Below, one piece after another: positions 1 to 64,000 of a DNA stretch of 64,000 bases (its first letter is position 1; every line of letters starts with the position of its first letter). The position numbers and the translations under genes were made by a program. The stretch is taken from positions 2,400,001 through 2,464,000 of the forward strand of contig OY969695.1 in NCBI GenBank assembly GCA_963701965.1, given 5' to 3'. The notes under the pieces are model-generated. The model ran no database searches. It was given only the letters and a program-made list of their open reading frames with translations, and was not told the DNA's origin. The DNA is from an uncultured Gemmatimonadales bacterium (GTDB lineage Bacteria; Gemmatimonadota; Gemmatimonadetes; Gemmatimonadales; Gemmatimonadaceae).

Positions 1-4
1 CCAC

Positions 5-1024
5 ATGCCGCTCCTGCTCCTGGGGATCGCCGACTTCATCGAAGACCCCACGCTGGTCGTTTCCGCGGACACGCAGGTGGTGATCCACGCGATGAAGTTG
101 GGCGAGCTACGCCACATCCAAGGGTTCACCGAATATGAGATCCTGAAAGAGTTCGAGATACTGGGGGGCATCCTGTTCACGTTTCTGGGACGTCTGGCCG
201 AGAAGATCGAGGCACCGGGACCGGTCTGGACGTGTTGCGCGCAACGCCTCTTCCAGGCCGTGAGCGTGATCCAGCAGGCGACCGCGACGCGGTACCTGCA
301 GCTCATGGCGGCGCGGGTCTCGGAGCGGGAGGACCGGCTGCGGACGTTCGACCGCGCGCTCACGCACGAGCTGCGGAATCGCATCGGCATCGCGATGGGC
401 GCGGCCCAACTGTTGGAGAGTATCGAACTGGCGGACGCGGATCGCCGGCGCCTGGCCGGCGTGGTCGCCCGCAACGCGACGGGCATGCGCATGGTGTTGG
501 ACAACCTGCTGGAGCTGTCGCGACTCGACACCGATGCCCGCCACCAGCGGCACGTGCTGCTGGCCGCGGCGATCGGTGAAGCCGTGCGTCAACTGCGCGA
601 CGCCGCGCACGCGGAGGGGGTGGAGGTGCGCGTCGCCGAGGATATGCCCGACGTGGAGGTCAGCGCGGCGATCGTCGAGTTGTGTCTGATCAATTTTCTG
701 TCGAACGCCATCAAGTATCGGCATCCGGACCGCGCGTCGTTCGCCGACGTGCGGGGATCGCTCAACGGGAACGAGGTCATTGTCGCGGTCCACGACAACG
801 GGCGGGGCGTGCCGGTCGAGGCGCGGCCAATGTTGTTCCAGCGATTTTTCCGCGCGCACACGTCGGAGTCGCCGGACATCGAGGGCACTGGGCTGGGCCT
901 GAGCATCGTGCAGGAGACCATACGAACTGCCGGTGGGCGCGTGTGGGCCGAGTTTCCCGAAGAGGGGGGCTCGGTGTTCGCCTTTGCGCTGCCCGCGCGA
1001 CGGGCGGAAGACCTACCGACCTGA
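5..1024 (+). CDS. Sensor histidine kinase (HisKA + HATPase_c); N-terminus probably lies upstream of the window
   Basis: H-box ALTHELRNRIG, N-box NFLSNAIKY, G1 VHDNGRGV, F-box LFQRFFR, G2 GTGLGLSIV. Confidence 0.9.
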   Translation: MPLLLLGIADFIEDPTLVVSADTQVVIHAMKLGELRHIQGFTEYEILKEFEILGGILFTFLGRLAEKIEAPGPVWTCCAQRLFQAVSVIQQATATRYLQLMAARVSEREDRLRTFDRALTHELRNRIGIAMGAAQLLESIELADADRRRLAGVVARNATGMRMVLDNLLELSRLDTDARHQRHVLLAAAIGEAVRQLRDAAHAEGVEVRVAEDMPDVEVSAAIVELCLINFLSNAIKYRHPDRASFADVRGSLNGNEVIVAVHDNGRGVPVEARPMLFQRFFRAHTSESPDIEGTGLGLSIVQETIRTAGGRVWAEFPEEGGSVFAFALPARRAEDLPT

Positions 1025-1065
1025 CGGGGCGGCGCTTCGCCGGATGGCGACTAGCCGAATGGCGA

Positions 1066-1485
1066 CTAACCGAGCGCCTCTCGTAATACCTCCCGAAATC
1101 GCGCAGGGTCCAACGGCAGCTCGATCCACGGGAGTCCGTGGGGCTCGGCCAGAGCGCGCACGTCGGGGCCGAGGCGTCCCGGACTGAAGGCGACGACGGC
1201 GATGCCGCTGAGGCGGAGGCGCGCCAACAGATCGGGTTGAAAGCCGTCCGGGTGATCGACGTCAACGAGGACGAGGTCTGGTTGATGGCGGGCGATGGCG
1301 GCGGCGGGTGATTCCGCTGGATCGTCGTGCACGGCAACCGACAGCTGTTCCAACTCCGAGAATGCCCCGAGCAATGCCGCCGTCAGCGGATCGGTCGAGA
1401 CAATCAACACCGTATGCACAGATGTGGCCGGTCGCAAGGGACGGGCCGCACGGTCTCGAACCGGTTCGAACATTCTGGGTGTCAC
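1066..1485 (-). CDS. Atypical receiver (response-regulator-like) domain protein
   Basis: VLIVSTD...HQPDLVLVDVD...VVAFS receiver pattern; lacks the canonical DD pair and KP lysine; convergent with the kinase. Confidence 0.6.
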   Translation of the reverse strand: MTPRMFEPVRDRAARPLRPATSVHTVLIVSTDPLTAALLGAFSELEQLSVAVHDDPAESPAAAIARHQPDLVLVDVDHPDGFQPDLLARLRLSGIAVVAFSPGRLGPDVRALAEPHGLPWIELPLDPARFREVLREALG

Positions 1486-1538
1486 GAGACCGTTTCTGAA
1501 AATTGATCCTCGTGACCCTCGCCGGTGTCTGGAAAGAC

Positions 1539-3119
1539 ATGGGGCCGGATCATCTCGTGCGCGCCGTGGGCGCCGTGTGGGGGGCGTCGGTCGCGGCGAC
1601 GGTCGCGTATCTGGTGGGCCGGCGCCCGCCGGCCGCGGCCAGCGCCTGCGGCACGGCGGCCTGGGACGACGGTGGTTCGCTGGTCACGGGCGCGGGGCTC
1701 ATCGTCGGGCGCTCCCGGGCGGGCCTGCTGCGCTACGCGGGCGAGGGGCATCTGCTGACGGTCGCGCCGACGCGATCGGGCAAGGGCGTGAGCGCGGTGA
1801 TGCCGAATCTGCTGACGTTTCCGGGGTCGATCATCGTGACCGACCCCAAGGGTGAGAACTACGCGGTGACGGCGGCGCGCCGGCGGGCAATGGGCTCGCG
1901 CGTCCTGGCGTATGATCCCTTTGGCGTCGTGGCGCCGCCGGAAGAGCGGGCGACGTACAATCCTTTGGACCGGATCGACACGCGGACGGCGGACGCGGTC
2001 GATGACGCGCGGCTCCTGGCGGACATGATGGTAGTGTCGGACGGGCGGAGCGAGGCGTTCTGGGAGGAGGAGGCGCGCGCGGCGCTGGTGGGGCTCATCC
2101 TGCATGTGGCGGCGGGGGGCGATCGCGGAGGGCGGTCGTTGAGCGCCGTGCGCGCGTGTCTCACGCGCCCGCCGCTGGAGTTCAAGTCGCTGCTCTCCGA
2201 CATGGCGTCGAGTCCGGCGGCCGGGGGACTGGTGCAGCGGGCCGCGGGGCAGCTCCTGCAAAAGAGCGCGCGGGAGCGGGCGGCGGTGTTGTCGACGGCG
2301 CAGAGTCACACGCACTTTCTGGATAGCCCGAGCATGGCGGCGGTGCTGGACGCGACGCGTCGCCCGGCGGCGGATCCCGGCGCAGCCGGGATCAGTCCAA
2401 CCGACTCAGGGTCTCGCGACGCGCAGCGTCGCCGGGATCCCGGCGCAGCCGGGATCAGTCCAACCGACTCAGGGTCTCGCGACGCGCAGCGTCGCCGGGA
2501 TCCCGGCGCAGCCCACACGACGTATCTGGTGTTGCCGCCCGAGCGGCTCGATGGCTATCGCCGCTGGCTCCGGATCATGATCGGTTCGATGCTGAACGCG
2601 ATCACGAAGCGGGGCGCGCCCGGGATCGGACGCGTGGTCTTCCTGCTGGACGAGTTCGCGCACCTCGGGCGCATGCGACCGGTGGAGCGGGGGATCTCGC
2701 TGGTTGGGGGGTACGGCGTCAGCTTCTGGCTCCTGATTCAGGATCTGGCGCAGCTGCGCGCGGTCTATTCCGACAGTTGGCCGACGTTTCTGGCGAATGC
2801 GGATGTGCTGCAGGCGTTCGGGATCAATGACTGGGAGACGGCCGATCATCTGTCGCGTCTGGCGGGGGACGCGACGGTGCGGGTGACGACCGAGTCGCGG
2901 ACGCGCCGGGCGCGGGTGGCTGAGTCGGTATCGGAGCGCGGGCGGCGTCTGATCACGGCGGACGAGGTGCGGCGCCTGGCGCCCGACCTCCAGCTGGTCT
3001 TCGTGCGGGGCCGCTCACCGATCGCCGCCGGGAAGGTGAACTATCTCCGGGACCCGGAGTTCTCGACGCTGGCGGCGCCGAACCCGTTTCACAATGTGGC
3101 CGCTCGTCCTGTGGCTTAA
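1539..3119 (+). CDS. virD4: VirD4/TraG-family type IV coupling protein with internal repeat insertion
   Basis: Walker A APTRSGKG, VTDPKGEN, Walker B FLLDEF, IQDLAQL, N-terminal hydrophobic anchor; ATG 1539 preferred over TTG 1503. Confidence 0.9.
   Translation: MGPDHLVRAVGAVWGASVAATVAYLVGRRPPAAASACGTAAWDDGGSLVTGAGLIVGRSRAGLLRYAGEGHLLTVAPTRSGKGVSAVMPNLLTFPGSIIVTDPKGENYAVTAARRRAMGSRVLAYDPFGVVAPPEERATYNPLDRIDTRTADAVDDARLLADMMVVSDGRSEAFWEEEARAALVGLILHVAAGGDRGGRSLSAVRACLTRPPLEFKSLLSDMASSPAAGGLVQRAAGQLLQKSARERAAVLSTAQSHTHFLDSPSMAAVLDATRRPAADPGAAGISPTDSGSRDAQRRRDPGAAGISPTDSGSRDAQRRRDPGAAHTTYLVLPPERLDGYRRWLRIMIGSMLNAITKRGAPGIGRVVFLLDEFAHLGRMRPVERGISLVGGYGVSFWLLIQDLAQLRAVYSDSWPTFLANADVLQAFGINDWETADHLSRLAGDATVRVTTESRTRRARVAESVSERGRRLITADEVRRLAPDLQLVFVRGRSPIAAGKVNYLRDPEFSTLAAPNPFHNVAARPVA
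2372..2513. repeat. Tandem 63-bp palindromic repeat (about 2.25 units) inside virD4
   Basis: GATCCCGGC-GCA-GCC starts at 2373, 2436 and 2499; encodes DPGAAGISPTDSGSRDAQRRR twice. Confidence 0.95.
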
Positions 3120-3612
3120 TCTGAGCCCGAGTCTCCCGATCGGCGTCTACCGGAGCGTGAGCGATCCGGTGCGCCGCGGCGCGATCGTCGTGGTGTGCCT
3201 TCCGGCCGACATCGGCGCGTTCGCCCGCGCCCGCGGCTACTTGAGTGCCGGACCGTGCCCAGGCGACGTCGAACGCTTGGGCAAGATCGTCGCCGGCGTG
3301 CCGGGCGATACGATCGACGTCGACACGACGGGTGTGCGCATCAACGGGCGCGCGATCGCCGCGAGCCGTCCGCTCCCGCGCGACACGCGGGGCCGCGAGC
3401 TCCCCCGCTGGCGCGGGCGCGCGGTGGTGCGCCCGGGCGAGCTCTTCCTGCTGGCGACCGTGCACGCACGCAGTTTCGACGGGCGCTATTTCGGGCCAGT
3501 GGCGGTGCGCGATCTGGTCGTCGTCCGGCCCTGGTGGATCATCGCATGGCGAAATACTTGTTGCACAGGGCCCCAAGCCGCTTGGCCAATGCCTCGCCGC
3601 GGGCGCTGGTGA
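3094..3612 (+). CDS. traF: Conjugative transfer signal peptidase TraF (S26 family)
   Basis: NLSPSLPIGVY (Ser), LGKIVAGVPGD (Lys), SFDGRYFGPV; overlaps virD4 end. Confidence 0.85.
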   Translation: MWPLVLWLNLSPSLPIGVYRSVSDPVRRGAIVVVCLPADIGAFARARGYLSAGPCPGDVERLGKIVAGVPGDTIDVDTTGVRINGRAIAASRPLPRDTRGRELPRWRGRAVVRPGELFLLATVHARSFDGRYFGPVAVRDLVVVRPWWIIAWRNTCCTGPQAAWPMPRRGRW

Positions 3613-4060
3613 AGTCCTTGTCGGTGCCGGACTGCGCGAAGCCGGGCAGCACGACGGTGCAATAGATGCGGCCCTTCTTGCTCTCGATCTCCGCGCCGTC
3701 CTTGGCTTTCCGTACCGCCTGGTCGCCGACGCCGCTCAAAGCAGTGTATTTGACCTTATCGCTGCTCGCGGTGACGTCGTTCCACGTCATTTCCGACGTC
3801 ATGTCGGGGCCACCGTACACGATGATCGATCCACCGTCTTTGGCGGTGCTGAACGTGCACGACCCGGATCGATAGGGGTACGTGCCAACGATGGCGGGGT
3901 CGTTGAGGATGCCAACAGCATCGGCTGGTGCAAAGACCTTCTTGCAGTCGATCGGGGGGCCGTCGTCATCGGCTTTGCTGGACTGAGCGTGTGCAGCGGA
4001 CGGCGCGCACGCGGCGATCGCGCCGAACGTGCAGGCGAGGAGCAGGTCTCTCACGGTCAT
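3539..4060 (-). CDS. Hypothetical secreted protein
   Basis: ATG 4060 with GAGGAA RBS; signal peptide ending AAHAQ; several cysteines in the mature part; biased codon usage. Confidence 0.65.
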   Translation of the reverse strand: MTVRDLLLACTFGAIAACAPSAAHAQSSKADDDGPPIDCKKVFAPADAVGILNDPAIVGTYPYRSGSCTFSTAKDGGSIIVYGGPDMTSEMTWNDVTASSDKVKYTALSGVGDQAVRKAKDGAEIESKKGRIYCTVVLPGFAQSGTDKDFTSARGEALAKRLGALCNKYFAMR

Positions 4061-4207
4061 GATTTCCTCGAGCGGCGGGTTAGGGCTCCCAATGTCGCCA
4101 CGCCCCGTCGCCCCGCCGTCGCTCCAATGTCTCTTTACCGCCGATTGCTGTGTCTCGCCGTGACGCCGAGTGAAACAACGACCCCGACCGCGCCGTACGG
4201 GCTGGCT

Positions 4208-4714
4208 ATGACCACATCGACCTTGACCAGGCCGGCCTCGAATGCGACGTGGATCAACGCGTCCATCATCGTCGGCTCGGCAATGTTCGTGTTCGGATTG
4301 ACCGTGTCGGCGATCTTCGCGCCCCAGTGGCGCGTGTTGCACGTGTTCCAGGCGCTGATCTACGTGGCCCTGGTCGCGCTGACGCGCCGCAAAAGTGCCT
4401 GGGGGTTCGGCGCCGGCGTTCTGATCGCCCTCTTCTGGAACTACCTCACGCTGATCCGCTCCCCCGTTGGCCGCAATCTGATCGAGGGCCACGGCGGCGA
4501 CCCGAGCACGGCCATCCAGGTCGTCGCCGCCTGCGGCCACTTCGTCATCATCTTCGCCTGCCTCGCCGGGTTCCTGCAGACCCGCCCCGCCTCGCGCCAG
4601 TGGGCGCAGTTCGCCACGGGCGGCGTGTTCGCCATCGGCTACCTTCTGGCGATGGCGGCCCTCGTGGGGCCGCCGGAAGGCATGGAGCACATCAAGGCGG
4701 CGTTTGGCCTTTAG
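4208..4714 (+). CDS. Hypothetical integral membrane protein
   Basis: About 5 hydrophobic segments from MTTSTLTRP onward; the 5' part of ORF 3245..4714 is judged spurious. Confidence 0.65.
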   Translation: MTTSTLTRPASNATWINASIIVGSAMFVFGLTVSAIFAPQWRVLHVFQALIYVALVALTRRKSAWGFGAGVLIALFWNYLTLIRSPVGRNLIEGHGGDPSTAIQVVAACGHFVIIFACLAGFLQTRPASRQWAQFATGGVFAIGYLLAMAALVGPPEGMEHIKAAFGL

Positions 4715-5171
4715 CGGCCGACCCCTCGGGATCCTCCTGCCACATGATACGCGTGAAGCGCCAGCTACCGTCGCGCTGCTTCTTCATCACCCGTAGGAAT
4801 CGGCCGTGCAGCGTCGCGGTCGTCTTCTGCTTCACGTCTTCGAAAGTCACATCGAAACGCCCCCATTCGTAGGCCACCGAGCCATTGACGTGTAGGCTCT
4901 CGAAGTGCGGCGTGTACGTCAGACACTTTTGTCCACCCGTCGCGTACACCGCGCGCAACGCCGGCAGCCCGACGATCGCGTGCTCGCCCTGGCCGAGTAA
5001 CGTCGCGTCGTCATCCCAGAGTGCCGCGAGCTGATCGGGGTTCTGCGTGAGCGTGGCCGCAATGTCCCGCTGACGTAGCGCCTCGATCCCGGCGCGTTCG
5101 GATTGGGCGTGCGCCGCGCCGGCAATGCCGAGGAACAGCACCAGCAGCGGGGTAATGCGTTTGGGAATCAT
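4692..5171 (-). CDS. Secreted NTF2/SnoaL-like (DUF4440-type) protein
   Basis: Signal peptide (AAHAQ), LAALWDDDATLL, AYEWGRF, VMKKQRDGSWRF. Confidence 0.75.
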   Translation of the reverse strand: MIPKRITPLLVLFLGIAGAAHAQSERAGIEALRQRDIAATLTQNPDQLAALWDDDATLLGQGEHAIVGLPALRAVYATGGQKCLTYTPHFESLHVNGSVAYEWGRFDVTFEDVKQKTTATLHGRFLRVMKKQRDGSWRFTRIMWQEDPEGSAAKGQTPP

Positions 5172-5286
5172 CGCACAAACATAGGGCGCGTGGACCGGAC
5201 GCATCCAGCGGCCCTGGGCGGGCGACAGCTCGCTGCCCTTCGAAACCGTCGACGTCGACGCCGCGATCGTGGGCATGTGAGGCCAG

Positions 5287-5358
5287 AGGCGCGGGCCGGA
5301 ATCGAACCGGCGAATAGCGGTTTTGCAGACCGCTGCCTTACCACTTGGCTACCGCGCC
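5287..5358 (-). tRNA. tRNA-Cys(GCA), CCA not encoded
   Basis: GGCGCGGTAGCCAAGTGGTAAGGCAGCGGTCTGCAAAACCGCTATTCGCCGGTTCGATTCCGGCCCGCGCCT: acceptor stem, GCA anticodon, TTCGA T-loop, U discriminator. Confidence 0.97.
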
Positions 5359-5371
5359 AGAAACAGCCCGT

Positions 5372-5400
5372 AAGCTATTCTTGCTGACTGACTTGAACAA
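5372..5400 (-). promoter_or_regulatory. Sigma70-type promoter of tRNA-Cys (TTGTTC-17 bp-TAGCTT)
   Basis: Hexamers and the 17-bp spacing are conserved in all three repeat copies while the spacer sequence diverges. Confidence 0.7.
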
Positions 5401-5465
5401 GCCGGCCCGGCTACCCCGACTGGTCGGCACGTGGATGAGTGTGGGCATTTTTGTGGGCACTCCCA

Positions 5466-5738
5466 TCACGCGAGCCGCATGCTAGCCCGCGCCCCGTCTA
5501 CCCGCGCTGCATCCTCACCGACTCCGCCTTGCAGACTGGCTGCCACGCGCGCTGCGTCCTCAGCAAAGTACGCCTCGGGCGCGTGCTTCATGTAGCGCAT
5601 CGTCCTTGCGCTTCACCAATCCGCATTCCCGTGTACAGCAACACGGCGAACAACGCCCACCACTGCGGCGACGCCACGTGCTCGATCTTGCCGATCTCCG
5701 TCGCGTCTAACCATCGTTCCTTCCCTTCGGGCTCGCGC
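5466..5738 (-). pseudogene. Tyrosine integrase relic (two out-of-frame fragments)
   Basis: REPEGKERWLD...ALFAVLLYTGMRIGEA (Box I Arg) joined out of frame to TMRYMKH (catalytic Tyr region), ending TGA at 5466. Confidence 0.8.
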
Positions 5739-5891
5739 CTCGATCCACGATTGAACATCGGCTGGTCGCCACCGCAGCGTGCGTGGCGCGTAGCGCACGG
5801 CAATGTGACCGACCAATTCATACACGCGCTTGTGCCGCATGCCGAGAATGCGGGCCACTTCCGGTGCTTTAAGCAGCGTTTCCAGTGTCAT
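5735..5891 (-). pseudogene. Excisionase/AlpA-like HTH (MerR-type) gene, 3' end fused to the integrase relic
   Basis: MTLETLLKAPEVARILGMRHKRVYELV...LRWRPADVQSWIE. Confidence 0.7.
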
Positions 5892-6681
5892 ACTGCTTTC
5901 CTGCATGGTGCCGTGTTGTCGTGTCCTTGCCTCTCGCATCTCCTCGCTCCGTGAGAGTGTTGCCTACCAAGTGGGATTCAGCATGCCCTCTACTTACCAA
6001 ACTCCGCCGAACGGTGGAATCCGCAATTGGCACGCACGAAGGCGTACTCGTCCGACCAACGCGCGTGCGTTGAAGGCCGCGCCGACCGAGCGAGCACGCG
6101 TTCTGCCGTATCGAACTTTTGTGATGTCGCCCAAGCTCTCAGATGCATCCTAGAGGGGCGCATCGAATTCATTGCCGCGCGTTACGCGACCATGCGAGTT
6201 AGTAGAGAGATGTCTCTTTTTGCGGCAGCGCCTTGCCCCATTCGCGCCAGACGGCGCTCAAGGGGCGAACTATCTGACGCATGCAGTTGGCCCTAGCTCT
6301 CGTCAGTTGGCGCGCACGGCTAGGCCGTGGAAGCAAGAAGTAGCTCCCCGCCAAGATCGTCGAGGCTATCGGCTGGATCGACGGACCACGGATCCAGAGC
6401 ATCAGTCTCAGTCCGAGAAAAGGGACGCGCCCCTCAACCCCCGCGCGCGCGCTTCCTCAACGTCGAGGAGGAAGACGTCAACGACTGCCGCTAGGGTCAA
6501 TTCGCCAACCTCGCTGCGCCCCGCCAGGCGAGCCACCTCAACGTGCGAGCGCGATCAAGCAACTCAGCGAGTAGGACGGAGGCGTACGTCCCGGGAGAGA
6601 TCGGTGCGCCACGTCCCCTCGCAGCCAGGAAAGCCTCGCGTTCGAAATAGAACTGTCCAAACATGACCGGAAGCTAACGAT

Positions 6682-6745
6682 CGTATGCCATTGTTAGAAC
6701 AGACAACTGACCCTATCTCTCATAGCTTGCCGTATGCCATTGTTA
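6682..6745 (+). repeat. 15-bp direct repeat CGTATGCCATTGTTA (6682-6696, 6731-6745), probable operator
   Basis: Exact duplication just upstream of the RHH gene. Confidence 0.7.
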
Positions 6746-6765
6746 CCCACTCTTCCGGGCGCAGC

Positions 6766-6939
6766 GTGACCGACGCTAAGACCGAGCGCCTGGTTATTCG
6801 CATGAGCCCCGGCGACAAGAGATTGGTCGAGCGCGCAGCGGCCGCAGACGAGTTGGAAGTCTCGACCTGGGCTCGACGAGTTATTGTCCAGACGGCGAAA
6901 CGCCGGGACGCGAAGGACCGAGGCGGCGATGACGCATAG
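6766..6939 (+). CDS. Small ribbon-helix-helix protein (DUF1778/CopG-like)
   Basis: KTERLVIRMSPGDKRLVERAAAADELEVSTWARR alternating beta-strand plus two helices; GTG start. Confidence 0.7.
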   Translation: MTDAKTERLVIRMSPGDKRLVERAAAADELEVSTWARRVIVQTAKRRDAKDRGGDDA

Positions 6940-7095
6940 GTTCGAGTCAGTTGAGGGCGCCTGCCGCTGGCCGCTTGCCGGTCACAAACAGCATCGGCCC
7001 CTTTCGTCCGGACCAACGCACGTCGACGGGTGTAGCGGTAGAGTGTGCAGTGCGACTAATTTTGATTAGCTGCGATCCCTATTGATGATGTTGCC

Positions 7096-7914
7096 TTGAG
7101 TTCCCACGCTCACCATCCAGGGATGCCCGCCACGGCGAACCCAGGTCACGAAAAAGGCCAATCGGTAGTTCGCCGGCAATATGTGCGAGCACCGATTGTC
7201 GAAGCTGTGCTGGAGATCTCGGCGGACGTACCGGCTGACGTCACGCCTGGCGCGCTTGGCAGTCAGTTAGAGCCTGAGCGCCAGAGGTACGATCAGAAGT
7301 TCGACGTGTCGACCTTCGGTGCCGGCGTGACGATCGACGCAACAGGTGTGACTGCTCCCTCGGCAACGGCCCAGCAACAACTCATGGGCTATATGTTCGT
7401 CGACCCTCACAATCACCGCTTATTCCAAGTACGGCGTAACGGATTCCTCCATAGCAAGCAGGCACCATACGACAAATGGGAATCGTTTCGAGATGAGGCC
7501 CGGCGCCTGTGGCAGCTCTACGTCGCGGCAGCGCGTCCAACGCTCGTTCGTCGACTCGGCCTACGCTATATCAATCGGCTCGACTTGCCGACTGGTGAGC
7601 CGGATCTCAAAGAATACTTGTTGACCGGTCCTGAGATAGCCCTCGGAATTGCCCAAAGCCTTTCTGGTTATACAATGCAGTTAGATATCCCTCAGCCGGA
7701 TATTCCGAACTGTCTGTTGATCATTCGCGAGGCCATAGTTAAACCGCCGCGCCCCAATGTCTTCTCGATCGTCTTTGACATGGACATCCTGTGCGGCCAG
7801 CAGTTCAACCCTTCTGACACAGCGATCTGGACAGCTTTGGAGCAGATGCATACACGGGCCGACGAAACCTTCGAACGCTCCATTACTGATCGAGTACGGG
7901 AGATAATCGCGTAA
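7096..7914 (+). CDS. TIGR04255-family protein
   Basis: N-terminal YVRAPIVEAVLEI, YDKWESFR, RRLGLRYINRL, FDMDI, FERSITD motifs recalled for this family. Confidence 0.75.
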   Translation: MSSHAHHPGMPATANPGHEKGQSVVRRQYVRAPIVEAVLEISADVPADVTPGALGSQLEPERQRYDQKFDVSTFGAGVTIDATGVTAPSATAQQQLMGYMFVDPHNHRLFQVRRNGFLHSKQAPYDKWESFRDEARRLWQLYVAAARPTLVRRLGLRYINRLDLPTGEPDLKEYLLTGPEIALGIAQSLSGYTMQLDIPQPDIPNCLLIIREAIVKPPRPNVFSIVFDMDILCGQQFNPSDTAIWTALEQMHTRADETFERSITDRVREIIA

Positions 7915-8288
7915 TGCCTTTACTCGCACCTCCAGCGACAATTGCACAGACAAAGGCAACGGGGACCGACATACTTGTCGTCTTCCGTGCGGCACCTGCG
8001 TCGACTTTGGAGCGGGCCGCACTTGAGGAGCAACTGTCCGTCGCTACGAAAGTGCTTTCGATGAGTACGCGCACAGTGATGTTAGCTCAGGGTCTCGAGT
8101 CACGCCTACAAGGCGGCCGCAACACCGTGCGAGCGGGCGCCCGGCCACAGAGCTGGATGGCGGCGGCGATGGCAGTATTCCCGAACTCTCGTTCGCTCAC
8201 GCCGCAGGAGAACGCCGAGCTGGACACACTCTACAGTCGTACCTTGCGTCCTCTTTCACAGCCGCTGCGAAAACTGCCGAACGTCTGA
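7914..8288 (+). CDS. Hypothetical protein, middle gene of a three-gene cassette
   Basis: TAATG overlap with the upstream gene; abuts the downstream gene. Confidence 0.6.
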   Translation: MPLLAPPATIAQTKATGTDILVVFRAAPASTLERAALEEQLSVATKVLSMSTRTVMLAQGLESRLQGGRNTVRAGARPQSWMAAAMAVFPNSRSLTPQENAELDTLYSRTLRPLSQPLRKLPNV

Positions 8289-8936
8289 ATGCTCAGGGAG
8301 TTTACTCGGTTCGTTCAGAGTATCTTCCCCGCAATTGATCCGGGCAACGCTCGCGCGTTCCTAAAAGCACAGTTCGAATACGCTCCGGTTTGGCCAGATC
8401 TGTTCGCGACACGCCTTCCGCCCAAGATCTGCCAAGGCGACATCCTTGCACCGATAACCTTCATTGTCCAGGCATCCGACGGCACTTACGGCGAATGGAC
8501 CGGACCTGGTATGCTGCTGTCGCATTCATGCGACGTCGATGAGGGAGACTATGTTTGCTTCGCACCGTGTCGACGGTTTGAGGAGTATCGTACTGTCAGC
8601 TTCGTCGGCGCCCTCCTGAGGAACACAATCTTTCGCTTGTTCTACGTGCAAGGCGTGCCCACGATCGGCGACACTGTGGTCGACTTCGACGTTACGCAAA
8701 CCACGCGTAGGGCTTTGATAGTGCAGGGCGTGGAGACGGACTCCATACGGCGTGTTTCAAGCTTTACGGATTACGGCTATTGGCTCCTCGTGGCCAAAAT
8801 GACTGTGCATTCACTCCGTCCACCGGCTCCCGACGAGGTCCGAGAGGTTTCTCGTCCTGGTCTCGCGACGCGGGCAGCCGCAGCCTACAAAGAACTAGTT
8901 GCACTTGCGGGATATCTTGTGAGAGGCCGGGGATAG
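8289..8936 (+). CDS. Hypothetical protein with QGD...SHSCD motifs (possibly divergent PemK/MazF-like fold)
   Basis: ICQGDIL, GMLLSHSCDVD, VVDF; coupled to the upstream gene (TGA ATG). Confidence 0.6.
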   Translation: MLREFTRFVQSIFPAIDPGNARAFLKAQFEYAPVWPDLFATRLPPKICQGDILAPITFIVQASDGTYGEWTGPGMLLSHSCDVDEGDYVCFAPCRRFEEYRTVSFVGALLRNTIFRLFYVQGVPTIGDTVVDFDVTQTTRRALIVQGVETDSIRRVSSFTDYGYWLLVAKMTVHSLRPPAPDEVREVSRPGLATRAAAAYKELVALAGYLVRGRG

Positions 8937-9019
8937 AGTCGGCCGCGCGCTCACTTATCGAACTCCGGCAGATTGAACGGGTCGTCGAGGAACATCGAGA
9001 CAGCGAGTGGAGGCGTGGC

Positions 9020-9289
9020 ATGCGTACTTCCGAACCCAACACCGGTGAGCGCGTGCGGGACGTGCGGATCACAGAAGATGCTGTCAGCATCGATCTCGTC
9101 GACGGGCGGACGCTTGTTGTCCCACTTGCATGGTTCCCGCGCCTGCTGCACGCCACGCCCGAGCAGCGCGCGCACTGCAAGATCGCTGGCGGCGGTTTCG
9201 GCATCCACTGGCCGGATATTGATGAAGACCTAAGCACGGCCGGGATGCTTCGGGGCGGACCGGGACCTCGGACGCTGGCAACCGCCTAG
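9020..9289 (+). CDS. DUF2442-family protein (putative antitoxin-like)
   Basis: IDLVDGRTLVVPLAWFPRLLHATPEQR...GIHWPDIDEDLS. Confidence 0.85.
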   Translation: MRTSEPNTGERVRDVRITEDAVSIDLVDGRTLVVPLAWFPRLLHATPEQRAHCKIAGGGFGIHWPDIDEDLSTAGMLRGGPGPRTLATA

Positions 9290-9408
9290 TCTGGGGTCAC
9301 CCGCGCGCTCAGTCGCACCCAGGGCCCAACTTTCGGTTGTGCGCGCCGGCTTGGCGAATCAGTATCGTGGGTTGGCCTCGGCCTCAACTCCTGGCAGCAA
9401 TACGGCAA

Positions 9409-11442
9409 TCAATCCGCGTTGGAGAATCTGGCGTTGACGCTCTTAAACAAGGCCGCAAACCTGTCGAGAGTCGGGTCATCGATTTCGGCCGCCGGACTGC
9501 TCACGAGCGTCTTGGCGACCGCATAGTGGTTGTAGCCGCCTGATGGTCTCAGCTCGACGCCCTCCTTCTCTAACCATTGGTTGACCCGCTCGACGATCCG
9601 ATCGCCGGGCGGAAGGTCCGCCTCTTTGATCTGCTTGCTGCCGAGCTCCTTCTCGAACGTCCTGTTGAAGAGCTCGACGTAAACCTTGGGGGAGATGAGA
9701 TCCTCGATGTCGCTGGCGCGTAGACCTGGCGTTGCTTTCGAGCCTTTCGCTGACTTGGTGTGAGATCCATCACGGAAAGCGGCGTACATCACGAGTTGCT
9801 TCTCACGCAGGATTTTCTCGCGAATCAGAGAGTCCAACCGAGCATCCGACCGCCCCGAATAATCGGACACGACGACTAGTTCGAGCGCGTTGGCGCCGAG
9901 CAGCGCGACGAACGTTGCGATCTTGTCGAGACCGCCCACAGGCGTGATTACAACGTCAGTGCGCAGCGCCTCACGCCCGCTAGCTTCGCATTCAGCGGAG
10001 AAGAACTGCAAGTATGCAAGGTCGGCCACTCCCTCGACGACCAGGTTTCGCTTGGCGATGAAGAGGTTCTGAGCAACTGTATACCCGAGGGCAGCCTGAA
10101 GTGGGAACAGCGTCTTCGAGTCAGAACCGTCAACCCGGTCGAATACCTTGGTCCCTACTTCGTCGCGATCCTCGACCACTCTGACCTGTACGAGCCGGTC
10201 CGAGTGTACCATGAACGGGGAGTGAGTGGTGTAGATGACTTGATGCTGCGTCGCCAGGTCGTCAATGTAGCGGAGCAGATCGGCTTGGGCCAGCGCATGA
10301 AGACTCAGGCCAGGCTCATCCAATAGGAGAATCAACGGAGCGGCGACGGCACCACCTGCATCAATCGCTCGTTGCTTTACGCTGTCGAACCAAACAAGAA
10401 AGCTGAAGAACCAGATGAACCCCTTACTACGCTGACTAAATGGGACGGTCACACGATGCCGTTGGTTCTTGATGCGAATGTACAGGTTCGGCCCATTGTT
10501 GAACGGTGCGACATCTGTCGGGTCATCGCGAATGTCCACGACCACTTCCAGGGTCTTGTTTTGCCGCCAGTACTTAAAGATCTGATCCGTGATCCTATTC
10601 GAGACACCCTCCAGCTTCGCCCTCGCCGATTCGTAGCCCGTCTGTTTCAACAACTCGTCGAGATTTACGCGGGCCATTTGAAGCAGCGCGAGGACCGCTT
10701 GCTCCTCGCCAGTCAGACGCAGGGCTTTGTTGGCACGCGCGCTCTGAACCCGTGAGTGAAGGGTGTTGAGGTTTGCCTTGCCTGGCAGCAACCGATAATC
10801 GTCAAAGTAGAAGAACCGTGGAACGCGAAGAGCCAAATATTTTTCCCATAACTCCCACTCCAAGACATTCTCCCAGCCTGAGCTGCCGAAACGAGCATGG
10901 AGCCCCTTGAGAAAGGCGTCGCCCTCGGCTGTCAAATCCTTACCATCTAGCAGCGCAATGAGGGCTTTTATGCTGGTCGCTGCGCGCGCTGCTTGTGCAA
11001 TCGATTCAGGGAGCGGTATGTCCTTGAGGAGGTGCTTCACGTAGACCGATTCGTTTACCGCTTGGGCTATCTCAACTTTGCCGGGACCTTGGTATTCCTC
11101 CTTCACGCCAAGCTGAAATGGCTTGAGCAGCGCAATCCCTAATGCGTCGTTCACCACTTGCACATCCCGCTCGTCTACCTGGTAGCGAAGAGACGAAACG
11201 ATCGCCTTCTTGTTTGGGTGAAGGTCCTCGAACCGAGTCAGGTCTTTTCGCGGATACTCCTCGGTCACATCGAATCCCTGGTCTTCGGAGAAGACCGGAT
11301 TTGACTGGTAGAGCGCCTGCAAAAACGCGGTTTTGCCTGCCTCGTTCTGGCCGACAAGGACGGTTGTCTTGGCGTCGATTGGCACAGCGCCACTGTCGTC
11401 GATCGACTTGTATCGTGTTACCTGCGCGCTAAGTAGTTGCAT
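9409..11442 (-). CDS. OLD-like ATP-dependent nuclease (ABC-type ATPase + TOPRIM)
   Basis: YKSIDDS, Walker A GQNEAGKT, signature RSKGFIWF, Walker B LLLDEPG, H-loop TTHSP, TOPRIM LVVEGVAD, DIEDL. Confidence 0.85.
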   Translation of the reverse strand: MQLLSAQVTRYKSIDDSGAVPIDAKTTVLVGQNEAGKTAFLQALYQSNPVFSEDQGFDVTEEYPRKDLTRFEDLHPNKKAIVSSLRYQVDERDVQVVNDALGIALLKPFQLGVKEEYQGPGKVEIAQAVNESVYVKHLLKDIPLPESIAQAARAATSIKALIALLDGKDLTAEGDAFLKGLHARFGSSGWENVLEWELWEKYLALRVPRFFYFDDYRLLPGKANLNTLHSRVQSARANKALRLTGEEQAVLALLQMARVNLDELLKQTGYESARAKLEGVSNRITDQIFKYWRQNKTLEVVVDIRDDPTDVAPFNNGPNLYIRIKNQRHRVTVPFSQRSKGFIWFFSFLVWFDSVKQRAIDAGGAVAAPLILLLDEPGLSLHALAQADLLRYIDDLATQHQVIYTTHSPFMVHSDRLVQVRVVEDRDEVGTKVFDRVDGSDSKTLFPLQAALGYTVAQNLFIAKRNLVVEGVADLAYLQFFSAECEASGREALRTDVVITPVGGLDKIATFVALLGANALELVVVSDYSGRSDARLDSLIREKILREKQLVMYAAFRDGSHTKSAKGSKATPGLRASDIEDLISPKVYVELFNRTFEKELGSKQIKEADLPPGDRIVERVNQWLEKEGVELRPSGGYNHYAVAKTLVSSPAAEIDDPTLDRFAALFKSVNARFSNAD

Positions 11443-11920
11443 GGTTCGCTTATGGACCTGAGAGCCCAGGAGGTAAGAAATCACTGGCGTCCGTGTGCGC
11501 CGACTCGATCGGTGTCTGCGTCCGCGCGATTACACCTACTTCCTAAGTGGTCTTGAGGTGATGGGCGCGCACCCGGCCATATCTTACCTGCAAATGCCGA
11601 GGTTGGCTACGGACGTTTGTCTCAAGGTCGATAGGTGTGACGAGCGACTCTTGAATGGTCCGGCCCTGGGCAGCCGACGCTCTGATGGGGGATGACGTAG
11701 CGTGAAGAGCAACGCCTTCGGCGTTGGAGTGGCTCGCCCACGAGAACGCTTGTCGCATTTGAAGTTGCGAGTGCTGGCGAACTGTGGGCACTCTCGTGGG
11801 CGCCCTCAGCGAGAAAGGGCGGCTTCCCCTGTACTCCGTGGGAACCGCCCTCTTCGCTAAGCCGACTGCAACGAGCTACTTGGCAATCAGGTGCACTCTC
11901 GTATCGTTTTCAACCCAGCC

Positions 11921-12026
11921 TTTGCAGACCGCTGCCTTACCACTTGGCTACCGCGCCAGAAACAGCCCGTAAGCTATTCTTGCTAATTGACTTGAACAAG
12001 TCGGGCCGGTTACCCGACTGGTTGGC
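11921..12026. repeat. Copy 2 of tRNA-Cys 5' half plus promoter (att junction)
   Basis: Identical to 5322-5385, similarity continues about 40 bp further; tRNA match stops at the anticodon loop. Confidence 0.95.
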
Positions 12027-12064
12027 GCTCTGTGCGTCGCTCGCGTTCGTGAAGCGGCGGCGCA

Positions 12065-13022
12065 TCACTTCGACGTCGGCGAGGCATGTTGCTCGATGAG
12101 GTCGGCAACCTCGTCCGGCTGATCCTGAACGTCGTAGTGCACGGCACCGGGGATCACGGCGGCCTCGACGTGCGCAAATCCGTTGGCGCGGAGAGCTGCA
12201 ACTGTCCTTGGAACCACCGTCGCGAAGGATGATTTGTCTCCGCCGGCGAGGAGCAATGGTACGTTGTTCGGCCCACGCTGCGCTGCATTTAATTCCGCGT
12301 CGGCGGGAAACGCCCGGTACATCTCGAGCACCGCGTGGAGCTGCGCGGGAGTCGAGTAGGCGTTCGCGTAGTGAGCCCGTTCGGCTGGGGTGAACTTGCT
12401 GAAGTTGAAGAAGTAGCCGAGGTAATCGGCCTGCCGGCCGGCGACGAGCTTCTCGGCAAGACCCGGAACCTGCATGAATCCAACGTGCCAGACGCCGTTC
12501 ATGCTCTCGTCCCATCCCGCAATGCCTGGAATGGGCGCATCGAGGATCATTGCGCCGCGCAAAGCCTGTGGATCATGGCGAACCAGCGCATACGCCACTA
12601 TCCCGCCGAGGTCGTGCCCGACGATGTAGACGCCTTGCAATTTGAGAACCGTTATGAGCTGCTCTATGTCCGCCGCCACATTGCCCGCGTCGTAGCCGCC
12701 GGACGTCGCCTTCGAGCCACCGATCCCGCGCAGATCGACCGCGATGACCGTGAACCGCTTCGCCAGTCGTGGCATGATGGCGTGATATGCGAACCAGTCC
12801 TGCGGAAAGCCGTGAATCAGGATGATGGCCGGGCCTTTTCCGCCGCGTACATAGTGAATCGTGGTCCCATTCACCATCGCGGTCTCCGACGCGAAATCCG
12901 GGCCCAGTCCTGTCTCCAACGGACCCGGTGTTCCCTGCGCCTGGGTTCGAGAAGGGGATGGCGCCGTACACGGCGAGCGCGGGCAGGATGAAGGCGCTTA
13001 GACGACTGACGCGGATACGCAA
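12065..13022 (-). pseudogene. Secreted alpha/beta hydrolase (epoxide hydrolase-like), frameshifted near 12940
   Basis: HGFPQDW, VGHDLGG nucleophile Asp, GAVHY; the signal peptide MRIRVSRLSAFILPALAVYGA is in a different frame from AQGTPGPLETGLG. Confidence 0.75.
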
Positions 13023-13126
13023 CTGTTGAGTGATTAGAGTGGGCTACTCGAACGCCGCGGCGACTGTCGCGATCGAGTGCTACTAGCACTCAGGTGCACT
13101 CTCGCACCGTCGAGACGCTCGCCTTG

Positions 13127-13205
13127 GCAGACCGCTGCCTTGCCACTTGGCTACCGCGCCAGAAACAGCCCGCAAGCTATTTCGACTGAGCCACTTGAAC
13201 AAGCC
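13127..13205. repeat. Copy 3 (diverged) of tRNA-Cys 5' half plus promoter
   Basis: GCAGACCGCTGCCTTGCCACTTGGCTACCGCGCCAGAAACAGCCCGCAAGCTATT...ACTTGAACAAGCC. Confidence 0.9.
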
Positions 13206-13215
13206 AGCCGAACGA

Positions 13216-14088
13216 TCAGTGCTCGGCAGGCGCCGCGGCAATGTGCCGCCATACCCGATCATTGCGCGTCCCCAGCCGGCCGTCGGGACCGACGTCGATG
13301 ACGTCGAAGTATCGACCGTGTGGCACGTAGCGGTAGGCAAAGCCGGCCACGTTGGTGAGGAACGGAGCGGACGGCAGACGCCGAAGTACTGGATCGTCCG
13401 TCGGATACGCCTCACGCGCCGTGCGCGGGAGACGGCCATGCTTCGCGAAGAACCAGCGCACCAGATTGCTGAACATGGTGGGGCCGGTCCCATTGGTGTC
13501 ACGCTTATTCCGCTCGAATCCGGCCAGCGCCCGAGCGGCCCCTAGTACCGTGTCCACCGGCTCGGCCGCGGCCCATGCGGATAACGCCGCCGTGCGCGCC
13601 CGCCATGATGCGGTGTCCGCCGTATCGCACGTGACCCGCAGCGCCAGCACCTTGGCCCACGGCTGACCGAGAAACGGTATCTGGTCCGTCTCCATATCCG
13701 CGGTCCCGCGCAAGGTGTCCGGAGCCCACGCCAAGGCAAAGCTGGTCTGACCGCCCAGACAGATGCCGCCGTCCACCATGCACGGATCCCAGTACACCCT
13801 GATCGAGTCGTGCGTCGTCCGGCGCCAGTCCGACGCGTAACCCACGCGGTGCCGCTCCTGCTCGCGTGGCACGGCACTCACGAAACGCGTCGTATCGCCG
13901 CCGCGCACCGAATCGACGTCGGATCGCAACTCCAGGCGCTTTGGCGTCAGATATTTCGACGGTCGTGCGCGGTCCAGCACGTCCGGAAACACCGGGCCGT
14001 AGGCGAGCGCGTAACATCCCGCCACAGTTTGCGCCCGAGCGCCACAGGACAAGAACACCGTGGCCAGCATCGCAAAAACTCGAGTCAT
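13216..14088 (-). CDS. Hypothetical exported protein with C-terminal GspG/pseudopilin-like segment
   Basis: Signal peptide MTRVFAMLATVFLSCGARAQ; C-terminal HGRLP...YRY...FDVIDVGPDGRLGTRND. Confidence 0.55.
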   Translation of the reverse strand: MTRVFAMLATVFLSCGARAQTVAGCYALAYGPVFPDVLDRARPSKYLTPKRLELRSDVDSVRGGDTTRFVSAVPREQERHRVGYASDWRRTTHDSIRVYWDPCMVDGGICLGGQTSFALAWAPDTLRGTADMETDQIPFLGQPWAKVLALRVTCDTADTASWRARTAALSAWAAAEPVDTVLGAARALAGFERNKRDTNGTGPTMFSNLVRWFFAKHGRLPRTAREAYPTDDPVLRRLPSAPFLTNVAGFAYRYVPHGRYFDVIDVGPDGRLGTRNDRVWRHIAAAPAEH

Positions 14089-14161
14089 ATGAGATACTGG
14101 ACGCCGGCCCACCGCACGCTTGCACACGTAACCAGTAGCGACCAGCGACCGTAGGGACCGC

Positions 14162-15688
14162 ATGCGCACCAGTACGAAGCCGACATCGCCCTCCGCGCCG
14201 CTCCTCATCGCCCTAGCCCTCCTGGCCGTCCACGGCGCCACCAACGCGCTCACGCCATACGGCGTGCACCGCGACGAGTTCCTGTACGTGGCCATGGGCC
14301 GCCACTTCGCGCTGTGGCGCATGGATGGCCCCCCGCTCATCGGCGCCATCGCCGCGATCGAGACGGCCATCGCCGGCCCCTCGCTGTTCGTGCTGCGCTT
14401 CCTCCCCGCCATCGCCGGCGCGCTGATCGGCCTGATCGCCGCGATGACCGCCCGCGCGATGGGCGGAGGCCGATTCGCGCAAACAATGACCGCCCTCGCG
14501 GTCGGCTGCAACGTGATGCTGCTCGGCTCCGCCAATCTCCTCCAACCCGTTGTCTTCGACCAACTGTGGTGGACCGTCGCGCTCTACGCCACCACGCGAC
14601 TGGTGCGCGACGATCGGCCGCCGTGCTGGGTGTTGCTGGGCGTCGCCGGCGGCCTCGGGCTCCTCACCAAGTTCATCGTCGCCATCCTCGCCTGGAGCCT
14701 CGTCGCCGCCGCCGCCCTCACGCGCGCCACGCGGCGACCCGTGCCCATCAACTGGCGCGGCATCGCCCTCGCCGCGGGACTCGCGCTGGCCATCGGCAGC
14801 CCCAGTCTCATCGGCCAGCTCCGCTTGGGCTTTCCCCTGTTCGGCCAACTCCAAGAGCTCCACCACTCGCAACTCACCCACATCACCGCGATCGACTGGT
14901 TCCTGCAGATCGCGCTGCTCGGCCCCACATCACTCCTCGCCGCCGCCGGCGCCATCGCCCTCATCGCCGACACCAAGCTCTCCGAGTTCCGCGTCGTCGG
15001 ACTCGCCTGCGCCATCGCGTTCACCACCATCCTGCTCCTGCACGGCAAGCACTACTACGCCGGACCCGTGTATCCAACGTTGTTCGCCGCCGGCGCCGTC
15101 TGGCTCGAGCGACGCACCGCGCGGGCGCGCATGACATCCGTGGTCCTCACCGTCCTGTGGGGCATCCAAGCCGCCCCGTTCGCGCTCCCCATTTTGCCTC
15201 CACCGCTGATGGCGCATTACGCCGCGCTCCTCGGCGTCACATTGACCCTGCACACCGACAAAGGCGAGCCCGTCGCCCTCCCGTCGGATTACGCCGACAT
15301 GCTCGGCTGGCCCCAACAAGTGGCCGCCGTGGCCCGCGTCTACGACACGCTCAGTCCCGCCGAGCGGCAACAGACCGTCATCCTCGCGCTCAACTACGGC
15401 GAGGCCGGCGCGCTCGACTTCTACGGCCCGCGCTTCGGCCTTCCACCCGCCCTCACCAATCAAGGCACGTACTACCTGTGGGGCCCCGGTCCACGCACCG
15501 GCGCCATCGCGATCGCCATCGGCCCCCACCGCGACCGCCTCGCGGCCCTCTACGACACCGTCACACTCGCCGCGCGCATCGACGAGCCACGCGCGGTCCC
15601 CGAGGAACAACATTTGGAGATTTTCCTGTGTCGCAGCGCGCACGAGACCGTCCAACAACTGTGGCCCCGACTCGCCGGACGCTACTGA
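14162..15688 (+). CDS. Glycosyltransferase family 39 (ArnT/PMT-like) membrane protein
   Basis: YGVHRDEFLY, PPL, LGLLTKF, many TM helices, NYGEAGA. Confidence 0.85.
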   Translation: MRTSTKPTSPSAPLLIALALLAVHGATNALTPYGVHRDEFLYVAMGRHFALWRMDGPPLIGAIAAIETAIAGPSLFVLRFLPAIAGALIGLIAAMTARAMGGGRFAQTMTALAVGCNVMLLGSANLLQPVVFDQLWWTVALYATTRLVRDDRPPCWVLLGVAGGLGLLTKFIVAILAWSLVAAAALTRATRRPVPINWRGIALAAGLALAIGSPSLIGQLRLGFPLFGQLQELHHSQLTHITAIDWFLQIALLGPTSLLAAAGAIALIADTKLSEFRVVGLACAIAFTTILLLHGKHYYAGPVYPTLFAAGAVWLERRTARARMTSVVLTVLWGIQAAPFALPILPPPLMAHYAALLGVTLTLHTDKGEPVALPSDYADMLGWPQQVAAVARVYDTLSPAERQQTVILALNYGEAGALDFYGPRFGLPPALTNQGTYYLWGPGPRTGAIAIAIGPHRDRLAALYDTVTLAARIDEPRAVPEEQHLEIFLCRSAHETVQQLWPRLAGRY

Positions 15689-15706
15689 CGCGACTATGTT
15701 TGCATC

Positions 15707-15916
15707 GTGTCGACGGACGAGCCGCGAACAGTGCGCGACCGCGCGCAGTTGGAGTACACCCTGCGCGGCGGCCAGATCTACGTGACCTACCCGCCGTCGT
15801 ACACTGGCGGATTCCCCATCGGCGACGTCCCGCCGTGGTACGAGACCAACCCCCCGAACGAGATCACACGCGAACGCGTGGCGCTCTGGCAGGAGTTGCA
15901 ACGCGGCACGGCGTGA
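15707..15916 (+). CDS. Small hypothetical protein
   Basis: ORF fills the intergenic gap; TATGTT -10 six bases before GTG. Confidence 0.5.
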   Translation: MSTDEPRTVRDRAQLEYTLRGGQIYVTYPPSYTGGFPIGDVPPWYETNPPNEITRERVALWQELQRGTA

Positions 15917-15962
15917 ACGTCGCGCCGCGCGCGCCCGAACCACGACACCCGAGGCCGACGAC

Positions 15963-18022
15963 ATGACCGCTCGTGCACGCCTTGCCGTCCTCGGCGCGAT
16001 GATGTGCTTCGTCGCGCCGACCCTCAACGCCGACCCGCCATCGCGCGCCGGTCGCCTGGCGCTCATGACCGGCACGGTGTCCATACGCCCCGCCGGCGAT
16101 TCCGAATGGGCCGCGGCCACCCCCAACCGGCCGCTCACCACCGGCGACCGGGTATGGACCGACACCAACTCCCGCGCTGAAATCCAGATCGGGTCGACCG
16201 TGCTCCGACTCTCCAGTCAGACCGAAGTCGACATCCTGAACCTCGACGACCAGACCCTCCAGGTCAGCATCCCCCAAGGGACGGTCACGACACGCGTCCG
16301 GCGGCTCGACAGCGGCCAGGGCGCCGAGCTGGATACCCCCAACTCCGCGGTCGAGGTCGGCGGCGCCGGCGAATATCGCATCGACGTCTCGCCCGACGGC
16401 ACCAAATCCACCATCGAAGTCTGGGGCGGCGGCGTCACCATCACATCCGCCGGCTCCTCGTTCCAGCTCAAAGACAAACAAGTCGCCACGATCAACGGCA
16501 CCGACGCCCCGACGTACGAGGTCACCGACCTCGGCGCCCCTGACGCCTGGGACCAATGGGTCGACGGCCGGGACCACCGCACCGATGCCTCCGCCTCCGC
16601 CCAATACGTGTCCCCCGAAGTCGGCGGCTACGAAGATCTCGATGATTACGGCACGTGGCGCGACGACCCCACGTACGGCGCCGTGTGGGTGCCAACCCGC
16701 GTCGAGCCCACCTGGGTCCCCTATCACTACGGACACTGGGTCTGGACCGGCCCGTGGGGATGGACCTGGGTCGATGACGCACCCTGGGGATGGGCCCCGT
16801 TCCACTACGGCCGCTGGGCCTATATCGACGACCGGTGGGCGTGGTGCCCCGGACGCGTCTACGCGCGCCCCGTCTATGCCCCCGCGCTCGTCGCGTTCGT
16901 CGGCGGCTCCCGGTGGAACGTGTCCGGGTCGTTCGGCGCCGGCGGCGGCGTCGGCTGGTTCCCGCTCGCGCCCGAAGAAGTGTGGTACCCACCATACCAC
17001 GTCACGAACGTCTACGTCCGCAACGTCAACTACACCAACGTCACGAACGTCACCAACATCACGTACGTGACGAACGTCACCAACGTCAACTATCGCAATC
17101 GCGCGGTCCCGGGCGCGTTCGTGGCCGTCCCGCGCAATGCGTTCCAGAACGGGGCACCGGTCTACCGCTCCGCCGTTCGCGTCCCGGCCGCCGACATCGC
17201 GCGCGCGCCGTATGTGGGCGCCGCCCCCATCGTCCCCAACCGGCGCAGCCTGGTGCCGGTCGTCTCGCAACACCGCCCGCCCGCGACCATCGTCAACCGG
17301 CCCGTGATGGCCCGCCGCTCGCCGCCCGCGAGCGTACCCTTCGACGCGCAACAGAAGGCGCTGGCCGCGCACCCCGGCCGGCCCGTCAGCTCCACGCAGC
17401 TCCAGACCCTGCGGCGCGCCGCGCCCCCCCCACGGTCGCCGTGCGCCCCGCCGCCACACCGCCCCGACCCGGCGTGACGTTGCAGCCCGCGCGGCCCAAC
17501 GCGCCCGCGACGCCCGATGCGCCACAACCTCGGCCCGTAGCCCGTCCCGGATTCGGCCCGCCGCCCCGCGTGGTGACCGCGACCCCCGTCACACCGCGGC
17601 CGATGCCGACCGCGACTGGACCCGCTCCCTCGCCGCCGAGCGCGCCGAGCGCGCCGGGTGCGCCGGGTGCGACGGGTGCCCCGCGTGCACCCGCGGCGCC
17701 GGCACGCCCGACCACGCCGCAGCCCCCACCGCGTCCCACGATCACATCGGCCCCGTCACCGCGCTCCACGCTCGCCCGCTCGTACAACACCCAGCGGAAC
17801 CAGATGGAGCAGCGGCATATGCAGCAGGAAGTGTCGCCGCCCGCCGGTGCCGCGCCCGAGGACGTGGCCAAACAACAGGCCGTCGAACACCGCGCGCTGG
17901 ATGACCGCTATGTCCAAGCGCGCGCCGCCGGCGCACGCACGATGCCGCCCGCGCCCAAAGCATCAGCGCCGCCCCCTCCGCCGCGCCCCAGCGCGCCGCC
18001 CCCGTCGCGCAAACCTCACTGA
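15963..18022 (+). CDS. FecR-like/DUF6600 exported protein with Pro-rich tail, split by a frameshift at a C8 tract (17424-17431)
   Basis: PNRPLTTGDRVWT, DLDDYGTW, WVPYHYGHW, PWGWAPFHYGRW, VGWFPLAP; Pro-rich continuation in the frame of ORF 16790..18022. Confidence 0.8.
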
Positions 18023-18045
18023 CGACCCGCCACCCGGAGGTCAGC

Positions 18046-18615
18046 ATGTTTCCGCTCGTCTCCACCCTCGCGCGCTCCCTGATCTGGCGCGGCGCACTGG
18101 GCGTCCTGATCGGCGTCCTCGCCCTCTGGTTCCCGCTCTCCGCCATCGGCGGCATCGTCCTCCTGTTCGCGATCTACGCCCTGGCCGACGCCGGCATGGC
18201 GCTGGCCCACGCGTTCACCGGTGACACGGGAACCAGCCGCTGGCCGTACGTGTTGGAGGCGATAACGGGCGTCGCCCTCGGCATCATTGCCTTGCTGCGT
18301 CCGGGCGCAGCGACCGCGCTGCTCCTGACACTGCTCGCCGTGTGGTCGCTCGTCATCGGCGTCTTCCGCCTCATGGCCGCCGTCCGCCTGCGCAAGGTCA
18401 TAACCGGTGAATGGCTCCTGGTCTTGAGCGGCGTGCTGGCGATCATCGTCGGACTATGGCTACTCGCCGCACCGACGGTCGTGGGCGCGTACGCCGTCGG
18501 CACGGTGATTGGCGCCTACGCGCTCGTATTCGGCGGCCTCGCGCTGATGCAAGGCCTGCGATTGCAGATGGCCGTCCGGCGCCATAAAGGAAACGCATCC
18601 GCGACCAACGCCTAA
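18046..18615 (+). CDS. HdeD/DUF308 membrane protein
   Basis: LIWRGALGVLIG, LFAIYALADA, EWLLVLSG; six TM segments; GGAGG RBS. Confidence 0.85.
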   Translation: MFPLVSTLARSLIWRGALGVLIGVLALWFPLSAIGGIVLLFAIYALADAGMALAHAFTGDTGTSRWPYVLEAITGVALGIIALLRPGAATALLLTLLAVWSLVIGVFRLMAAVRLRKVITGEWLLVLSGVLAIIVGLWLLAAPTVVGAYAVGTVIGAYALVFGGLALMQGLRLQMAVRRHKGNASATNA

Positions 18616-18638
18616 GCTGGGCCCCACGTAGTACGCGC

Positions 18639-19982
18639 ATGAAGCTCTGGTCTATTTTTGCGCTGTCCCTCGCTGCCGCGACCCCAGCGCTCGCGCAGAA
18701 CGTCACCGCGCGCGCCATGCAGGATACGATCCCGCCGGACACGACGTTCAACTATGCGGCGATCATGACGATCAATCAGGTCGTCGATTCGTCGATCAAA
18801 TACAGCCCCCTGGTGGAGCAAGCCCGGGGCAACGTGCGCACGGGCTTGTCCCAACAGCGGGTCGCGTACGGCGCGTTCTTGCCGAGCGTGACGTTCAACG
18901 CCAACGCGCTGCAGACGAGCAACAAGAATGCGCCGGGAATCATTCCGGGCGCGCCCGCCCTCCAGTACGCGCCCAACAACTACGTGGCGGGGTTCTCGGC
19001 GGCCTACGACGTATTCACGGGCGGCCGCCGGCCGTCCGAGATCGCCGCCGCCAAAGCCACGACCCACGCCGCCGACGCCGCGCTCGTGGAGCAAAAGTAC
19101 GGGCTCGTCCTGACGGCCAAGACGTCGGCCTATGGCGTCTTGCGGGCGCACGACCTCGTGAACGTGTCGGTGACGCGGATCCAAACCGCCACCCGCGCCC
19201 TCGAATATGCCAGCGCGCAGCTGCGGGCGGGCACCGCCACGCGGGCCGATGTGCTGCAGGCGCAGTTCGCCGTGGAGACGGCGCGCCAACAGCTGATCGC
19301 GTCCCAGGACACGCTGGTCAACTACGCCTATGGCCTGGGTCGCCTGGTCGGTGTGGACGGCGCGGTCGGCATCACCGGTATCGACTCGACGCTGAACTAT
19401 CAACTGGCGCTGTCGGATTCGGCGATCATCTCGCTCGCGGTCAACGGCTCGCCGACCGTCGTCGCCGCCGATCAGACCGCGCGCGCCAACAACGCGCTGC
19501 TCAACGCTGCGCGCACCGAGTACGTGCCGACGATCACGCTCTCCGGCGAGTACAACTGGGCCAATAATTCGCTGACGATCGGCAGCGTGCGCCAGGGCTG
19601 GCTGGTGGAGCTGGGCACGGCCTTCCCGCTGTTCAACGGATTTCTCCGCGAAGACGACGTGACGCGGGCCCAAGTGGGCCGGGACGTCTCCCGGTCGCAG
19701 GCGTCCGATACGCATCGCTTTGCCCGGTCGCAGGCCGAGGTGCTGCTGGCCAATCTCCGACTGGCGCAGCAGAGCATCGACGCCGCCAACAACGAAGTCG
19801 ATGCCGCCGCCGAGAACCTCCGGGTCATGTTCTCACGGTACCGGAACGGCGTCGCGACGTTCCTGGACCTCACTACGGCCCAGCTCAACGACGCCCAGGC
19901 CCGCACGGATCTCGTGACCGCGCGCTACAACTACTTCACGACCCGCGTGTCCTTGGAAGCGCTGCTCGGCCGCTCGTTGTAA
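18639..19982 (+). CDS. TolC-family outer membrane efflux protein
   Basis: Signal peptide; AFLPSVTF, GTATRADVLQAQ, YRNGVATFLDL repeats. Confidence 0.9.
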   Translation: MKLWSIFALSLAAATPALAQNVTARAMQDTIPPDTTFNYAAIMTINQVVDSSIKYSPLVEQARGNVRTGLSQQRVAYGAFLPSVTFNANALQTSNKNAPGIIPGAPALQYAPNNYVAGFSAAYDVFTGGRRPSEIAAAKATTHAADAALVEQKYGLVLTAKTSAYGVLRAHDLVNVSVTRIQTATRALEYASAQLRAGTATRADVLQAQFAVETARQQLIASQDTLVNYAYGLGRLVGVDGAVGITGIDSTLNYQLALSDSAIISLAVNGSPTVVAADQTARANNALLNAARTEYVPTITLSGEYNWANNSLTIGSVRQGWLVELGTAFPLFNGFLREDDVTRAQVGRDVSRSQASDTHRFARSQAEVLLANLRLAQQSIDAANNEVDAAAENLRVMFSRYRNGVATFLDLTTAQLNDAQARTDLVTARYNYFTTRVSLEALLGRSL

Positions 19983-19994
19983 GCGCCGCCCGCG

Positions 19995-22298
19995 CTAGTC
20001 TGCCTCGCCCACGACCGGCACCACGTGCGGCAACTCGGCCGCACCGAGAGGACGCCGCCACCCATCACCAGGCCACCAATTCCAGCGCCCGGCCAAGCGC
20101 AACACGGCCGGGCCAATCGCCAGACGCACGATCGTGGCGTCGATCAGTACCGCGACCGCCAGCGCGAAACCCAGCACCTTGATGAGCAGGAAGTCGCCGA
20201 GCGTGAACGATGCGAAGACGACGATCATGACGGCCGCGGCGCTGGTAATGACCCCGGCGGTGCGCGCGACGCCCTCGGCGAGCGCGTCCTCGACGTCCAC
20301 GCCGGAACGGTTGGACTCGGCCACGCGCGCGACGAGGAACACCTCGTAGTCCATGCTCAGACCGAACACCAGGCAGAACACGATGACCGGGACGGCGGGG
20401 AACAGCGCATCGACCGGAGCGGCCAGCCCCACCAGCGACGCCAGATGCCCGTCCTGGAACACCAACACCGTGGCGCCAAACGCGGCGCCCACGGACACCA
20501 GATTGAGCGCGATCGCTTTGATCGGAATCAGCACCGACCGAAACCCAATGAGCAGCGCCACGAACGTCCCGCCAACGACGAGCAACACGACGGACTTCAT
20601 GTGACCGGCGATGGCGTCCTGGTAGTCGGTGTTCTGCGCGGGGAGTCCGCCGACGCGGATGGACGCGCCCGCGAGTCCCGTCAGCTGCGCCGGATCGGTC
20701 GCCCGCAGCTCATGAATGAATTCGGTCAACTGGGCCGGCGTCGCCGACTCTTTCGGGATGATCTCGATCGCCGCCGCCCGGTGGTCGCGACTCACGAAGG
20801 AGTGAATGAGATCGACCGGCACCAGACCCAACAACGTGGGGCTCGGATGCTCGGCGTGCAGGATCGTGGGCAGCGAACGAGTACGCGCGACCTCGGGGCG
20901 TTTCTCGATGGCCAACGTGAGCCGCCGCGTCGCCTGCCAACCGGCCTCGGTCAGCGGGCCGGAGCCCAATGGCAGCTCCAGCAGCACGTGCGTGTGCTCG
21001 ACAATGCCCATCTTCCCCATATCGCGCATGGCGCGGATCGCCCACGCCGATTCCATCGACTGCGGCAGCCATTCCTCACCGGTCGGCAGTTGGTCGCGCA
21101 ACCGCCGGCTCTGTCCCACCAGCATGGTCAGGGGGATGCCGCAGACGATCAATACCCGCAGCGGATGCGAAGCGACCCACGCGCCCCAGCGACGCCAGCG
21201 ATCCGCGCGCTGATCCGCGTTCCGCATGTGTAGCAAGCTGAAGCGATTGACCCAGGGACCGAGCCAGGCCAACAAGCCCGGCAGTAGCGTCGTCGCCAAG
21301 AGCGCCGAGAAGATAACAGTCAGGAGCCCGCCGATCCCAATCGACCGGAGGTCGCCGATCGGGATCATGATCAGCGCCACGAAGCCTATGGCGACCGCCG
21401 CCCCCGAGATGACGATCGTATGCCCGGCGTGCTGCACCGCATCGATCGCTGCCTCGTCCGCGGTGCGCCCCGCCGCCAGCGCCTCCCGAAACCGGCTGAC
21501 CGTCAACAACGCGTAGTCGACCCCGATACCCAACCCCAGCATCGTGATCACGTTTTGCGACAACACCGACAGCGGCCAGATGAGGCTCACCAGCGCTGAG
21601 GCGCCCAGGCTCAGCCCGATGGCGAGCGCCCCGGCGACCGCCGGGAGCAGCGCGGCGACCAGGGAGCCGAACACGACGACGAGCAGCACGATCGTGATCG
21701 GCAGTACGCGCCGCTCGGCGGTCCGGGCATCGGCGGCGCTCGCCGCCCGCACGTCATAGTTGAACGGCGCGTCGCCCGTCCAACCCATGGCGATCCCCGG
21801 AAACTGCCCGGCGAGCGACTGCTGCAACGCCGTGCTGGCGCGCCGCATCGCGGGGATGTAGTCCTGCGCCGGGTTCCCCACCTTGTCGAGCCCCACGACG
21901 ACGAACGTGCCGCGCGGCGACAGAAACGCCGAGTCCGGGGTGGAGGCGTAGGAGAGGACGCGGCGGACGCCGGGCAGCGTGTCGAGGACACTCACGATAC
22001 GGCGGAGCGCCACCTTTCCTTCGGGCGTCGCCGGCGACGCGATGCGCGAGATCACGAGGACCGCGAACGACGCGTACGGCGCGTCGAATCGGCTCGACAA
22101 AATGCGCTCGACGACGCCGGCCTCGCGGTCGTTCGCCCGCGACGCACTTCCGTTCATCCGATCGCCGGCGGTCCGCGCCCAGGGGATCAAGAGAGCGGCA
22201 GCGAGGACCCAGAGGGCGGCGATCACGCCGCGATGGCGTACGATCGCACGCGGAAGCATATGGCTTTTCAAGTTAGACCCCGCGGCCAACCGACTCAA
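19995..22298 (-). CDS. MMPL-family (RND superfamily) transporter
   Basis: GLGIGVDYALL..RFRE, FGLSMDYEVFL, TAGVITSAA, RWNWWP; start TTG 22298 or ATG 22259. Confidence 0.9.
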   Translation of the reverse strand: MSRLAAGSNLKSHMLPRAIVRHRGVIAALWVLAAALLIPWARTAGDRMNGSASRANDREAGVVERILSSRFDAPYASFAVLVISRIASPATPEGKVALRRIVSVLDTLPGVRRVLSYASTPDSAFLSPRGTFVVVGLDKVGNPAQDYIPAMRRASTALQQSLAGQFPGIAMGWTGDAPFNYDVRAASAADARTAERRVLPITIVLLVVVFGSLVAALLPAVAGALAIGLSLGASALVSLIWPLSVLSQNVITMLGLGIGVDYALLTVSRFREALAAGRTADEAAIDAVQHAGHTIVISGAAVAIGFVALIMIPIGDLRSIGIGGLLTVIFSALLATTLLPGLLAWLGPWVNRFSLLHMRNADQRADRWRRWGAWVASHPLRVLIVCGIPLTMLVGQSRRLRDQLPTGEEWLPQSMESAWAIRAMRDMGKMGIVEHTHVLLELPLGSGPLTEAGWQATRRLTLAIEKRPEVARTRSLPTILHAEHPSPTLLGLVPVDLIHSFVSRDHRAAAIEIIPKESATPAQLTEFIHELRATDPAQLTGLAGASIRVGGLPAQNTDYQDAIAGHMKSVVLLVVGGTFVALLIGFRSVLIPIKAIALNLVSVGAAFGATVLVFQDGHLASLVGLAAPVDALFPAVPVIVFCLVFGLSMDYEVFLVARVAESNRSGVDVEDALAEGVARTAGVITSAAAVMIVVFASFTLGDFLLIKVLGFALAVAVLIDATIVRLAIGPAVLRLAGRWNWWPGDGWRRPLGAAELPHVVPVVGEAD

Positions 22299-23350
22299 GC
22301 GCCGGGGCCGAGCATACGCGCGAGCGCCTCACGCACGGGTTCCACGGGGAGCGACGCGAGCTCGCCGGTCGGCGCCGACAACTCGTGTCCGGCCGTGCCA
22401 TACAGTCCCCAGACGTGCGCGCGATTGCGGATGAAGAGCACGACGGCGGGTTTGCCGAACGCGCTCGCCGCGTGGGCGATGGCGGTGTCGGGCGTGAAGA
22501 CGTAGTCCGCCGTCGCCACCAGCGCCAAGGCGTCCCTGACCGCACCCGTTGCCTCGAACACGACGCCGGTTGCCGCGGCGAGGCGCCGGGCCACATCGGC
22601 ATCACTCGGCGCCGCGATCAGCGCGATATCGAGATCGCTCCGCGCACGGAGCAGAGTCAGAATTTCGGCGAAACGAGCCTCCGGCCAGCGGCGCGCGGGC
22701 CGGCTCGCCGAGATGTTCACCAAGAGCCTGCGGGTCACGCCGCGCGGGCGCCAGCGCGCCTCGGCGCGTGCACGCTCGGCGGGAGTCAAAAAGAGCTCGG
22801 GTCGCCAGTCGGTCTTGGCGTGATCCACGCCGAACGGAATGGCCAGGGCACCGAGGTGCTCGACGTAGTGCCCGGCCGCGACCGGCCGCGGCACGGGGTC
22901 GGTCAGCGCGTCATCGATCCCCCGTCCCGCGAGACCCACCCGATGCCGCGCGCGACTGGCCAACATCATCGCCAGCGTCGTGGTCGACGGCGAGAAAACC
23001 TGACAGTCCAGTATGGCGTCGTATGGCGTGCGCCGGATCCGCCGGAACGCGCTCAGGTACGTCAGGGGCCGGCGACGGTCAGCGACGATGACGGACGAGA
23101 CGTAGGGGTTGCCGGCGAGGACCGGCGCGTTCTCCGGCGAGGCCAGCACGTCGACCACCATGCCGGACCGCGACCGCGCCAAAGCACGGATGAGACCGGT
23201 AGATAAAATCATGTCTCCGATCCGGTCATAGCGGAGATACAGCACGCGCAGAGGCCCCGGCCCGAAACCAGAGGGTCGAGGCCAGCTCGCCCCCCAGCGC
23301 TCCAACACGCCCCGTATGCCCGCCTCCAATCGCCTCACGCGCATAGACAC
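22295..23350 (-). CDS. Glycosyltransferase family 9 (heptosyltransferase-like)
   Basis: RYDRIGDMIL, RRWPEARF, TPDTAIAHAASAFGKP. Confidence 0.9.
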   Translation of the reverse strand: MSMRVRRLEAGIRGVLERWGASWPRPSGFGPGPLRVLYLRYDRIGDMILSTGLIRALARSRSGMVVDVLASPENAPVLAGNPYVSSVIVADRRRPLTYLSAFRRIRRTPYDAILDCQVFSPSTTTLAMMLASRARHRVGLAGRGIDDALTDPVPRPVAAGHYVEHLGALAIPFGVDHAKTDWRPELFLTPAERARAEARWRPRGVTRRLLVNISASRPARRWPEARFAEILTLLRARSDLDIALIAAPSDADVARRLAAATGVVFEATGAVRDALALVATADYVFTPDTAIAHAASAFGKPAVVLFIRNRAHVWGLYGTAGHELSAPTGELASLPVEPVREALARMLGPGA

Positions 23351-23415
23351 CCTGCCATTCTGGCGCGCATTACGACACGCTTGCGGTTCGTACTCGGAGT
23401 GGGCTTCTTACATCC

Positions 23416-23733
23416 ATGCTGACGGAGACTGTGACCTACGGTGTGCTCGAGCCGAGCCCACGACTCTCGCGAGCGCGCGAGGCGGTGATGCGCGCGTTGG
23501 ACGCTTTTTCGGGGACGTGTGATGCGAACCGGGCGGAGCGCGGCGCGCGGTTGGCCGCAGCGCGCGAGGCGGTCGTGGCGTATACCCGGTGGATGCGAGA
23601 GCAAGGCGTGCCGTCGTCGACCGTCATCGCCCATGTCAAAGCGCTCGTGCGCGGTGCACCGAGCCGCGGCGTGCAGGTGCTGCGTGACGTACTCCCGCAG
23701 TGGACCATTTCCGCGTACTACCAGGCGGATTGA
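23416..23733 (+). CDS. Hypothetical protein
   Basis: Helical ORF REAVVAYTRWMREQGVPSSTVIAHVK...WTISAYY, divergent from GT9. Confidence 0.6.
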   Translation: MLTETVTYGVLEPSPRLSRAREAVMRALDAFSGTCDANRAERGARLAAAREAVVAYTRWMREQGVPSSTVIAHVKALVRGAPSRGVQVLRDVLPQWTISAYYQAD

Positions 23734-23936
23734 AAGACCCCAAGCCTGTCCCCCGGCGTCCCCGGGACCCGAACGCGACGCAGGACACCGAGCGGCTGCG
23801 GTTCGTGGCGCGGAACCACGGGATTTCGCTCGACCGGTTGCGCTCGGATATCGACAAGGCCATGAAAGTACAACGGCGCACCCGTGAGGTGCGCCTGCCA
23901 TTACACCCCGACGGCGACCACGGCGGCACCGAGTAG
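23700..23936 (+). CDS. Possible small hypothetical protein
   Basis: Fills the gap before glk but overlaps both neighbours. Confidence 0.35.
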   Translation: MDHFRVLPGGLKDPKPVPRRPRDPNATQDTERLRFVARNHGISLDRLRSDIDKAMKVQRRTREVRLPLHPDGDHGGTE

Positions 23937-24881
23937 CCCCACGAAGTCGTTCATGATGACGCGGACCGGGACGGACGAGAGGAGGGGGCTCATGCGGCCT
24001 TTGGCCGCGAACGATCGGAGGAAGTCCCCGGACCGGAGCAGCGGCACGATGCGCCGCGCAATGCCGCCCGCCAGATAGACGCCGCCGGTCGACAGCGTCA
24101 TGAGCGCGACGTTACCGGCCTGCGACCCATAGATCGACGCGAAGATGTCGACGGCGGTCATGCACGCCTGGTCGGTGCCCGCGATCGCCTGGTTCGTGAT
24201 GACCGCCGCGGGCGTCTCGCGCTCCATAGCGGCCGTCACGGCCGGTTGCGCGGGCGCGAGGCCGCACTCGACCACGTAGTGATACGTCGAGACGAGCCCG
24301 GCGCCCGACAGCACCCGCTCGTACGAGACGTGACCGCCGTACCGGGCGACGAGGTATTTGGCGAGGCCCCACTCCACATCGGTGCGCGCGGCCAGCGTCG
24401 CGTGGCCTCCCTCGGACGGGACGATGCGCGTCCGCCCGCCGTCCCGCAGGACGAGGCCTTGGCCGAGACCAGTCCCGGCGCCGAGGACCGCGATGGGCCC
24501 ATCAGGGGCGGGCAGACCGACCTGCAGCGTTTCCACGTCGGTGGCCGCCAGGCGCGTCACGCCATATCCCACCGCGTCGAAATCGTTGATGAGCGTCGTG
24601 CGCGGGACGTCGATCTCTGCCGCCAACGCCCGTCCGTGCACGACCCACGGGAGGTTCGACGTCTTGATGTCGCCATCTACCACCGGCCCGGCGACGGCAA
24701 AACAGGCAGCGGAGAGATCGTCGGTGTACGTCCGCCGGAATTCGGTGACGATCGCGCCGAGGCCGTCGTACTTGGCGCTCGGGTAGATCTGTTCGTGGAC
24801 GCGCGAGAGGCCCTGGCCCTCGAACGCGAACACGGCGAGCCGGGCATTCGTCCCCCCAATGTCGCCGGCCAGCACCTTCAC
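23901..24881 (-). CDS. glk: Glucokinase
   Basis: LAGDIGGTNARL, LINDF, GAGTGLG, PSEGGH, YERVLSGAGL, FAAKGRM. Confidence 0.95.
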   Translation of the reverse strand: MKVLAGDIGGTNARLAVFAFEGQGLSRVHEQIYPSAKYDGLGAIVTEFRRTYTDDLSAACFAVAGPVVDGDIKTSNLPWVVHGRALAAEIDVPRTTLINDFDAVGYGVTRLAATDVETLQVGLPAPDGPIAVLGAGTGLGQGLVLRDGGRTRIVPSEGGHATLAARTDVEWGLAKYLVARYGGHVSYERVLSGAGLVSTYHYVVECGLAPAQPAVTAAMERETPAAVITNQAIAGTDQACMTAVDIFASIYGSQAGNVALMTLSTGGVYLAGGIARRIVPLLRSGDFLRSFAAKGRMSPLLSSVPVRVIMNDFVGLLGAAVVAVGV

Positions 24882-26212
24882 TGCTGCGGCGAGCCCGGGA
24901 ATCCCTCGATGACTTGCGGCGGCGGCCGGAACTTGGACACGACGGGCTTGCTCACCGGTTTGTCCCCCGATGGTGGGCCCTCCTGGTCGAGCACTTTGGC
25001 GTGCACGTGTTGGCCATCGCGCAGGTTGTCGGACGGTTGGTTGATCACCAGATCCCCCTCGTTGAGGCCGTCGACGACCTCCATGACCGTTCCATAATCG
25101 CGACCGATACGGAGCGTGCGAAAGTGGGCGGCCGAGTCGTTACCGATGATCGCGACCTGGGCTCCCGCCGTCCGGAAGATCAAGGCCGTACTGGGCATGA
25201 GGATCGGCGGCGTGGCCCGGACGAAACTGAAGTGGACCTGGACGTACATGCCCGGCAGCAGGGACCGGTGCACGTTCGGCACGTCGACCTCGGTCAGGAG
25301 CGTCCGCGACGCCGCGTCGACCGCGTCGGCGCTGCGGACGACCCGCCCGGGGAACGTCTGGCCGGGCAGCTCCGCCGCTTCCAGCGCCGCGGGAACGCCG
25401 GAGCGAACGGCCGGGGCATACGACTGGGGCACGCCGACGTAGACCCGCATCGTATCGACCCGCGCGAGGTGAAACAACTCGCTGGGCATCCCGCCGGACC
25501 CGAGGACGGTATTTCCGCCGACGCCGCCCGCGATCGCCGTGTTCGTGGTGCCGTTCGCCGTAATGAAGGATCCGTCGTCGACGTTGCGTGCCGTGATGAC
25601 GCCGTCGAACGGCGCCGACACGTGTTCGTAGGCGACGAGGGTCTCCATCCGCGACACGTTGTCGTCCGCCGCTTTGGTGTTGGCCACGGCCGCATCGTAC
25701 GCGGTCCGCTTCTGATCGTACTCGTCCGCGGTGACGACGCTGTCCTTGATGAGCTCCGCCCACCGGTCGACCTGCGACTTGGCCAGGGCCAGGGCGGCGC
25801 GGGTGTTGGCCGCGTTGGCTTTGGCTTGACTGAGCTGCTGGTCGAGATCGGGCGCGTCGATGGTGGCCAACAACTGTCCGGCTTTCACCCGTTGCCCGAT
25901 ATCCGCGTACCAGTGGCGGACATACCCGGTGGACCGCGCGAAGATCGCGGCGTCGTGGTACGCCTGCATGGTGCCAGGCAGGAGGAGATCGGAGGCGTTG
26001 GCGGCCCGGGCGACGCGCACCACCGTGACCTGGGGGTCGGTCGTGGCGGCCGCCACCGCGTGCGCCCGGTTCTCGAGGAGGAGCCGTTGCTGCCGGCGGG
26101 GTACGGACCCGACCAGGAGCAGGATCAGCAACGTCGCCATCACGATGATGGTCCCGATGACGATGGACCGCCGCGAGAGCGTCGGTTCCGGCGGCGCGGA
26201 CGTATCAGGCAT
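24878..26212 (-). CDS. RND efflux periplasmic adaptor (MFP)
   Basis: N-terminal TM, ARSTGYV, APFDGVIT, LLPGMY. Confidence 0.92.
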   Translation of the reverse strand: MPDTSAPPEPTLSRRSIVIGTIIVMATLLILLLVGSVPRRQQRLLLENRAHAVAAATTDPQVTVVRVARAANASDLLLPGTMQAYHDAAIFARSTGYVRHWYADIGQRVKAGQLLATIDAPDLDQQLSQAKANAANTRAALALAKSQVDRWAELIKDSVVTADEYDQKRTAYDAAVANTKAADDNVSRMETLVAYEHVSAPFDGVITARNVDDGSFITANGTTNTAIAGGVGGNTVLGSGGMPSELFHLARVDTMRVYVGVPQSYAPAVRSGVPAALEAAELPGQTFPGRVVRSADAVDAASRTLLTEVDVPNVHRSLLPGMYVQVHFSFVRATPPILMPSTALIFRTAGAQVAIIGNDSAAHFRTLRIGRDYGTVMEVVDGLNEGDLVINQPSDNLRDGQHVHAKVLDQEGPPSGDKPVSKPVVSKFRPPPQVIEGFPGSPQQ

Positions 26213-29200
26213 GGTGCACGGCGAATTGCTCGGCGATGGGCGTGGCTTCGGGCAGCTCGACTTCCTCGAGCGGCTCGCTCTTCCGGATGGCGGCGTAGAT
26301 CACCGGCACGACGACCAGTGTGTAGATGCTGGCGACCAGCAGCCCGCCGATGACGGCGCGGCCCAGCGGGGCGTTCTGTTCGCCGCCCTCGGTAAGGGCC
26401 AGCGCCATTGGGACCATGCCGATGATCATGGCCAGAGCGGTCATGATCACGGGCCGGAGTCGTGTCACACCGGCCTCGATGGCCGCGCCGTCGGAGTCGA
26501 AGCCGCCCTTGCGGGCGTCGTCGGCGAACGTAATGAGCAGCACGCTATTGGACGTCGCGACGCCGAGGGACATGATCGTCCCCATGAGCGACGGGACGCT
26601 GAACGTCGTGCCCGTGACGAAGAGCGACCACAGGACGCCGGAGAGCGCACCGGGCAGCGCCATGACAATGACGAGCGGATCGAGCCAGGTCTGGAAGTTC
26701 ACGACGAGCAGGATGTACACCAGAATGAGCGCGGCGAAGATCCCGCCGATCAGCCCGGCGAACGAGGCCCGCATCTGCAGGACTTGCCCCCGCATGACGA
26801 TGCGCGAGCCCGTCGGGAGCTTGGTGTGGGCGATGATCGCGTCCACATCGTGGGCCACGCCGCCCAGGTCGCGGCCGGTGGCGCGGGCGTAGACGTCGAA
26901 CGCCGGTTGAATGTTGTAGTGGCTGATGCTCGCCGGCACCACGCGGCGCGTCGTCGTGGCCAGGTTGGCGAACAACTGCGTGGGGATGCCCCCGGCCGCC
27001 GCGGTCACCGGGGTCTGCGCGAGATCGTCGATCGAGTGAATCTTGTACTGCGGCGTTTGGACGCTGACGGTGTAGTTGACACCGTTGGTCGGATCCAGCC
27101 AGAAGTTGGGCGCCGAGGCGAAGCTCGAGCTGAGGGAGACCAGCAGCGCCGAGGCGACGTCGCGTTGCGTGAGACCGACGGTTTGGGCGCGGGCGCGATC
27201 GACATTGAAAAAGATTTCGGGCTCGTCGACGACCTGTCCCACCCGGACGTCGGATGCGCCGGGCAACTGGCGGATCTCATCGGCCAGGCGTTGCGCCACC
27301 ATATAGTTGCTGTCGCGCTGCCTGCCGACGATCTGGACATCGATCGGCGCCGCGAGCCCCTGGTTCAGGACCTGGGTGACGACGTCGGCCGGCTGATACC
27401 AGAATTGGTCGCCCGGAAACTCGCGGCCGAGCGAGTCGCGAAGCGATTGCTGATAATCGGCGGTCTTGCCGTGGCGCTTTTCGCTGAGGGTGACCAGGAT
27501 CTCGCCCTCGGACGGCCCGATGATCGAGAGGTCCCCCGTCGCCAGCGCCACGCCGCCGCCGGCCAACCCGATATTCGTGCGCATGAGCTCGATATCTTGG
27601 GGCGGGATCAGCCGGCGGATCGTCCGCTCGACCTCGCCGAACACCAGCTCGCTGGATTCGAGTCGCGTTCCGGCCGGCAGTCGCACGTGCAGCCGGAACT
27701 GCCCGGCGTCGACTGACGGGAAGAAGTCCTCGCCGATCCCCGGGATCAGAAGCAAGCTGGCGGCGACGAAGAGGAACGCCAGCGCCATGACGGGTGTGCG
27801 GTGCCGCATGGCCGCCCGGAGCACCAGCTCGTACTTGTGCTTGAACGCCTCGAATCGTTCCTCGACCCACGCGTTCATGCGCCACAGGCCGCCCGCGCGG
27901 CGCCGTTTTTCCAGGGAGACCTCTTCGCCGCCCTGGTACATCTCGACTTCGTCCTTGAGCATGTGGTGCACCATGGTCGGCACCAGCGTGCGGGACAACA
28001 AATACGACGCCAAAATGGCGAAGATCACGGCCAGCGCCAGCGGGCGGAACAGGGCTGACGCGGCGCCGCTCAGAAAGAAGATCGGGACGAACACGATGCA
28101 AATCGACACCGAGGCCATGAACGCTGGCGCCGCGACCTGGGAGGCCGCGTCGATGATCGACTGCAGGATGTTCTTCCCTTGGCCCATGTTGCGGTGGACG
28201 TTCTCGATCTCGACCGTGGCATCGTCGACGAGGATGCCGACCGCGAGGGCCAGGCCGCCGAGCGACTGAATGTTGATCGTCTCGCCGAGGGCGTAGAGGC
28301 AGATGATCGACGTCATGATGGAGAGCGGGATCGACGTCGCGACGATCACGGTGCTCTTCCAGCTGCCCAGGAAGAACAGGATCATGAGCGCGGTCAGACA
28401 GGCGGCGCTCGCCGCCTCGATGATCACGCCTTTGATGGCGTTCCGGACATAGGTCGACTGATCCTGAATGATGCTCAGATCGATCCCGGGCGGGATCACC
28501 TTTTGCGTGATCGGGAGCAGCGCGCGGATGTGATTGACGACATCGATGGTGGACGCTTTACCGAATTTGAGCACGTCGAGATAGGCGCCGCGGCGGCCGT
28601 TGATCCGCACGATGTTCGTCTGGACACCCTTGCCTTCGCGCACGTGCGCCACGTCGCGGATGTAGATCATCCGACCGGCGACCGCCTTGATCGGCGCGTC
28701 GTCCAGCTGCTCGACGATGTCCGGACTGGAGTTCAGGGCGATCTGGTACTCTTTGTCGCCCATCTTGGCGGTGCCCGCCGGCAGAATGATGTTCTGATTG
28801 CTGATAGCGACCGCGATGTCGTTCGGCGACAGGCCTTTCTGGTAGAGCAGAGTCGGATCGATGTCGACCATGACCTGTTTGGGCGGGCCGCCGAACACCG
28901 GCGGCAGATTGGCGCCCTGGGCGGTCACCAGCTGCGGTCGGACGAACTGGTTGCCAATGTCGTTCAGGTCCTGCTCGCCGAGCGTCGTGCTGGCGATGCC
29001 CACTTCCATGACGGCCACGTCCGTGGCGCTATACCGGATGATGTACGGCGGGGTCGTCCCGGGCGGCATCTGCCGCAAAATGGCCTGGCAAGTCCCCGCG
29101 ATCTGCGCGATCGCGGCCGAGACGTCGCCGCTGGGCTGTATGTAGACGCGAATGATCGCGATGCCGTCGAGAGAGACCGACTCGATGTGTTCGATATCGG

Positions 29201-29426
29201 CGACGCCGGTCGTGAATGCGCGCTCGGAGAGCGTCACCATCCGCCCCTCCATGTCGCGCGCCGGCAGCCCGCCGAACGACCACACGACGGACACGATCGG
29301 GATGTTCGTGGATGGGAAGATGTCCGTCGTCATCGACAGCGCGGCGAACGCGCCGAACAACATCATGATGATCGCGAGGCACGCGGTCGTGTACGGTCGC
29401 CGCAATGCCAGTCGGACTATCCACAT
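26205..29426 (-). CDS. RND efflux permease (AcrB/AcrD/AcrF family)
   Basis: GILVDDATVEIEN, RLRPVIMTALA, 1073 aa. Confidence 0.95.
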   Translation of the reverse strand: MWIVRLALRRPYTTACLAIIMMLFGAFAALSMTTDIFPSTNIPIVSVVWSFGGLPARDMEGRMVTLSERAFTTGVADIEHIESVSLDGIAIIRVYIQPSGDVSAAIAQIAGTCQAILRQMPPGTTPPYIIRYSATDVAVMEVGIASTTLGEQDLNDIGNQFVRPQLVTAQGANLPPVFGGPPKQVMVDIDPTLLYQKGLSPNDIAVAISNQNIILPAGTAKMGDKEYQIALNSSPDIVEQLDDAPIKAVAGRMIYIRDVAHVREGKGVQTNIVRINGRRGAYLDVLKFGKASTIDVVNHIRALLPITQKVIPPGIDLSIIQDQSTYVRNAIKGVIIEAASAACLTALMILFFLGSWKSTVIVATSIPLSIMTSIICLYALGETINIQSLGGLALAVGILVDDATVEIENVHRNMGQGKNILQSIIDAASQVAAPAFMASVSICIVFVPIFFLSGAASALFRPLALAVIFAILASYLLSRTLVPTMVHHMLKDEVEMYQGGEEVSLEKRRRAGGLWRMNAWVEERFEAFKHKYELVLRAAMRHRTPVMALAFLFVAASLLLIPGIGEDFFPSVDAGQFRLHVRLPAGTRLESSELVFGEVERTIRRLIPPQDIELMRTNIGLAGGGVALATGDLSIIGPSEGEILVTLSEKRHGKTADYQQSLRDSLGREFPGDQFWYQPADVVTQVLNQGLAAPIDVQIVGRQRDSNYMVAQRLADEIRQLPGASDVRVGQVVDEPEIFFNVDRARAQTVGLTQRDVASALLVSLSSSFASAPNFWLDPTNGVNYTVSVQTPQYKIHSIDDLAQTPVTAAAGGIPTQLFANLATTTRRVVPASISHYNIQPAFDVYARATGRDLGGVAHDVDAIIAHTKLPTGSRIVMRGQVLQMRASFAGLIGGIFAALILVYILLVVNFQTWLDPLVIVMALPGALSGVLWSLFVTGTTFSVPSLMGTIMSLGVATSNSVLLITFADDARKGGFDSDGAAIEAGVTRLRPVIMTALAMIIGMVPMALALTEGGEQNAPLGRAVIGGLLVASIYTLVVVPVIYAAIRKSEPLEEVELPEATPIAEQFAVHHA

Positions 29427-29515
29427 ATGCGCCTTTTACGCGGCGGCGGTCGGATTCGATGGCCGATCGCATAGACTGCGCCGCCAATGACTGGCGCGAT
29501 ACTGTCGCCTGCCGA

Positions 29516-29734
29516 TTACTCCTCGGCCTCACGCACGAGCTCCCACATCCGAACGCCCAGGCCGCGCGCGATCCGGGACAGGCTGCCCATCGACACGTTT
29601 TGCTCGCCGCGCTCGACCTTCCCCACGTACGTGCGGTGCACCCCGCACGTGTTGGCGAAGCTCTCTTGCGAGAACCCCAGGCGTACGCGGCGCTCTCGAA
29701 CGCTCGTTCCGAGCCTGACCAACAGTGGTGACAT
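29516..29734 (-). CDS. XRE-family HTH regulator
   Basis: SQESFANTCGVHRTYVGKVERGEQNVS. Confidence 0.85.
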   Translation of the reverse strand: MSPLLVRLGTSVRERRVRLGFSQESFANTCGVHRTYVGKVERGEQNVSMGSLSRIARGLGVRMWELVREAEE

Positions 29735-29857
29735 CGAAGGCCAAGAGTGCGCGTGACGGGCGTGCGATTCCACACCCAGCGAGGCGCCACCCGATGGTGG
29801 GCGCCCCCCAAGACTCGCTCACTGCCTAGACACCGGAGACGGACGCTATTATGCCGC

Positions 29858-31060
29858 ATGCTCCGACACCCCATCTTGCTGATCGTTCTGATGGTCGCCA
29901 ACGTCGCGCTGGCGCAGACGACGAAGCCGCGGGCCCGCGACCTGGGCGTGCCGTTCGACGGCGCCCCGGGTCCACTCGATGCGATCACCGACGTCACCGG
30001 GGTCACCGTTGGGCAAACGACGATCATACAGGGCGAGGGGAAGCTCGTGGCCGGCAAAGGCCCGGTGCGGACGGGCGTGACGGCGATCTTTCCCCGCGGC
30101 AATCACGCCGTCGATCCGGTGTTCGGCGGGTGGTTCACGCTGAATGGCAACGGCGAGATGACCGGCACGACGTGGTTGGAGGAGAACGGATTCCTGCGCG
30201 GGCCGATCGTGATCACCAACACGATCAGCGTGGGCACGGTACACGACGCGGTGATCGCGTGGCAATTCAAGAATGTCCCGGAAGCCGACTGGTCCCTGCC
30301 GTTCGTCGCCGAGACGTGGGACGGCGGGCTCAATGACATCTATGGATTTCACGTCACGCCCGAGGATGTGTTCAAGGCAATGGACCACGCCACGACGGGT
30401 CCAGTGGCCGAGGGCGACGTCGGCGGGGGCACGGGGATGGTGTGCCACGAGTTCAAGGGCGGCATCGGGACCGCGTCGCGCAAACTGTCCGCGCGCGAGG
30501 GCGGCTACACGGTCGGCGTCCTGGCCCAATGCAACTACGGCTTGCGGCGACGGCTGACCATCGCGGGCGTACCGGTTGGCAAGGAGATTCCCGAGCCTCT
30601 GCCTTGCTTCGCCGGGCACTGGACCTATCCGCCGCGGCAGGAATACCGCACGTGCGATAAACCCGGGGTCGCCCGCGACGGCGACCAGGGCTCGATCATC
30701 GTCGTTGTCGCCACGGACGCGCCGCTGCTCCCGCACCAACTCAAGCGCATCGCGAAACGCGTGTCACTCGGCATCGGCCGCACTGGCGGACTCGGCGGCG
30801 ATTCCTCCGGCGACATCTACATCGCCTTCTCGACGGCCAACCCCAACGCCGCCGACCCGAAGAGCGTGCGCCCGCTCTCCATGTTGCCGAACGAGGCGAT
30901 CGACCCGTTGTTCGAAGCCACGGTCGAGGCGACGCACGAAGCGATCGTCAACGCGCTCGTCGCCGCCGAAACGATGGTCGGCGCCGACTCGCTGCGCGTG
31001 CCCGCGCTGCCGCACGACCGTCTCCGCGCCGCGCTCGCCAAGTACAATCGCTTGCACTAG
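29858..31060 (+). CDS. DmpA/P1-family (S58) aminopeptidase, exported
   Basis: RARDLG, NGNGEMTG, ETWDG, GGGTGM, G-SIIVVVATDAPL autoprocessing site; signal peptide. Confidence 0.9.
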   Translation: MLRHPILLIVLMVANVALAQTTKPRARDLGVPFDGAPGPLDAITDVTGVTVGQTTIIQGEGKLVAGKGPVRTGVTAIFPRGNHAVDPVFGGWFTLNGNGEMTGTTWLEENGFLRGPIVITNTISVGTVHDAVIAWQFKNVPEADWSLPFVAETWDGGLNDIYGFHVTPEDVFKAMDHATTGPVAEGDVGGGTGMVCHEFKGGIGTASRKLSAREGGYTVGVLAQCNYGLRRRLTIAGVPVGKEIPEPLPCFAGHWTYPPRQEYRTCDKPGVARDGDQGSIIVVVATDAPLLPHQLKRIAKRVSLGIGRTGGLGGDSSGDIYIAFSTANPNAADPKSVRPLSMLPNEAIDPLFEATVEATHEAIVNALVAAETMVGADSLRVPALPHDRLRAALAKYNRLH

Positions 31061-31069
31061 GTTGCCGGA

Positions 31070-32425
31070 GTGACTACCCGGTATCCCCACTCGCATGTCT
31101 TTTACCGCAAGCTGCGGCGCACGTATCCGGAGATCGTGCGCGCGAGTGGATGCTGGCTCGAGGATGCGGACGGCAAGCGCTATCTCGACGGCAGCGGCGG
31201 CGCGTTCGTCGTGAACGTGGGGCACTGCGTGGCCGAGATCGGCGACGCAATGGCGGCCCAGGCCGCGCGCGTGGCGTACGTGAATGGCACCATGTTCACG
31301 CACGCGCCGGTCGAGGCGCTGGCCGTCGAGATCGCGCGGCGCTCGCCGGGCGATCTCTCGCTGGTGTATTTCCTGGGCTCCGGGTCCGAGGCCGTCGAAG
31401 CCGCGCTCAAGCTCTGCCGCCAATACTGGGTCGAGCGCGCACACCCGGGGAAGCACAAAGTCCTGGCGCTCACGCCGAGCTATCACGGCAACACGCTCTT
31501 GGCGCTGTCGGCCTCGGCCCGGGACTCGTATCGCGCCTTGTACCAGCAGTGGCTCGTCCCGGTCCCGCGCGTACCGGCGCCCTACGCGTATCGCTGCGCA
31601 TGCGGCGGCACCGGCGACCCGTGCGCCGCCTGCAGCGGCGACGCCTTGGAAGAAATCATACGACGCGAAGGCGCGGAGACCATTGCCGCGTTCATCGCCG
31701 AGCCCGTGGGCGGATCGTCCACGGGGGCTTCCGTGCCCAGGCCGGAGTATTGGCGCCGGGTGCGCGAGATCTGCGACCGGCATGGGGTATTATGGATCGC
31801 CGATGAAGTGCTCACCGGCGCCGGGCGCACCGGGACCTGGTCGGCGCTCGAGCCCTATGGGGTCGTGCCCGATCTCATGATCCTCGGCAAGGGGATCGGC
31901 GGCGGGTACGCGCCCCTCTCCGCGCTCGTCGCGCCGCGCCGCATCGTCGATGCCATCGCCGAGGGCAGCGGCGCGTTCCAACACGCCCAGACGTTTTCAC
32001 ACCATCCGGTGCTGTGCGCGGGGAGCCTGGCCACGCTCCAGTATCTGGATCGACACGACCTCATCGCGCGCTCCGCGCGCATGGGACACTACCTGCACGC
32101 GGCGCTGGCGACGCTCCGCGACCTGCCCCACGTCGGCGATGTGCGCGGTCGCGGCCTCTTGGCCGGGATCGAATTCGTGGAGAACGCGGGAACGCGGGCC
32201 CCGTTTCCACGCGCCGCCAAATTCGCCGAGACTTTCGCCGATGCGGCGCTCGACGCCGGCCTCGTCGTCTGGCCCAATACCGGGCAGGCCAACGGCGTCG
32301 ACGGCGACTTGGCGATGATCGCGCCACCGTTCGTGATTTCCGAGACGGAGATCGACGATCTGGTGAGCCGTTTCCGCGCCGCGTACCGCCAGGCGACCGA
32401 AAAAACGCTCCTCAGCACCCGGTAG
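31070..32425 (+). CDS. Class III PLP aminotransferase
   Basis: SGSEAVEAALK, YHGNT, IADEVLTGAGRTG, LGKGIGGGY. Confidence 0.9.
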   Translation: MTTRYPHSHVFYRKLRRTYPEIVRASGCWLEDADGKRYLDGSGGAFVVNVGHCVAEIGDAMAAQAARVAYVNGTMFTHAPVEALAVEIARRSPGDLSLVYFLGSGSEAVEAALKLCRQYWVERAHPGKHKVLALTPSYHGNTLLALSASARDSYRALYQQWLVPVPRVPAPYAYRCACGGTGDPCAACSGDALEEIIRREGAETIAAFIAEPVGGSSTGASVPRPEYWRRVREICDRHGVLWIADEVLTGAGRTGTWSALEPYGVVPDLMILGKGIGGGYAPLSALVAPRRIVDAIAEGSGAFQHAQTFSHHPVLCAGSLATLQYLDRHDLIARSARMGHYLHAALATLRDLPHVGDVRGRGLLAGIEFVENAGTRAPFPRAAKFAETFADAALDAGLVVWPNTGQANGVDGDLAMIAPPFVISETEIDDLVSRFRAAYRQATEKTLLSTR

Positions 32426-32434
32426 GATACGAGT

Positions 32435-34021
32435 ATGGCGACCACGCTCGCTCCCAAGTTCACCTACACATCGACGGCGATCGACCCCGAGCCGTTCCAT
32501 CGCCGCTTCGACGACGCGCTGGCGCGCGTGCGCGGCGAGTCGGGACAGACGCACCCGCTCTACATCGGCGGCGCGGCGCCGGCCGTGCCGACGCCCGACC
32601 GTCCGCCGTTCCCCGATGTCTCGCCCATCGATACCCGGATCGTCCTCGGCCACTTCGCGTCGGGAACCGCGGCCGACATCGACCGGGCCGTGGCCGCGGC
32701 GCGGCGCGCCCAGCGCCCCTGGGCCCGTTTGCCGTGGCGCGAGCGCGTGGCGATCCTGCGCGGCGCGGCCGGAATCATTCGAGACAGAAAATTCGAGCTG
32801 GCGGCGACGATGTGCCTGGAGGTCGGCAAGAGTCGGTTCGAGGCCATGGGCGACGCCGAGGAAGCCGCCGATCTCATCGACTATTACTGCGCGCAGGTCG
32901 AAGAGACCGACGGGTTCGTGCGGCGCATGATGAGCTTGACGCCCGCCGAACGGAACACGGACGTGCTGCGCCCGTACGGTGTGTTCGCCTGCATCGCGCC
33001 GTTCAACTTTCCGCTGGCGCTGTCCACGGGCATGTCCGCCGCCGCGCTGGTCGCCGGGAACACGGTCGTCTACAAGCCCGCCGAGGATACGCCGTGGACC
33101 GGATTGCGGCTGTACGAGGTGTATCGGGACGCGGGTCTGCCGGACGGCGCGTTCAATTTCGTCACCGGGCATCGCGACGAGATCGGCAACGCCCTGTGGC
33201 AACATCCCGGTGTCGACGGCGTCGTGTTCACAGGATCGAAAGCCGTGGGACTCGCGATCCATGCCGGACTCACCGGCCGGTGGATCAAGCCCGCGTTGCT
33301 GGAGCTGGGCGGGAAGAACGCCGCGATCGTCACCGCGTCGGCGGACGTGGACGCGGCGGCCGAGGGGACCGTGCGCTCCGCGTTTGGCCTCTCGGGGCAG
33401 AAGTGCAGCGCCACATCGCGCGTGTACGTCGCGCGCGCGGTGGCACCCGCCTTCATTGATGCCGTGTTGCGCCGCACCGCCGCGCTCTCGATCGGCGACC
33501 CCAGCGCCCGCGACGTGTTCGTCGGGCCCGTGATCAATGCGCGCGCCGTCGCCCGATTCGAGCAGGCCGTATCCCAGGCCCGCCGCGAAGGTGAGATCCT
33601 GGCCGGCGGCACGCGCCTCGGCGCCGGCGCGTTCGCGCATGGACACTTCGTCGCGCCCACGGTCGTGCGGGCCGGGCTCGACAGCACGCTGTTCCGCGAC
33701 GAGCTTTTTCTCCCGTTCCTCGCCGTCGGCGAGGTGGCGGGGCTCGACGAAGCGATCGCCGAAACCAACAAGGCCGACTACGGCCTCACGGCCGGCATTT
33801 ATACTGGCTCGACGGCGGAGATCGAGCAGTTCTTCGACGACATTGAGGCGGGCGTCTGTTATGCCAACAAGCGCACCGGGGCGACCACCGGCGCGTGGCC
33901 CGGCGCCCAAGCATTCTGCGGGTGGAAGGGCTCGGGTTCGACGGGCAAGGGTGGGTGCGGTCCGTACTACGTCGCGCAGTTCCTGCGCGAGCAGAGCCGG
34001 ACGGTCATCGAAGAGGGGTAA
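32435..34021 (+). CDS. Aldehyde dehydrogenase (P5C dehydrogenase-like subfamily)
   Basis: IAPFNFP, FTGS, LELGGKN, GQKCSA, ELFLP. Confidence 0.9.
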   Translation: MATTLAPKFTYTSTAIDPEPFHRRFDDALARVRGESGQTHPLYIGGAAPAVPTPDRPPFPDVSPIDTRIVLGHFASGTAADIDRAVAAARRAQRPWARLPWRERVAILRGAAGIIRDRKFELAATMCLEVGKSRFEAMGDAEEAADLIDYYCAQVEETDGFVRRMMSLTPAERNTDVLRPYGVFACIAPFNFPLALSTGMSAAALVAGNTVVYKPAEDTPWTGLRLYEVYRDAGLPDGAFNFVTGHRDEIGNALWQHPGVDGVVFTGSKAVGLAIHAGLTGRWIKPALLELGGKNAAIVTASADVDAAAEGTVRSAFGLSGQKCSATSRVYVARAVAPAFIDAVLRRTAALSIGDPSARDVFVGPVINARAVARFEQAVSQARREGEILAGGTRLGAGAFAHGHFVAPTVVRAGLDSTLFRDELFLPFLAVGEVAGLDEAIAETNKADYGLTAGIYTGSTAEIEQFFDDIEAGVCYANKRTGATTGAWPGAQAFCGWKGSGSTGKGGCGPYYVAQFLREQSRTVIEEG

Positions 34022-34032
34022 GGGGGAGAGCA

Positions 34033-35382
34033 ATGGCCACGACAGTGGAGGCGCCGCCGCGCAACTACCCGCGGATCATCGTGCCACCGCCGGGTCCCAA
34101 GGCGCGCGCCATCGTCGACCGGGACGCGGCCTGGACATCGACGTCCTATATCAAGGAGTACCCGCTGGCGATCGCCGGCGGGAAGGGCGTGATGGTCGAG
34201 GATGCCGACGGCAACCGGTACCTGGACTTCATGGCCGGCATCGCGGTGTCGTCGACTGGCTACGGGCATCCGGAGGTCGTCGCGGCCATCAAGTCGGCCG
34301 CGGATCGCTTCCTGCACATCTGCGGCTCCGACTTCTATTACGAAGGCATGGCGGCGGTAGCCGAGCGATTGGCCAAGCTGGCGCCGGGGACGAGCAAGAA
34401 GCGCGTCTTTCTCACGAACTCCGGTACGGAAGCGGTCGACGGCGCGATCAAGCTGGCCCGCCATTCGACGCGGCGGCCGGCGCTGATCGCGTTCAAGGGC
34501 GCCTTCCACGGGCGCACGTATGGCGCGATGACGCTGACGTCGAGCAAGGCGAAGCAGCACGCCGGGTTCGCGCCGTTGCTGCCCGAGGTTTACCACGTGC
34601 CGTTCGGGTACTGCTACCACTGCGACTATGGCAAGCAGTTCCCGTCGTGCGAGCTGTACTGCGTCTCCACGATCGAGCGGGATCTGTTCGCCCGGCAGCT
34701 GGACCCGCACGACGTGGCGGCGATCTTCGTCGAGCCGATCCAGGGCGAGGGTGGCTACATCGTGCCGCCGCCGGGCTACCTGACGGCGTTGCGCGCGCTG
34801 TGCGACAAGTACGGCATCCTCCTGGTGTTCGATGAGATCCAGTCGGGCATCGGTCGCACCGGCAAGATGTTCGCGTGCGAGCACGAGGGGGTCGAGCCCG
34901 ACATCTTGCTCACCGCAAAAGGCTTGGCGTCCGGCATGCCGCTCGGCGCCATCGTCGCCAAAGAGTCGATCATGCACTGGGGCACCGGCTCGCACGGATC
35001 GACGTTCGGCGGCAACCCGGTGTCGTGCGCCGCGGCACTGGCCACGCTCGACGTGGTGGAGCGCGAGCTCATGGCCAATGCGCGGGTGATGGGCGACCGT
35101 CTGCTGGCCGGCGTCCGCGACCTGGCCACGCGCCATGAGGCGATCGGGGACGTGCGCGGACGCGGTCTCATGATCGGCGTCGAGTTCGTGCAGGACCGCA
35201 AGACGCGGCAGCCGGACGGCCACGCGGTGCACGACTTGGTGCTGTCGGCGTTCTCCCGCGGCCTGTTGCTCCTGGCCTGCGGCAAGAGCACCCTCCGCCT
35301 AGCCCCACCGCTGGTCATCGATGCGCAGGATATCGATACCGGTCTCACGATGATCGACGAGTGCCTGTCCACTCGAAAGTAG
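34033..35382 (+). CDS. Class III aminotransferase (GabT/ornithine aminotransferase-like)
   Basis: NSGTEA, FHGRT, EPIQGEGG, DEIQSGIGRTG, AKGLASG, STFGGNP. Confidence 0.9.
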   Translation: MATTVEAPPRNYPRIIVPPPGPKARAIVDRDAAWTSTSYIKEYPLAIAGGKGVMVEDADGNRYLDFMAGIAVSSTGYGHPEVVAAIKSAADRFLHICGSDFYYEGMAAVAERLAKLAPGTSKKRVFLTNSGTEAVDGAIKLARHSTRRPALIAFKGAFHGRTYGAMTLTSSKAKQHAGFAPLLPEVYHVPFGYCYHCDYGKQFPSCELYCVSTIERDLFARQLDPHDVAAIFVEPIQGEGGYIVPPPGYLTALRALCDKYGILLVFDEIQSGIGRTGKMFACEHEGVEPDILLTAKGLASGMPLGAIVAKESIMHWGTGSHGSTFGGNPVSCAAALATLDVVERELMANARVMGDRLLAGVRDLATRHEAIGDVRGRGLMIGVEFVQDRKTRQPDGHAVHDLVLSAFSRGLLLLACGKSTLRLAPPLVIDAQDIDTGLTMIDECLSTRK

Positions 35383-36272
35383 TTGCAATGAAGGACGCCG
35401 TGGCCGCCTTCGTGCACGACGGCGACACGGTGGTGATCGAGGGGTTCACGCATCTCATCTGCTTCGCCGCCGGCCACGAGATCATCCGGCAAGGCCGGCG
35501 CGACCTGACGCTGTGCCGGCTCACGCCCGATCTCATCTACGATCAGATGATCGCGGCCGGCTGCGCCAAGAAGATCGTGTTTTCGTGGGCGGGGAACCCC
35601 GGGGCTGGTTCGCTGCACGCGTTTCGCCGCGCGGTCGAGCGTCCGACCGATCCGATCGCGATCGAAGAATATTCGCACTTCGGGATGGTGGCCCGATTCT
35701 CGGCCGGCGCTTCGCACCTGCCCTTCTGGCCTTTGCGCAACTACGCGGGCACGGATCTCCCTGTCGCGAACCCGCTCATTCGGACCGTGATCTGTCCGTA
35801 TACCGGGGAGACGCTTGCTACCGTCCCAGCGCTCAACCCCGACGTGACGATCGTGCACGCGCAGCGTGCCGATCGTCAGGGGAACGCGCAAATCTGGGGC
35901 TTGCTGGGCGTGCAAAAAGAGGCCGCGTTTGCCAGCCGGCGGGTGATCGTGGTGGCCGAGGAGTTGGTGGATGAGTCGGTGGTGCGGGCCGACCCGAACC
36001 GCACGGCGGTGCCGGGGTTCATCGTCGACGCGGTCGTCGTCGAGCCGTGGGGCGCGCACCCATCGTACGCCCAGGGGTATTACGATCGCGACAACGACTT
36101 CTACGTGAACTGGGAGCCGATCTCGCGCGATCCCGACCGCCTGGCGCAGTATCTCGACACGTTCGTCTACGGCGTCCCGGACCGGGCGTCATACCTGTCG
36201 GCGCATCCCGGCCTCACCGACCGGCTGCGTGCCGCGAGCCGTGTGGCGCCGGGCGTGAACTATGGGTTCTGA
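35361..36272 (+). CDS. CoA-transferase subunit A (glutaconate/3-oxoadipate GctA/CatI-like)
   Basis: EGFTHLICFAAGHEIIRQ, HAQRADRQGN, PWGAHPS; start GTG 35361 or ATG 35388. Confidence 0.88.
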   Translation: MPVHSKVVAMKDAVAAFVHDGDTVVIEGFTHLICFAAGHEIIRQGRRDLTLCRLTPDLIYDQMIAAGCAKKIVFSWAGNPGAGSLHAFRRAVERPTDPIAIEEYSHFGMVARFSAGASHLPFWPLRNYAGTDLPVANPLIRTVICPYTGETLATVPALNPDVTIVHAQRADRQGNAQIWGLLGVQKEAAFASRRVIVVAEELVDESVVRADPNRTAVPGFIVDAVVVEPWGAHPSYAQGYYDRDNDFYVNWEPISRDPDRLAQYLDTFVYGVPDRASYLSAHPGLTDRLRAASRVAPGVNYGF

Positions 36273-37026
36273 GTACTCGCCCAGCGAGTTGATGGCCGTG
36301 ACGGCGTCACGGGCCCTGGCCAATGGCGAAGTCGTCTTCGTCGGCATTGGGTTGCCCAACCTGGCGTGCAACCTGGCCCGCGCCACCCACGCACCCGATC
36401 TCGTGCTGATCTACGAATCGGGCGCGGTGGGCGCGGTGCCCGAACGCCTCCCCGTATCGATCGGGGATCCGGCGCTGGTCACCGGTTCGCTCATGGTGGC
36501 GAGCATGGCCGAAGTATTTCAATACATGCTCCAGAATGGCCGCATCGAGGTGGGGTTTCTGGGCGCGGCGCAAATCGACCAATGGGGGAACATCAATACG
36601 ACGGTCATCGGCTCCTACGACGCGCCGAAAATCCGGTTGCCGGGGAGCGGCGGCGCGGCCGAGATCGCGGCGCACGCCAAGCGCACGATCGTGATCGCCA
36701 AGCTGGGCGCCAAGACGTTCCCCGCCGCCGTGGATTTCGTGACCAGCCCCGGACATCGCTATCACGGCGCGCGCCGGGGCCCTGGCCTCACGGGCGCGGG
36801 CCCTGTCAGCGTCATCACGGACATGGGCATTCTGGAGGTCGATGAGGCGTCGGGCGAGTTGGTCCTCGCCGCGCTTTACCCTGGCGTCAGTGTCGAGACC
36901 TTCGCCCGCGGAGTCGGCTGGCCCCTGCGGACTCAGCCCTCGCTGCGCGAAGTCGAGCCACCGACGCACACGGAGCTGGATCTCCTGCGGCACACGCTGG
37001 ATCCCCACAAACTCTTTCTCAAATGA
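36262..37026 (+). CDS. CoA-transferase subunit B (GctB/CatJ-like)
   Basis: FVGIGLP, LIYESG, AQIDQWGNINTT, RLPGSGGA. Confidence 0.88.
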   Translation: MGSEYSPSELMAVTASRALANGEVVFVGIGLPNLACNLARATHAPDLVLIYESGAVGAVPERLPVSIGDPALVTGSLMVASMAEVFQYMLQNGRIEVGFLGAAQIDQWGNINTTVIGSYDAPKIRLPGSGGAAEIAAHAKRTIVIAKLGAKTFPAAVDFVTSPGHRYHGARRGPGLTGAGPVSVITDMGILEVDEASGELVLAALYPGVSVETFARGVGWPLRTQPSLREVEPPTHTELDLLRHTLDPHKLFLK

Positions 37027-38435
37027 CCGCGGGGCTCAAACGCACGATGAACATGCGCGACCTGGTGTTGTTCAACCTCGTCGCCGTCATCGGATTGCGT
37101 TGGCTGAACACGGCGGCCAAGTCCGGGCCCTCGTCCATCGTCCTCTGGCTGCTGGCGGCGGTGATGTTCTTCATCCCGCAGGGCCTTGCCGTCGGCGAGC
37201 TCTCGGCGCGCTACCCGAAAGAAGGCGGCATCTACTTCTGGACCCGCCGCCGGTTCGGCGAGGGGCACGGGTTCTTCTGCGGCTGGTGCTATTGGGTAGT
37301 GAACGTCCTCTACTACCCACAGCTCCTGCTCTCGGGCGCCGTCATCGTGCTGTTCGTGTTCGGCAAAGGCGACTCGGGACTCGCCGAGAGCTGGCCCTAC
37401 GTGCTGACCGCCTGCACGCTGATGCTGTGGTTTGCCGTGGCGCTCAACGTGGTGGGGCTGGGCACCGGGAAGTGGCTGCAAAACCTCGGCGGCATCGGGA
37501 CGTACGGGGCGGGCGTGATCGTGCTGCTCGTCGGCATCTATGCGATGTTCACCCATCCGAGCGCCAATCCGATCACGGCGCGCGCCCTCGTGCCCAATTT
37601 CGGCTCGTTCACCGAGGTGAATCTCTGGGCCACGATCGCGTTCGCGTTCGCCGGCCTCGAGCTCGCGGCGACCCTGGGCGACGAGATCCAGGACGCCGGG
37701 CACGCGTTGCCGCGCTCCACGTACATCTCGGCGCCCTTGATCGCGGGGATCTACGTCCTGGGCACGGTGTGCGTGTTGTGGCTCGTGCCCGTCGATTCCC
37801 TCAAGCTGACGTCGGGATTTCTGCAAGCGATCGAGATCGGCGCGCAGCGCCTGTGGTGGCTGGCGCCGCTGGCCGCCGCGGCGTACACCGTCGGCAACAT
37901 CGGGGGCGCCGGTGCCTGGCTCGCCGGGCCCGCGCGCGTGGCGTTCATGATCGGCCTCGACCGGTATCTCCCTCGGGCCTTCGGGCGCATCCATCCCCAA
38001 TGGGGCACGCCGTACGTCGCCATCATCGTGCAAGCGGCCATCGCCACGCTCGTGCTGCCGCTGGCAGCCATGAGTAACGGGGCGTCGGGACATGGCACGA
38101 CGGTCGAGCAGGTGTACCTCGACATTCTCGACGCACAGCTCCTCATCTACTTCGTCCCGTTCATCTATCTGTTCTGCTGTCTCTTGCTGGAGCGCGACAC
38201 CGATCGCGCCGGCATGGCGAAATCCGTGATCCCCGGCGGCACGTTCGGCCGCGTCCTCACCGCCACGTCGGGCCTCTTCGTCACTGTATTCGCCATGGTC
38301 GTCGCCGCGATCCCCCCGTCGGACCAGGACCCCTTACTCTTCGAGCTCAAGGTCGTCGGCGGGGCGATGGTGTTTTATCTCGTCGGATACGGCTTCTACT
38401 GGCACGGCGCCCGGACCCGGGTCCCATTATCATGA
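37023..38435 (+). CDS. APC-family amino acid/polyamine permease
   Basis: VIGLRW, ELSARYPKEGGIYFW, FAFAGLE; about 12 TMs; ATGA overlaps. Confidence 0.9.
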   Translation: MTAGLKRTMNMRDLVLFNLVAVIGLRWLNTAAKSGPSSIVLWLLAAVMFFIPQGLAVGELSARYPKEGGIYFWTRRRFGEGHGFFCGWCYWVVNVLYYPQLLLSGAVIVLFVFGKGDSGLAESWPYVLTACTLMLWFAVALNVVGLGTGKWLQNLGGIGTYGAGVIVLLVGIYAMFTHPSANPITARALVPNFGSFTEVNLWATIAFAFAGLELAATLGDEIQDAGHALPRSTYISAPLIAGIYVLGTVCVLWLVPVDSLKLTSGFLQAIEIGAQRLWWLAPLAAAAYTVGNIGGAGAWLAGPARVAFMIGLDRYLPRAFGRIHPQWGTPYVAIIVQAAIATLVLPLAAMSNGASGHGTTVEQVYLDILDAQLLIYFVPFIYLFCCLLLERDTDRAGMAKSVIPGGTFGRVLTATSGLFVTVFAMVVAAIPPSDQDPLLFELKVVGGAMVFYLVGYGFYWHGARTRVPLS

Positions 38436-41011
38436 AACGCTGGTCGCTCCTGGCCCTCTGCCTCGCGGCACCGGTGAGCGCGCAGCGCGAGCCCGTGCTC
38501 GAGCAGATCGTGCTGCCGCACGCGTACTACTATCGCGAGATGTACCTCCCCCAGGTGACGAGCGGACCGAGCACGGTCACGTGGTCGCCCGATGGGCAGA
38601 GCGTGATCTACTCGATGCAGGGCTCGCTCTGGCGTCAGCGCCTGGGCACAACGGAAGCCGAGCAGCTGACGGCGGGTCCCGGGTACGACTTTCAGCCGGA
38701 CTGGTCGCCCGACGGCCGGTCGGTGGTCTACGTGTCCTATCGCGGCGACGCCGAGGAGCTGCGGTTGCTGGACCTGGCGAGCGGCGACGATCATCCGCTC
38801 ACGGTCAACGGCGCCGTCAACGTCGACCCGCGCTGGTCGCCCGACGGATCGCGCCTGGCGTTCGTGTCCACGGTCTATCAGGGCCGCTTTCACATCTACG
38901 TCGCGACCATCAAGACAGGACAGCTCGACGCCGTTCGCCGCGTCACCGAGGACCACGACAGTCATCTGCCGCGCTACTACTACTCGGTATTCGACCACTA
39001 CCTCTCACCGACGTGGTCGCCGGACGGCGCCGAGCTCCTGTTCGTCTCCAACCGCGGGCACGTGTGGGGCACGGGTGGTCTGTGGCGGGCGCCGGCCGAC
39101 AGCGGCCCGGCCGACCGCGCACGGCAGATCCCGGCGCAGCCGGGATCAGTCCAACCGACTTCGGATCTCGCGACGCGAAGCGTCGAGATCCGGAACGAAG
39201 AGACGGCCTGGAAGCCGCATCCCGACTGGTCGCGCGACGGGCATCGCGTAGTCTATAGCTCGTTCGCCGGCCGGCAGTGGAACCAGCTGTGGCTGACGAC
39301 GCCGAACGGCGACTTTCCCGTGCAGCTGACCTACGGCGACTTCGACGCCACGGTGCCCCGGTGGTCGCCGGACGGCGGCCGGATTGCGTTCATCGCCAAC
39401 GAGGGTGGCAACACATCGCTGCGCATCGTCGCCGTCCCGGGTGGTGCGGTCTCCATCGTCACGGCCAAGCAACGCCATTACAAGGGAGCGGTCGGCGTGC
39501 TCCGCGTCATGGTGCGCGATGCGACCGGCCATCCGATGCCTGGCCGCGTCTCGGTCTCGGGCCGTGGCGATCGCACCTACGCCCCGGACGACGCCTGGCG
39601 TTACGCCGACGACTCGTTCGACCGCAAAACGCGGCGCCTGGAGATCGGATACTTCCAGACCACCGGCGCGTCGGTGCTCACCGTTCCCGCCGAGAGCGTC
39701 ACCGTCGATGTGTCGCGCGGCCTCGAGTATCGTCCGGCGCATCGCCGCGTCGCCATCAAGCCCGGCGACACGACGACCGTGGTCGTGGGGCTCCCCCGTA
39801 TGGCCAACCTCCCGCCGGAGGGTTGGTACAGCGGCGACCTTCACGTGCACATGAACTACGGGGGCACGTATCGGAACACGACCGCGCATCTCGCCGAGCA
39901 GGCGCGCGCCGAGGACGTGCACGTCATCGAAGACTTGATCGTGAACAAGGAGGGGCGCATCCCCGACGTGGGGTCGTTCATTCCCGGCGGGCGCGCCGAT
40001 CCGGCGAGCGACGCCAACACGCTCATCGTCCACGGCCAGGAATTTCACACCAGCTACTGGGGCCACGCCGGCCTGTTGGGTCTTCGGTCGTCGCTGATCC
40101 TGCCCGGCTACGCCGCGTACGCGTCGACCCCGGTCGCGAGCCTCGTGCCCACCAACGCCGACGTCGCGGGCATGGCCCACGCCGACCGCGCGCTGCTTGG
40201 CTACGTGCACCCGTTCGACGTCTACCCCGATCCCGCGGATATGGGCACGGCGCTGACCGATGAGCTACCCGTCGATGTCGCTTTGGGCGCCGTAGACTAT
40301 ATGGAGATCGTCGGGTTCAGCGATCATTTGTCGACCGCCCGCGTATGGTATCAGCTGTTGAATTGCGGGTTTCGTCTCCCCGCGGGCGCGGGCACCGACG
40401 CGATGGCCAACTACGCGTCGCTCCGCGGGCCGGTCGGTCTCAACCGCGTCTTCGTCCACGCCGGCTCGGCTCTCTGGCACGGCGCCTGGCTCGACTCGCT
40501 CAAGGCCGGCCGCTCCTTCGCCACGAACGGCCCGCTCCTCACCCTCACGATCGACGGACACGCGATCGGCGATGAGATCAAGGTCGCCGGCCCGACGACG
40601 CTGCACATCCATGCGACGCTGGCATCGATCGTGAGCGTCGACCATTTCGAGCTCGTGGGCCCGAGCGGTGTCGTGGCCAGCGTGGCGCTGACGGGCGACC
40701 GCACGACGGCGACCGCGGACTGGACGGTGACCGACTCGACCAGCGCCTGGTATACGGTGCGCGCGTACGCCGATCACGCGGCCGATCCGGCGTATCCGAT
40801 CCTGGACACCTACCCGTTCGCGACGACGAGTCCCATCTACGTGACCGTCGCCAACCGGCCAATGCGCTCGCCGCGCGATGCCCAGTATTTCGCCGCCTGG
40901 ATCGCGCGGCTCGCGGCCGGCGCGCGGAACTACACCGGGTACAACACGCCTGCCGAGCGGGCGCATGTGCTGGCCCAACTCGACTCGGCCGCTGCCGTCT
41001 TTGGTCATTGA
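38432..41011 (+). CDS. Exported TolB/PD40-repeat protein with CehA/McbA-type PHP metallohydrolase domain
   Basis: Repeated WSPDG motifs; WYSGDLHVHM, GQEFH, YVHP, AGTDA. Confidence 0.85.
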   Translation: MKRWSLLALCLAAPVSAQREPVLEQIVLPHAYYYREMYLPQVTSGPSTVTWSPDGQSVIYSMQGSLWRQRLGTTEAEQLTAGPGYDFQPDWSPDGRSVVYVSYRGDAEELRLLDLASGDDHPLTVNGAVNVDPRWSPDGSRLAFVSTVYQGRFHIYVATIKTGQLDAVRRVTEDHDSHLPRYYYSVFDHYLSPTWSPDGAELLFVSNRGHVWGTGGLWRAPADSGPADRARQIPAQPGSVQPTSDLATRSVEIRNEETAWKPHPDWSRDGHRVVYSSFAGRQWNQLWLTTPNGDFPVQLTYGDFDATVPRWSPDGGRIAFIANEGGNTSLRIVAVPGGAVSIVTAKQRHYKGAVGVLRVMVRDATGHPMPGRVSVSGRGDRTYAPDDAWRYADDSFDRKTRRLEIGYFQTTGASVLTVPAESVTVDVSRGLEYRPAHRRVAIKPGDTTTVVVGLPRMANLPPEGWYSGDLHVHMNYGGTYRNTTAHLAEQARAEDVHVIEDLIVNKEGRIPDVGSFIPGGRADPASDANTLIVHGQEFHTSYWGHAGLLGLRSSLILPGYAAYASTPVASLVPTNADVAGMAHADRALLGYVHPFDVYPDPADMGTALTDELPVDVALGAVDYMEIVGFSDHLSTARVWYQLLNCGFRLPAGAGTDAMANYASLRGPVGLNRVFVHAGSALWHGAWLDSLKAGRSFATNGPLLTLTIDGHAIGDEIKVAGPTTLHIHATLASIVSVDHFELVGPSGVVASVALTGDRTTATADWTVTDSTSAWYTVRAYADHAADPAYPILDTYPFATTSPIYVTVANRPMRSPRDAQYFAAWIARLAAGARNYTGYNTPAERAHVLAQLDSAAAVFGH
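39127..39191. repeat. Single copy of the palindromic element found tandemly in virD4
   Basis: GATCCCGGCGCAGCCGGGATCAGTCCAACCGACT identical to 2373-2406, followed by a CGACGC-GAA-GCGTCG hairpin. Confidence 0.9.
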
Positions 41012-41036
41012 TTTCGGTGTTTGTTCGGGTTATAAT
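41008..41036 (+). promoter_or_regulatory. Sigma70-type promoter TTGATT-17 bp-TATAAT upstream of the ECF sigma/S24 pair
   Basis: Perfect -10 and canonical spacing in a very GC-rich background. Confidence 0.7.
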
Positions 41037-41093
41037 TCTCTCCCCCATCCGCCCCTGTCCGGGCGTGGTGTCATTTCAGAGAGGGAGAGCGAC

Positions 41094-41822
41094 GTGCGCG
41101 GCTGGCGGGAGGATGCGGTGCGGCCGCGGACGGAGCGAGTCGCCGAGAATGCGGCGGCGCTGGCGGATCGCGGGCTCATCGTCGCCATGCGATGCGGAGA
41201 TCGCGGGGCCTTAGCCGAGTTTTATCGCCGGTTTCGGCCGGTGCTCGTCGTGGCCGTTCGCCGGTTCACGTGGGGCGGGACGGATGATGCGCCGGGGGCA
41301 ATAGACGGCGAGGCAGTCGTGGAGGACGTGCTGACGGATGCGGCGATTCGGTTCGTCACGACGACGGCGGCGGTGCCCGGGTCGGTCGCCGGGTATCTCG
41401 TCCGGATGCTGCGCAATCGCGTGCTCAACGCCGTGCGGGCGCGCGATCGCGAGGCGCGCCGCGTCGACGAGGGCATGGGGCGTTCCGAGTACGCGGAGCG
41501 CACCAGTGCTGGTCCGGAGAGCGCGGATGCCGGGCTCATGCTGTCGTCATCGGCCGCGCCGGCCGTGGTGCGGCTGGCGGCGGCGCTCGACGCCGCGATG
41601 ACCGACGACGACCGGCTCGTCGCGACGTGGCTCGGGAACGGCGTCTCGCAGCTCGACATTGCCGAGTGGCTGGGCGTGAGCCACTCGGCGCTGTGCAAGC
41701 GGGTGAGCCGGTTGCGGGCGCGGCTGCGTCTGGTCGCCAATCGGCATTTGGCGGGCGCGAGCGCGGAGGACCGGCAGGTGTTGGACGCGGTATTGGGAGC
41801 GAGAGGAGGTGCGCATGAGTGA
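41094..41822 (+). CDS. ECF-type RNA polymerase sigma factor
   Basis: Region 2 (GDRGALAEFYRRF...VEDV...YLVRMLRNRVLNAVR) and region 4 HTH (SQLDIAEWLGVSHSALCKRVSRLRARL); GTG after GAGGGAG. Confidence 0.75.
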   Translation: MRGWREDAVRPRTERVAENAAALADRGLIVAMRCGDRGALAEFYRRFRPVLVVAVRRFTWGGTDDAPGAIDGEAVVEDVLTDAAIRFVTTTAAVPGSVAGYLVRMLRNRVLNAVRARDREARRVDEGMGRSEYAERTSAGPESADAGLMLSSSAAPAVVRLAAALDAAMTDDDRLVATWLGNGVSQLDIAEWLGVSHSALCKRVSRLRARLRLVANRHLAGASAEDRQVLDAVLGARGGAHE

Positions 41823-42546
41823 GCAAGGCGAGTTGTTTGATCCGTTAGCGCCGCCCAGCGCGGCGGCGCCGGGCGATGCGCTGCTCGCGCTCGTTGGTGA
41901 GGCATTGCCACCACCGCCCGACGAGCGGCCCTCGCGAGGCGAGCGCCGCTTTTGGGATTGGTACGCGCACCGAAGCCGCGGCCAACAGTCGCGAGAGGAC
42001 GCCCGAAACACCGAGTCCGGCGTGAGCGCCTTTGTCGAGCGCGTGTCCGCACGGCTCGCGTCGCTGGCCGCGCCACTGCGCCGGGTCGAGACCGCGGCGC
42101 TCCGCCATCCCGCCATCGTGGGAGGACCGGTGTCGAGTACACTCGCGCTCGCGCGCGCCGCCGGCGCGGCGCCGTTGGTCGAGGTCGGCGTCGCGGCCGG
42201 GAGTGGGCGCGAGATCTGGGATGAAGTGACGGACGCCTGGGTTCTGGTGCCGGAGGATCTGCCGTCCCACCGCTACGTGGCGATGCGGGTCACGGGCGAC
42301 AGCATGACACCGCTACTGCACTCCGACGATGTGGTGCTCATCGATCTTGACGATGGCGATACATCCGCGGGCGCGATCGTCGTCGCCCGCAACGCCGACG
42401 ACGGATACGTCGTGAAGCAGATCACCGCCAACGACGGTTTCGACATCGAGCTCGGTTCACTCAACCCCGATTACGCACCGTTGCACATCTCAGCAACGAG
42501 GAATCTAGTACTGGGTCGCGTCGTGCTCCGGTGGTGCGAGCACTGA
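41815..42546 (+). CDS. S24 (LexA/UmuD-type) serine peptidase without N-terminal HTH
   Basis: VAAGSG Ala-Gly site, GDSM Ser, YVVKQ Lys, SLNPDY; GGAGG RBS; overlaps sigma stop. Confidence 0.85.
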   Translation: MSEQGELFDPLAPPSAAAPGDALLALVGEALPPPPDERPSRGERRFWDWYAHRSRGQQSREDARNTESGVSAFVERVSARLASLAAPLRRVETAALRHPAIVGGPVSSTLALARAAGAAPLVEVGVAAGSGREIWDEVTDAWVLVPEDLPSHRYVAMRVTGDSMTPLLHSDDVVLIDLDDGDTSAGAIVVARNADDGYVVKQITANDGFDIELGSLNPDYAPLHISATRNLVLGRVVLRWCEH

Positions 42547-42642
42547 GCCTATCACGAATTCTGCACACTTTCGTCGTGCAAACCCTGACACCCCGAGCGG
42601 CATCTCATCGTACAGTTGTCAAGACCCCCACAGGGAGATGAG

Positions 42643-43056
42643 ATGCAGATGCGGTTTGCAAGCGGCGCCATGCTCAGGAGCGCGATGTTCAGGAGAGCCT
42701 TGCTCCCAGCGGCGCTGGTGGCATCGGTCGGATTCACCAATCGCGTACCGTCGACCGAGCCCGCCCCGATCGCGGGCCGGGTGATGGACCTGGTTGGCGA
42801 TGCGGTCCAGTTCGCGCACGTCCGGATCACCGATCAAATGACCGGCGCGGTCCTGACGACCCTCACATCATTGAACGGGAACTTCGTGATCGAGAATCTC
42901 TCCCGCGATCACCACTACAGCGTCGACGTCCGGTGTATCGGGTACGTGCCCCGCACGCTGACCGACGTGCAGCCCACCGCCGACGGCGCCGCGATCGCGG
43001 ACGTCATGATGGAACCGATCCCCCGGCGCGCAACGCCGCGTATCGCCAGTCTTTAG
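42643..43056 (+). CDS. Exported carboxypeptidase-regulatory-like (Ig-fold) domain protein
   Basis: IAGRVMD..GDAV..AHV, T..NGNF.I..L, Y.V.V...GY. Confidence 0.7.
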   Translation: MQMRFASGAMLRSAMFRRALLPAALVASVGFTNRVPSTEPAPIAGRVMDLVGDAVQFAHVRITDQMTGAVLTTLTSLNGNFVIENLSRDHHYSVDVRCIGYVPRTLTDVQPTADGAAIADVMMEPIPRRATPRIASL

Positions 43057-44075
43057 CTGGCGACGAGCGGCATGACCTGCGCGCTGAAGCGCTCCATCTC
43101 CTCGAGCTGCGGGCTGCACTGCAGCAGGAGCAGGTCGACCCCGGCGTCCGAGAAAGCCCGGATGCGCTCGGCGACCATCTCCGGCGTCCCCACGAGCCCC
43201 GCCCGCAGCCCGCGATTGGAGACGGAATAGTCTTCCGGGCTCACGGCCTGCTCGAGTTTCGTGTTGGCCAACCAATCCTGATAGCCGGCGTATCCCGGCG
43301 ACCCGGGACCGACGTTGGTGATACGGGCCCGCTCGCGCTCGGCCTCGGCTACCGTGTCGCGCACGATCACATAGGCCGCCATCCCGAACGTCATCGGCAC
43401 CTGCCCCGTGGCGGCGCGGCGGCGGCGCATGTCCTCGACCTTGGGCGCCACGCGCTCCGGCGGGTCGCCGTGCATGACGTACGCGTCGCACTGCGATGAG
43501 ATCAACGTCTTGGCCGCCTCCGACTCGCCGCCCGCGTAGACGACCGGCGGCCGCACGGGCTTCGGCTCCAGCACGCTGTCCGTCACCGAGTAGTACTTCC
43601 CCTCGAACGTGAAGCGGCTGTTGCACCACGTGCCCTGGACCACGCGCAGCCACTCGTCCGTGCGCGCGTACCGATCATCGTGCTGCTCGAAGTGCACCCC
43701 GTAGCGCCGCGCCTCGTCGGCCCACCAGCTGGAGACGACGTTGAGCGCCAGACGCCCGTTGGCAATGCGGTCGATGTTCGCGGCCTGCTTGGCCAGGATC
43801 GCCGGGTTGTGGAACGTGGGCCGTACCGCGACCATGAGCTCCAGCTTTGTGGTCACGGCCGCCAACGCCGCCGCCGTCGACCACGCGTCGAGCGCCGGCG
43901 CGTCGATGCCTTTGATGTCGTTCAGAAACAACTCGGCGATCAACGTCAGGTCGTAGCCCAGCGCTTCGCTGCGCTGCGCCACCGCGCGCGTGTACTCCCA
44001 CGAGGCTTCCATCCGCTCATCGGGGATATTGCGCAGCCACCCGCCAAAGACGGGCATCCAGTAGCCGTAGCGCAT
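43053..44075 (-). CDS. LLM-class flavin-dependent monooxygenase (SsuD/SfnG-like)
   Basis: AVRPTF, LAKQAANIDRIANGRLALNVVS, YAGGES, LVGTPE. Confidence 0.9.
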   Translation of the reverse strand: MRYGYWMPVFGGWLRNIPDERMEASWEYTRAVAQRSEALGYDLTLIAELFLNDIKGIDAPALDAWSTAAALAAVTTKLELMVAVRPTFHNPAILAKQAANIDRIANGRLALNVVSSWWADEARRYGVHFEQHDDRYARTDEWLRVVQGTWCNSRFTFEGKYYSVTDSVLEPKPVRPPVVYAGGESEAAKTLISSQCDAYVMHGDPPERVAPKVEDMRRRRAATGQVPMTFGMAAYVIVRDTVAEAERERARITNVGPGSPGYAGYQDWLANTKLEQAVSPEDYSVSNRGLRAGLVGTPEMVAERIRAFSDAGVDLLLLQCSPQLEEMERFSAQVMPLVAS

Positions 44076-45022
44076 CAGCAGACGCGCGTCAGGATGTAGT
44101 CGACCAGCCGCTCGTGCGGGTCGAACCCGACGACGTTGCGCGCGTCGGCCACGAAATTGGACAGTGCGTTCACGTCGTAGAAGTAGTACTCGCCGTCGCG
44201 ATCATCGATCAGGCACTCAATGCCGCCCACGTCCAGCTTGACGTGACGGGCGATCTGCTCGACGGCCCGAATGATCTCCGCCGGCGGATTGGCCCGCTCC
44301 ACGCGCATGCCGTTCTTCGGCGCATCGAGCGCGCAGGCCGACCGGCTCAGCGCCCGGCCATCGGTGGTTTGGCACACGTCGGCCGGACAGAGATTGTAGG
44401 AATCCTCCGCCGGGAAGACGTTGATCGCGTACAGAAACGCGCCGCCCAGCGTCTCCAGCCGCGTGATGTGGCCCCCGCGGAGCGGCGCCAACTCCTGCAC
44501 CAACGCGACACCATCGACACCGAAATCGAGGGTCCCTTCCTCGGCGGCCGTGCGCACGGCGCCGGGATCGTCAAACCGCGTGATGCCGGCGCCGCTCCCG
44601 CCCACGTTGGCCTTCACGAGAATCGGGTACCGGAGATCCGCCGCGGCCTCGGAGACTGTGGCCCCCGAGTTTGCGATCCGCGTCCGCGGAAAGGGAAGCC
44701 CGAGGGTCGCCAGCGCATCGAGCTGCACGGCCTTGGACGTGTCCATCGCGTAGGCCGACTCGCCATTGACCACCGGCACGCCCAGGCGCTCCAAGTGGCG
44801 GAGCCACTGCAGCGTATAGAACGTGGATCCATTGTGGCCGCGCAGGTATGCCGACGGGCTGGCCCGGTTGAAGACCGCGCTGTATGGCACCGACTTTTCC
44901 GACGGGTCGTACCGGTGCGCCGCCGCGTCCAGGCGCACGAACGGCACGCGGCGTCGGTCCAGTTCGGCGAACAATGGACGAAACCAGTCCGGGTGTTCGT
45001 AATAGATGGCGATGGGTTCCAT
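44075..45022 (-). CDS. ATP-grasp (RimK-like) ligase
   Basis: LVKANVGGSGAGI, LVQE, GGIE, YDVNALSNF. Confidence 0.85.
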   Translation of the reverse strand: MEPIAIYYEHPDWFRPLFAELDRRRVPFVRLDAAAHRYDPSEKSVPYSAVFNRASPSAYLRGHNGSTFYTLQWLRHLERLGVPVVNGESAYAMDTSKAVQLDALATLGLPFPRTRIANSGATVSEAAADLRYPILVKANVGGSGAGITRFDDPGAVRTAAEEGTLDFGVDGVALVQELAPLRGGHITRLETLGGAFLYAINVFPAEDSYNLCPADVCQTTDGRALSRSACALDAPKNGMRVERANPPAEIIRAVEQIARHVKLDVGGIECLIDDRDGEYYFYDVNALSNFVADARNVVGFDPHERLVDYILTRVC

Positions 45023-45039
45023 GCGATATAATTTAGGCT
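45023..45039. promoter_or_regulatory. Overlapping divergent -10 elements (TATAAT +, TAAATT -), each 7 nt from an ATG
   Basis: 17-bp intergenic GCGATATAATTTAGGCT between divergent start codons. Confidence 0.6.
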
Positions 45040-46152
45040 ATGTCCAGCCCCGCCGCGCGTCCGGACGCCGTGCCCGCACCGGACATCCATCCCGAGTCAC
45101 CCGAGACCCCCACGCGAACCTGGATCATTCGGGGGGTCATCGCCCTCGCCCTTGTCGTGGGCATCGTCTGGGGGGTGCGCAAGTTCATTTACAGCCAGTC
45201 CCACGAGACGACCGACGACGCCCAACTCGCGGGGCACGTCATCCCGGTCATCCCCAAGGTCAGTGGCTACATCCAAAAGGTGTACGTCAACGACAACCAG
45301 CCCGTCAAAGCGGGCGATACGCTCGTCGTGCTCGACCCGCGGGACTATCAGGTCGCCTTGGACCGGTCCGAAGCCGAGCTGCGCTCGGCGTTGGCCGCCG
45401 GCACCCGCGGCAGCGCCACGGCGGCCGTCAACGTCGCCGAGGCGCAGCACGCGGCGCTGGCGGCGGACGTCGCGGTCGCGCAGGCGAACTTCGATCGCGC
45501 CGAGCATGACGTGCAACGGTTTCGCGACCTGGCGGCCAAGAACATCATCTCGGCGCAGCAGCTGGATCAGGCGATCGCGGCCGACAAGGCGGCGGCCGCG
45601 CAGTTGGCGGCGGCCCAGGCCCAGGCGGTGAGCGGCGGGGCCAACGTCACGGGCGCAAACTTCGAGGCGCGGAACGCGGACTTCCGCGTGGCGAGCCTCA
45701 CCGCGGCGCTCAACAACGCGCGCCTGCAGGTGGCCTATACGACCCTGCAGTCGCCCATCAACGGCATCACGGCCAAGAAGAACGCCGAGATCGGGCAGTA
45801 CGTGCAAGCGGGGCAGCAGCTGCTGGCGATCGTCGAGACCGACACGGTGTGGGTGGTCGCCAACGTGAAAGAGACACAGATGCGTGACATCAAGCCCGGA
45901 CAGGACGCCGAAGTGACCGTGGACGCGATCCGGGGCCTTACGCTGCACGGCAAAGTGCAGTCGATCCAGGACGCCACCGGCGCCACGTTCGCGCTGCTGC
46001 CGCCCGACAACGCCACCGGCAACTTCACGAAGATCGTGCAGCGCGTCCCCGTGAAGATCGCGCTGGAGAAGCCGAGCGTGAACGGCCGGCCGCTGTCGCC
46101 AGGGTTGTCGGTCGAAGTGTCGATCGATACGAAGAGCGGGACGAACCGCTAG
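45040..46152 (+). CDS. HlyD/EmrA-family membrane fusion protein
   Basis: ETTDDAQ, PKVSGY, FALLPPDNATGNFTKIVQRVPVKI. Confidence 0.92.
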   Translation: MSSPAARPDAVPAPDIHPESPETPTRTWIIRGVIALALVVGIVWGVRKFIYSQSHETTDDAQLAGHVIPVIPKVSGYIQKVYVNDNQPVKAGDTLVVLDPRDYQVALDRSEAELRSALAAGTRGSATAAVNVAEAQHAALAADVAVAQANFDRAEHDVQRFRDLAAKNIISAQQLDQAIAADKAAAAQLAAAQAQAVSGGANVTGANFEARNADFRVASLTAALNNARLQVAYTTLQSPINGITAKKNAEIGQYVQAGQQLLAIVETDTVWVVANVKETQMRDIKPGQDAEVTVDAIRGLTLHGKVQSIQDATGATFALLPPDNATGNFTKIVQRVPVKIALEKPSVNGRPLSPGLSVEVSIDTKSGTNR

Positions 46153-46715
46153 AGCCCCAGCGCGGACGCTTCGGCGCGCATCGCGTCGATCACGAACTGG
46201 ATGTGCTCGTCCAGGTCGACGCCCAAATCCGCCGCACCCTGCACGACGTCCTCGCGGCTCACGCCGCGGGCAAAAGCTTTGTCCTTCATCTTCTTGCGAA
46301 CGGAACGCGCGTCGACGTCCTCGACGCGGCGCGAGGGCTTGACCAACGCGGTGGCGGTGATGAGACCGGTCAGCTCATCGACAGCGAACAGGGTCTTGGC
46401 CATGCGGGACGCCCGCGGCACGCCGGAATACCGCGCGTGACCGAGGATGGCCTCGAGGATGTCCTCGCCCACACCGCGGGAGCGGAGGACACCCACGCCC
46501 TCGGCCGGATGGCCTGCCGTCGGCGAGTGCTCGGCGTTGGGAAATCGCTCGTAGTCGAAATCGTGCAGCAGGCCGGCGAGCCCCCACCGCTCGGCGTCCT
46601 CGCCCCATTTGACCGCGTAGGCCCGCATCCCCGCCTCGACGGCGAGCATGTGCTTCCGCAGCGAGTCGCTCGCGGTGTACTCCTGCATGAGCGCTAACGC
46701 GTCCGGACGGTTCAT
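46149..46715 (-). CDS. HD-domain phosphohydrolase
   Basis: LRKHMLAVE, GLLHDFDYE, AVDELTG, KDKAFARGV. Confidence 0.88.
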   Translation of the reverse strand: MNRPDALALMQEYTASDSLRKHMLAVEAGMRAYAVKWGEDAERWGLAGLLHDFDYERFPNAEHSPTAGHPAEGVGVLRSRGVGEDILEAILGHARYSGVPRASRMAKTLFAVDELTGLITATALVKPSRRVEDVDARSVRKKMKDKAFARGVSREDVVQGAADLGVDLDEHIQFVIDAMRAEASALGL

Positions 46716-47902
46716 GCCGGTTGCCCACCGAGAATGTCGCCGAGCGTCGCAATGGCCAGTTCCAATTCCTGCTCCGTGTTGTAGTAGTGTGGCGAGAGCC
46801 GGAGCATCTTCGCGCCCCGGCCCTCGTTGGCGCCTTCCTGCGGATCCGACACCGAGACGTTCACGCCGCGGGCCCGCAGCGCGACCTTGAGCGCGTCGGC
46901 ATCCCGCCCCGCCACGGCTGCCGTGACGATGGCGCCGCGCCGGGCCCCAACATCGGTCGTGCGCACGCCAGGCACGGCGGCGAGCCCCTCGCGCAGCGTC
47001 GCCGCCAGCGCCGCCGGCCGCACGAACGTCACATCACCCACCGTCTGGGCGTACCGGACCGCCGCACCCATCCCCAAGACCAGGGCGTAGGGGTACTCCC
47101 AATTCTCGAACCGCCGCGCCCCGGGCGCCAGCGCGTACTCGCCGGGAGCCGTCCACGCCGCGCCGCGCATGTCGACGTAGAGCGGATACGCGCCGCGCGC
47201 GGCGATGCGCTCCGACACGTACAGAAACCCGATGCCGCGCGGCCCGCGCAGAAACTTCCGCGCCGTCCCCGCCAGGAAGTCGCACTTGACGGCCCGCACA
47301 TCGACCGGGACCTGCCCGACCGCCTGGCAGGCGTCGACGATGTACGGCACCCCCAGATCCTCGCACACCGCGCCGACGGCGGCGACGTCCTGGATCAACC
47401 CCGAGTTCGTCGGAATCCAACTGACCGCCACCACCCGGCACTTGGGGTCCCGGGCCAGCGCGCGCACGCTCTCGGGGTCGACGCCCCCCTCCGGGAGATC
47501 GGCCGCCTTTCTGATCTCGACGCCGAGTCGCCGGGCGAGCGACAAATACATGATGTGATTCGACGGATAGTCGGCCCGCGTGGTGACGATGACGTCACCG
47601 GGGTGGAAGTCGAACGCCGACAACGCCAGCGCAAACGCCACCGTGGCGTTCTCCACGACCGCGATCTCGCCGGCCTTCGCACCGATATAGCGCGCTAGGT
47701 CGTCATACACGGCCCGGATCGCCGGCGCCGCGGCGTCCTCGGCCTCGTACCCGCCGATCGCGGACTCGAGCTGGAGGTGCGCGGCGATGGCTTCGCTGAC
47801 AGGGTCCGGCATGAGCGCGGCGCCGGCGTTATTGAGGTGGATCCGGTCCCGACAGCCGGGCGTTTCGGCGCGCCACCCGTCGAGGGCATCGATACGCTGC
47901 AT
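46712..47902 (-). CDS. Class V PLP enzyme, EgtE-like C-S lyase candidate
   Basis: HLNNAGA, HLQLESAIGGYEA, DACQ, TARKFLRGPRG, RLSPHYYN; no catalytic-Cys loop. Confidence 0.75.
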   Translation of the reverse strand: MQRIDALDGWRAETPGCRDRIHLNNAGAALMPDPVSEAIAAHLQLESAIGGYEAEDAAAPAIRAVYDDLARYIGAKAGEIAVVENATVAFALALSAFDFHPGDVIVTTRADYPSNHIMYLSLARRLGVEIRKAADLPEGGVDPESVRALARDPKCRVVAVSWIPTNSGLIQDVAAVGAVCEDLGVPYIVDACQAVGQVPVDVRAVKCDFLAGTARKFLRGPRGIGFLYVSERIAARGAYPLYVDMRGAAWTAPGEYALAPGARRFENWEYPYALVLGMGAAVRYAQTVGDVTFVRPAALAATLREGLAAVPGVRTTDVGARRGAIVTAAVAGRDADALKVALRARGVNVSVSDPQEGANEGRGAKMLRLSPHYYNTEQELELAIATLGDILGGQPA

Positions 47903-47961
47903 ATTGGAGATGTTAACGAGTCCCCTGCCGGCGCGTCTGGATTAGAGAGAGGTTATCGATC

Positions 47962-48225
47962 ATGACACCCGTTTCCGTGACCCCCCCGATGTCGCAAGAT
48001 GCCGTCGCCGCGGCGCTGACGCCCGCCGAGACGTGGATCCTGCGCAGCGTCCCGCTTGGCGATTGGACGACACCCGCCCAAGCCGCGCCGAATCTATCCA
48101 AGTTGGCCGACGTCGATCGCATGGCCGAGTGGGCCTATCTGTACCTGGAAACCCTGCTCCGCAAGGGGTACGTCGAGCGCCGGTCGCTCGACGACGGGAC
48201 CCCGCAGTATCGGCGTACGCGCTAA
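47962..48225 (+). CDS. Small hypothetical protein, possibly winged helix
   Basis: LTPAETWIL...LETLLRKGYVERR. Confidence 0.5.
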   Translation: MTPVSVTPPMSQDAVAAALTPAETWILRSVPLGDWTTPAQAAPNLSKLADVDRMAEWAYLYLETLLRKGYVERRSLDDGTPQYRRTR

Positions 48226-49763
48226 CGCAGGTTGGCCGGCGGCGCGAACCGCGATTCGGCGATCGCGGGCACGGCGACCGCCGACGTGATGAGGATCACG
48301 ACGGGCGGTGCCGCGGTCCCGCCTTTGGTCCCGCTCTCGATGCGCGACGGGAACTTGACCCCGCCGACATCCACGTAGGACTCGAAGAACGACTCGTACG
48401 TTTGCGGCTTGCCGTCGTGGGTGACGGTGCCCTCCCATTTCACAGGCAGGGACGTGCCGCGGTCGATGAAGTACACATGCTGTGCCCCATCGCTCAGGGT
48501 CACACGCAGCTTGTACGCGTCGCGGCCCCGCACGGGCTCAGTGCCGATGAGCGCGACGGCGGCGCCCTTGGCGCGATAGTCCACCAAGGGTCCCAGCAGG
48601 TCCGCCTCGTGGGAGATGTTCTGTTGCTCGTCGGGTGACATGCGCGTGGGCGTGGTGTCGCCCGGTGCCACCTGCCATCCCGTCCGGCCATCGAACACGC
48701 GGAGGAGGGTCTTGCCGCCCTCCGTGAGCTGCATCCGCATCTCATTGGGCAGCTTGTACTCGATCAGCTCGGCCGCCGTGTCCCGCCTGCTCAGGAGAAA
48801 CAGGCCCTTGAGCTTCACAGACTGGAGCGCGCGCATGTTGGCCAGTCCCCCACGCGCGGCGATGACCCGGGCGATGATGGCATCGACCGAATCGCCCGGC
48901 TCCGCACCCGGCGTCGCGCCGCTCGTGACCCAGGCCGTCCACCAGATGTCCCGCAACATGCGGGCACCCGCTTCCAACCGCTCGGCCGTGAACTGGCGGT
49001 GCGCGGCATCGGTCGTCGTCGAGTCGAACGGTGCGCGCTGCTCCAGGTCGTACAGCTCCGTGACGTGCGAATGGGTCTCGCGCAGATAGTCGAGGATCGC
49101 GGGACGGAGCGACGCGAAGACCCGCGCCGGCTCGGCGATGCGCAGCGCGGCATCGCCCGGCGCGAAATGCGTCTGGACGTAAATGGTCTCGAATCGCGCG
49201 TGGAACCCGTGGGCCGTGGTGTATCCCTTGGGGTTGTCGCCGACCCATCCGTCGAAGTGGATGGTGGTATGGTGCGGGTTCGATGCGTCGGCGACGAAGT
49301 GGCCGAGGATGCCGGCGTCGTTGATGGCGCGGGCCTCGATCCAGCCGCGCGTCCGCGCGTCCGTCGCGGCGCGCCACAGACGGAACTCCTCGCGGAGGCG
49401 TTGCGACAACTCGAGGATGCCGAACGGCAGGAGGCCGGCCCCCGACGCCTCGACACCCGCGACGCGGAGCGAGTCGAGATACGCGAACCGGTCTTTGGCA
49501 GCCAACGCGCCGGGTGGGACGCGCTCCATGTCGATGAAATGGTCCGGCGCGAAAGCGTCATCCATCGCCGGGTCCAGCCCGCGCTCGGCGCGATCGCGCC
49601 AGCGGTCGGGCTCGGGGTTGAGGTACGACAGCTGATCGGCGGCCTGACGAAAAAAGGCGGGCATCTCCTGCGGGAGCGCCGCGGCCGCCGCGGCACCAAT
49701 CATTCGATGACCCGCCTCGCCCCAGCGGGCGAACAACACGAGGGCGATCAGCGTCGTCTTCAT
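48222..49763 (-). CDS. Exported S1/P1 nuclease (zinc phospholipase C-like) fused to a C-terminal beta-rich domain
   Basis: WGEAGH, PDRWR, HFID, GHFVADASNPHH, HARFE; second domain starts SVDAIIARVIAARGG. Confidence 0.8.
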   Translation of the reverse strand: MKTTLIALVLFARWGEAGHRMIGAAAAAALPQEMPAFFRQAADQLSYLNPEPDRWRDRAERGLDPAMDDAFAPDHFIDMERVPPGALAAKDRFAYLDSLRVAGVEASGAGLLPFGILELSQRLREEFRLWRAATDARTRGWIEARAINDAGILGHFVADASNPHHTTIHFDGWVGDNPKGYTTAHGFHARFETIYVQTHFAPGDAALRIAEPARVFASLRPAILDYLRETHSHVTELYDLEQRAPFDSTTTDAAHRQFTAERLEAGARMLRDIWWTAWVTSGATPGAEPGDSVDAIIARVIAARGGLANMRALQSVKLKGLFLLSRRDTAAELIEYKLPNEMRMQLTEGGKTLLRVFDGRTGWQVAPGDTTPTRMSPDEQQNISHEADLLGPLVDYRAKGAAVALIGTEPVRGRDAYKLRVTLSDGAQHVYFIDRGTSLPVKWEGTVTHDGKPQTYESFFESYVDVGGVKFPSRIESGTKGGTAAPPVVILITSAVAVPAIAESRFAPPANLR

Positions 49764-50827
49764 GCGCGCAAATTTCGCAGCGCCACCAAGAGCTCGGAAG
49801 GCCGGCGCGTTGGGGGCCGCACCCCGACGTGCAGGTAGTCATGACCCGCGCCGCTCCACTCGCGGCGCAGTGACACGGTGTGGGCACGGCCGCACTCGCA
49901 TTCCCACGCGTGTAACGACTCCGTACCCACGGCAGGGATCGGCAACGGCCCCGCCGTGAGCACCCGCGCGCACGTCACCCGTACGCCCGCCACCTGACAT
50001 CCAAATCTCACCCAAACGGTGCCCTCTCCGGCGGCCACGACTTGCCGCCCCTTGGCATCGAGCTCGACCCACCAGACGCGCGCCTGTCTCTTGTCTCCGG
50101 CCCCCGCCGCTCCGGACACCATCTCTCCGGTCACCGTCAACTCTCCGGCACACGTCACCAGTCCCTGTCTCGGGGCTCGTATCGCGCGGACGATGGCGGC
50201 GCCAAAGACAGCGTCGGCGCCTGCGGCGCGTAGCGCCGCGGCACAGGCGCCGAGGGTGGTCCCCGTGGTCACGATGTCATTGGCGACGATCACGACGCGA
50301 CGGCGCACGCTTTTGCGAACACGGTACGCGCCAGCGCTCGCCGCCCTTCGGGCGGCCGCGCCGAGTGTCGCTTGGCGAAAATCGCGGGTTTTCTCCAGCA
50401 CGGACGCCAAGCGAACTCCGGGAAGTGCACGCGCGGCGAGCGTGCACAGGGTCCGCATGTGCGTGCGATTGTGGCGAAAAGACGGCACCGGGGTCAGAAG
50501 TGTGTCATCAGGGAGCCCGTAGGTCGCCGCTACGGCCAGCACGCTGCGCGCGAGCATCTCGGCGAGGGCTGGACCGAGCGACGCCACGTCGGGGGCGTTG
50601 GCCGGCGAGGCTTCTTTGAATGCGACGACACCCGCGTACACGTCGCGAAGCGACGGTCGCGGGGCATCCCCTCTCCCGCGGTACATAGACGCGGTGATTG
50701 GGCACCCCGGTTCCCGCAGGCACGCTCCGCAGATGAGCCCGCCTTCGGCGATGATCCAGGTGTCTTCGGTCAGATCGTCCGAGCCGCATATCGCACACCG
50801 CCGCCCGGACAGCGGCTCACCGTTCAT
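49760..50827 (-). CDS. ComF-like phosphoribosyltransferase-fold protein with Cys-rich termini
   Basis: CAIC...ICGAC, LTPVPS, QATL...R, VIVANDIVTTGTTLGACAAALRAAGA. Confidence 0.7.
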   Translation of the reverse strand: MNGEPLSGRRCAICGSDDLTEDTWIIAEGGLICGACLREPGCPITASMYRGRGDAPRPSLRDVYAGVVAFKEASPANAPDVASLGPALAEMLARSVLAVAATYGLPDDTLLTPVPSFRHNRTHMRTLCTLAARALPGVRLASVLEKTRDFRQATLGAAARRAASAGAYRVRKSVRRRVVIVANDIVTTGTTLGACAAALRAAGADAVFGAAIVRAIRAPRQGLVTCAGELTVTGEMVSGAAGAGDKRQARVWWVELDAKGRQVVAAGEGTVWVRFGCQVAGVRVTCARVLTAGPLPIPAVGTESLHAWECECGRAHTVSLRREWSGAGHDYLHVGVRPPTRRPSELLVALRNLRA

Positions 50828-50945
50828 GCCGGTAGCTTCGATATTCGCGAACGCGCCACTGTCATCAGGGCGCCACGAGCATGCTTCCTGCGAACTGGGG
50901 CGGAATTCGATTTCCGTTCGCCCCCGCCCGGTCATCTTTCAGGGG

Positions 50946-52289
50946 ATGCCTATCGTGTCCACTAGTGCTACACGCGCACCGGCGCTCGTCGACGAACTGG
51001 AGCATCTGCTTCAGGACGCCCGGGAACGTACGCTGCTGCTGATCGATACGCTCACCGATCACGACCTGACGGTGCAGCATGACGTCCTCATGAGCCCGAT
51101 CCTTTGGGATCTCGGGCACATCGCATCATTCGAGCGGCTCTGGCTCGTGCGCCAGTTGGACCAGCCAATCGAGTTCGGCGAGATGCCGGGCCTGTACAAT
51201 CCCTTTGAGCACCCGCGGCGCGTGCGCGGCGCGCTCCAGCTGCCGTCGCGGAGCGACATCCTGCAGTTGCTCGCCGAAGCCCAGAACGAGGCGCTGGAGC
51301 GGCTGGCCGATGTCGATTTCGACTCGGGTTCGCCGTTGCTCAAGGACGGCTACGTCTATCGCATGGTCGCACAGCACGAGCACCAGCACAACGAGACCAT
51401 GCTCCAGACACTGCAGCTCAAGCTCGGCGGTGCGTATCGGCCGCCGCGACGCCGCCAACTGCCCGCGGCGCTCGAAGCGCGCGGGGTCATGGCCGACACC
51501 GGCGGATCGATGGTGCGCGTGCCGGCCGGCGAGTACACGATCGGTACCGATGATCGGAGCGCCGCCTACGACAACGAGCGTCCAGGGCACATCGTGACCC
51601 TGGCGCCGTTTCGCATCGATGTCACGCCGGTCACCAACGACCAGTATCTGGCGTTCATCGCCGACGGCGGCTACAGCCGCCCGGAGCTGTGGTCGGTCGA
51701 AGGCCGCACGTGGCTCGACGAGTCGCGCGCCGAAGCGCCGCGGTACTGGTCGCTCTCCGATGGGGGATGGTGGTCGCGCTCGATGGATCGCGCGGAGCCG
51801 GTCGACCCGACGCGCCCCGTGTGCCACGTGTCGTACTACGAGGCCGAGGCGTTCGCCCGGTGGGCGGGCAAGCGGTTGCCGACGGAAGCCGAGTGGGAAG
51901 TCGCGGCGACGTGGGATAGTCGCGCCCGACGGGCGCGGCAGTTTCCGTGGGGCGATGCGCCCGCCACACCCGAGCTGGCCAACATCGACCAACTGGCGTT
52001 CGCCACCGCGCCCGTGGGCGCGTTCCCACGCAACGTGTCGCCGCTCGGGTGCTACGGCATGATCGGCGACGTATGGGAGTGGACGTCGAGCGACTTCGGC
52101 CCGTACCCCGGGTTCGCGGCGTTTCCGTACCGCGAGTACTCGGAGGCCTTCTTTGGTCCGGAGTACAAGGTGCTGCGCGGCGGATCGTGGGCCACGCGAC
52201 CGGGGACGGTGCGCGCCACGTTCCGCAACTGGGACTACCCGCAGCGCCGCCAAATCTTCAGCGGCTTCCGGTGCGCGGCCGATGATTGA
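50946..52289 (+). CDS. egtB: Ergothioneine sulfoxide synthase (type I-like)
   Basis: DinB domain WDLGH and HEHQHNE iron ligands; FGE-sulfatase domain RLPTEAEWE; YREYS; FRNWDYPQRRQIFSGFRCA. Confidence 0.93.
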   Translation: MPIVSTSATRAPALVDELEHLLQDARERTLLLIDTLTDHDLTVQHDVLMSPILWDLGHIASFERLWLVRQLDQPIEFGEMPGLYNPFEHPRRVRGALQLPSRSDILQLLAEAQNEALERLADVDFDSGSPLLKDGYVYRMVAQHEHQHNETMLQTLQLKLGGAYRPPRRRQLPAALEARGVMADTGGSMVRVPAGEYTIGTDDRSAAYDNERPGHIVTLAPFRIDVTPVTNDQYLAFIADGGYSRPELWSVEGRTWLDESRAEAPRYWSLSDGGWWSRSMDRAEPVDPTRPVCHVSYYEAEAFARWAGKRLPTEAEWEVAATWDSRARRARQFPWGDAPATPELANIDQLAFATAPVGAFPRNVSPLGCYGMIGDVWEWTSSDFGPYPGFAAFPYREYSEAFFGPEYKVLRGGSWATRPGTVRATFRNWDYPQRRQIFSGFRCAADD

Positions 52290-53238
52290 GATGCGCGACG
52301 TCACTGGCGACGCCACCGCCTTCCAGCGCGCCGATCCCGCGATCGTGGCCGACGTGCGCGCGGGACTGAGCCGGCCGCAGAAAGAGCTGTCGCCGAAATT
52401 CTTCTACGACCAGCGCGGCTCCCAGCTGTTCGAGGAGATCACGCGGCTGCCCGAGTATTACCTGACGCGCACGGAGCGGGCGCTGTTGCCCGAGGTCGCA
52501 CCCACGCTGTCGGCGGCGACGCTCGTGGAGTTGGGCGCCGGCAACGCCGAGAAGACGCGCATTCTGTTGGATGACATGTCGGCGCGATCGCTCGAGGCCT
52601 ACGTCCCCGTCGACGTCAGTGCCACATTTCTGGCCCAGACCGCGACGCGACTGCGCGCCGAGTATCCCGGGCTCAGCGTGATGCCGTTGGTGGCAGACAT
52701 GACCGAGGGCGCACCCGCTCCCCGGGCGTTGCCGCGTCCCGTGCTTTATGCGCTCTTGGGGAGTACGATCGGGAATTTCACCGACGAAGAGGCCGTCGCG
52801 TTGCTGCGGCACGTCCGCGCCGGCATGGACCATGGCGACCGACTGTTGCTCGGAGCAGACCTGGTGAAGGACCCGGCCATTATCGAGGCGGCGTACAACG
52901 ATACGCGCGGCATCACCGCCGAGTTCAACCGCAACATCCTGCGCGTGGTCGGCCGGGAGCTCAACGCCGATTTCCATCCCGATCTGTTCGCGCATTGGGC
53001 CTTTTTCAACGGCGTCGCGGGGCGCATCGAGATGCATCTCGTCGCCACGCGCGATCTGTGCATCGCGATCCCCGACATCGGCCGCGTGTTCGTGCGGCGC
53101 GGCGAATCCATCCGCACGGAGATCAGCAACAAGTACGATCGGCCACGGCTCACGCGGATCATGGACGCCGCGGGATTGCGCGTCGCGCAATGGAACACCG
53201 ACCCTACCGGGGGCTATGCCCTGGTCCTCGGTGCCTAG
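52282..53238 (+). CDS. egtD: Histidine N-alpha-methyltransferase
   Basis: PKFFYDQRGSQLFEEITRLPEYYLTRTE, ELGAG, GSTIGN, AYND, FNRN, TEISNKY. Confidence 0.95.
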   Translation: MIEMRDVTGDATAFQRADPAIVADVRAGLSRPQKELSPKFFYDQRGSQLFEEITRLPEYYLTRTERALLPEVAPTLSAATLVELGAGNAEKTRILLDDMSARSLEAYVPVDVSATFLAQTATRLRAEYPGLSVMPLVADMTEGAPAPRALPRPVLYALLGSTIGNFTDEEAVALLRHVRAGMDHGDRLLLGADLVKDPAIIEAAYNDTRGITAEFNRNILRVVGRELNADFHPDLFAHWAFFNGVAGRIEMHLVATRDLCIAIPDIGRVFVRRGESIRTEISNKYDRPRLTRIMDAAGLRVAQWNTDPTGGYALVLGA

Positions 53239-54409
53239 CGCCGCGCGGCTCGTCGACGCGCTCCGGGCCCGGGCGTTCACGCCCGGCCGGGCGCGCGCCA
53301 TCGGCGCCGAAGTCGAGTTCGTCCCCGTCGACCGGGAGACACGCCGGCCACTGCCGATCGGCGGCGGCGTGCGGATTGCCCGCCGGGCGGCTCTCCGCCT
53401 CGGACTCGCCGAGTACATGGGACCGTACGGGGTGCCGAATTTCGCCACCGATGGCAAGGGCGCGCTGACGTTCGAGCCCGGCGGCCAGATCGAGTACAGC
53501 GCCCCGCCGTTTCCGTCGGCGTCGGCGCTGGCCGCGAATCTCCGTGAGGCCCACGCCACGCTCCGGGACACCGCCGACGCCGCGCACGTCGACTTGCTCT
53601 CGTTGGGCATCGACCCGTGCAATGCCGTCGAATGTACGAGCCTCCAGATCGGCGGCTCGCGCTATCCCGCGATGGACGCGTACTTCCGATCCATCGGCCC
53701 GTTTGGCGCTCGCATGATGCGCCAGACGGCGTCGTTCCAGGTGAGCCTCGACCGCGGCGAGGATCCGACGGCCGCCTGGCGCTTGCTGAACGCGGCGGCC
53801 CCGGTCATCGTCGCCCTGTTCGCCAACTCGTCGCGGTACGAGGGCCAAGACACCGGACATCGGAGTTTTCGCGCGCACGTGTGGCGCCGGCTGGATCCGG
53901 CGCGGACCGGCGTGCTGTCGGGGGGCGATGATCCGGCGGGCGAGTATGGCGCATTCGCCCTGCGCGCTCCGGCGATCCTGCACGTCGACCCCGATGGGAT
54001 GTACCAGCCATTTGGGGCGCTGCTTGCGCAGGGGATCGTGAACGATCACGATTGGGCGGTGCATCTGACGACGCTCTTCCCGGAGGTACGAGCACGTGGG
54101 ACCTTCGAGGTGCGGTCGGCGGACGCGATCCCGCCCGAGTGGTACGTGGTGCCGCTCGCCTTGCTCGGCGGTTTGGCGTACGACGCCGCCGCGCGCGCCG
54201 CGGCGTCGGACCTCCTCGGCGCCCCGGATCCGTGCCGGCTGGTGCGGGCCGGCCAGGAAGGACTCGCCGACCTCCGTGAGGCTCGGGCGGCGGCCGAGCT
54301 CGTGGACATCGCGGTCGCCGGATGCCGCCGGCTTGGTCCCGCGTTCGTCGATCCGGGCGACCTCGAGCGCGTGGACGAATTTCGCGAGCGGTACATCCCG
54401 CACGGATAG
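53216..54409 (+). CDS. egtA: Glutamate-cysteine ligase (GCS2/EgtA-like)
   Basis: IGAEVEF, TFEPGGQIEYS, MMRQTASFQV, FANS, HLTTLFPEVR, EVRSAD; in operon with egtBD. Confidence 0.85.
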   Translation: MPWSSVPSAARLVDALRARAFTPGRARAIGAEVEFVPVDRETRRPLPIGGGVRIARRAALRLGLAEYMGPYGVPNFATDGKGALTFEPGGQIEYSAPPFPSASALAANLREAHATLRDTADAAHVDLLSLGIDPCNAVECTSLQIGGSRYPAMDAYFRSIGPFGARMMRQTASFQVSLDRGEDPTAAWRLLNAAAPVIVALFANSSRYEGQDTGHRSFRAHVWRRLDPARTGVLSGGDDPAGEYGAFALRAPAILHVDPDGMYQPFGALLAQGIVNDHDWAVHLTTLFPEVRARGTFEVRSADAIPPEWYVVPLALLGGLAYDAAARAAASDLLGAPDPCRLVRAGQEGLADLREARAAAELVDIAVAGCRRLGPAFVDPGDLERVDEFRERYIPHG

Positions 54410-54412
54410 TCC

Positions 54413-55150
54413 GTGACGGCCGCGCTTCGCATCGAGGGATTGGTGAAGCGCTGGGGACCGGACGTCGTCGCGCCTGACGGCGTCTCGTTTGACGTCGGCG
54501 CCGGCGAGTGCGTGGCGCTCATCGGCGAGAGCGGGTCCGGCAAGACCACGTTGCTCCGCACGATCAATCGCATGGTCGAACCCGACGCGGGGACGGTGTG
54601 GTTCGACGGCCGTCCGACCGTCGAGATCGATCCCGTGGATCTGCGCCGGCACATGGGATACGTCCCGCAGGACGGCGGGCTGCTCCCGCACTGGCGCGTG
54701 CGGCGGAATGTCGGACTCGTGCCGTGGCTCCTCGGGCGCAACGGCGCGGCGGTGGCCGACGAGGCCCTGCGCCTGGTCGGCCTCGACCCGGCGACGTTCG
54801 CCGAGCGGTGGCCCGGAGACTTGTCGGGCGGCCAGCGGCAGCGCGTGGCGATCGCGCGCGCGCTGGCCGCGCATCCGAGCGTGCTGCTGCTCGATGAGCC
54901 GTTCGGCGCGCTCGATGCCATCACGCGCGCGGAATTGCAGGACGCGTTTCGCGATCTGCGCCAACGCCTCGGCACGACGGCGATCCTCGTCACGCACGAC
55001 TTGCGGGAAGCCATCGAGCTCGCGGATCGCATTGCCGTCCTGCACCATGGACGCCTGGAGCAATACGCGCCGCCCGCCACGTTGCTCGGTGCGCCGGCGA
55101 CGCCGTACGTCGCCGAGCTCCTCTCCCGCGCCCACGTGCGCCCCGCGTGA
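54413..55150 (+). CDS. ABC transporter ATPase (osmoprotectant/EgtV-like)
   Basis: GESGSGKT, LSGGQRQR, LLLDEPFGALDAITR, VTHD. Confidence 0.9.
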   Translation: MTAALRIEGLVKRWGPDVVAPDGVSFDVGAGECVALIGESGSGKTTLLRTINRMVEPDAGTVWFDGRPTVEIDPVDLRRHMGYVPQDGGLLPHWRVRRNVGLVPWLLGRNGAAVADEALRLVGLDPATFAERWPGDLSGGQRQRVAIARALAAHPSVLLLDEPFGALDAITRAELQDAFRDLRQRLGTTAILVTHDLREAIELADRIAVLHHGRLEQYAPPATLLGAPATPYVAELLSRAHVRPA

Positions 55151-56715
55151 CCCGGCATCTCGGCGCCCTGGCGTTGGTCCTCGCCGCCATCGTCTCCGGC
55201 AAGACCACACGTCCGGTCATCGTGGGTTCCAAACCGTTCGGCGAGTCCTACATCCTGGCCGAGATGTTCGCGCAGCTTCTCGAAGCCCGCGGGTTCGCGG
55301 TCGAGCGGCGGCCGGGACTCGGGGCCACCGACGTGGCTTACCCGGCGCTCGTCCGGAGCGCGATCGACGTATACCCCGAGTACACCGGGACCGGCTTGGT
55401 CGCCATCCTCGGCGAGTCACCCGCGGGCTCGGCGCAAGACGTGTACGCCCGCGTCGCCACCGCGCTCGGCCGCCGCAATGGCGTGCGGTGGCTGCCGCCG
55501 CTCGGCTTTCAGAACACCTACGCGATAGCGGTGCGCCGGGCGACGGCCGACTCGCTCCACCTGTCGACCCTAAGCGACCTGGCGCGCGTTGGCGCCCACC
55601 TGCGCGGCGGGCTCACGGCGGACTTCATCGGACGACCCGACGGCCTGCCGGCGCTGCAACGCGCGTACGGCCTGACGCTCGCCGACGTCAAAGCGCTCTT
55701 GCCGGCCGTCAAGTATCGCGCGCTCGCCCAGGGCGCCGTCGACGTGATCGACGGCTACGAGACCGATGGCGCGATCGCCCGGTATCACGTCGCGGTGCTG
55801 ACCGACGACCGCCGCGTCTTTCCGCCCTACGAGGCCGCCGCGGTCGTCAGCCCGGCGCTGCAGCGCGATCTACCCGGCGCCGTCCTGGCGCTGGCCGAGC
55901 TGTCCGATCGTCTCGACACCGCGCGCATGCGCGCCCTCAATCAGGAGCTGGAGCTCGACGGTGTGCCGGTGGGCACGATCGCCCGCCAGGCGCTCGTGGC
56001 GCTCCACCTGGTCGCCGATTCCTCGGCCACCGCCGCGGCCCCGGCGCGGCGCGAGGGGCTGGTTCAGTACGTGCGCGACGAGAGCGCCCACCTCACGAAC
56101 CTGACCGGGCGGCATCTCCTGCTGGTCGCGGTTTCCCTGGCCCTGGCGATCCTGTTCTCGGTGCCGCTGGGACTGGCCTTGATGTCGGCGCCCCGACAGG
56201 CGGAGGGCGTGATTCGCGCCGTGGGCGTGCTGGAGACGATCCCCGGCATTGCCCTCGTCGCGTTCATGATCCCGCTCTTCGGCATCGGTGTCGTTCCTGC
56301 GTTGGTCGCGCTCTTTCTGTATTCCCTCTATCCGATCCTGCGCAACACCTATACGGGCGTGCGGGATGCCGATCCGGGTGCCGCGGACGCCGCGCAAGCG
56401 CTGGGGATGACCCGCGCCCAAGTGCTACTCTACGTGCGGCTGCCCCTCGCCGCGCCGGTGATCATGGCGGGGATTCGGACGGCCGCCGTCATCGACGTCG
56501 GCACCGCCACGCTGGCCGCGTTCATTGGCGCGGGGGGCCTGGGCGACCCGATCGTCTCCGGCCTCGCGCTCAACGACACGCGCTTGATCCTCTCCGGCGC
56601 CATTCCCGCCGCGCTCCTCGCGCTGGCCGTCGACGGCCTTCTGGCCGGCGCCGAACGCTGGATCGCGCCTATGGGCAGACGACGCGGCCGTCGCCCGTAT
56701 GCACCGTCCCGATGA
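55147..56715 (+). CDS. Fused substrate-binding protein + permease (betaine/ergothioneine-type ABC importer)
   Basis: GSKPFGES, IDVYPEYTGT, FQNTYA, FPPY, then TMs with YPILRNTYTG, GAGGLG. Confidence 0.88.
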   Translation: MTRHLGALALVLAAIVSGKTTRPVIVGSKPFGESYILAEMFAQLLEARGFAVERRPGLGATDVAYPALVRSAIDVYPEYTGTGLVAILGESPAGSAQDVYARVATALGRRNGVRWLPPLGFQNTYAIAVRRATADSLHLSTLSDLARVGAHLRGGLTADFIGRPDGLPALQRAYGLTLADVKALLPAVKYRALAQGAVDVIDGYETDGAIARYHVAVLTDDRRVFPPYEAAAVVSPALQRDLPGAVLALAELSDRLDTARMRALNQELELDGVPVGTIARQALVALHLVADSSATAAAPARREGLVQYVRDESAHLTNLTGRHLLLVAVSLALAILFSVPLGLALMSAPRQAEGVIRAVGVLETIPGIALVAFMIPLFGIGVVPALVALFLYSLYPILRNTYTGVRDADPGAADAAQALGMTRAQVLLYVRLPLAAPVIMAGIRTAAVIDVGTATLAAFIGAGGLGDPIVSGLALNDTRLILSGAIPAALLALAVDGLLAGAERWIAPMGRRRGRRPYAPSR

Positions 56716-57064
56716 TCGTGTCGACGCCGACGCCGATGTAGCACGTCGCGCCGTTGCTCACGGCCGTGGCGTTCCACCCCCGCCCGGCGGCGATGCCCGT
56801 CCCGCCGATCGTGATGCGAATGTCGGCTGGCGCCCGATAGCCCGTGGTGTCCCCATCGGTCGCGTAGCGATTGTGCTTGGCAAAGAACGCATCCTGCGCA
56901 TCGCGCAGCCGTTCCAGCGCTTGCCGCGTATCGTACGCCGCCTGCTGCCGCCCCGCGCGGTTGAACCACGGCGCGGCGATGGCGACCAGGAGGCACACGA
57001 TGGCGATGATGAGGATGATCTCGAGCGCCGTCACGCCCCGGGGCCGCCGCGGATAGCGTCTCAC
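56669..57064 (-). CDS. Type IV pilin-like protein
   Basis: Basic leader then G|VTALEIILIIAIV prepilin motif with Glu+5; C-terminal Cys pair. Confidence 0.8.
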   Translation of the reverse strand: MRRYPRRPRGVTALEIILIIAIVCLLVAIAAPWFNRAGRQQAAYDTRQALERLRDAQDAFFAKHNRYATDGDTTGYRAPADIRITIGGTGIAAGRGWNATAVSNGATCYIGVGVDTIIGTVHTGDGRVVCP

Positions 57065-58452
57065 GTGAGCGGCAGCTTGACGCTGAAGACCGTCTCGCCC
57101 GGCACCGATCGACTGGTGATCGTGCCACCATGGCGACGGACGACGATCCGTTGCGCGATGTCGAGCCCCAGCCCCGTGCCTTTTCCCACGTCCTTCGTGG
57201 TGAAGAACGGCTCCCAGATCCGCTCCTGCAGCTCCTCGGGGATCCCCCGGCCATCGTCGATCACGTCGACCCGCACATCATGGTCGTCGCGACATCCGAT
57301 GATGGTGATGTGCCCCCCCATCTCCACGGCGTCGATCGCGTTGGAGATGAGATTCGCCCACACCTGGTTGATGTCGCTGACGTATACCGAGATCCGCGGC
57401 AGGTCGATCAGCTGGCGCGTCACGGTGATGTGCTTCTCGGAAAGCCGCGTACTGAAGATGGCGAGCGTGGCATCGATCCCCGCCCGGAGATCGACCGACT
57501 CCCGGGCGCTGGGCCGGTCCATCTGCGTGTACGCCTTGACGGCCGCCACCAGATCGGAGACTCGCGCCGCGGACTGCGACGCCTCGCGCAGGAGCACGTC
57601 CGACGCCAGGCCGGCCTCGAGCCAGCACAGCGCCGACTTCCGGGCACCCGGCGCGATCGCTTCCGACGCCCGCGACAGGTCGTTGCAGGTCACTCCCGCG
57701 GCCACGAACGTCGCGGCGCTCACCCATGGGTCCGGCACGCCCGCCTCTGTGAGCCACTTGGTCAGCGCCTCCTCCCGTTCACTGCGCGTGATCGGGTCCA
57801 GGACCGGCGGTTCGCGCTCGGCGACGCTGGTGCGGACGCCGTCGAGCCGCGAGAGCGAGCCCGCATCCACGCCCACGGCGACGACTTCAATGGTGAACCG
57901 GTGCACGGCATCGAGCCGTTCGCGCAGCTCTGTGGCCGCCTGCCGGACCGCGGACACCGGGTTGTTCAGCTCGTGCGCCATGCCCGCCGAAATGCGGCCG
58001 AGCAGCCGGAACCGCTCGTACTCGTGCTCGCGGCGCTCGCTGTCGCGCACCCGATCCGTCAGCAACCCGATCAACCGCGGTTCCAGTACCGGGATGCGGT
58101 GCAGCAGATCGCTGAACAGGCTCGCCGGGAACGAAGCGATGCGCACGTGCGTCAGCGCCCGGGCCCGCCCGTTGAACGTCTTCATGCGGGAGAACGGCAC
58201 GCGGCCGCTCACGTCGCCGGCGCGGACCATGAACGTGGGCGCGTCCGAGTCGCGGTCCGAGCGCCGGATCTCGACCGTGCCTTCCAGCGCGAAATACATC
58301 TCTTCCGCGGCGGCCCCGGGTTGAAACAGGATCGTGCCCGGCTCGAACGTATGGTCTACCGACCGTTCGGCGATCCAGTCGAGATCGTCGTCGGAGAGAT
58401 CGGCGAAGATGCCGATCACCCGCAGGTCGGACCCGACGAGCCCGGTACTCAC
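57061..58452 (-). CDS. cNMP-binding-domain histidine kinase
   Basis: IFADLSDDDL...GDVSG; AHELNNP, NQVWANLISNAIDA, PFFTTKDVGKGTGLGL. Confidence 0.9.
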   Translation of the reverse strand: MSTGLVGSDLRVIGIFADLSDDDLDWIAERSVDHTFEPGTILFQPGAAAEEMYFALEGTVEIRRSDRDSDAPTFMVRAGDVSGRVPFSRMKTFNGRARALTHVRIASFPASLFSDLLHRIPVLEPRLIGLLTDRVRDSERREHEYERFRLLGRISAGMAHELNNPVSAVRQAATELRERLDAVHRFTIEVVAVGVDAGSLSRLDGVRTSVAEREPPVLDPITRSEREEALTKWLTEAGVPDPWVSAATFVAAGVTCNDLSRASEAIAPGARKSALCWLEAGLASDVLLREASQSAARVSDLVAAVKAYTQMDRPSARESVDLRAGIDATLAIFSTRLSEKHITVTRQLIDLPRISVYVSDINQVWANLISNAIDAVEMGGHITIIGCRDDHDVRVDVIDDGRGIPEELQERIWEPFFTTKDVGKGTGLGLDIAQRIVVRRHGGTITSRSVPGETVFSVKLPLT

Positions 58453-58724
58453 GCGTCCACTTCCACCTGATCGACATAGCACCAACCCCAGCTCTCGCCC
58501 GGCTCGATCGACCGCATGATGGCGTGGTGTGTCGTCCCGAAGTGTTTGGTGGCGTGCTTGTTCTTCGAGGAATCACAGCAGCCCACGTGACCGCAGACGC
58601 GGCACAAGCGGAGATGCACCCACGTGTCGCCCATCTTGAGGCATTCCTCGCACCCTTTGGTGCGCGCCGGCACGTCGCGAATCTCTTGCGTGTGCCGACA
58701 GGTCGTCTCCCTGACCTGCGTCAT
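58449..58724 (-). CDS. UBP-type zinc finger protein
   Basis: CRH, CEEC, WVHLRLCRVCGHVGCCDSSKNKHATKH, WCYVD. Confidence 0.9.
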   Translation of the reverse strand: MTQVRETTCRHTQEIRDVPARTKGCEECLKMGDTWVHLRLCRVCGHVGCCDSSKNKHATKHFGTTHHAIMRSIEPGESWGWCYVDQVEVDA

Positions 58725-60175
58725 GACTTCGCCCCTTCCACCGCAAATGGCAGCCGCACCGTGAACCGGGTGACACCGGCCTCCGAGAACACCGCCACCG
58801 TCCCCTGGTGTCGCGTGACGATGCGTCGCACGATCTCGAGCCCGAGCCCCGTGCCCTTCCCTACTTCCTTCGTGGTGAAAAAAGTTTCAAAGAGCTTGGG
58901 CAGCGTCTCCAGCGGGATGCCCGGACCATCGTCCGAGATCTCGATCTGGGCGCACACCCCGTCGCGCAGGGTGCGGACCCGGATGGTGCCGCCGGGCTTG
59001 GCCCTGGCCTTGTCCGTCGAAATCGAGTCGATCGCGTTGTCGATCAGGTTCGTCCACACCTGATGCAACTCGCCGCCGAACGTGCGGATCTTGGGCATGG
59101 TGCGGTCGTAATCGCGCTCCACCTTGATGTTGGACCCCCGCAGCTTGTAGCCCAACATCGTGAGCGTGTTCTCGATCGCCATGTGCACATCGACGTTCTT
59201 GGGCGTCGTGCGGTCGGCGTGGGAGTATCCCTTGACGGCCATGACCAGCTCGGCGATGCGGGTCGTGCTCGACTGCACCTCGTCGAGGAGCTGGCGCAAT
59301 GTCTCCAGTCGCTCCGTCCAGTTGAGCGCGGCGCGCAACACGTCGGGCGCGATCCCGCCCGCCGCGGATTGGACCAGGTCCACCGTGAATCCCGCGCCCA
59401 CCATTCCGGCCGCGCAGGCCCAGGCGTCGGTTTCGGCGCCGTGCGACGTCAGCCAAGTCGCCAGCGCGTCCTCCCGGTCGCCGCGCGTCACCGGGTCCAT
59501 GGACTCGACCTCGCGGCGGCCGGCCTCCAACTTCGCCGGGTCGGCCTCGAGATCGTCCATGACGGTGAACGCCGCCTGCATCAATTTCCGCGTGTTGGGA
59601 TCCTTCGTCATCGCGCGCATGGCGTCCAACGTCTCTTCCGCCTGCATCGCCGCGCGGTGCGCCGCCGACGCGGGGTTGTTCAGCTCGTGGGCCAGCCCGG
59701 CGGCCATCGTCCCCAGGCCGGCCATCCGCTCGCGCTCCTGGAGCAGGGCGGTGGCCCGGCGCGTGCGCTCCACCAGCGTCTTGATCACGGTGGCGGCCAC
59801 GGTCGGGCAGGACGACATGAGAGCGCGGAACGTCGGCTCCGGGATCCGCACCAGCCGCGCCGGCGTCGCCGCGCGGGCCTTGTGCCACGATCGCGTTTGG
59901 GTGAGCACGGCGATGTCCCCGAAGAACGCGCCGGGCCCCAGACGATCGATGAGATCTTCGCCGTTCAGTTCCTTTGTGATGCTGACCTCGCCCTCGGCCA
60001 CGATCCAGACCGCGTCCAGCGTCGCGGCTTCGTCGTAGAGGACCTGGTCCTTCTCCAGCCGGAGCTCCGTGCTTTCGGCGATGACCCGATCCAATTCCGA
60101 TCCACTGCAGGACGCCAAAAGCGGCGACTGCCGGAGGATGGCAACGGTGAGGACTGACTCGGTCGATGTCTCCAT
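58721..60175 (-). CDS. cNMP-binding-domain histidine kinase
   Basis: GAFFGDIAVL; AHELNNP, QVWTNLIDNAID, FFTTKEVGKGTGLGL. Confidence 0.9.
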   Translation of the reverse strand: METSTESVLTVAILRQSPLLASCSGSELDRVIAESTELRLEKDQVLYDEAATLDAVWIVAEGEVSITKELNGEDLIDRLGPGAFFGDIAVLTQTRSWHKARAATPARLVRIPEPTFRALMSSCPTVAATVIKTLVERTRRATALLQERERMAGLGTMAAGLAHELNNPASAAHRAAMQAEETLDAMRAMTKDPNTRKLMQAAFTVMDDLEADPAKLEAGRREVESMDPVTRGDREDALATWLTSHGAETDAWACAAGMVGAGFTVDLVQSAAGGIAPDVLRAALNWTERLETLRQLLDEVQSSTTRIAELVMAVKGYSHADRTTPKNVDVHMAIENTLTMLGYKLRGSNIKVERDYDRTMPKIRTFGGELHQVWTNLIDNAIDSISTDKARAKPGGTIRVRTLRDGVCAQIEISDDGPGIPLETLPKLFETFFTTKEVGKGTGLGLEIVRRIVTRHQGTVAVFSEAGVTRFTVRLPFAVEGAKS

Positions 60176-61845
60176 TACGCCTGCGCCAAATATTGATGCG
60201 TGAACTGCACGGCGATCGACCCTTCACCGACCGCCGACGCCACACGCTTGATCGATTGATAGCGAACATCGCCCGCGCAGAAAATGCCGGGCACACTCGC
60301 CTCCAACAAGAACGGATCGCGGTCGAGCGGCCAGCCGGAGGGTCGCTTGCCGTTCACGACGAGATCGGGACCCGTGAGGATGAATCCGTTCTTGTCGCGG
60401 GTCACGACATCGTTGAGCCAGTCCGTCCGCGGCGCGGCGCCAATGAAGATGAAGAGCGACGACGTCTGACGGACTTGCCGCTGACCGTCGGCGCACTCAA
60501 CCGTGATGCAGTCCAGATGATCGTTGCCCGTCACTCCGACAATGCACGTGCGCGGCTCGACCCGGATATTGGGCGTCCCGGCGATCTGGTCGATCAAGTA
60601 CTGCGACATCGTGGCGCCCAGTCCGGGGCCCCGCACGAGAATGTTGACCTGCCGCGCGAACTGCGCCATGTAGACCGCGGCCTGCCCGGCGGAGTTGCCA
60701 CCGCCCACGATGAAGACTTCCTCGTCGCGGCAGGCGATCGCCTCAGCCGTCGACGCCCCATAGTACACACCGGCGCCCGTGAGGGCCTCGGCCCCCGGGA
60801 CCTCGAGCATACGATAGGAGACGCCGGTCGCGACGACCATCACGCGGGCCGACAGCTCGCTGCCGTCGCCCAGGGTGAGCACCCGATACTGTCCGTCGAT
60901 CCGTACATTGCGCACTTCCTGCGGGCTCAGGATCTCGGCGCCGAACCGGCGCGCCTGTGCGACGCCGCGTCGCGTGAGATCCGCGCCCGACAAACCGGCC
61001 GGGAACCCTAAATAGTTCTCGATACGCGAGCTAGTTCCCGCCTGCCCCCCGGGGGCCTCGCGCTCCACCAGGATCGTCTTGAGACCCTCCGACGCCCCGT
61101 ACACCGCCGCGGCCAGCCCGGCGGGGCCGGCGCCGACGACGGCCAGGTCGTAGAACGGCTTTTCGGCCCGCGTCTGCATGCCCACGCGCTGGGCGACCGT
61201 GATCGGGTCGGGATTGCCGATCTGCGTGCCATCGGAAAACAGCACGAGGGGCAGGCGCGGCCGCTCGCCATTGGCGGCCTGCGTCGCCCGCTCCACCAGC
61301 GCCGTGCCTTCGGTGCCGGCGTCGAGATCCACCCACTGGTAGGGGATCAGATTCCGGCCGAGAAATTCCCGCAGGGCGTGCGACTGCGGCGACCACCGGT
61401 TGCCCACGACGCGGAGCCCCTCGAACGCGGGCCGGTGCCCGGATTTCCAATCGTCGAGGAGATCCGTCAGGTACGGGTACAGATTCTCTTCGGGCGGATC
61501 CCAGGGCTTGATCAGATAGTAGTCGATCCGCGCCGTGTTGATGGCGCGGATCGCCGCATCCGTGTCCGCGTATGCCGTGAGCAACACCCGCTTGGCCTGC
61601 GGGTACAGCTGAATGGCCCGCTCCAGAAACTCGACCCCGGTCATCACCGGCATCCGCTGATCGACGAGCAACAGCGCCACAGGGTCGCCGCGGAGTGTCA
61701 GCTTCTCCAGCGCGTCGAGCGCCGCCGGCCCCGATTCCGCGCGCATGACGCGGAAATCGGCGCCGTACTTCCGTCGGAGATCACGCTCGACGGCCCGCGA
61801 GACCTCCGGATCGTCGTCGACTGTGAACAGGATGGGTTTGGCCAC
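60175..61845 (-). CDS. Receiver domain fused to thioredoxin-reductase-like FAD oxidoreductase
   Basis: VDDD, VDQRMP, LTAY, KPW; GAGPAG, SRIENYLGFP, GGGNSAGQ, AGDVR. Confidence 0.92.
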   Translation of the reverse strand: MAKPILFTVDDDPEVSRAVERDLRRKYGADFRVMRAESGPAALDALEKLTLRGDPVALLLVDQRMPVMTGVEFLERAIQLYPQAKRVLLTAYADTDAAIRAINTARIDYYLIKPWDPPEENLYPYLTDLLDDWKSGHRPAFEGLRVVGNRWSPQSHALREFLGRNLIPYQWVDLDAGTEGTALVERATQAANGERPRLPLVLFSDGTQIGNPDPITVAQRVGMQTRAEKPFYDLAVVGAGPAGLAAAVYGASEGLKTILVEREAPGGQAGTSSRIENYLGFPAGLSGADLTRRGVAQARRFGAEILSPQEVRNVRIDGQYRVLTLGDGSELSARVMVVATGVSYRMLEVPGAEALTGAGVYYGASTAEAIACRDEEVFIVGGGNSAGQAAVYMAQFARQVNILVRGPGLGATMSQYLIDQIAGTPNIRVEPRTCIVGVTGNDHLDCITVECADGQRQVRQTSSLFIFIGAAPRTDWLNDVVTRDKNGFILTGPDLVVNGKRPSGWPLDRDPFLLEASVPGIFCAGDVRYQSIKRVASAVGEGSIAVQFTHQYLAQA

Positions 61846-61865
61846 GCACTAAAGCTAACCTTGCC

Positions 61866-63242
61866 TTAAACAGCATCCGACAGGCTCGTGAAATTGAAGT
61901 CGTGTGCCTTGATGGCCGGCATGACGATGTCACCGCCCTGTTCCGTCCCAGCGAGCCGAACCGACGGACCCAGCGCCTCGGCATTCGCCATGAGAAACAG
62001 CGGGGACTCGTTGAACCGGAAGTTCTTGATCGACTTCGAGATCTTGCCGCCCTCGATCAGGAACGTCCCGTCACGGGTGAGGCCGGTAATGAGCAAAACG
62101 CGCGGGTCGACCATGCGCAAATACCACAAACGCGTCACGAGCACGCCGCGATCGGTGCCCTTGATCATGTCCTCGACCGATGTGTCGCCCCCGGACAACT
62201 TGAGCGGAGCGTTTCCGCCAAAGCCGCCGCCACCGAACGGGTTGCCACGGAACGGCTTCCCTTGTTTCTGCGCCCAGAACCGCGAGTAGGCGAGCTCTTT
62301 GAGGACGCCGTTCTCGATCCAGACCTGCCGGCCCAGCGGAAAACCGTTGTTATCAAACGGTTGCGAGAGCAGCTGCGGATCGGCGGGGTCCGAGAACAAC
62401 GTGATCTTGGGACTGGCCACGGTCTCGCCGACCTTGTTGCCCCCGCCCTGCTTGGCGAAGGGACTCCGCCCCTCGTCCGCCGTGCGCGCCTGCAGCCCAG
62501 CCGCGGTCAACTGCACGAGATCGCCGACGGCCTGCGGTTCGAGCACGACGGTGTAGCGTCCCGGCTCGATGGCCACGGGACTGCGCGAGGCCTGCGCCTT
62601 CTCCAGCGCCCGGGTGGCGATCGCCTGGAAGTCGAGTTTGGACCAGTCTTCATTGTCGGCGCCCGCCCACCCGGAGCCCGTCCCGTCCGCGGTCCGCACG
62701 GTGAGCGTGTAGTTCGCCGATGTCCGGCGGTGGTAAGCGGCGAGTCCCGCCTTGTTGCCATTGAGCACGGCGTGGCTGCCGGTGACGATGAATCCCGCGG
62801 CGGTGACGCCGGCCGTCTTGCGGGCGGGATCCAGCGCGACCAGCGCGGCGCGGGCCCGCTCGCCGGCGGTGAGATTGGCCGTGGACTCGAAAAAAGCACC
62901 CACGGGCCCGTACTGCTGGCCGCCCAACGCCGGCATGTTCTCCGGATCATTGGGCGCCAATCGGGCAATCGTCTCCGACTGGGCGACGGCGCGGGCGATG
63001 CCCTCATCGGAGAGATCGTTCGTGGAGACGACGGCGTGCTTGGGACCAAAGAAGCTCTCCACGGCCACGCTGGTGTCGCTGATCTCACCGGAGGTCGAGA
63101 GTTGATTGGCCGCGAACCGGGTGTTGCCCGTGACGGTCGACGTCACGGTGACATTGATCCCGTCCGCTTTGGATGCCTTGATCGCCCGTTCGACGATCCC
63201 CTGCATCTCGTCGCGTGAGAGAATCGAGAATGTGTCGCTCAC
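61866..63242 (-). CDS. TldE/PmbA-family protein
   Basis: TRFAANQ, EPGRYTVVLEP, TGLTRDG, NFRFNESP; no HExxH. Confidence 0.88.
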   Translation of the reverse strand: MSDTFSILSRDEMQGIVERAIKASKADGINVTVTSTVTGNTRFAANQLSTSGEISDTSVAVESFFGPKHAVVSTNDLSDEGIARAVAQSETIARLAPNDPENMPALGGQQYGPVGAFFESTANLTAGERARAALVALDPARKTAGVTAAGFIVTGSHAVLNGNKAGLAAYHRRTSANYTLTVRTADGTGSGWAGADNEDWSKLDFQAIATRALEKAQASRSPVAIEPGRYTVVLEPQAVGDLVQLTAAGLQARTADEGRSPFAKQGGGNKVGETVASPKITLFSDPADPQLLSQPFDNNGFPLGRQVWIENGVLKELAYSRFWAQKQGKPFRGNPFGGGGFGGNAPLKLSGGDTSVEDMIKGTDRGVLVTRLWYLRMVDPRVLLITGLTRDGTFLIEGGKISKSIKNFRFNESPLFLMANAEALGPSVRLAGTEQGGDIVMPAIKAHDFNFTSLSDAV

Positions 63243-64000
63243 GCCTTCCTCCCCGTATTGATGACGTTGACCTGTGAGAAGCGGGCCGGCACGCAGCCGT
63301 GGCTCACCGCGTTGGACTGGGGCGGCTGGCCTTTGCCATCGCCGAACGCGCCGCCGAGCAGGTAGCTGCGCTTGCCCCCGATCATGTTCATCGAGTTCCA
63401 GAAGTCAGGCGTGCGGAACTGGTACGCGACGTCCTTCAGCATACCGACGATCTTGCCTCCCTTGATCTCGTAGAACACCTGGCCGCTGAACTGCGCGTTG
63501 TAGCGCTGTTGGTCGATGGAGAACGATCCATCGCCCATGATCGCGATGCCGCGGTCGGTCGCCGCGATGAGATCCTCCCACACCAGATCTTTCTCGCCCG
63601 GTAGCAGCGAGACGTTGCACATCCGCTGGAACTGGACGTTCTGCCACCCCTGGGCATACGAACAGCCGTGCGAGCGCACGGGCCGACCGGTCTTGTCGTA
63701 CCACCATTTGAGCCAGTTGGCTTGCTCGCGGGTGGTCTGATAATCGTTGAACATGCCGTTCTTGATGATCAGGAAGGTCTCGGGCTTCACGCCTTCGTCG
63801 TCGTACCCGATCGTCGACAGTCCGCCTTCCTGCGACCGGTCGCCCTGGATGTTCATCATCGGGGGACCGTAGCGCAGCTGACCCAGCACTTTCTCCGGCG
63901 GCGCCACGAAGCTGGTGCCGGCGAAGTTGGCTTCGTACCCGTCGGCGCGGTCCAGCTCCGTGGGATGGCCGATCGATTCATGAATCGGCAGCCAGAGCGT
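63239..64000 (-). CDS. tldD: TldD metalloprotease (5' part outside the window)
   Basis: HESIGHPTELDR near 63950-63985, GYDDEG, QRMCNVSL, GKGQPPQ...VSHG. Confidence 0.9.
   Translation of the reverse strand, partial: TLWLPIHESIGHPTELDRADGYEANFAGTSFVAPPEKVLGQLRYGPPMMNIQGDRSQEGGLSTIGYDDEGVKPETFLIIKNGMFNDYQTTREQANWLKWWYDKTGRPVRSHGCSYAQGWQNVQFQRMCNVSLLPGEKDLVWEDLIAATDRGIAIMGDGSFSIDQQRYNAQFSGQVFYEIKGGKIVGMLKDVAYQFRTPDFWNSMNMIGGKRSYLLGGAFGDGKGQPPQSNAVSHGCVPARFSQVNVINTGRKA

Follow-up and report, generated by a model that had tools for sequence, protein, structure and literature searches.

A conserved ECF sigma-S24 peptidase gene pair of Gemmatimonadota as a candidate SOS-controlled sigma/anti-sigma switch

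What does a LexA-type self-cleaving peptidase do when it is encoded directly after an ECF-like sigma factor gene and has no recognisable DNA-binding domain? This arrangement was found in a window of 64,000 nucleotides (positions 2,400,001 to 2,464,000 of contig OY969695.1, assembly GCA_963701965.1) of an uncultured Gemmatimonadales bacterium. The reading that we favour, with a probability of about 0.7, is that the S24 partner is a soluble anti-sigma factor whose self-cleavage at Ala128-Gly129, on RecA-ssDNA filaments, is followed by release of the sigma factor. The coding features, in positions of the window, are as follows.

41094..41822, forward strand: divergent ECF-type sigma factor gene, GTG start, 242 aa
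41815..42546, forward strand: S24 autopeptidase gene with a helical N-terminal domain, ATG start, 243 aa
41869..42069, forward strand: predicted sigma-binding (anti-sigma) domain, residues 19-85, from three predicted helices and the complex prediction
42190..42201, forward strand: predicted self-cleavage site Val126-Ala127-Ala128 / Gly129 (VAAGSG), from an alignment of 119
42301..42303, forward strand: catalytic Ser163 (in GDSM), invariant in 119 and in 80/80, aligned with the LexA nucleophile
42415..42417, forward strand: catalytic Lys201 (in VVKQ), invariant in 119 and in 80/80, aligned with the LexA general base
42643..43056, forward strand: downstream small protein with a CarboxypepD_reg domain (PF13620, E=3e-14)

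The sigma gene product comprises region 2, a conserved linker (SE..R.S), region 4 and a short C-terminal helical extension, and has regions 2 and 4 only, as ECF factors do. In a profile search, TIGR02937 (sigma70-ECF) matched residues 39-212 with E=8e-9 and 35.3 bits; this lies below the cut-off of 42.9 and we therefore regard the protein as a divergent member. The same profile was matched at E<=1e-5 by 42 of 46 aligned relatives, and the nearest solved structures were CnrH, SigH and RpoE. ECF factors bind core RNA polymerase and start transcription at a bipartite promoter, and this protein may do likewise.

The start of the partner gene overlaps the sigma stop (41815-41822, ATGAGTGA), and the S24 module is complete, both as the preliminary description had stated. 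PF00717 (Peptidase_S24) matched residues 121-237 of the partner (E=1e-17, 64.3 bits, cut-off 23.3) and was found in 119/119 family members. LexA was the top fold match (C-domain superposition: Z 13.8, rmsd 3.2, 127 aligned), the matches of the fold searches being all filled by the S24 domain and none informative on the N-terminal part. Over the 119 aligned orthologs, A127 and A128 are each conserved at 98% and G129 at 100%; of 78 distinct orthologs, 72 have VAA or IAA at the cleavage site, which lies 35 or 36 residues ahead of the catalytic Ser, a spacing as in LexA. A second ortholog set kept Ser, Lys and Gly in 80/80 and the P1 Ala in 79/80. Domain, fold, Ser-Lys dyad and an Ala/Cys-Gly site at LexA spacing, by which S24 autopeptidases are recognised, are thus all present. 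TIGR00498 reached 28.5 bits against a cut-off of 110.95, over the C-terminal part only.

The N-terminal part of about 120 aa, with helices predicted at 19-29, 41-56 and 60-85, does not resemble those of LexA, CI or UmuD. A search of the 119 members for an HTH gave one chance-level Pfam match (E=0.04), and a profile comparison with the LexA N-terminal domain gave no match (probability 0.1%), so that the N-terminal DNA-binding domain of LexA and CI was not found. The 19-residue hydropathy reached 1.9 in 0/119 members and 1.6 in 2/119. The lack of HTH and membrane segment first noticed in the single protein therefore extends to the family, in which we also found no anti-sigma Pfam family and no HxxxCxxC zinc motif (0/119). 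The short N-terminal arm of UmuD is absent, and so is its umuC partner: an IMS_C search found no umuC in the genome, its two matches, both distant from the locus, being the gene that follows imuA and one resembling DNA polymerase IV, in agreement with the earlier remark that none lies nearby. No fused longer form of the partner was found, which is weak evidence. A viral origin of the module was considered and rejected, as 52 viral loci matched the S24 domain only.

The sigma-S24 pair is a Gemmatimonadota module, present in a group of soil bacteria. The neighbourhood survey that had been proposed for it found sigma directly upstream of the S24 gene in 20/20 and in 71/71 testable ortholog loci, the latter being those with room upstream of the S24 gene. 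The S24 start overlaps the sigma stop in 60 of 65 loci, with start offsets assigned mechanically. Two related sigma genes (L126 and L130) have no adjoining S24 partner. Co-divergence of sigma was no tighter with the partner N-terminus (rho 0.40) than with the protease domain (rho 0.44), and the test was uninformative. RecA and canonical LexA are each present in 20/20 pair-bearing genomes, and clpX is present in the source genome. A third gene, of the Slr1353_N family, is usually first in the operon; Atlas clusters name it PF27148 Slr1353_N at 0.97, alongside PHROG families of unknown function, searches gave no Pfam match and no PDB sequence match, and its single-sequence structure model was of low confidence. 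A motif hints that it may resemble Rad52/Erf single-strand annealing proteins. The CarboxypepD_reg gene is not among the neighbours common to 21 loci and hence lies outside the conserved module; the genes placed after it are variable and include exported proteins (RHS-repeat, TonB-dependent, beta-propeller). No Rfam matches were found within 38000-46000.

The proposal that the N-terminal domain holds sigma is supported by structure prediction. Sigma with partner residues 14-128 gave a complex score of 0.75, part of which may reflect likeness to solved ECF/anti-sigma complexes, and the best of three controls gave 0.00; among solved complexes 116 of 157 score at this level, as do 2 of 215 mismatched pairs, counts that apply roughly to this prediction, which used our own alignments. 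Prediction runs agreed in at least 80% of contacts, with a partner pLDDT of at least 63. In the predicted complex, the three N-terminal helices of the partner span sigma regions 2 and 4 (interface at sigma 37-104 and 158-215), helix 60-85 sits on region 2, and the tightest contacts join partner 66-77 with sigma 40-48 and 77-88. The surface contacted is the one covered by helix 4 of class I anti-sigma factors as outlined in PMC7406223. The N-terminal domain of the partner is thus predicted, on modelling grounds, to bind sigma.

Upstream of the sigma gene lie three elements.

41008..41036, forward strand: housekeeping-type promoter-like site TTGATT, 17 nt, TATAAT, from a motif scan
41013..41028, forward strand: probable LexA operator (SOS box), direct repeat TTCGG-N6-TTCGG, from a matrix and a shared box
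41056..41074, forward strand: conserved leader motif, consensus about TGTMAC-N7-GTGTCT, score 17.0, candidate target site of sigma

The promoter-like site is the sole one in 40900-43200, where shuffles expect 0.1, and the TTCGG repeat sits between its -35 and -10 hexamers. This repeat is the genome's best-scoring site for an SOS-box matrix trained on the operon promoters of other genomes. The box occurs in 54 of 58 testable operon promoters, before lexA1 in 20/20 and before recA in 19/20 (control windows 0/120 and 2/120), and top sites in the source genome precede dnaE2, an Rv2578c-like radical SAM-imuA operon, a TIGR03916-like gene, ruvB and recA. Because the box overlapping its promoter is shared with lexA and recA, the operon is likely a member of the SOS (LexA) regulon and not LexA-independent. 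Of the positively acting SOS-like circuit suggested earlier, the DNA-damage context is therefore strongly supported, whereas a stand-alone circuit is not, given the probable LexA operator and the canonical LexA that accompanies the pair.

In the mechanism that we propose, LexA acting at the TTCGG repeat would keep the operon repressed, and damage would therefore begin by inducing sigma along with its partner, at roughly equal levels. In the predicted complex, partner residues 20-84 shield sigma regions 2.1/2.2 and 4, so that sigma could bind neither RNA polymerase nor DNA and would be held inactive. RecA* would then stimulate self-cleavage of the partner; this we infer from the intact LexA-type dyad and the matching site spacing, an intact Ser-Lys dyad being by itself no proof of RecA dependence. 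It had been suggested that cleavage frees sigma, and the catalytic and cleavage residues are indeed kept, but cleavage alone should not suffice, because the predicted binding residues 20-84 all stay in product 1-128. Since the sigma-binding part is left whole, a second, degradative step would be needed, and by analogy with RseA and CalpT release likely requires ClpXP, which would pull off the sigma-bound fragment 1-128, now ending in VAA. The LexA fragment of E. coli likewise ends in VAA and goes to ClpXP. The VAA end is not independent proof of a degron, since VAA is the ancestral LexA cleavage-site sequence too (VAA or IAA in 18 of 19 lexA1 rows by script tally, one row being a mis-picked position).

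From TGTMAC-N7-GTGTCT, free sigma would transcribe both the sigma gene and the variable genes that follow the pair. Taken as a whole, the mechanism would form a doubly gated and probably late branch of the SOS response. The motif was found before sigma in 35 of 56 loci and ahead of the gene following S24 in 19 of 59 (about 2% in shuffles), on the coding strand only; these counts come from a seeded matrix, and an unseeded search of longer regions (63 and 66 of them) was drawn to coding sequence. After the S24 gene of this window the motif is absent, no conserved element lies further upstream of it, and its 74 sites genome-wide against about 64 in shuffled DNA show no enrichment. Its spacer is about one helical turn shorter than in usual ECF promoters.

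Three other explanations were weighed against release of sigma by RecA-driven cleavage. The best of them, which we nevertheless consider unlikely, is that the partner binds sigma and is cleaved on another trigger (redox, metal, a phage product) or is a constitutively unstable anti-sigma factor. It could draw on the family-specific Cys and His residues outside the catalytic core (C139 69%, C241 55%, H243 58%) and on a Cys within the sigma linker; however, residue 139 is Thr in the query partner itself, the site-to-Ser spacing equals that of LexA, the operon carries an SOS box, and LexA, CI, UmuD, HdiR and SetR cleave on RecA* as described in PMC9578287. Slightly less probable still, cleavage may yield an active product in the style of UmuD-prime, the trimmed partner co-activating sigma or the freed C-domain acting on the third-gene product or another repair protein. 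The predicted interface argues against this, as it buries sigma region 2.1/2.2, which RNA polymerase needs free, and so does the lack of umuC in the genome, even if conservation is higher in the C-terminal than in the N-terminal domain (mean identity 55% versus 29%), the former ends in a family-specific W-C-x-H tail, and a divergent sigma may need a helper. That the partner represses transcription like CI or LexA, through a DNA-binding domain that escaped recognition and that binds, for example, the second leader motif, with sigma merely co-transcribed, is improbable given the HTH searches, predicted helices of 16 and 26 residues that are ill-suited to an HTH and the strong predicted sigma binding, although characterised S24 proteins of similar length are nearly all repressors and such a motif is present.

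Two outcomes of RecA-stimulated self-cleavage are known, the destruction of repressors and the maturation of UmuD. If release of sigma by this route is true, it would be a third use of the S24 switch, in which the damage sensor RecA is the direct on-switch of a sigma factor and DNA damage activates, not merely derepresses, a gene set. With its two small soluble proteins, the module lends itself to direct tests in E. coli and could be used as a portable damage-inducible switch. More tentatively, and with the odds slightly against it, we suggest an undescribed signalling class in which a single chain, anti-sigma factor and autoprotease at once, senses RecA-ssDNA filaments directly, a latent ClpXP degron leads to release of an ECF sigma, and this sigma opens a second SOS tier at a promoter with an unusually short spacer and induces exported proteins. 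A literature search found no description of an S24 anti-sigma factor or of a Gemmatimonadota LexA box, and the main text of the 2021 ECF reclassification, whose supplements may list the group, mentions no LexA, S24, Gemmatimonad, SOS, RecA or DNA damage. The review passages on soluble anti-sigma factors of non-canonical ECFs name conformational change, partner switch and mechanosensing (PMC8999054); RecA-driven S24 self-cleavage is not among these three.

Compared with LexA, lambda CI, UmuD, HdiR and SetR, as PMC9578287 presents them, the partner is alike in S24 fold, Ser-Lys dyad, SOS context and an Ala-Gly site 35 residues before the Ser. It differs in having neither a DNA-binding domain nor a UmuC partner; its N-terminal part is instead predicted to bind sigma, and cleavage would therefore activate by release, not by derepression. 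Class I anti-sigma factors of the RseA/sigmaE type are likewise encoded right after the ECF gene and contact sigma regions 2 and 4 with their helices, the last on region 2.1/2.2 and the first on region 4 in the account of PMC7406223, and contacts with both regions are predicted for the partner. RseA after cutting ends in VAA, as predicted here (bioRxiv 10.1101/2024.05.08.593097). In contrast to class I proteins, the partner is soluble, without zinc motif, has three predicted helices and not four, and has no sequence match to an anti-sigma family; the RseA type needs membrane proteases, whereas the partner carries its own. [quoted passage not shown] CalpL, however, is a separate Lon-SAVED protein activated by cA4, while here protease and anti-sigma factor form one chain with RecA-ssDNA as the likely activator. 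Finally, SigN of Bacillus subtilis pBS32 is a LexA-repressed alternative sigma factor with positive feedback on its own gene, as proposed here too; in SigN, LexA control is at transcription and the discussion of PMC6751061 names no anti-sigma factor, whereas a second, post-translational gate is predicted for the Gemmatimonadota pair.

The gene pair and its promoter are arranged in the window as follows:

41094-41822, + strand, ECF-type sigma ORF with a GTG start, 242 aa
41815-42546, + strand, S24 peptidase (partner) ORF with an ATG start, 243 aa
operon promoter TTGATT-17-TATAAT, with a TTCGG-N6-TTCGG repeat between the hexamers

The ORFs overlap in ATGAGTGA, as the preliminary description had placed them. 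The sigma matches the TIGR02937 ECF model weakly but along its whole length (E=8e-9, 35.3 bits with a cut-off of 42.9), and a profile of 46 relatives gave CnrH, SigH and RpoE as the nearest solved sequences. The partner carries a Peptidase_S24 domain at residues 121-237, and the relatives are named as Gemmatimonadaceae or Gemmatimonadales. The same genome encodes two other S24 proteins, each a full LexA by TIGR00498, and no umuC was found in it, in agreement with the initial reading. Elsewhere in the window, a low-GC block at 6001-12000 (0.56-0.60 vs about 0.68) looks like an acquired island and contains a 691-aa ORF with a P-loop-like motif (9412-11484, minus strand); the ORF at 49760-50935 combines Cys clusters with a weak match to a phosphoribosyltransferase domain, and is ComF-like by eye.

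In a gene-neighbourhood survey, as had been proposed, 400 other genomes of the phylum were queried with the partner. Matches of any kind occurred in 81 genomes and 20 of them formed a distinct group (E≤5e-26, next match 4e-7), found in 16 of 93 genomes of the same family and 4 of 166 of a second family. A sigma ortholog lies directly upstream on the same strand in all 20 loci, with one sigma and one partner apparently frameshifted and one sigma matched only partly. A GTDB scan returned 208 confirmed relatives, the best 80 of the 208 being all Gemmatimonadota; nine of these 80 loci are at contig ends and the sigma is upstream in 71/71 of the remainder. At 60 of 65 GTDB loci, the partner's nearest in-frame start and the sigma stop overlap. 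The sigma-S24 pair is real and conserved. The reverse search with the sigma gave 25 loci in 23 of the 400 genomes: the 20 pairs, one extra pair truncated where its contig stops, one locus left ambiguous by a contig end, two related sigmas without an adjacent partner and one unrelated ECF gene with a different downstream gene. The two related sigmas are at loci L130 and L126; the gene after the L130 sigma resembles genes following the pair at three loci (L045, L047, L050), and the L130 genome additionally holds two SOS-boxed modules. Viral contigs matched the S24 domain only.

The alignment of 119 orthologs shows no variation at G129, S163 and K201, and 98% conservation at A127 and at A128. Of the 80 GTDB loci, 79 encode Ala at P1 and all 80 retain the Gly, Ser and Lys. 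The cleavage site precedes the catalytic Ser by 35 or 36 residues, the same spacing as in the LexA of these genomes. The predicted structure (pLDDT 87.8) comprises three helices (19-29, 41-56, 60-85), followed by a linker that includes a short helix and then by an S24 fold; LexA and CI can be superposed on this fold (Z 13.8, rmsd 3.2, 127 aligned). The N-terminal part had been described as devoid of a recognisable HTH or membrane segment, and this was confirmed: it matched no HTH or anti-sigma family in Pfam, no PDB sequence and no LexA DNA-binding profile, and neither a membrane segment nor a zinc motif was found in it. A family-specific Cys at 139 (Thr in the window's copy) and a W-C-x-H tail (window 42229-42543), together with Cys residues in the sigma linker, have a possible metal or redox role.

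The suggested structure prediction of the complex was run with the sigma (46 alignment rows), partner residues 14-128 (119 rows) and three controls. The predicted complex, with the N-terminal domain on the sigma, scored 0.75, compared with 0.00 for the best control; in the benchmark, 116 out of 157 solved complexes attained 0.75, as did 2 out of 215 mismatched pairs, which is only a rough guide with author-made alignments. The runs agreed in at least 80% of contacts, with a partner pLDDT of at least 63. Partner residues 20-84 are predicted to contact sigma residues 37-104, 149-215 and 233-238, the tightest pairs being those of helix 60-85 against regions 2.1/2.2. This model supports sigma-partner binding as a prediction; part of the score may stem from similarity to solved ECF/anti-sigma complexes.

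We consider the partner likely to be an anti-sigma with RecA-triggered self-cleavage, with a probability of 0.7; it would cut itself between residues 128 and 129. The initial idea that self-cleavage releases the sigma stood only in part: the binding domain is indeed predicted on the sigma, but the 128|129 cut would leave this whole domain bound, and for this reason a second step would be needed. In that step, to which we give somewhat less credence, ClpXP would remove the fragment ending in VAA or IAA from the sigma. This predicted end is found in 72 of 78 distinct orthologs and clpX is present in the genome, though VAA is at the same time the cleavage sequence inherited from LexA, which calls for caution in reading it as a degron. 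In the work on CalpT, the soluble anti-sigma of a type III CRISPR system, cleavage alone does not free the ECF sigma CalpS; its release depends on cellular proteases and on the LAA end that the cut exposes. The same work cites VAA and ClpXP for RseA (bioRxiv 10.1101/2024.05.08.593097). LexA self-cleavage too exposes degradation-promoting residues, according to a review (PMC9578287).

The exact TTCGG-N6-TTCGG repeat is present in 18 of 20 ortholog promoters. When a matrix is trained on just these 18 sites, the window's box ranks first genome-wide, and 28 sites score at least 14; several precede repair genes (recA, ruvB, dnaE2, a TIGR03916-like gene and an operon of an Rv2578c-like radical SAM gene with imuA) and the third gene described below, while others precede genes that have no repair link or for which we identified none. 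The lexA1 gene of the window's genome has two copies of the box upstream. In the 20 genomes, boxes scoring at least 10 precede lexA1 in 20/20 and recA in 19/20, and the second lexA paralog in 0/10 examined (13 such paralogs found), with control windows at 0/120, 2/120 and 0/60, respectively. Of the 58 operon promoters that could be tested in the GTDB set, 54 also carry the box, a few of them overlapping the training set; since the genomes are kin, these counts are not independent. From the sequence, we read the box as a probable LexA1 operator. Two full LexA paralogs lie at L001:1483-2085 and L002:1258-1965, the box being upstream of the first only, and two are also present in 13 of the 20 relatives. 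The dnaE2 gene (locus L266, G000:C1:2278783-2282092) is split across two reading frames, by a frameshift or an assembly error.

A conserved third gene (PF27148 Slr1353_N in the Atlas) lies ahead of the sigma at 17 of the 20 loci and at 45 of 58 loci with room for it, and its distribution follows that of the pair (22/401 genomes). In the window's genome it lies away from the pair (locus L054, G000:C1:3804246-3804623) and has a separate SOS box; this copy is shortened to about 125 aa, without the C-terminal helices. A resemblance to Rad52/Erf proteins makes a role of that kind possible, though no confirmation was found.

A second motif, approximately TGTMAC-N7-GTGTCT, occurs on the coding strand only. 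It precedes the sigma at 35 of 56 loci and the gene that follows the partner at 19 of 59, compared with about 2% in shuffles; these counts omit 8 loci that overlap with the training set. The motif fits autoregulation and control of downstream genes, as a lead only. Its spacer is short relative to ECF promoters, no conserved element was found further upstream, and in the window's genome it is neither enriched genome-wide nor present after the partner. The downstream genes are variable and often encode exported proteins; at five loci (L049, L050, L053, L034, L039) they include RHS-repeat proteins, a TonB-dependent receptor and RCC1/kelch propeller proteins, and one further ORF at L049 resembles an endolysin by eye.

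No such sigma-S24 pair was found in the literature searched, which covered neither subscription papers nor supplements; this analysis adds the controlled binding prediction, the argument for two-step release and the candidate target motif. A LexA-repressed, self-activating sigma is known in SigN (PMC6751061). The partner belongs to the S24 family, and is distinct within it from the LexA/CI repressors and from UmuD. The dual sigma surface predicted for it may correspond to that used by class I anti-sigma domains (PMC7406223), a group to which it might belong, and the proposed release would resemble that of RseA and CalpT, joined here to a LexA-type trigger.
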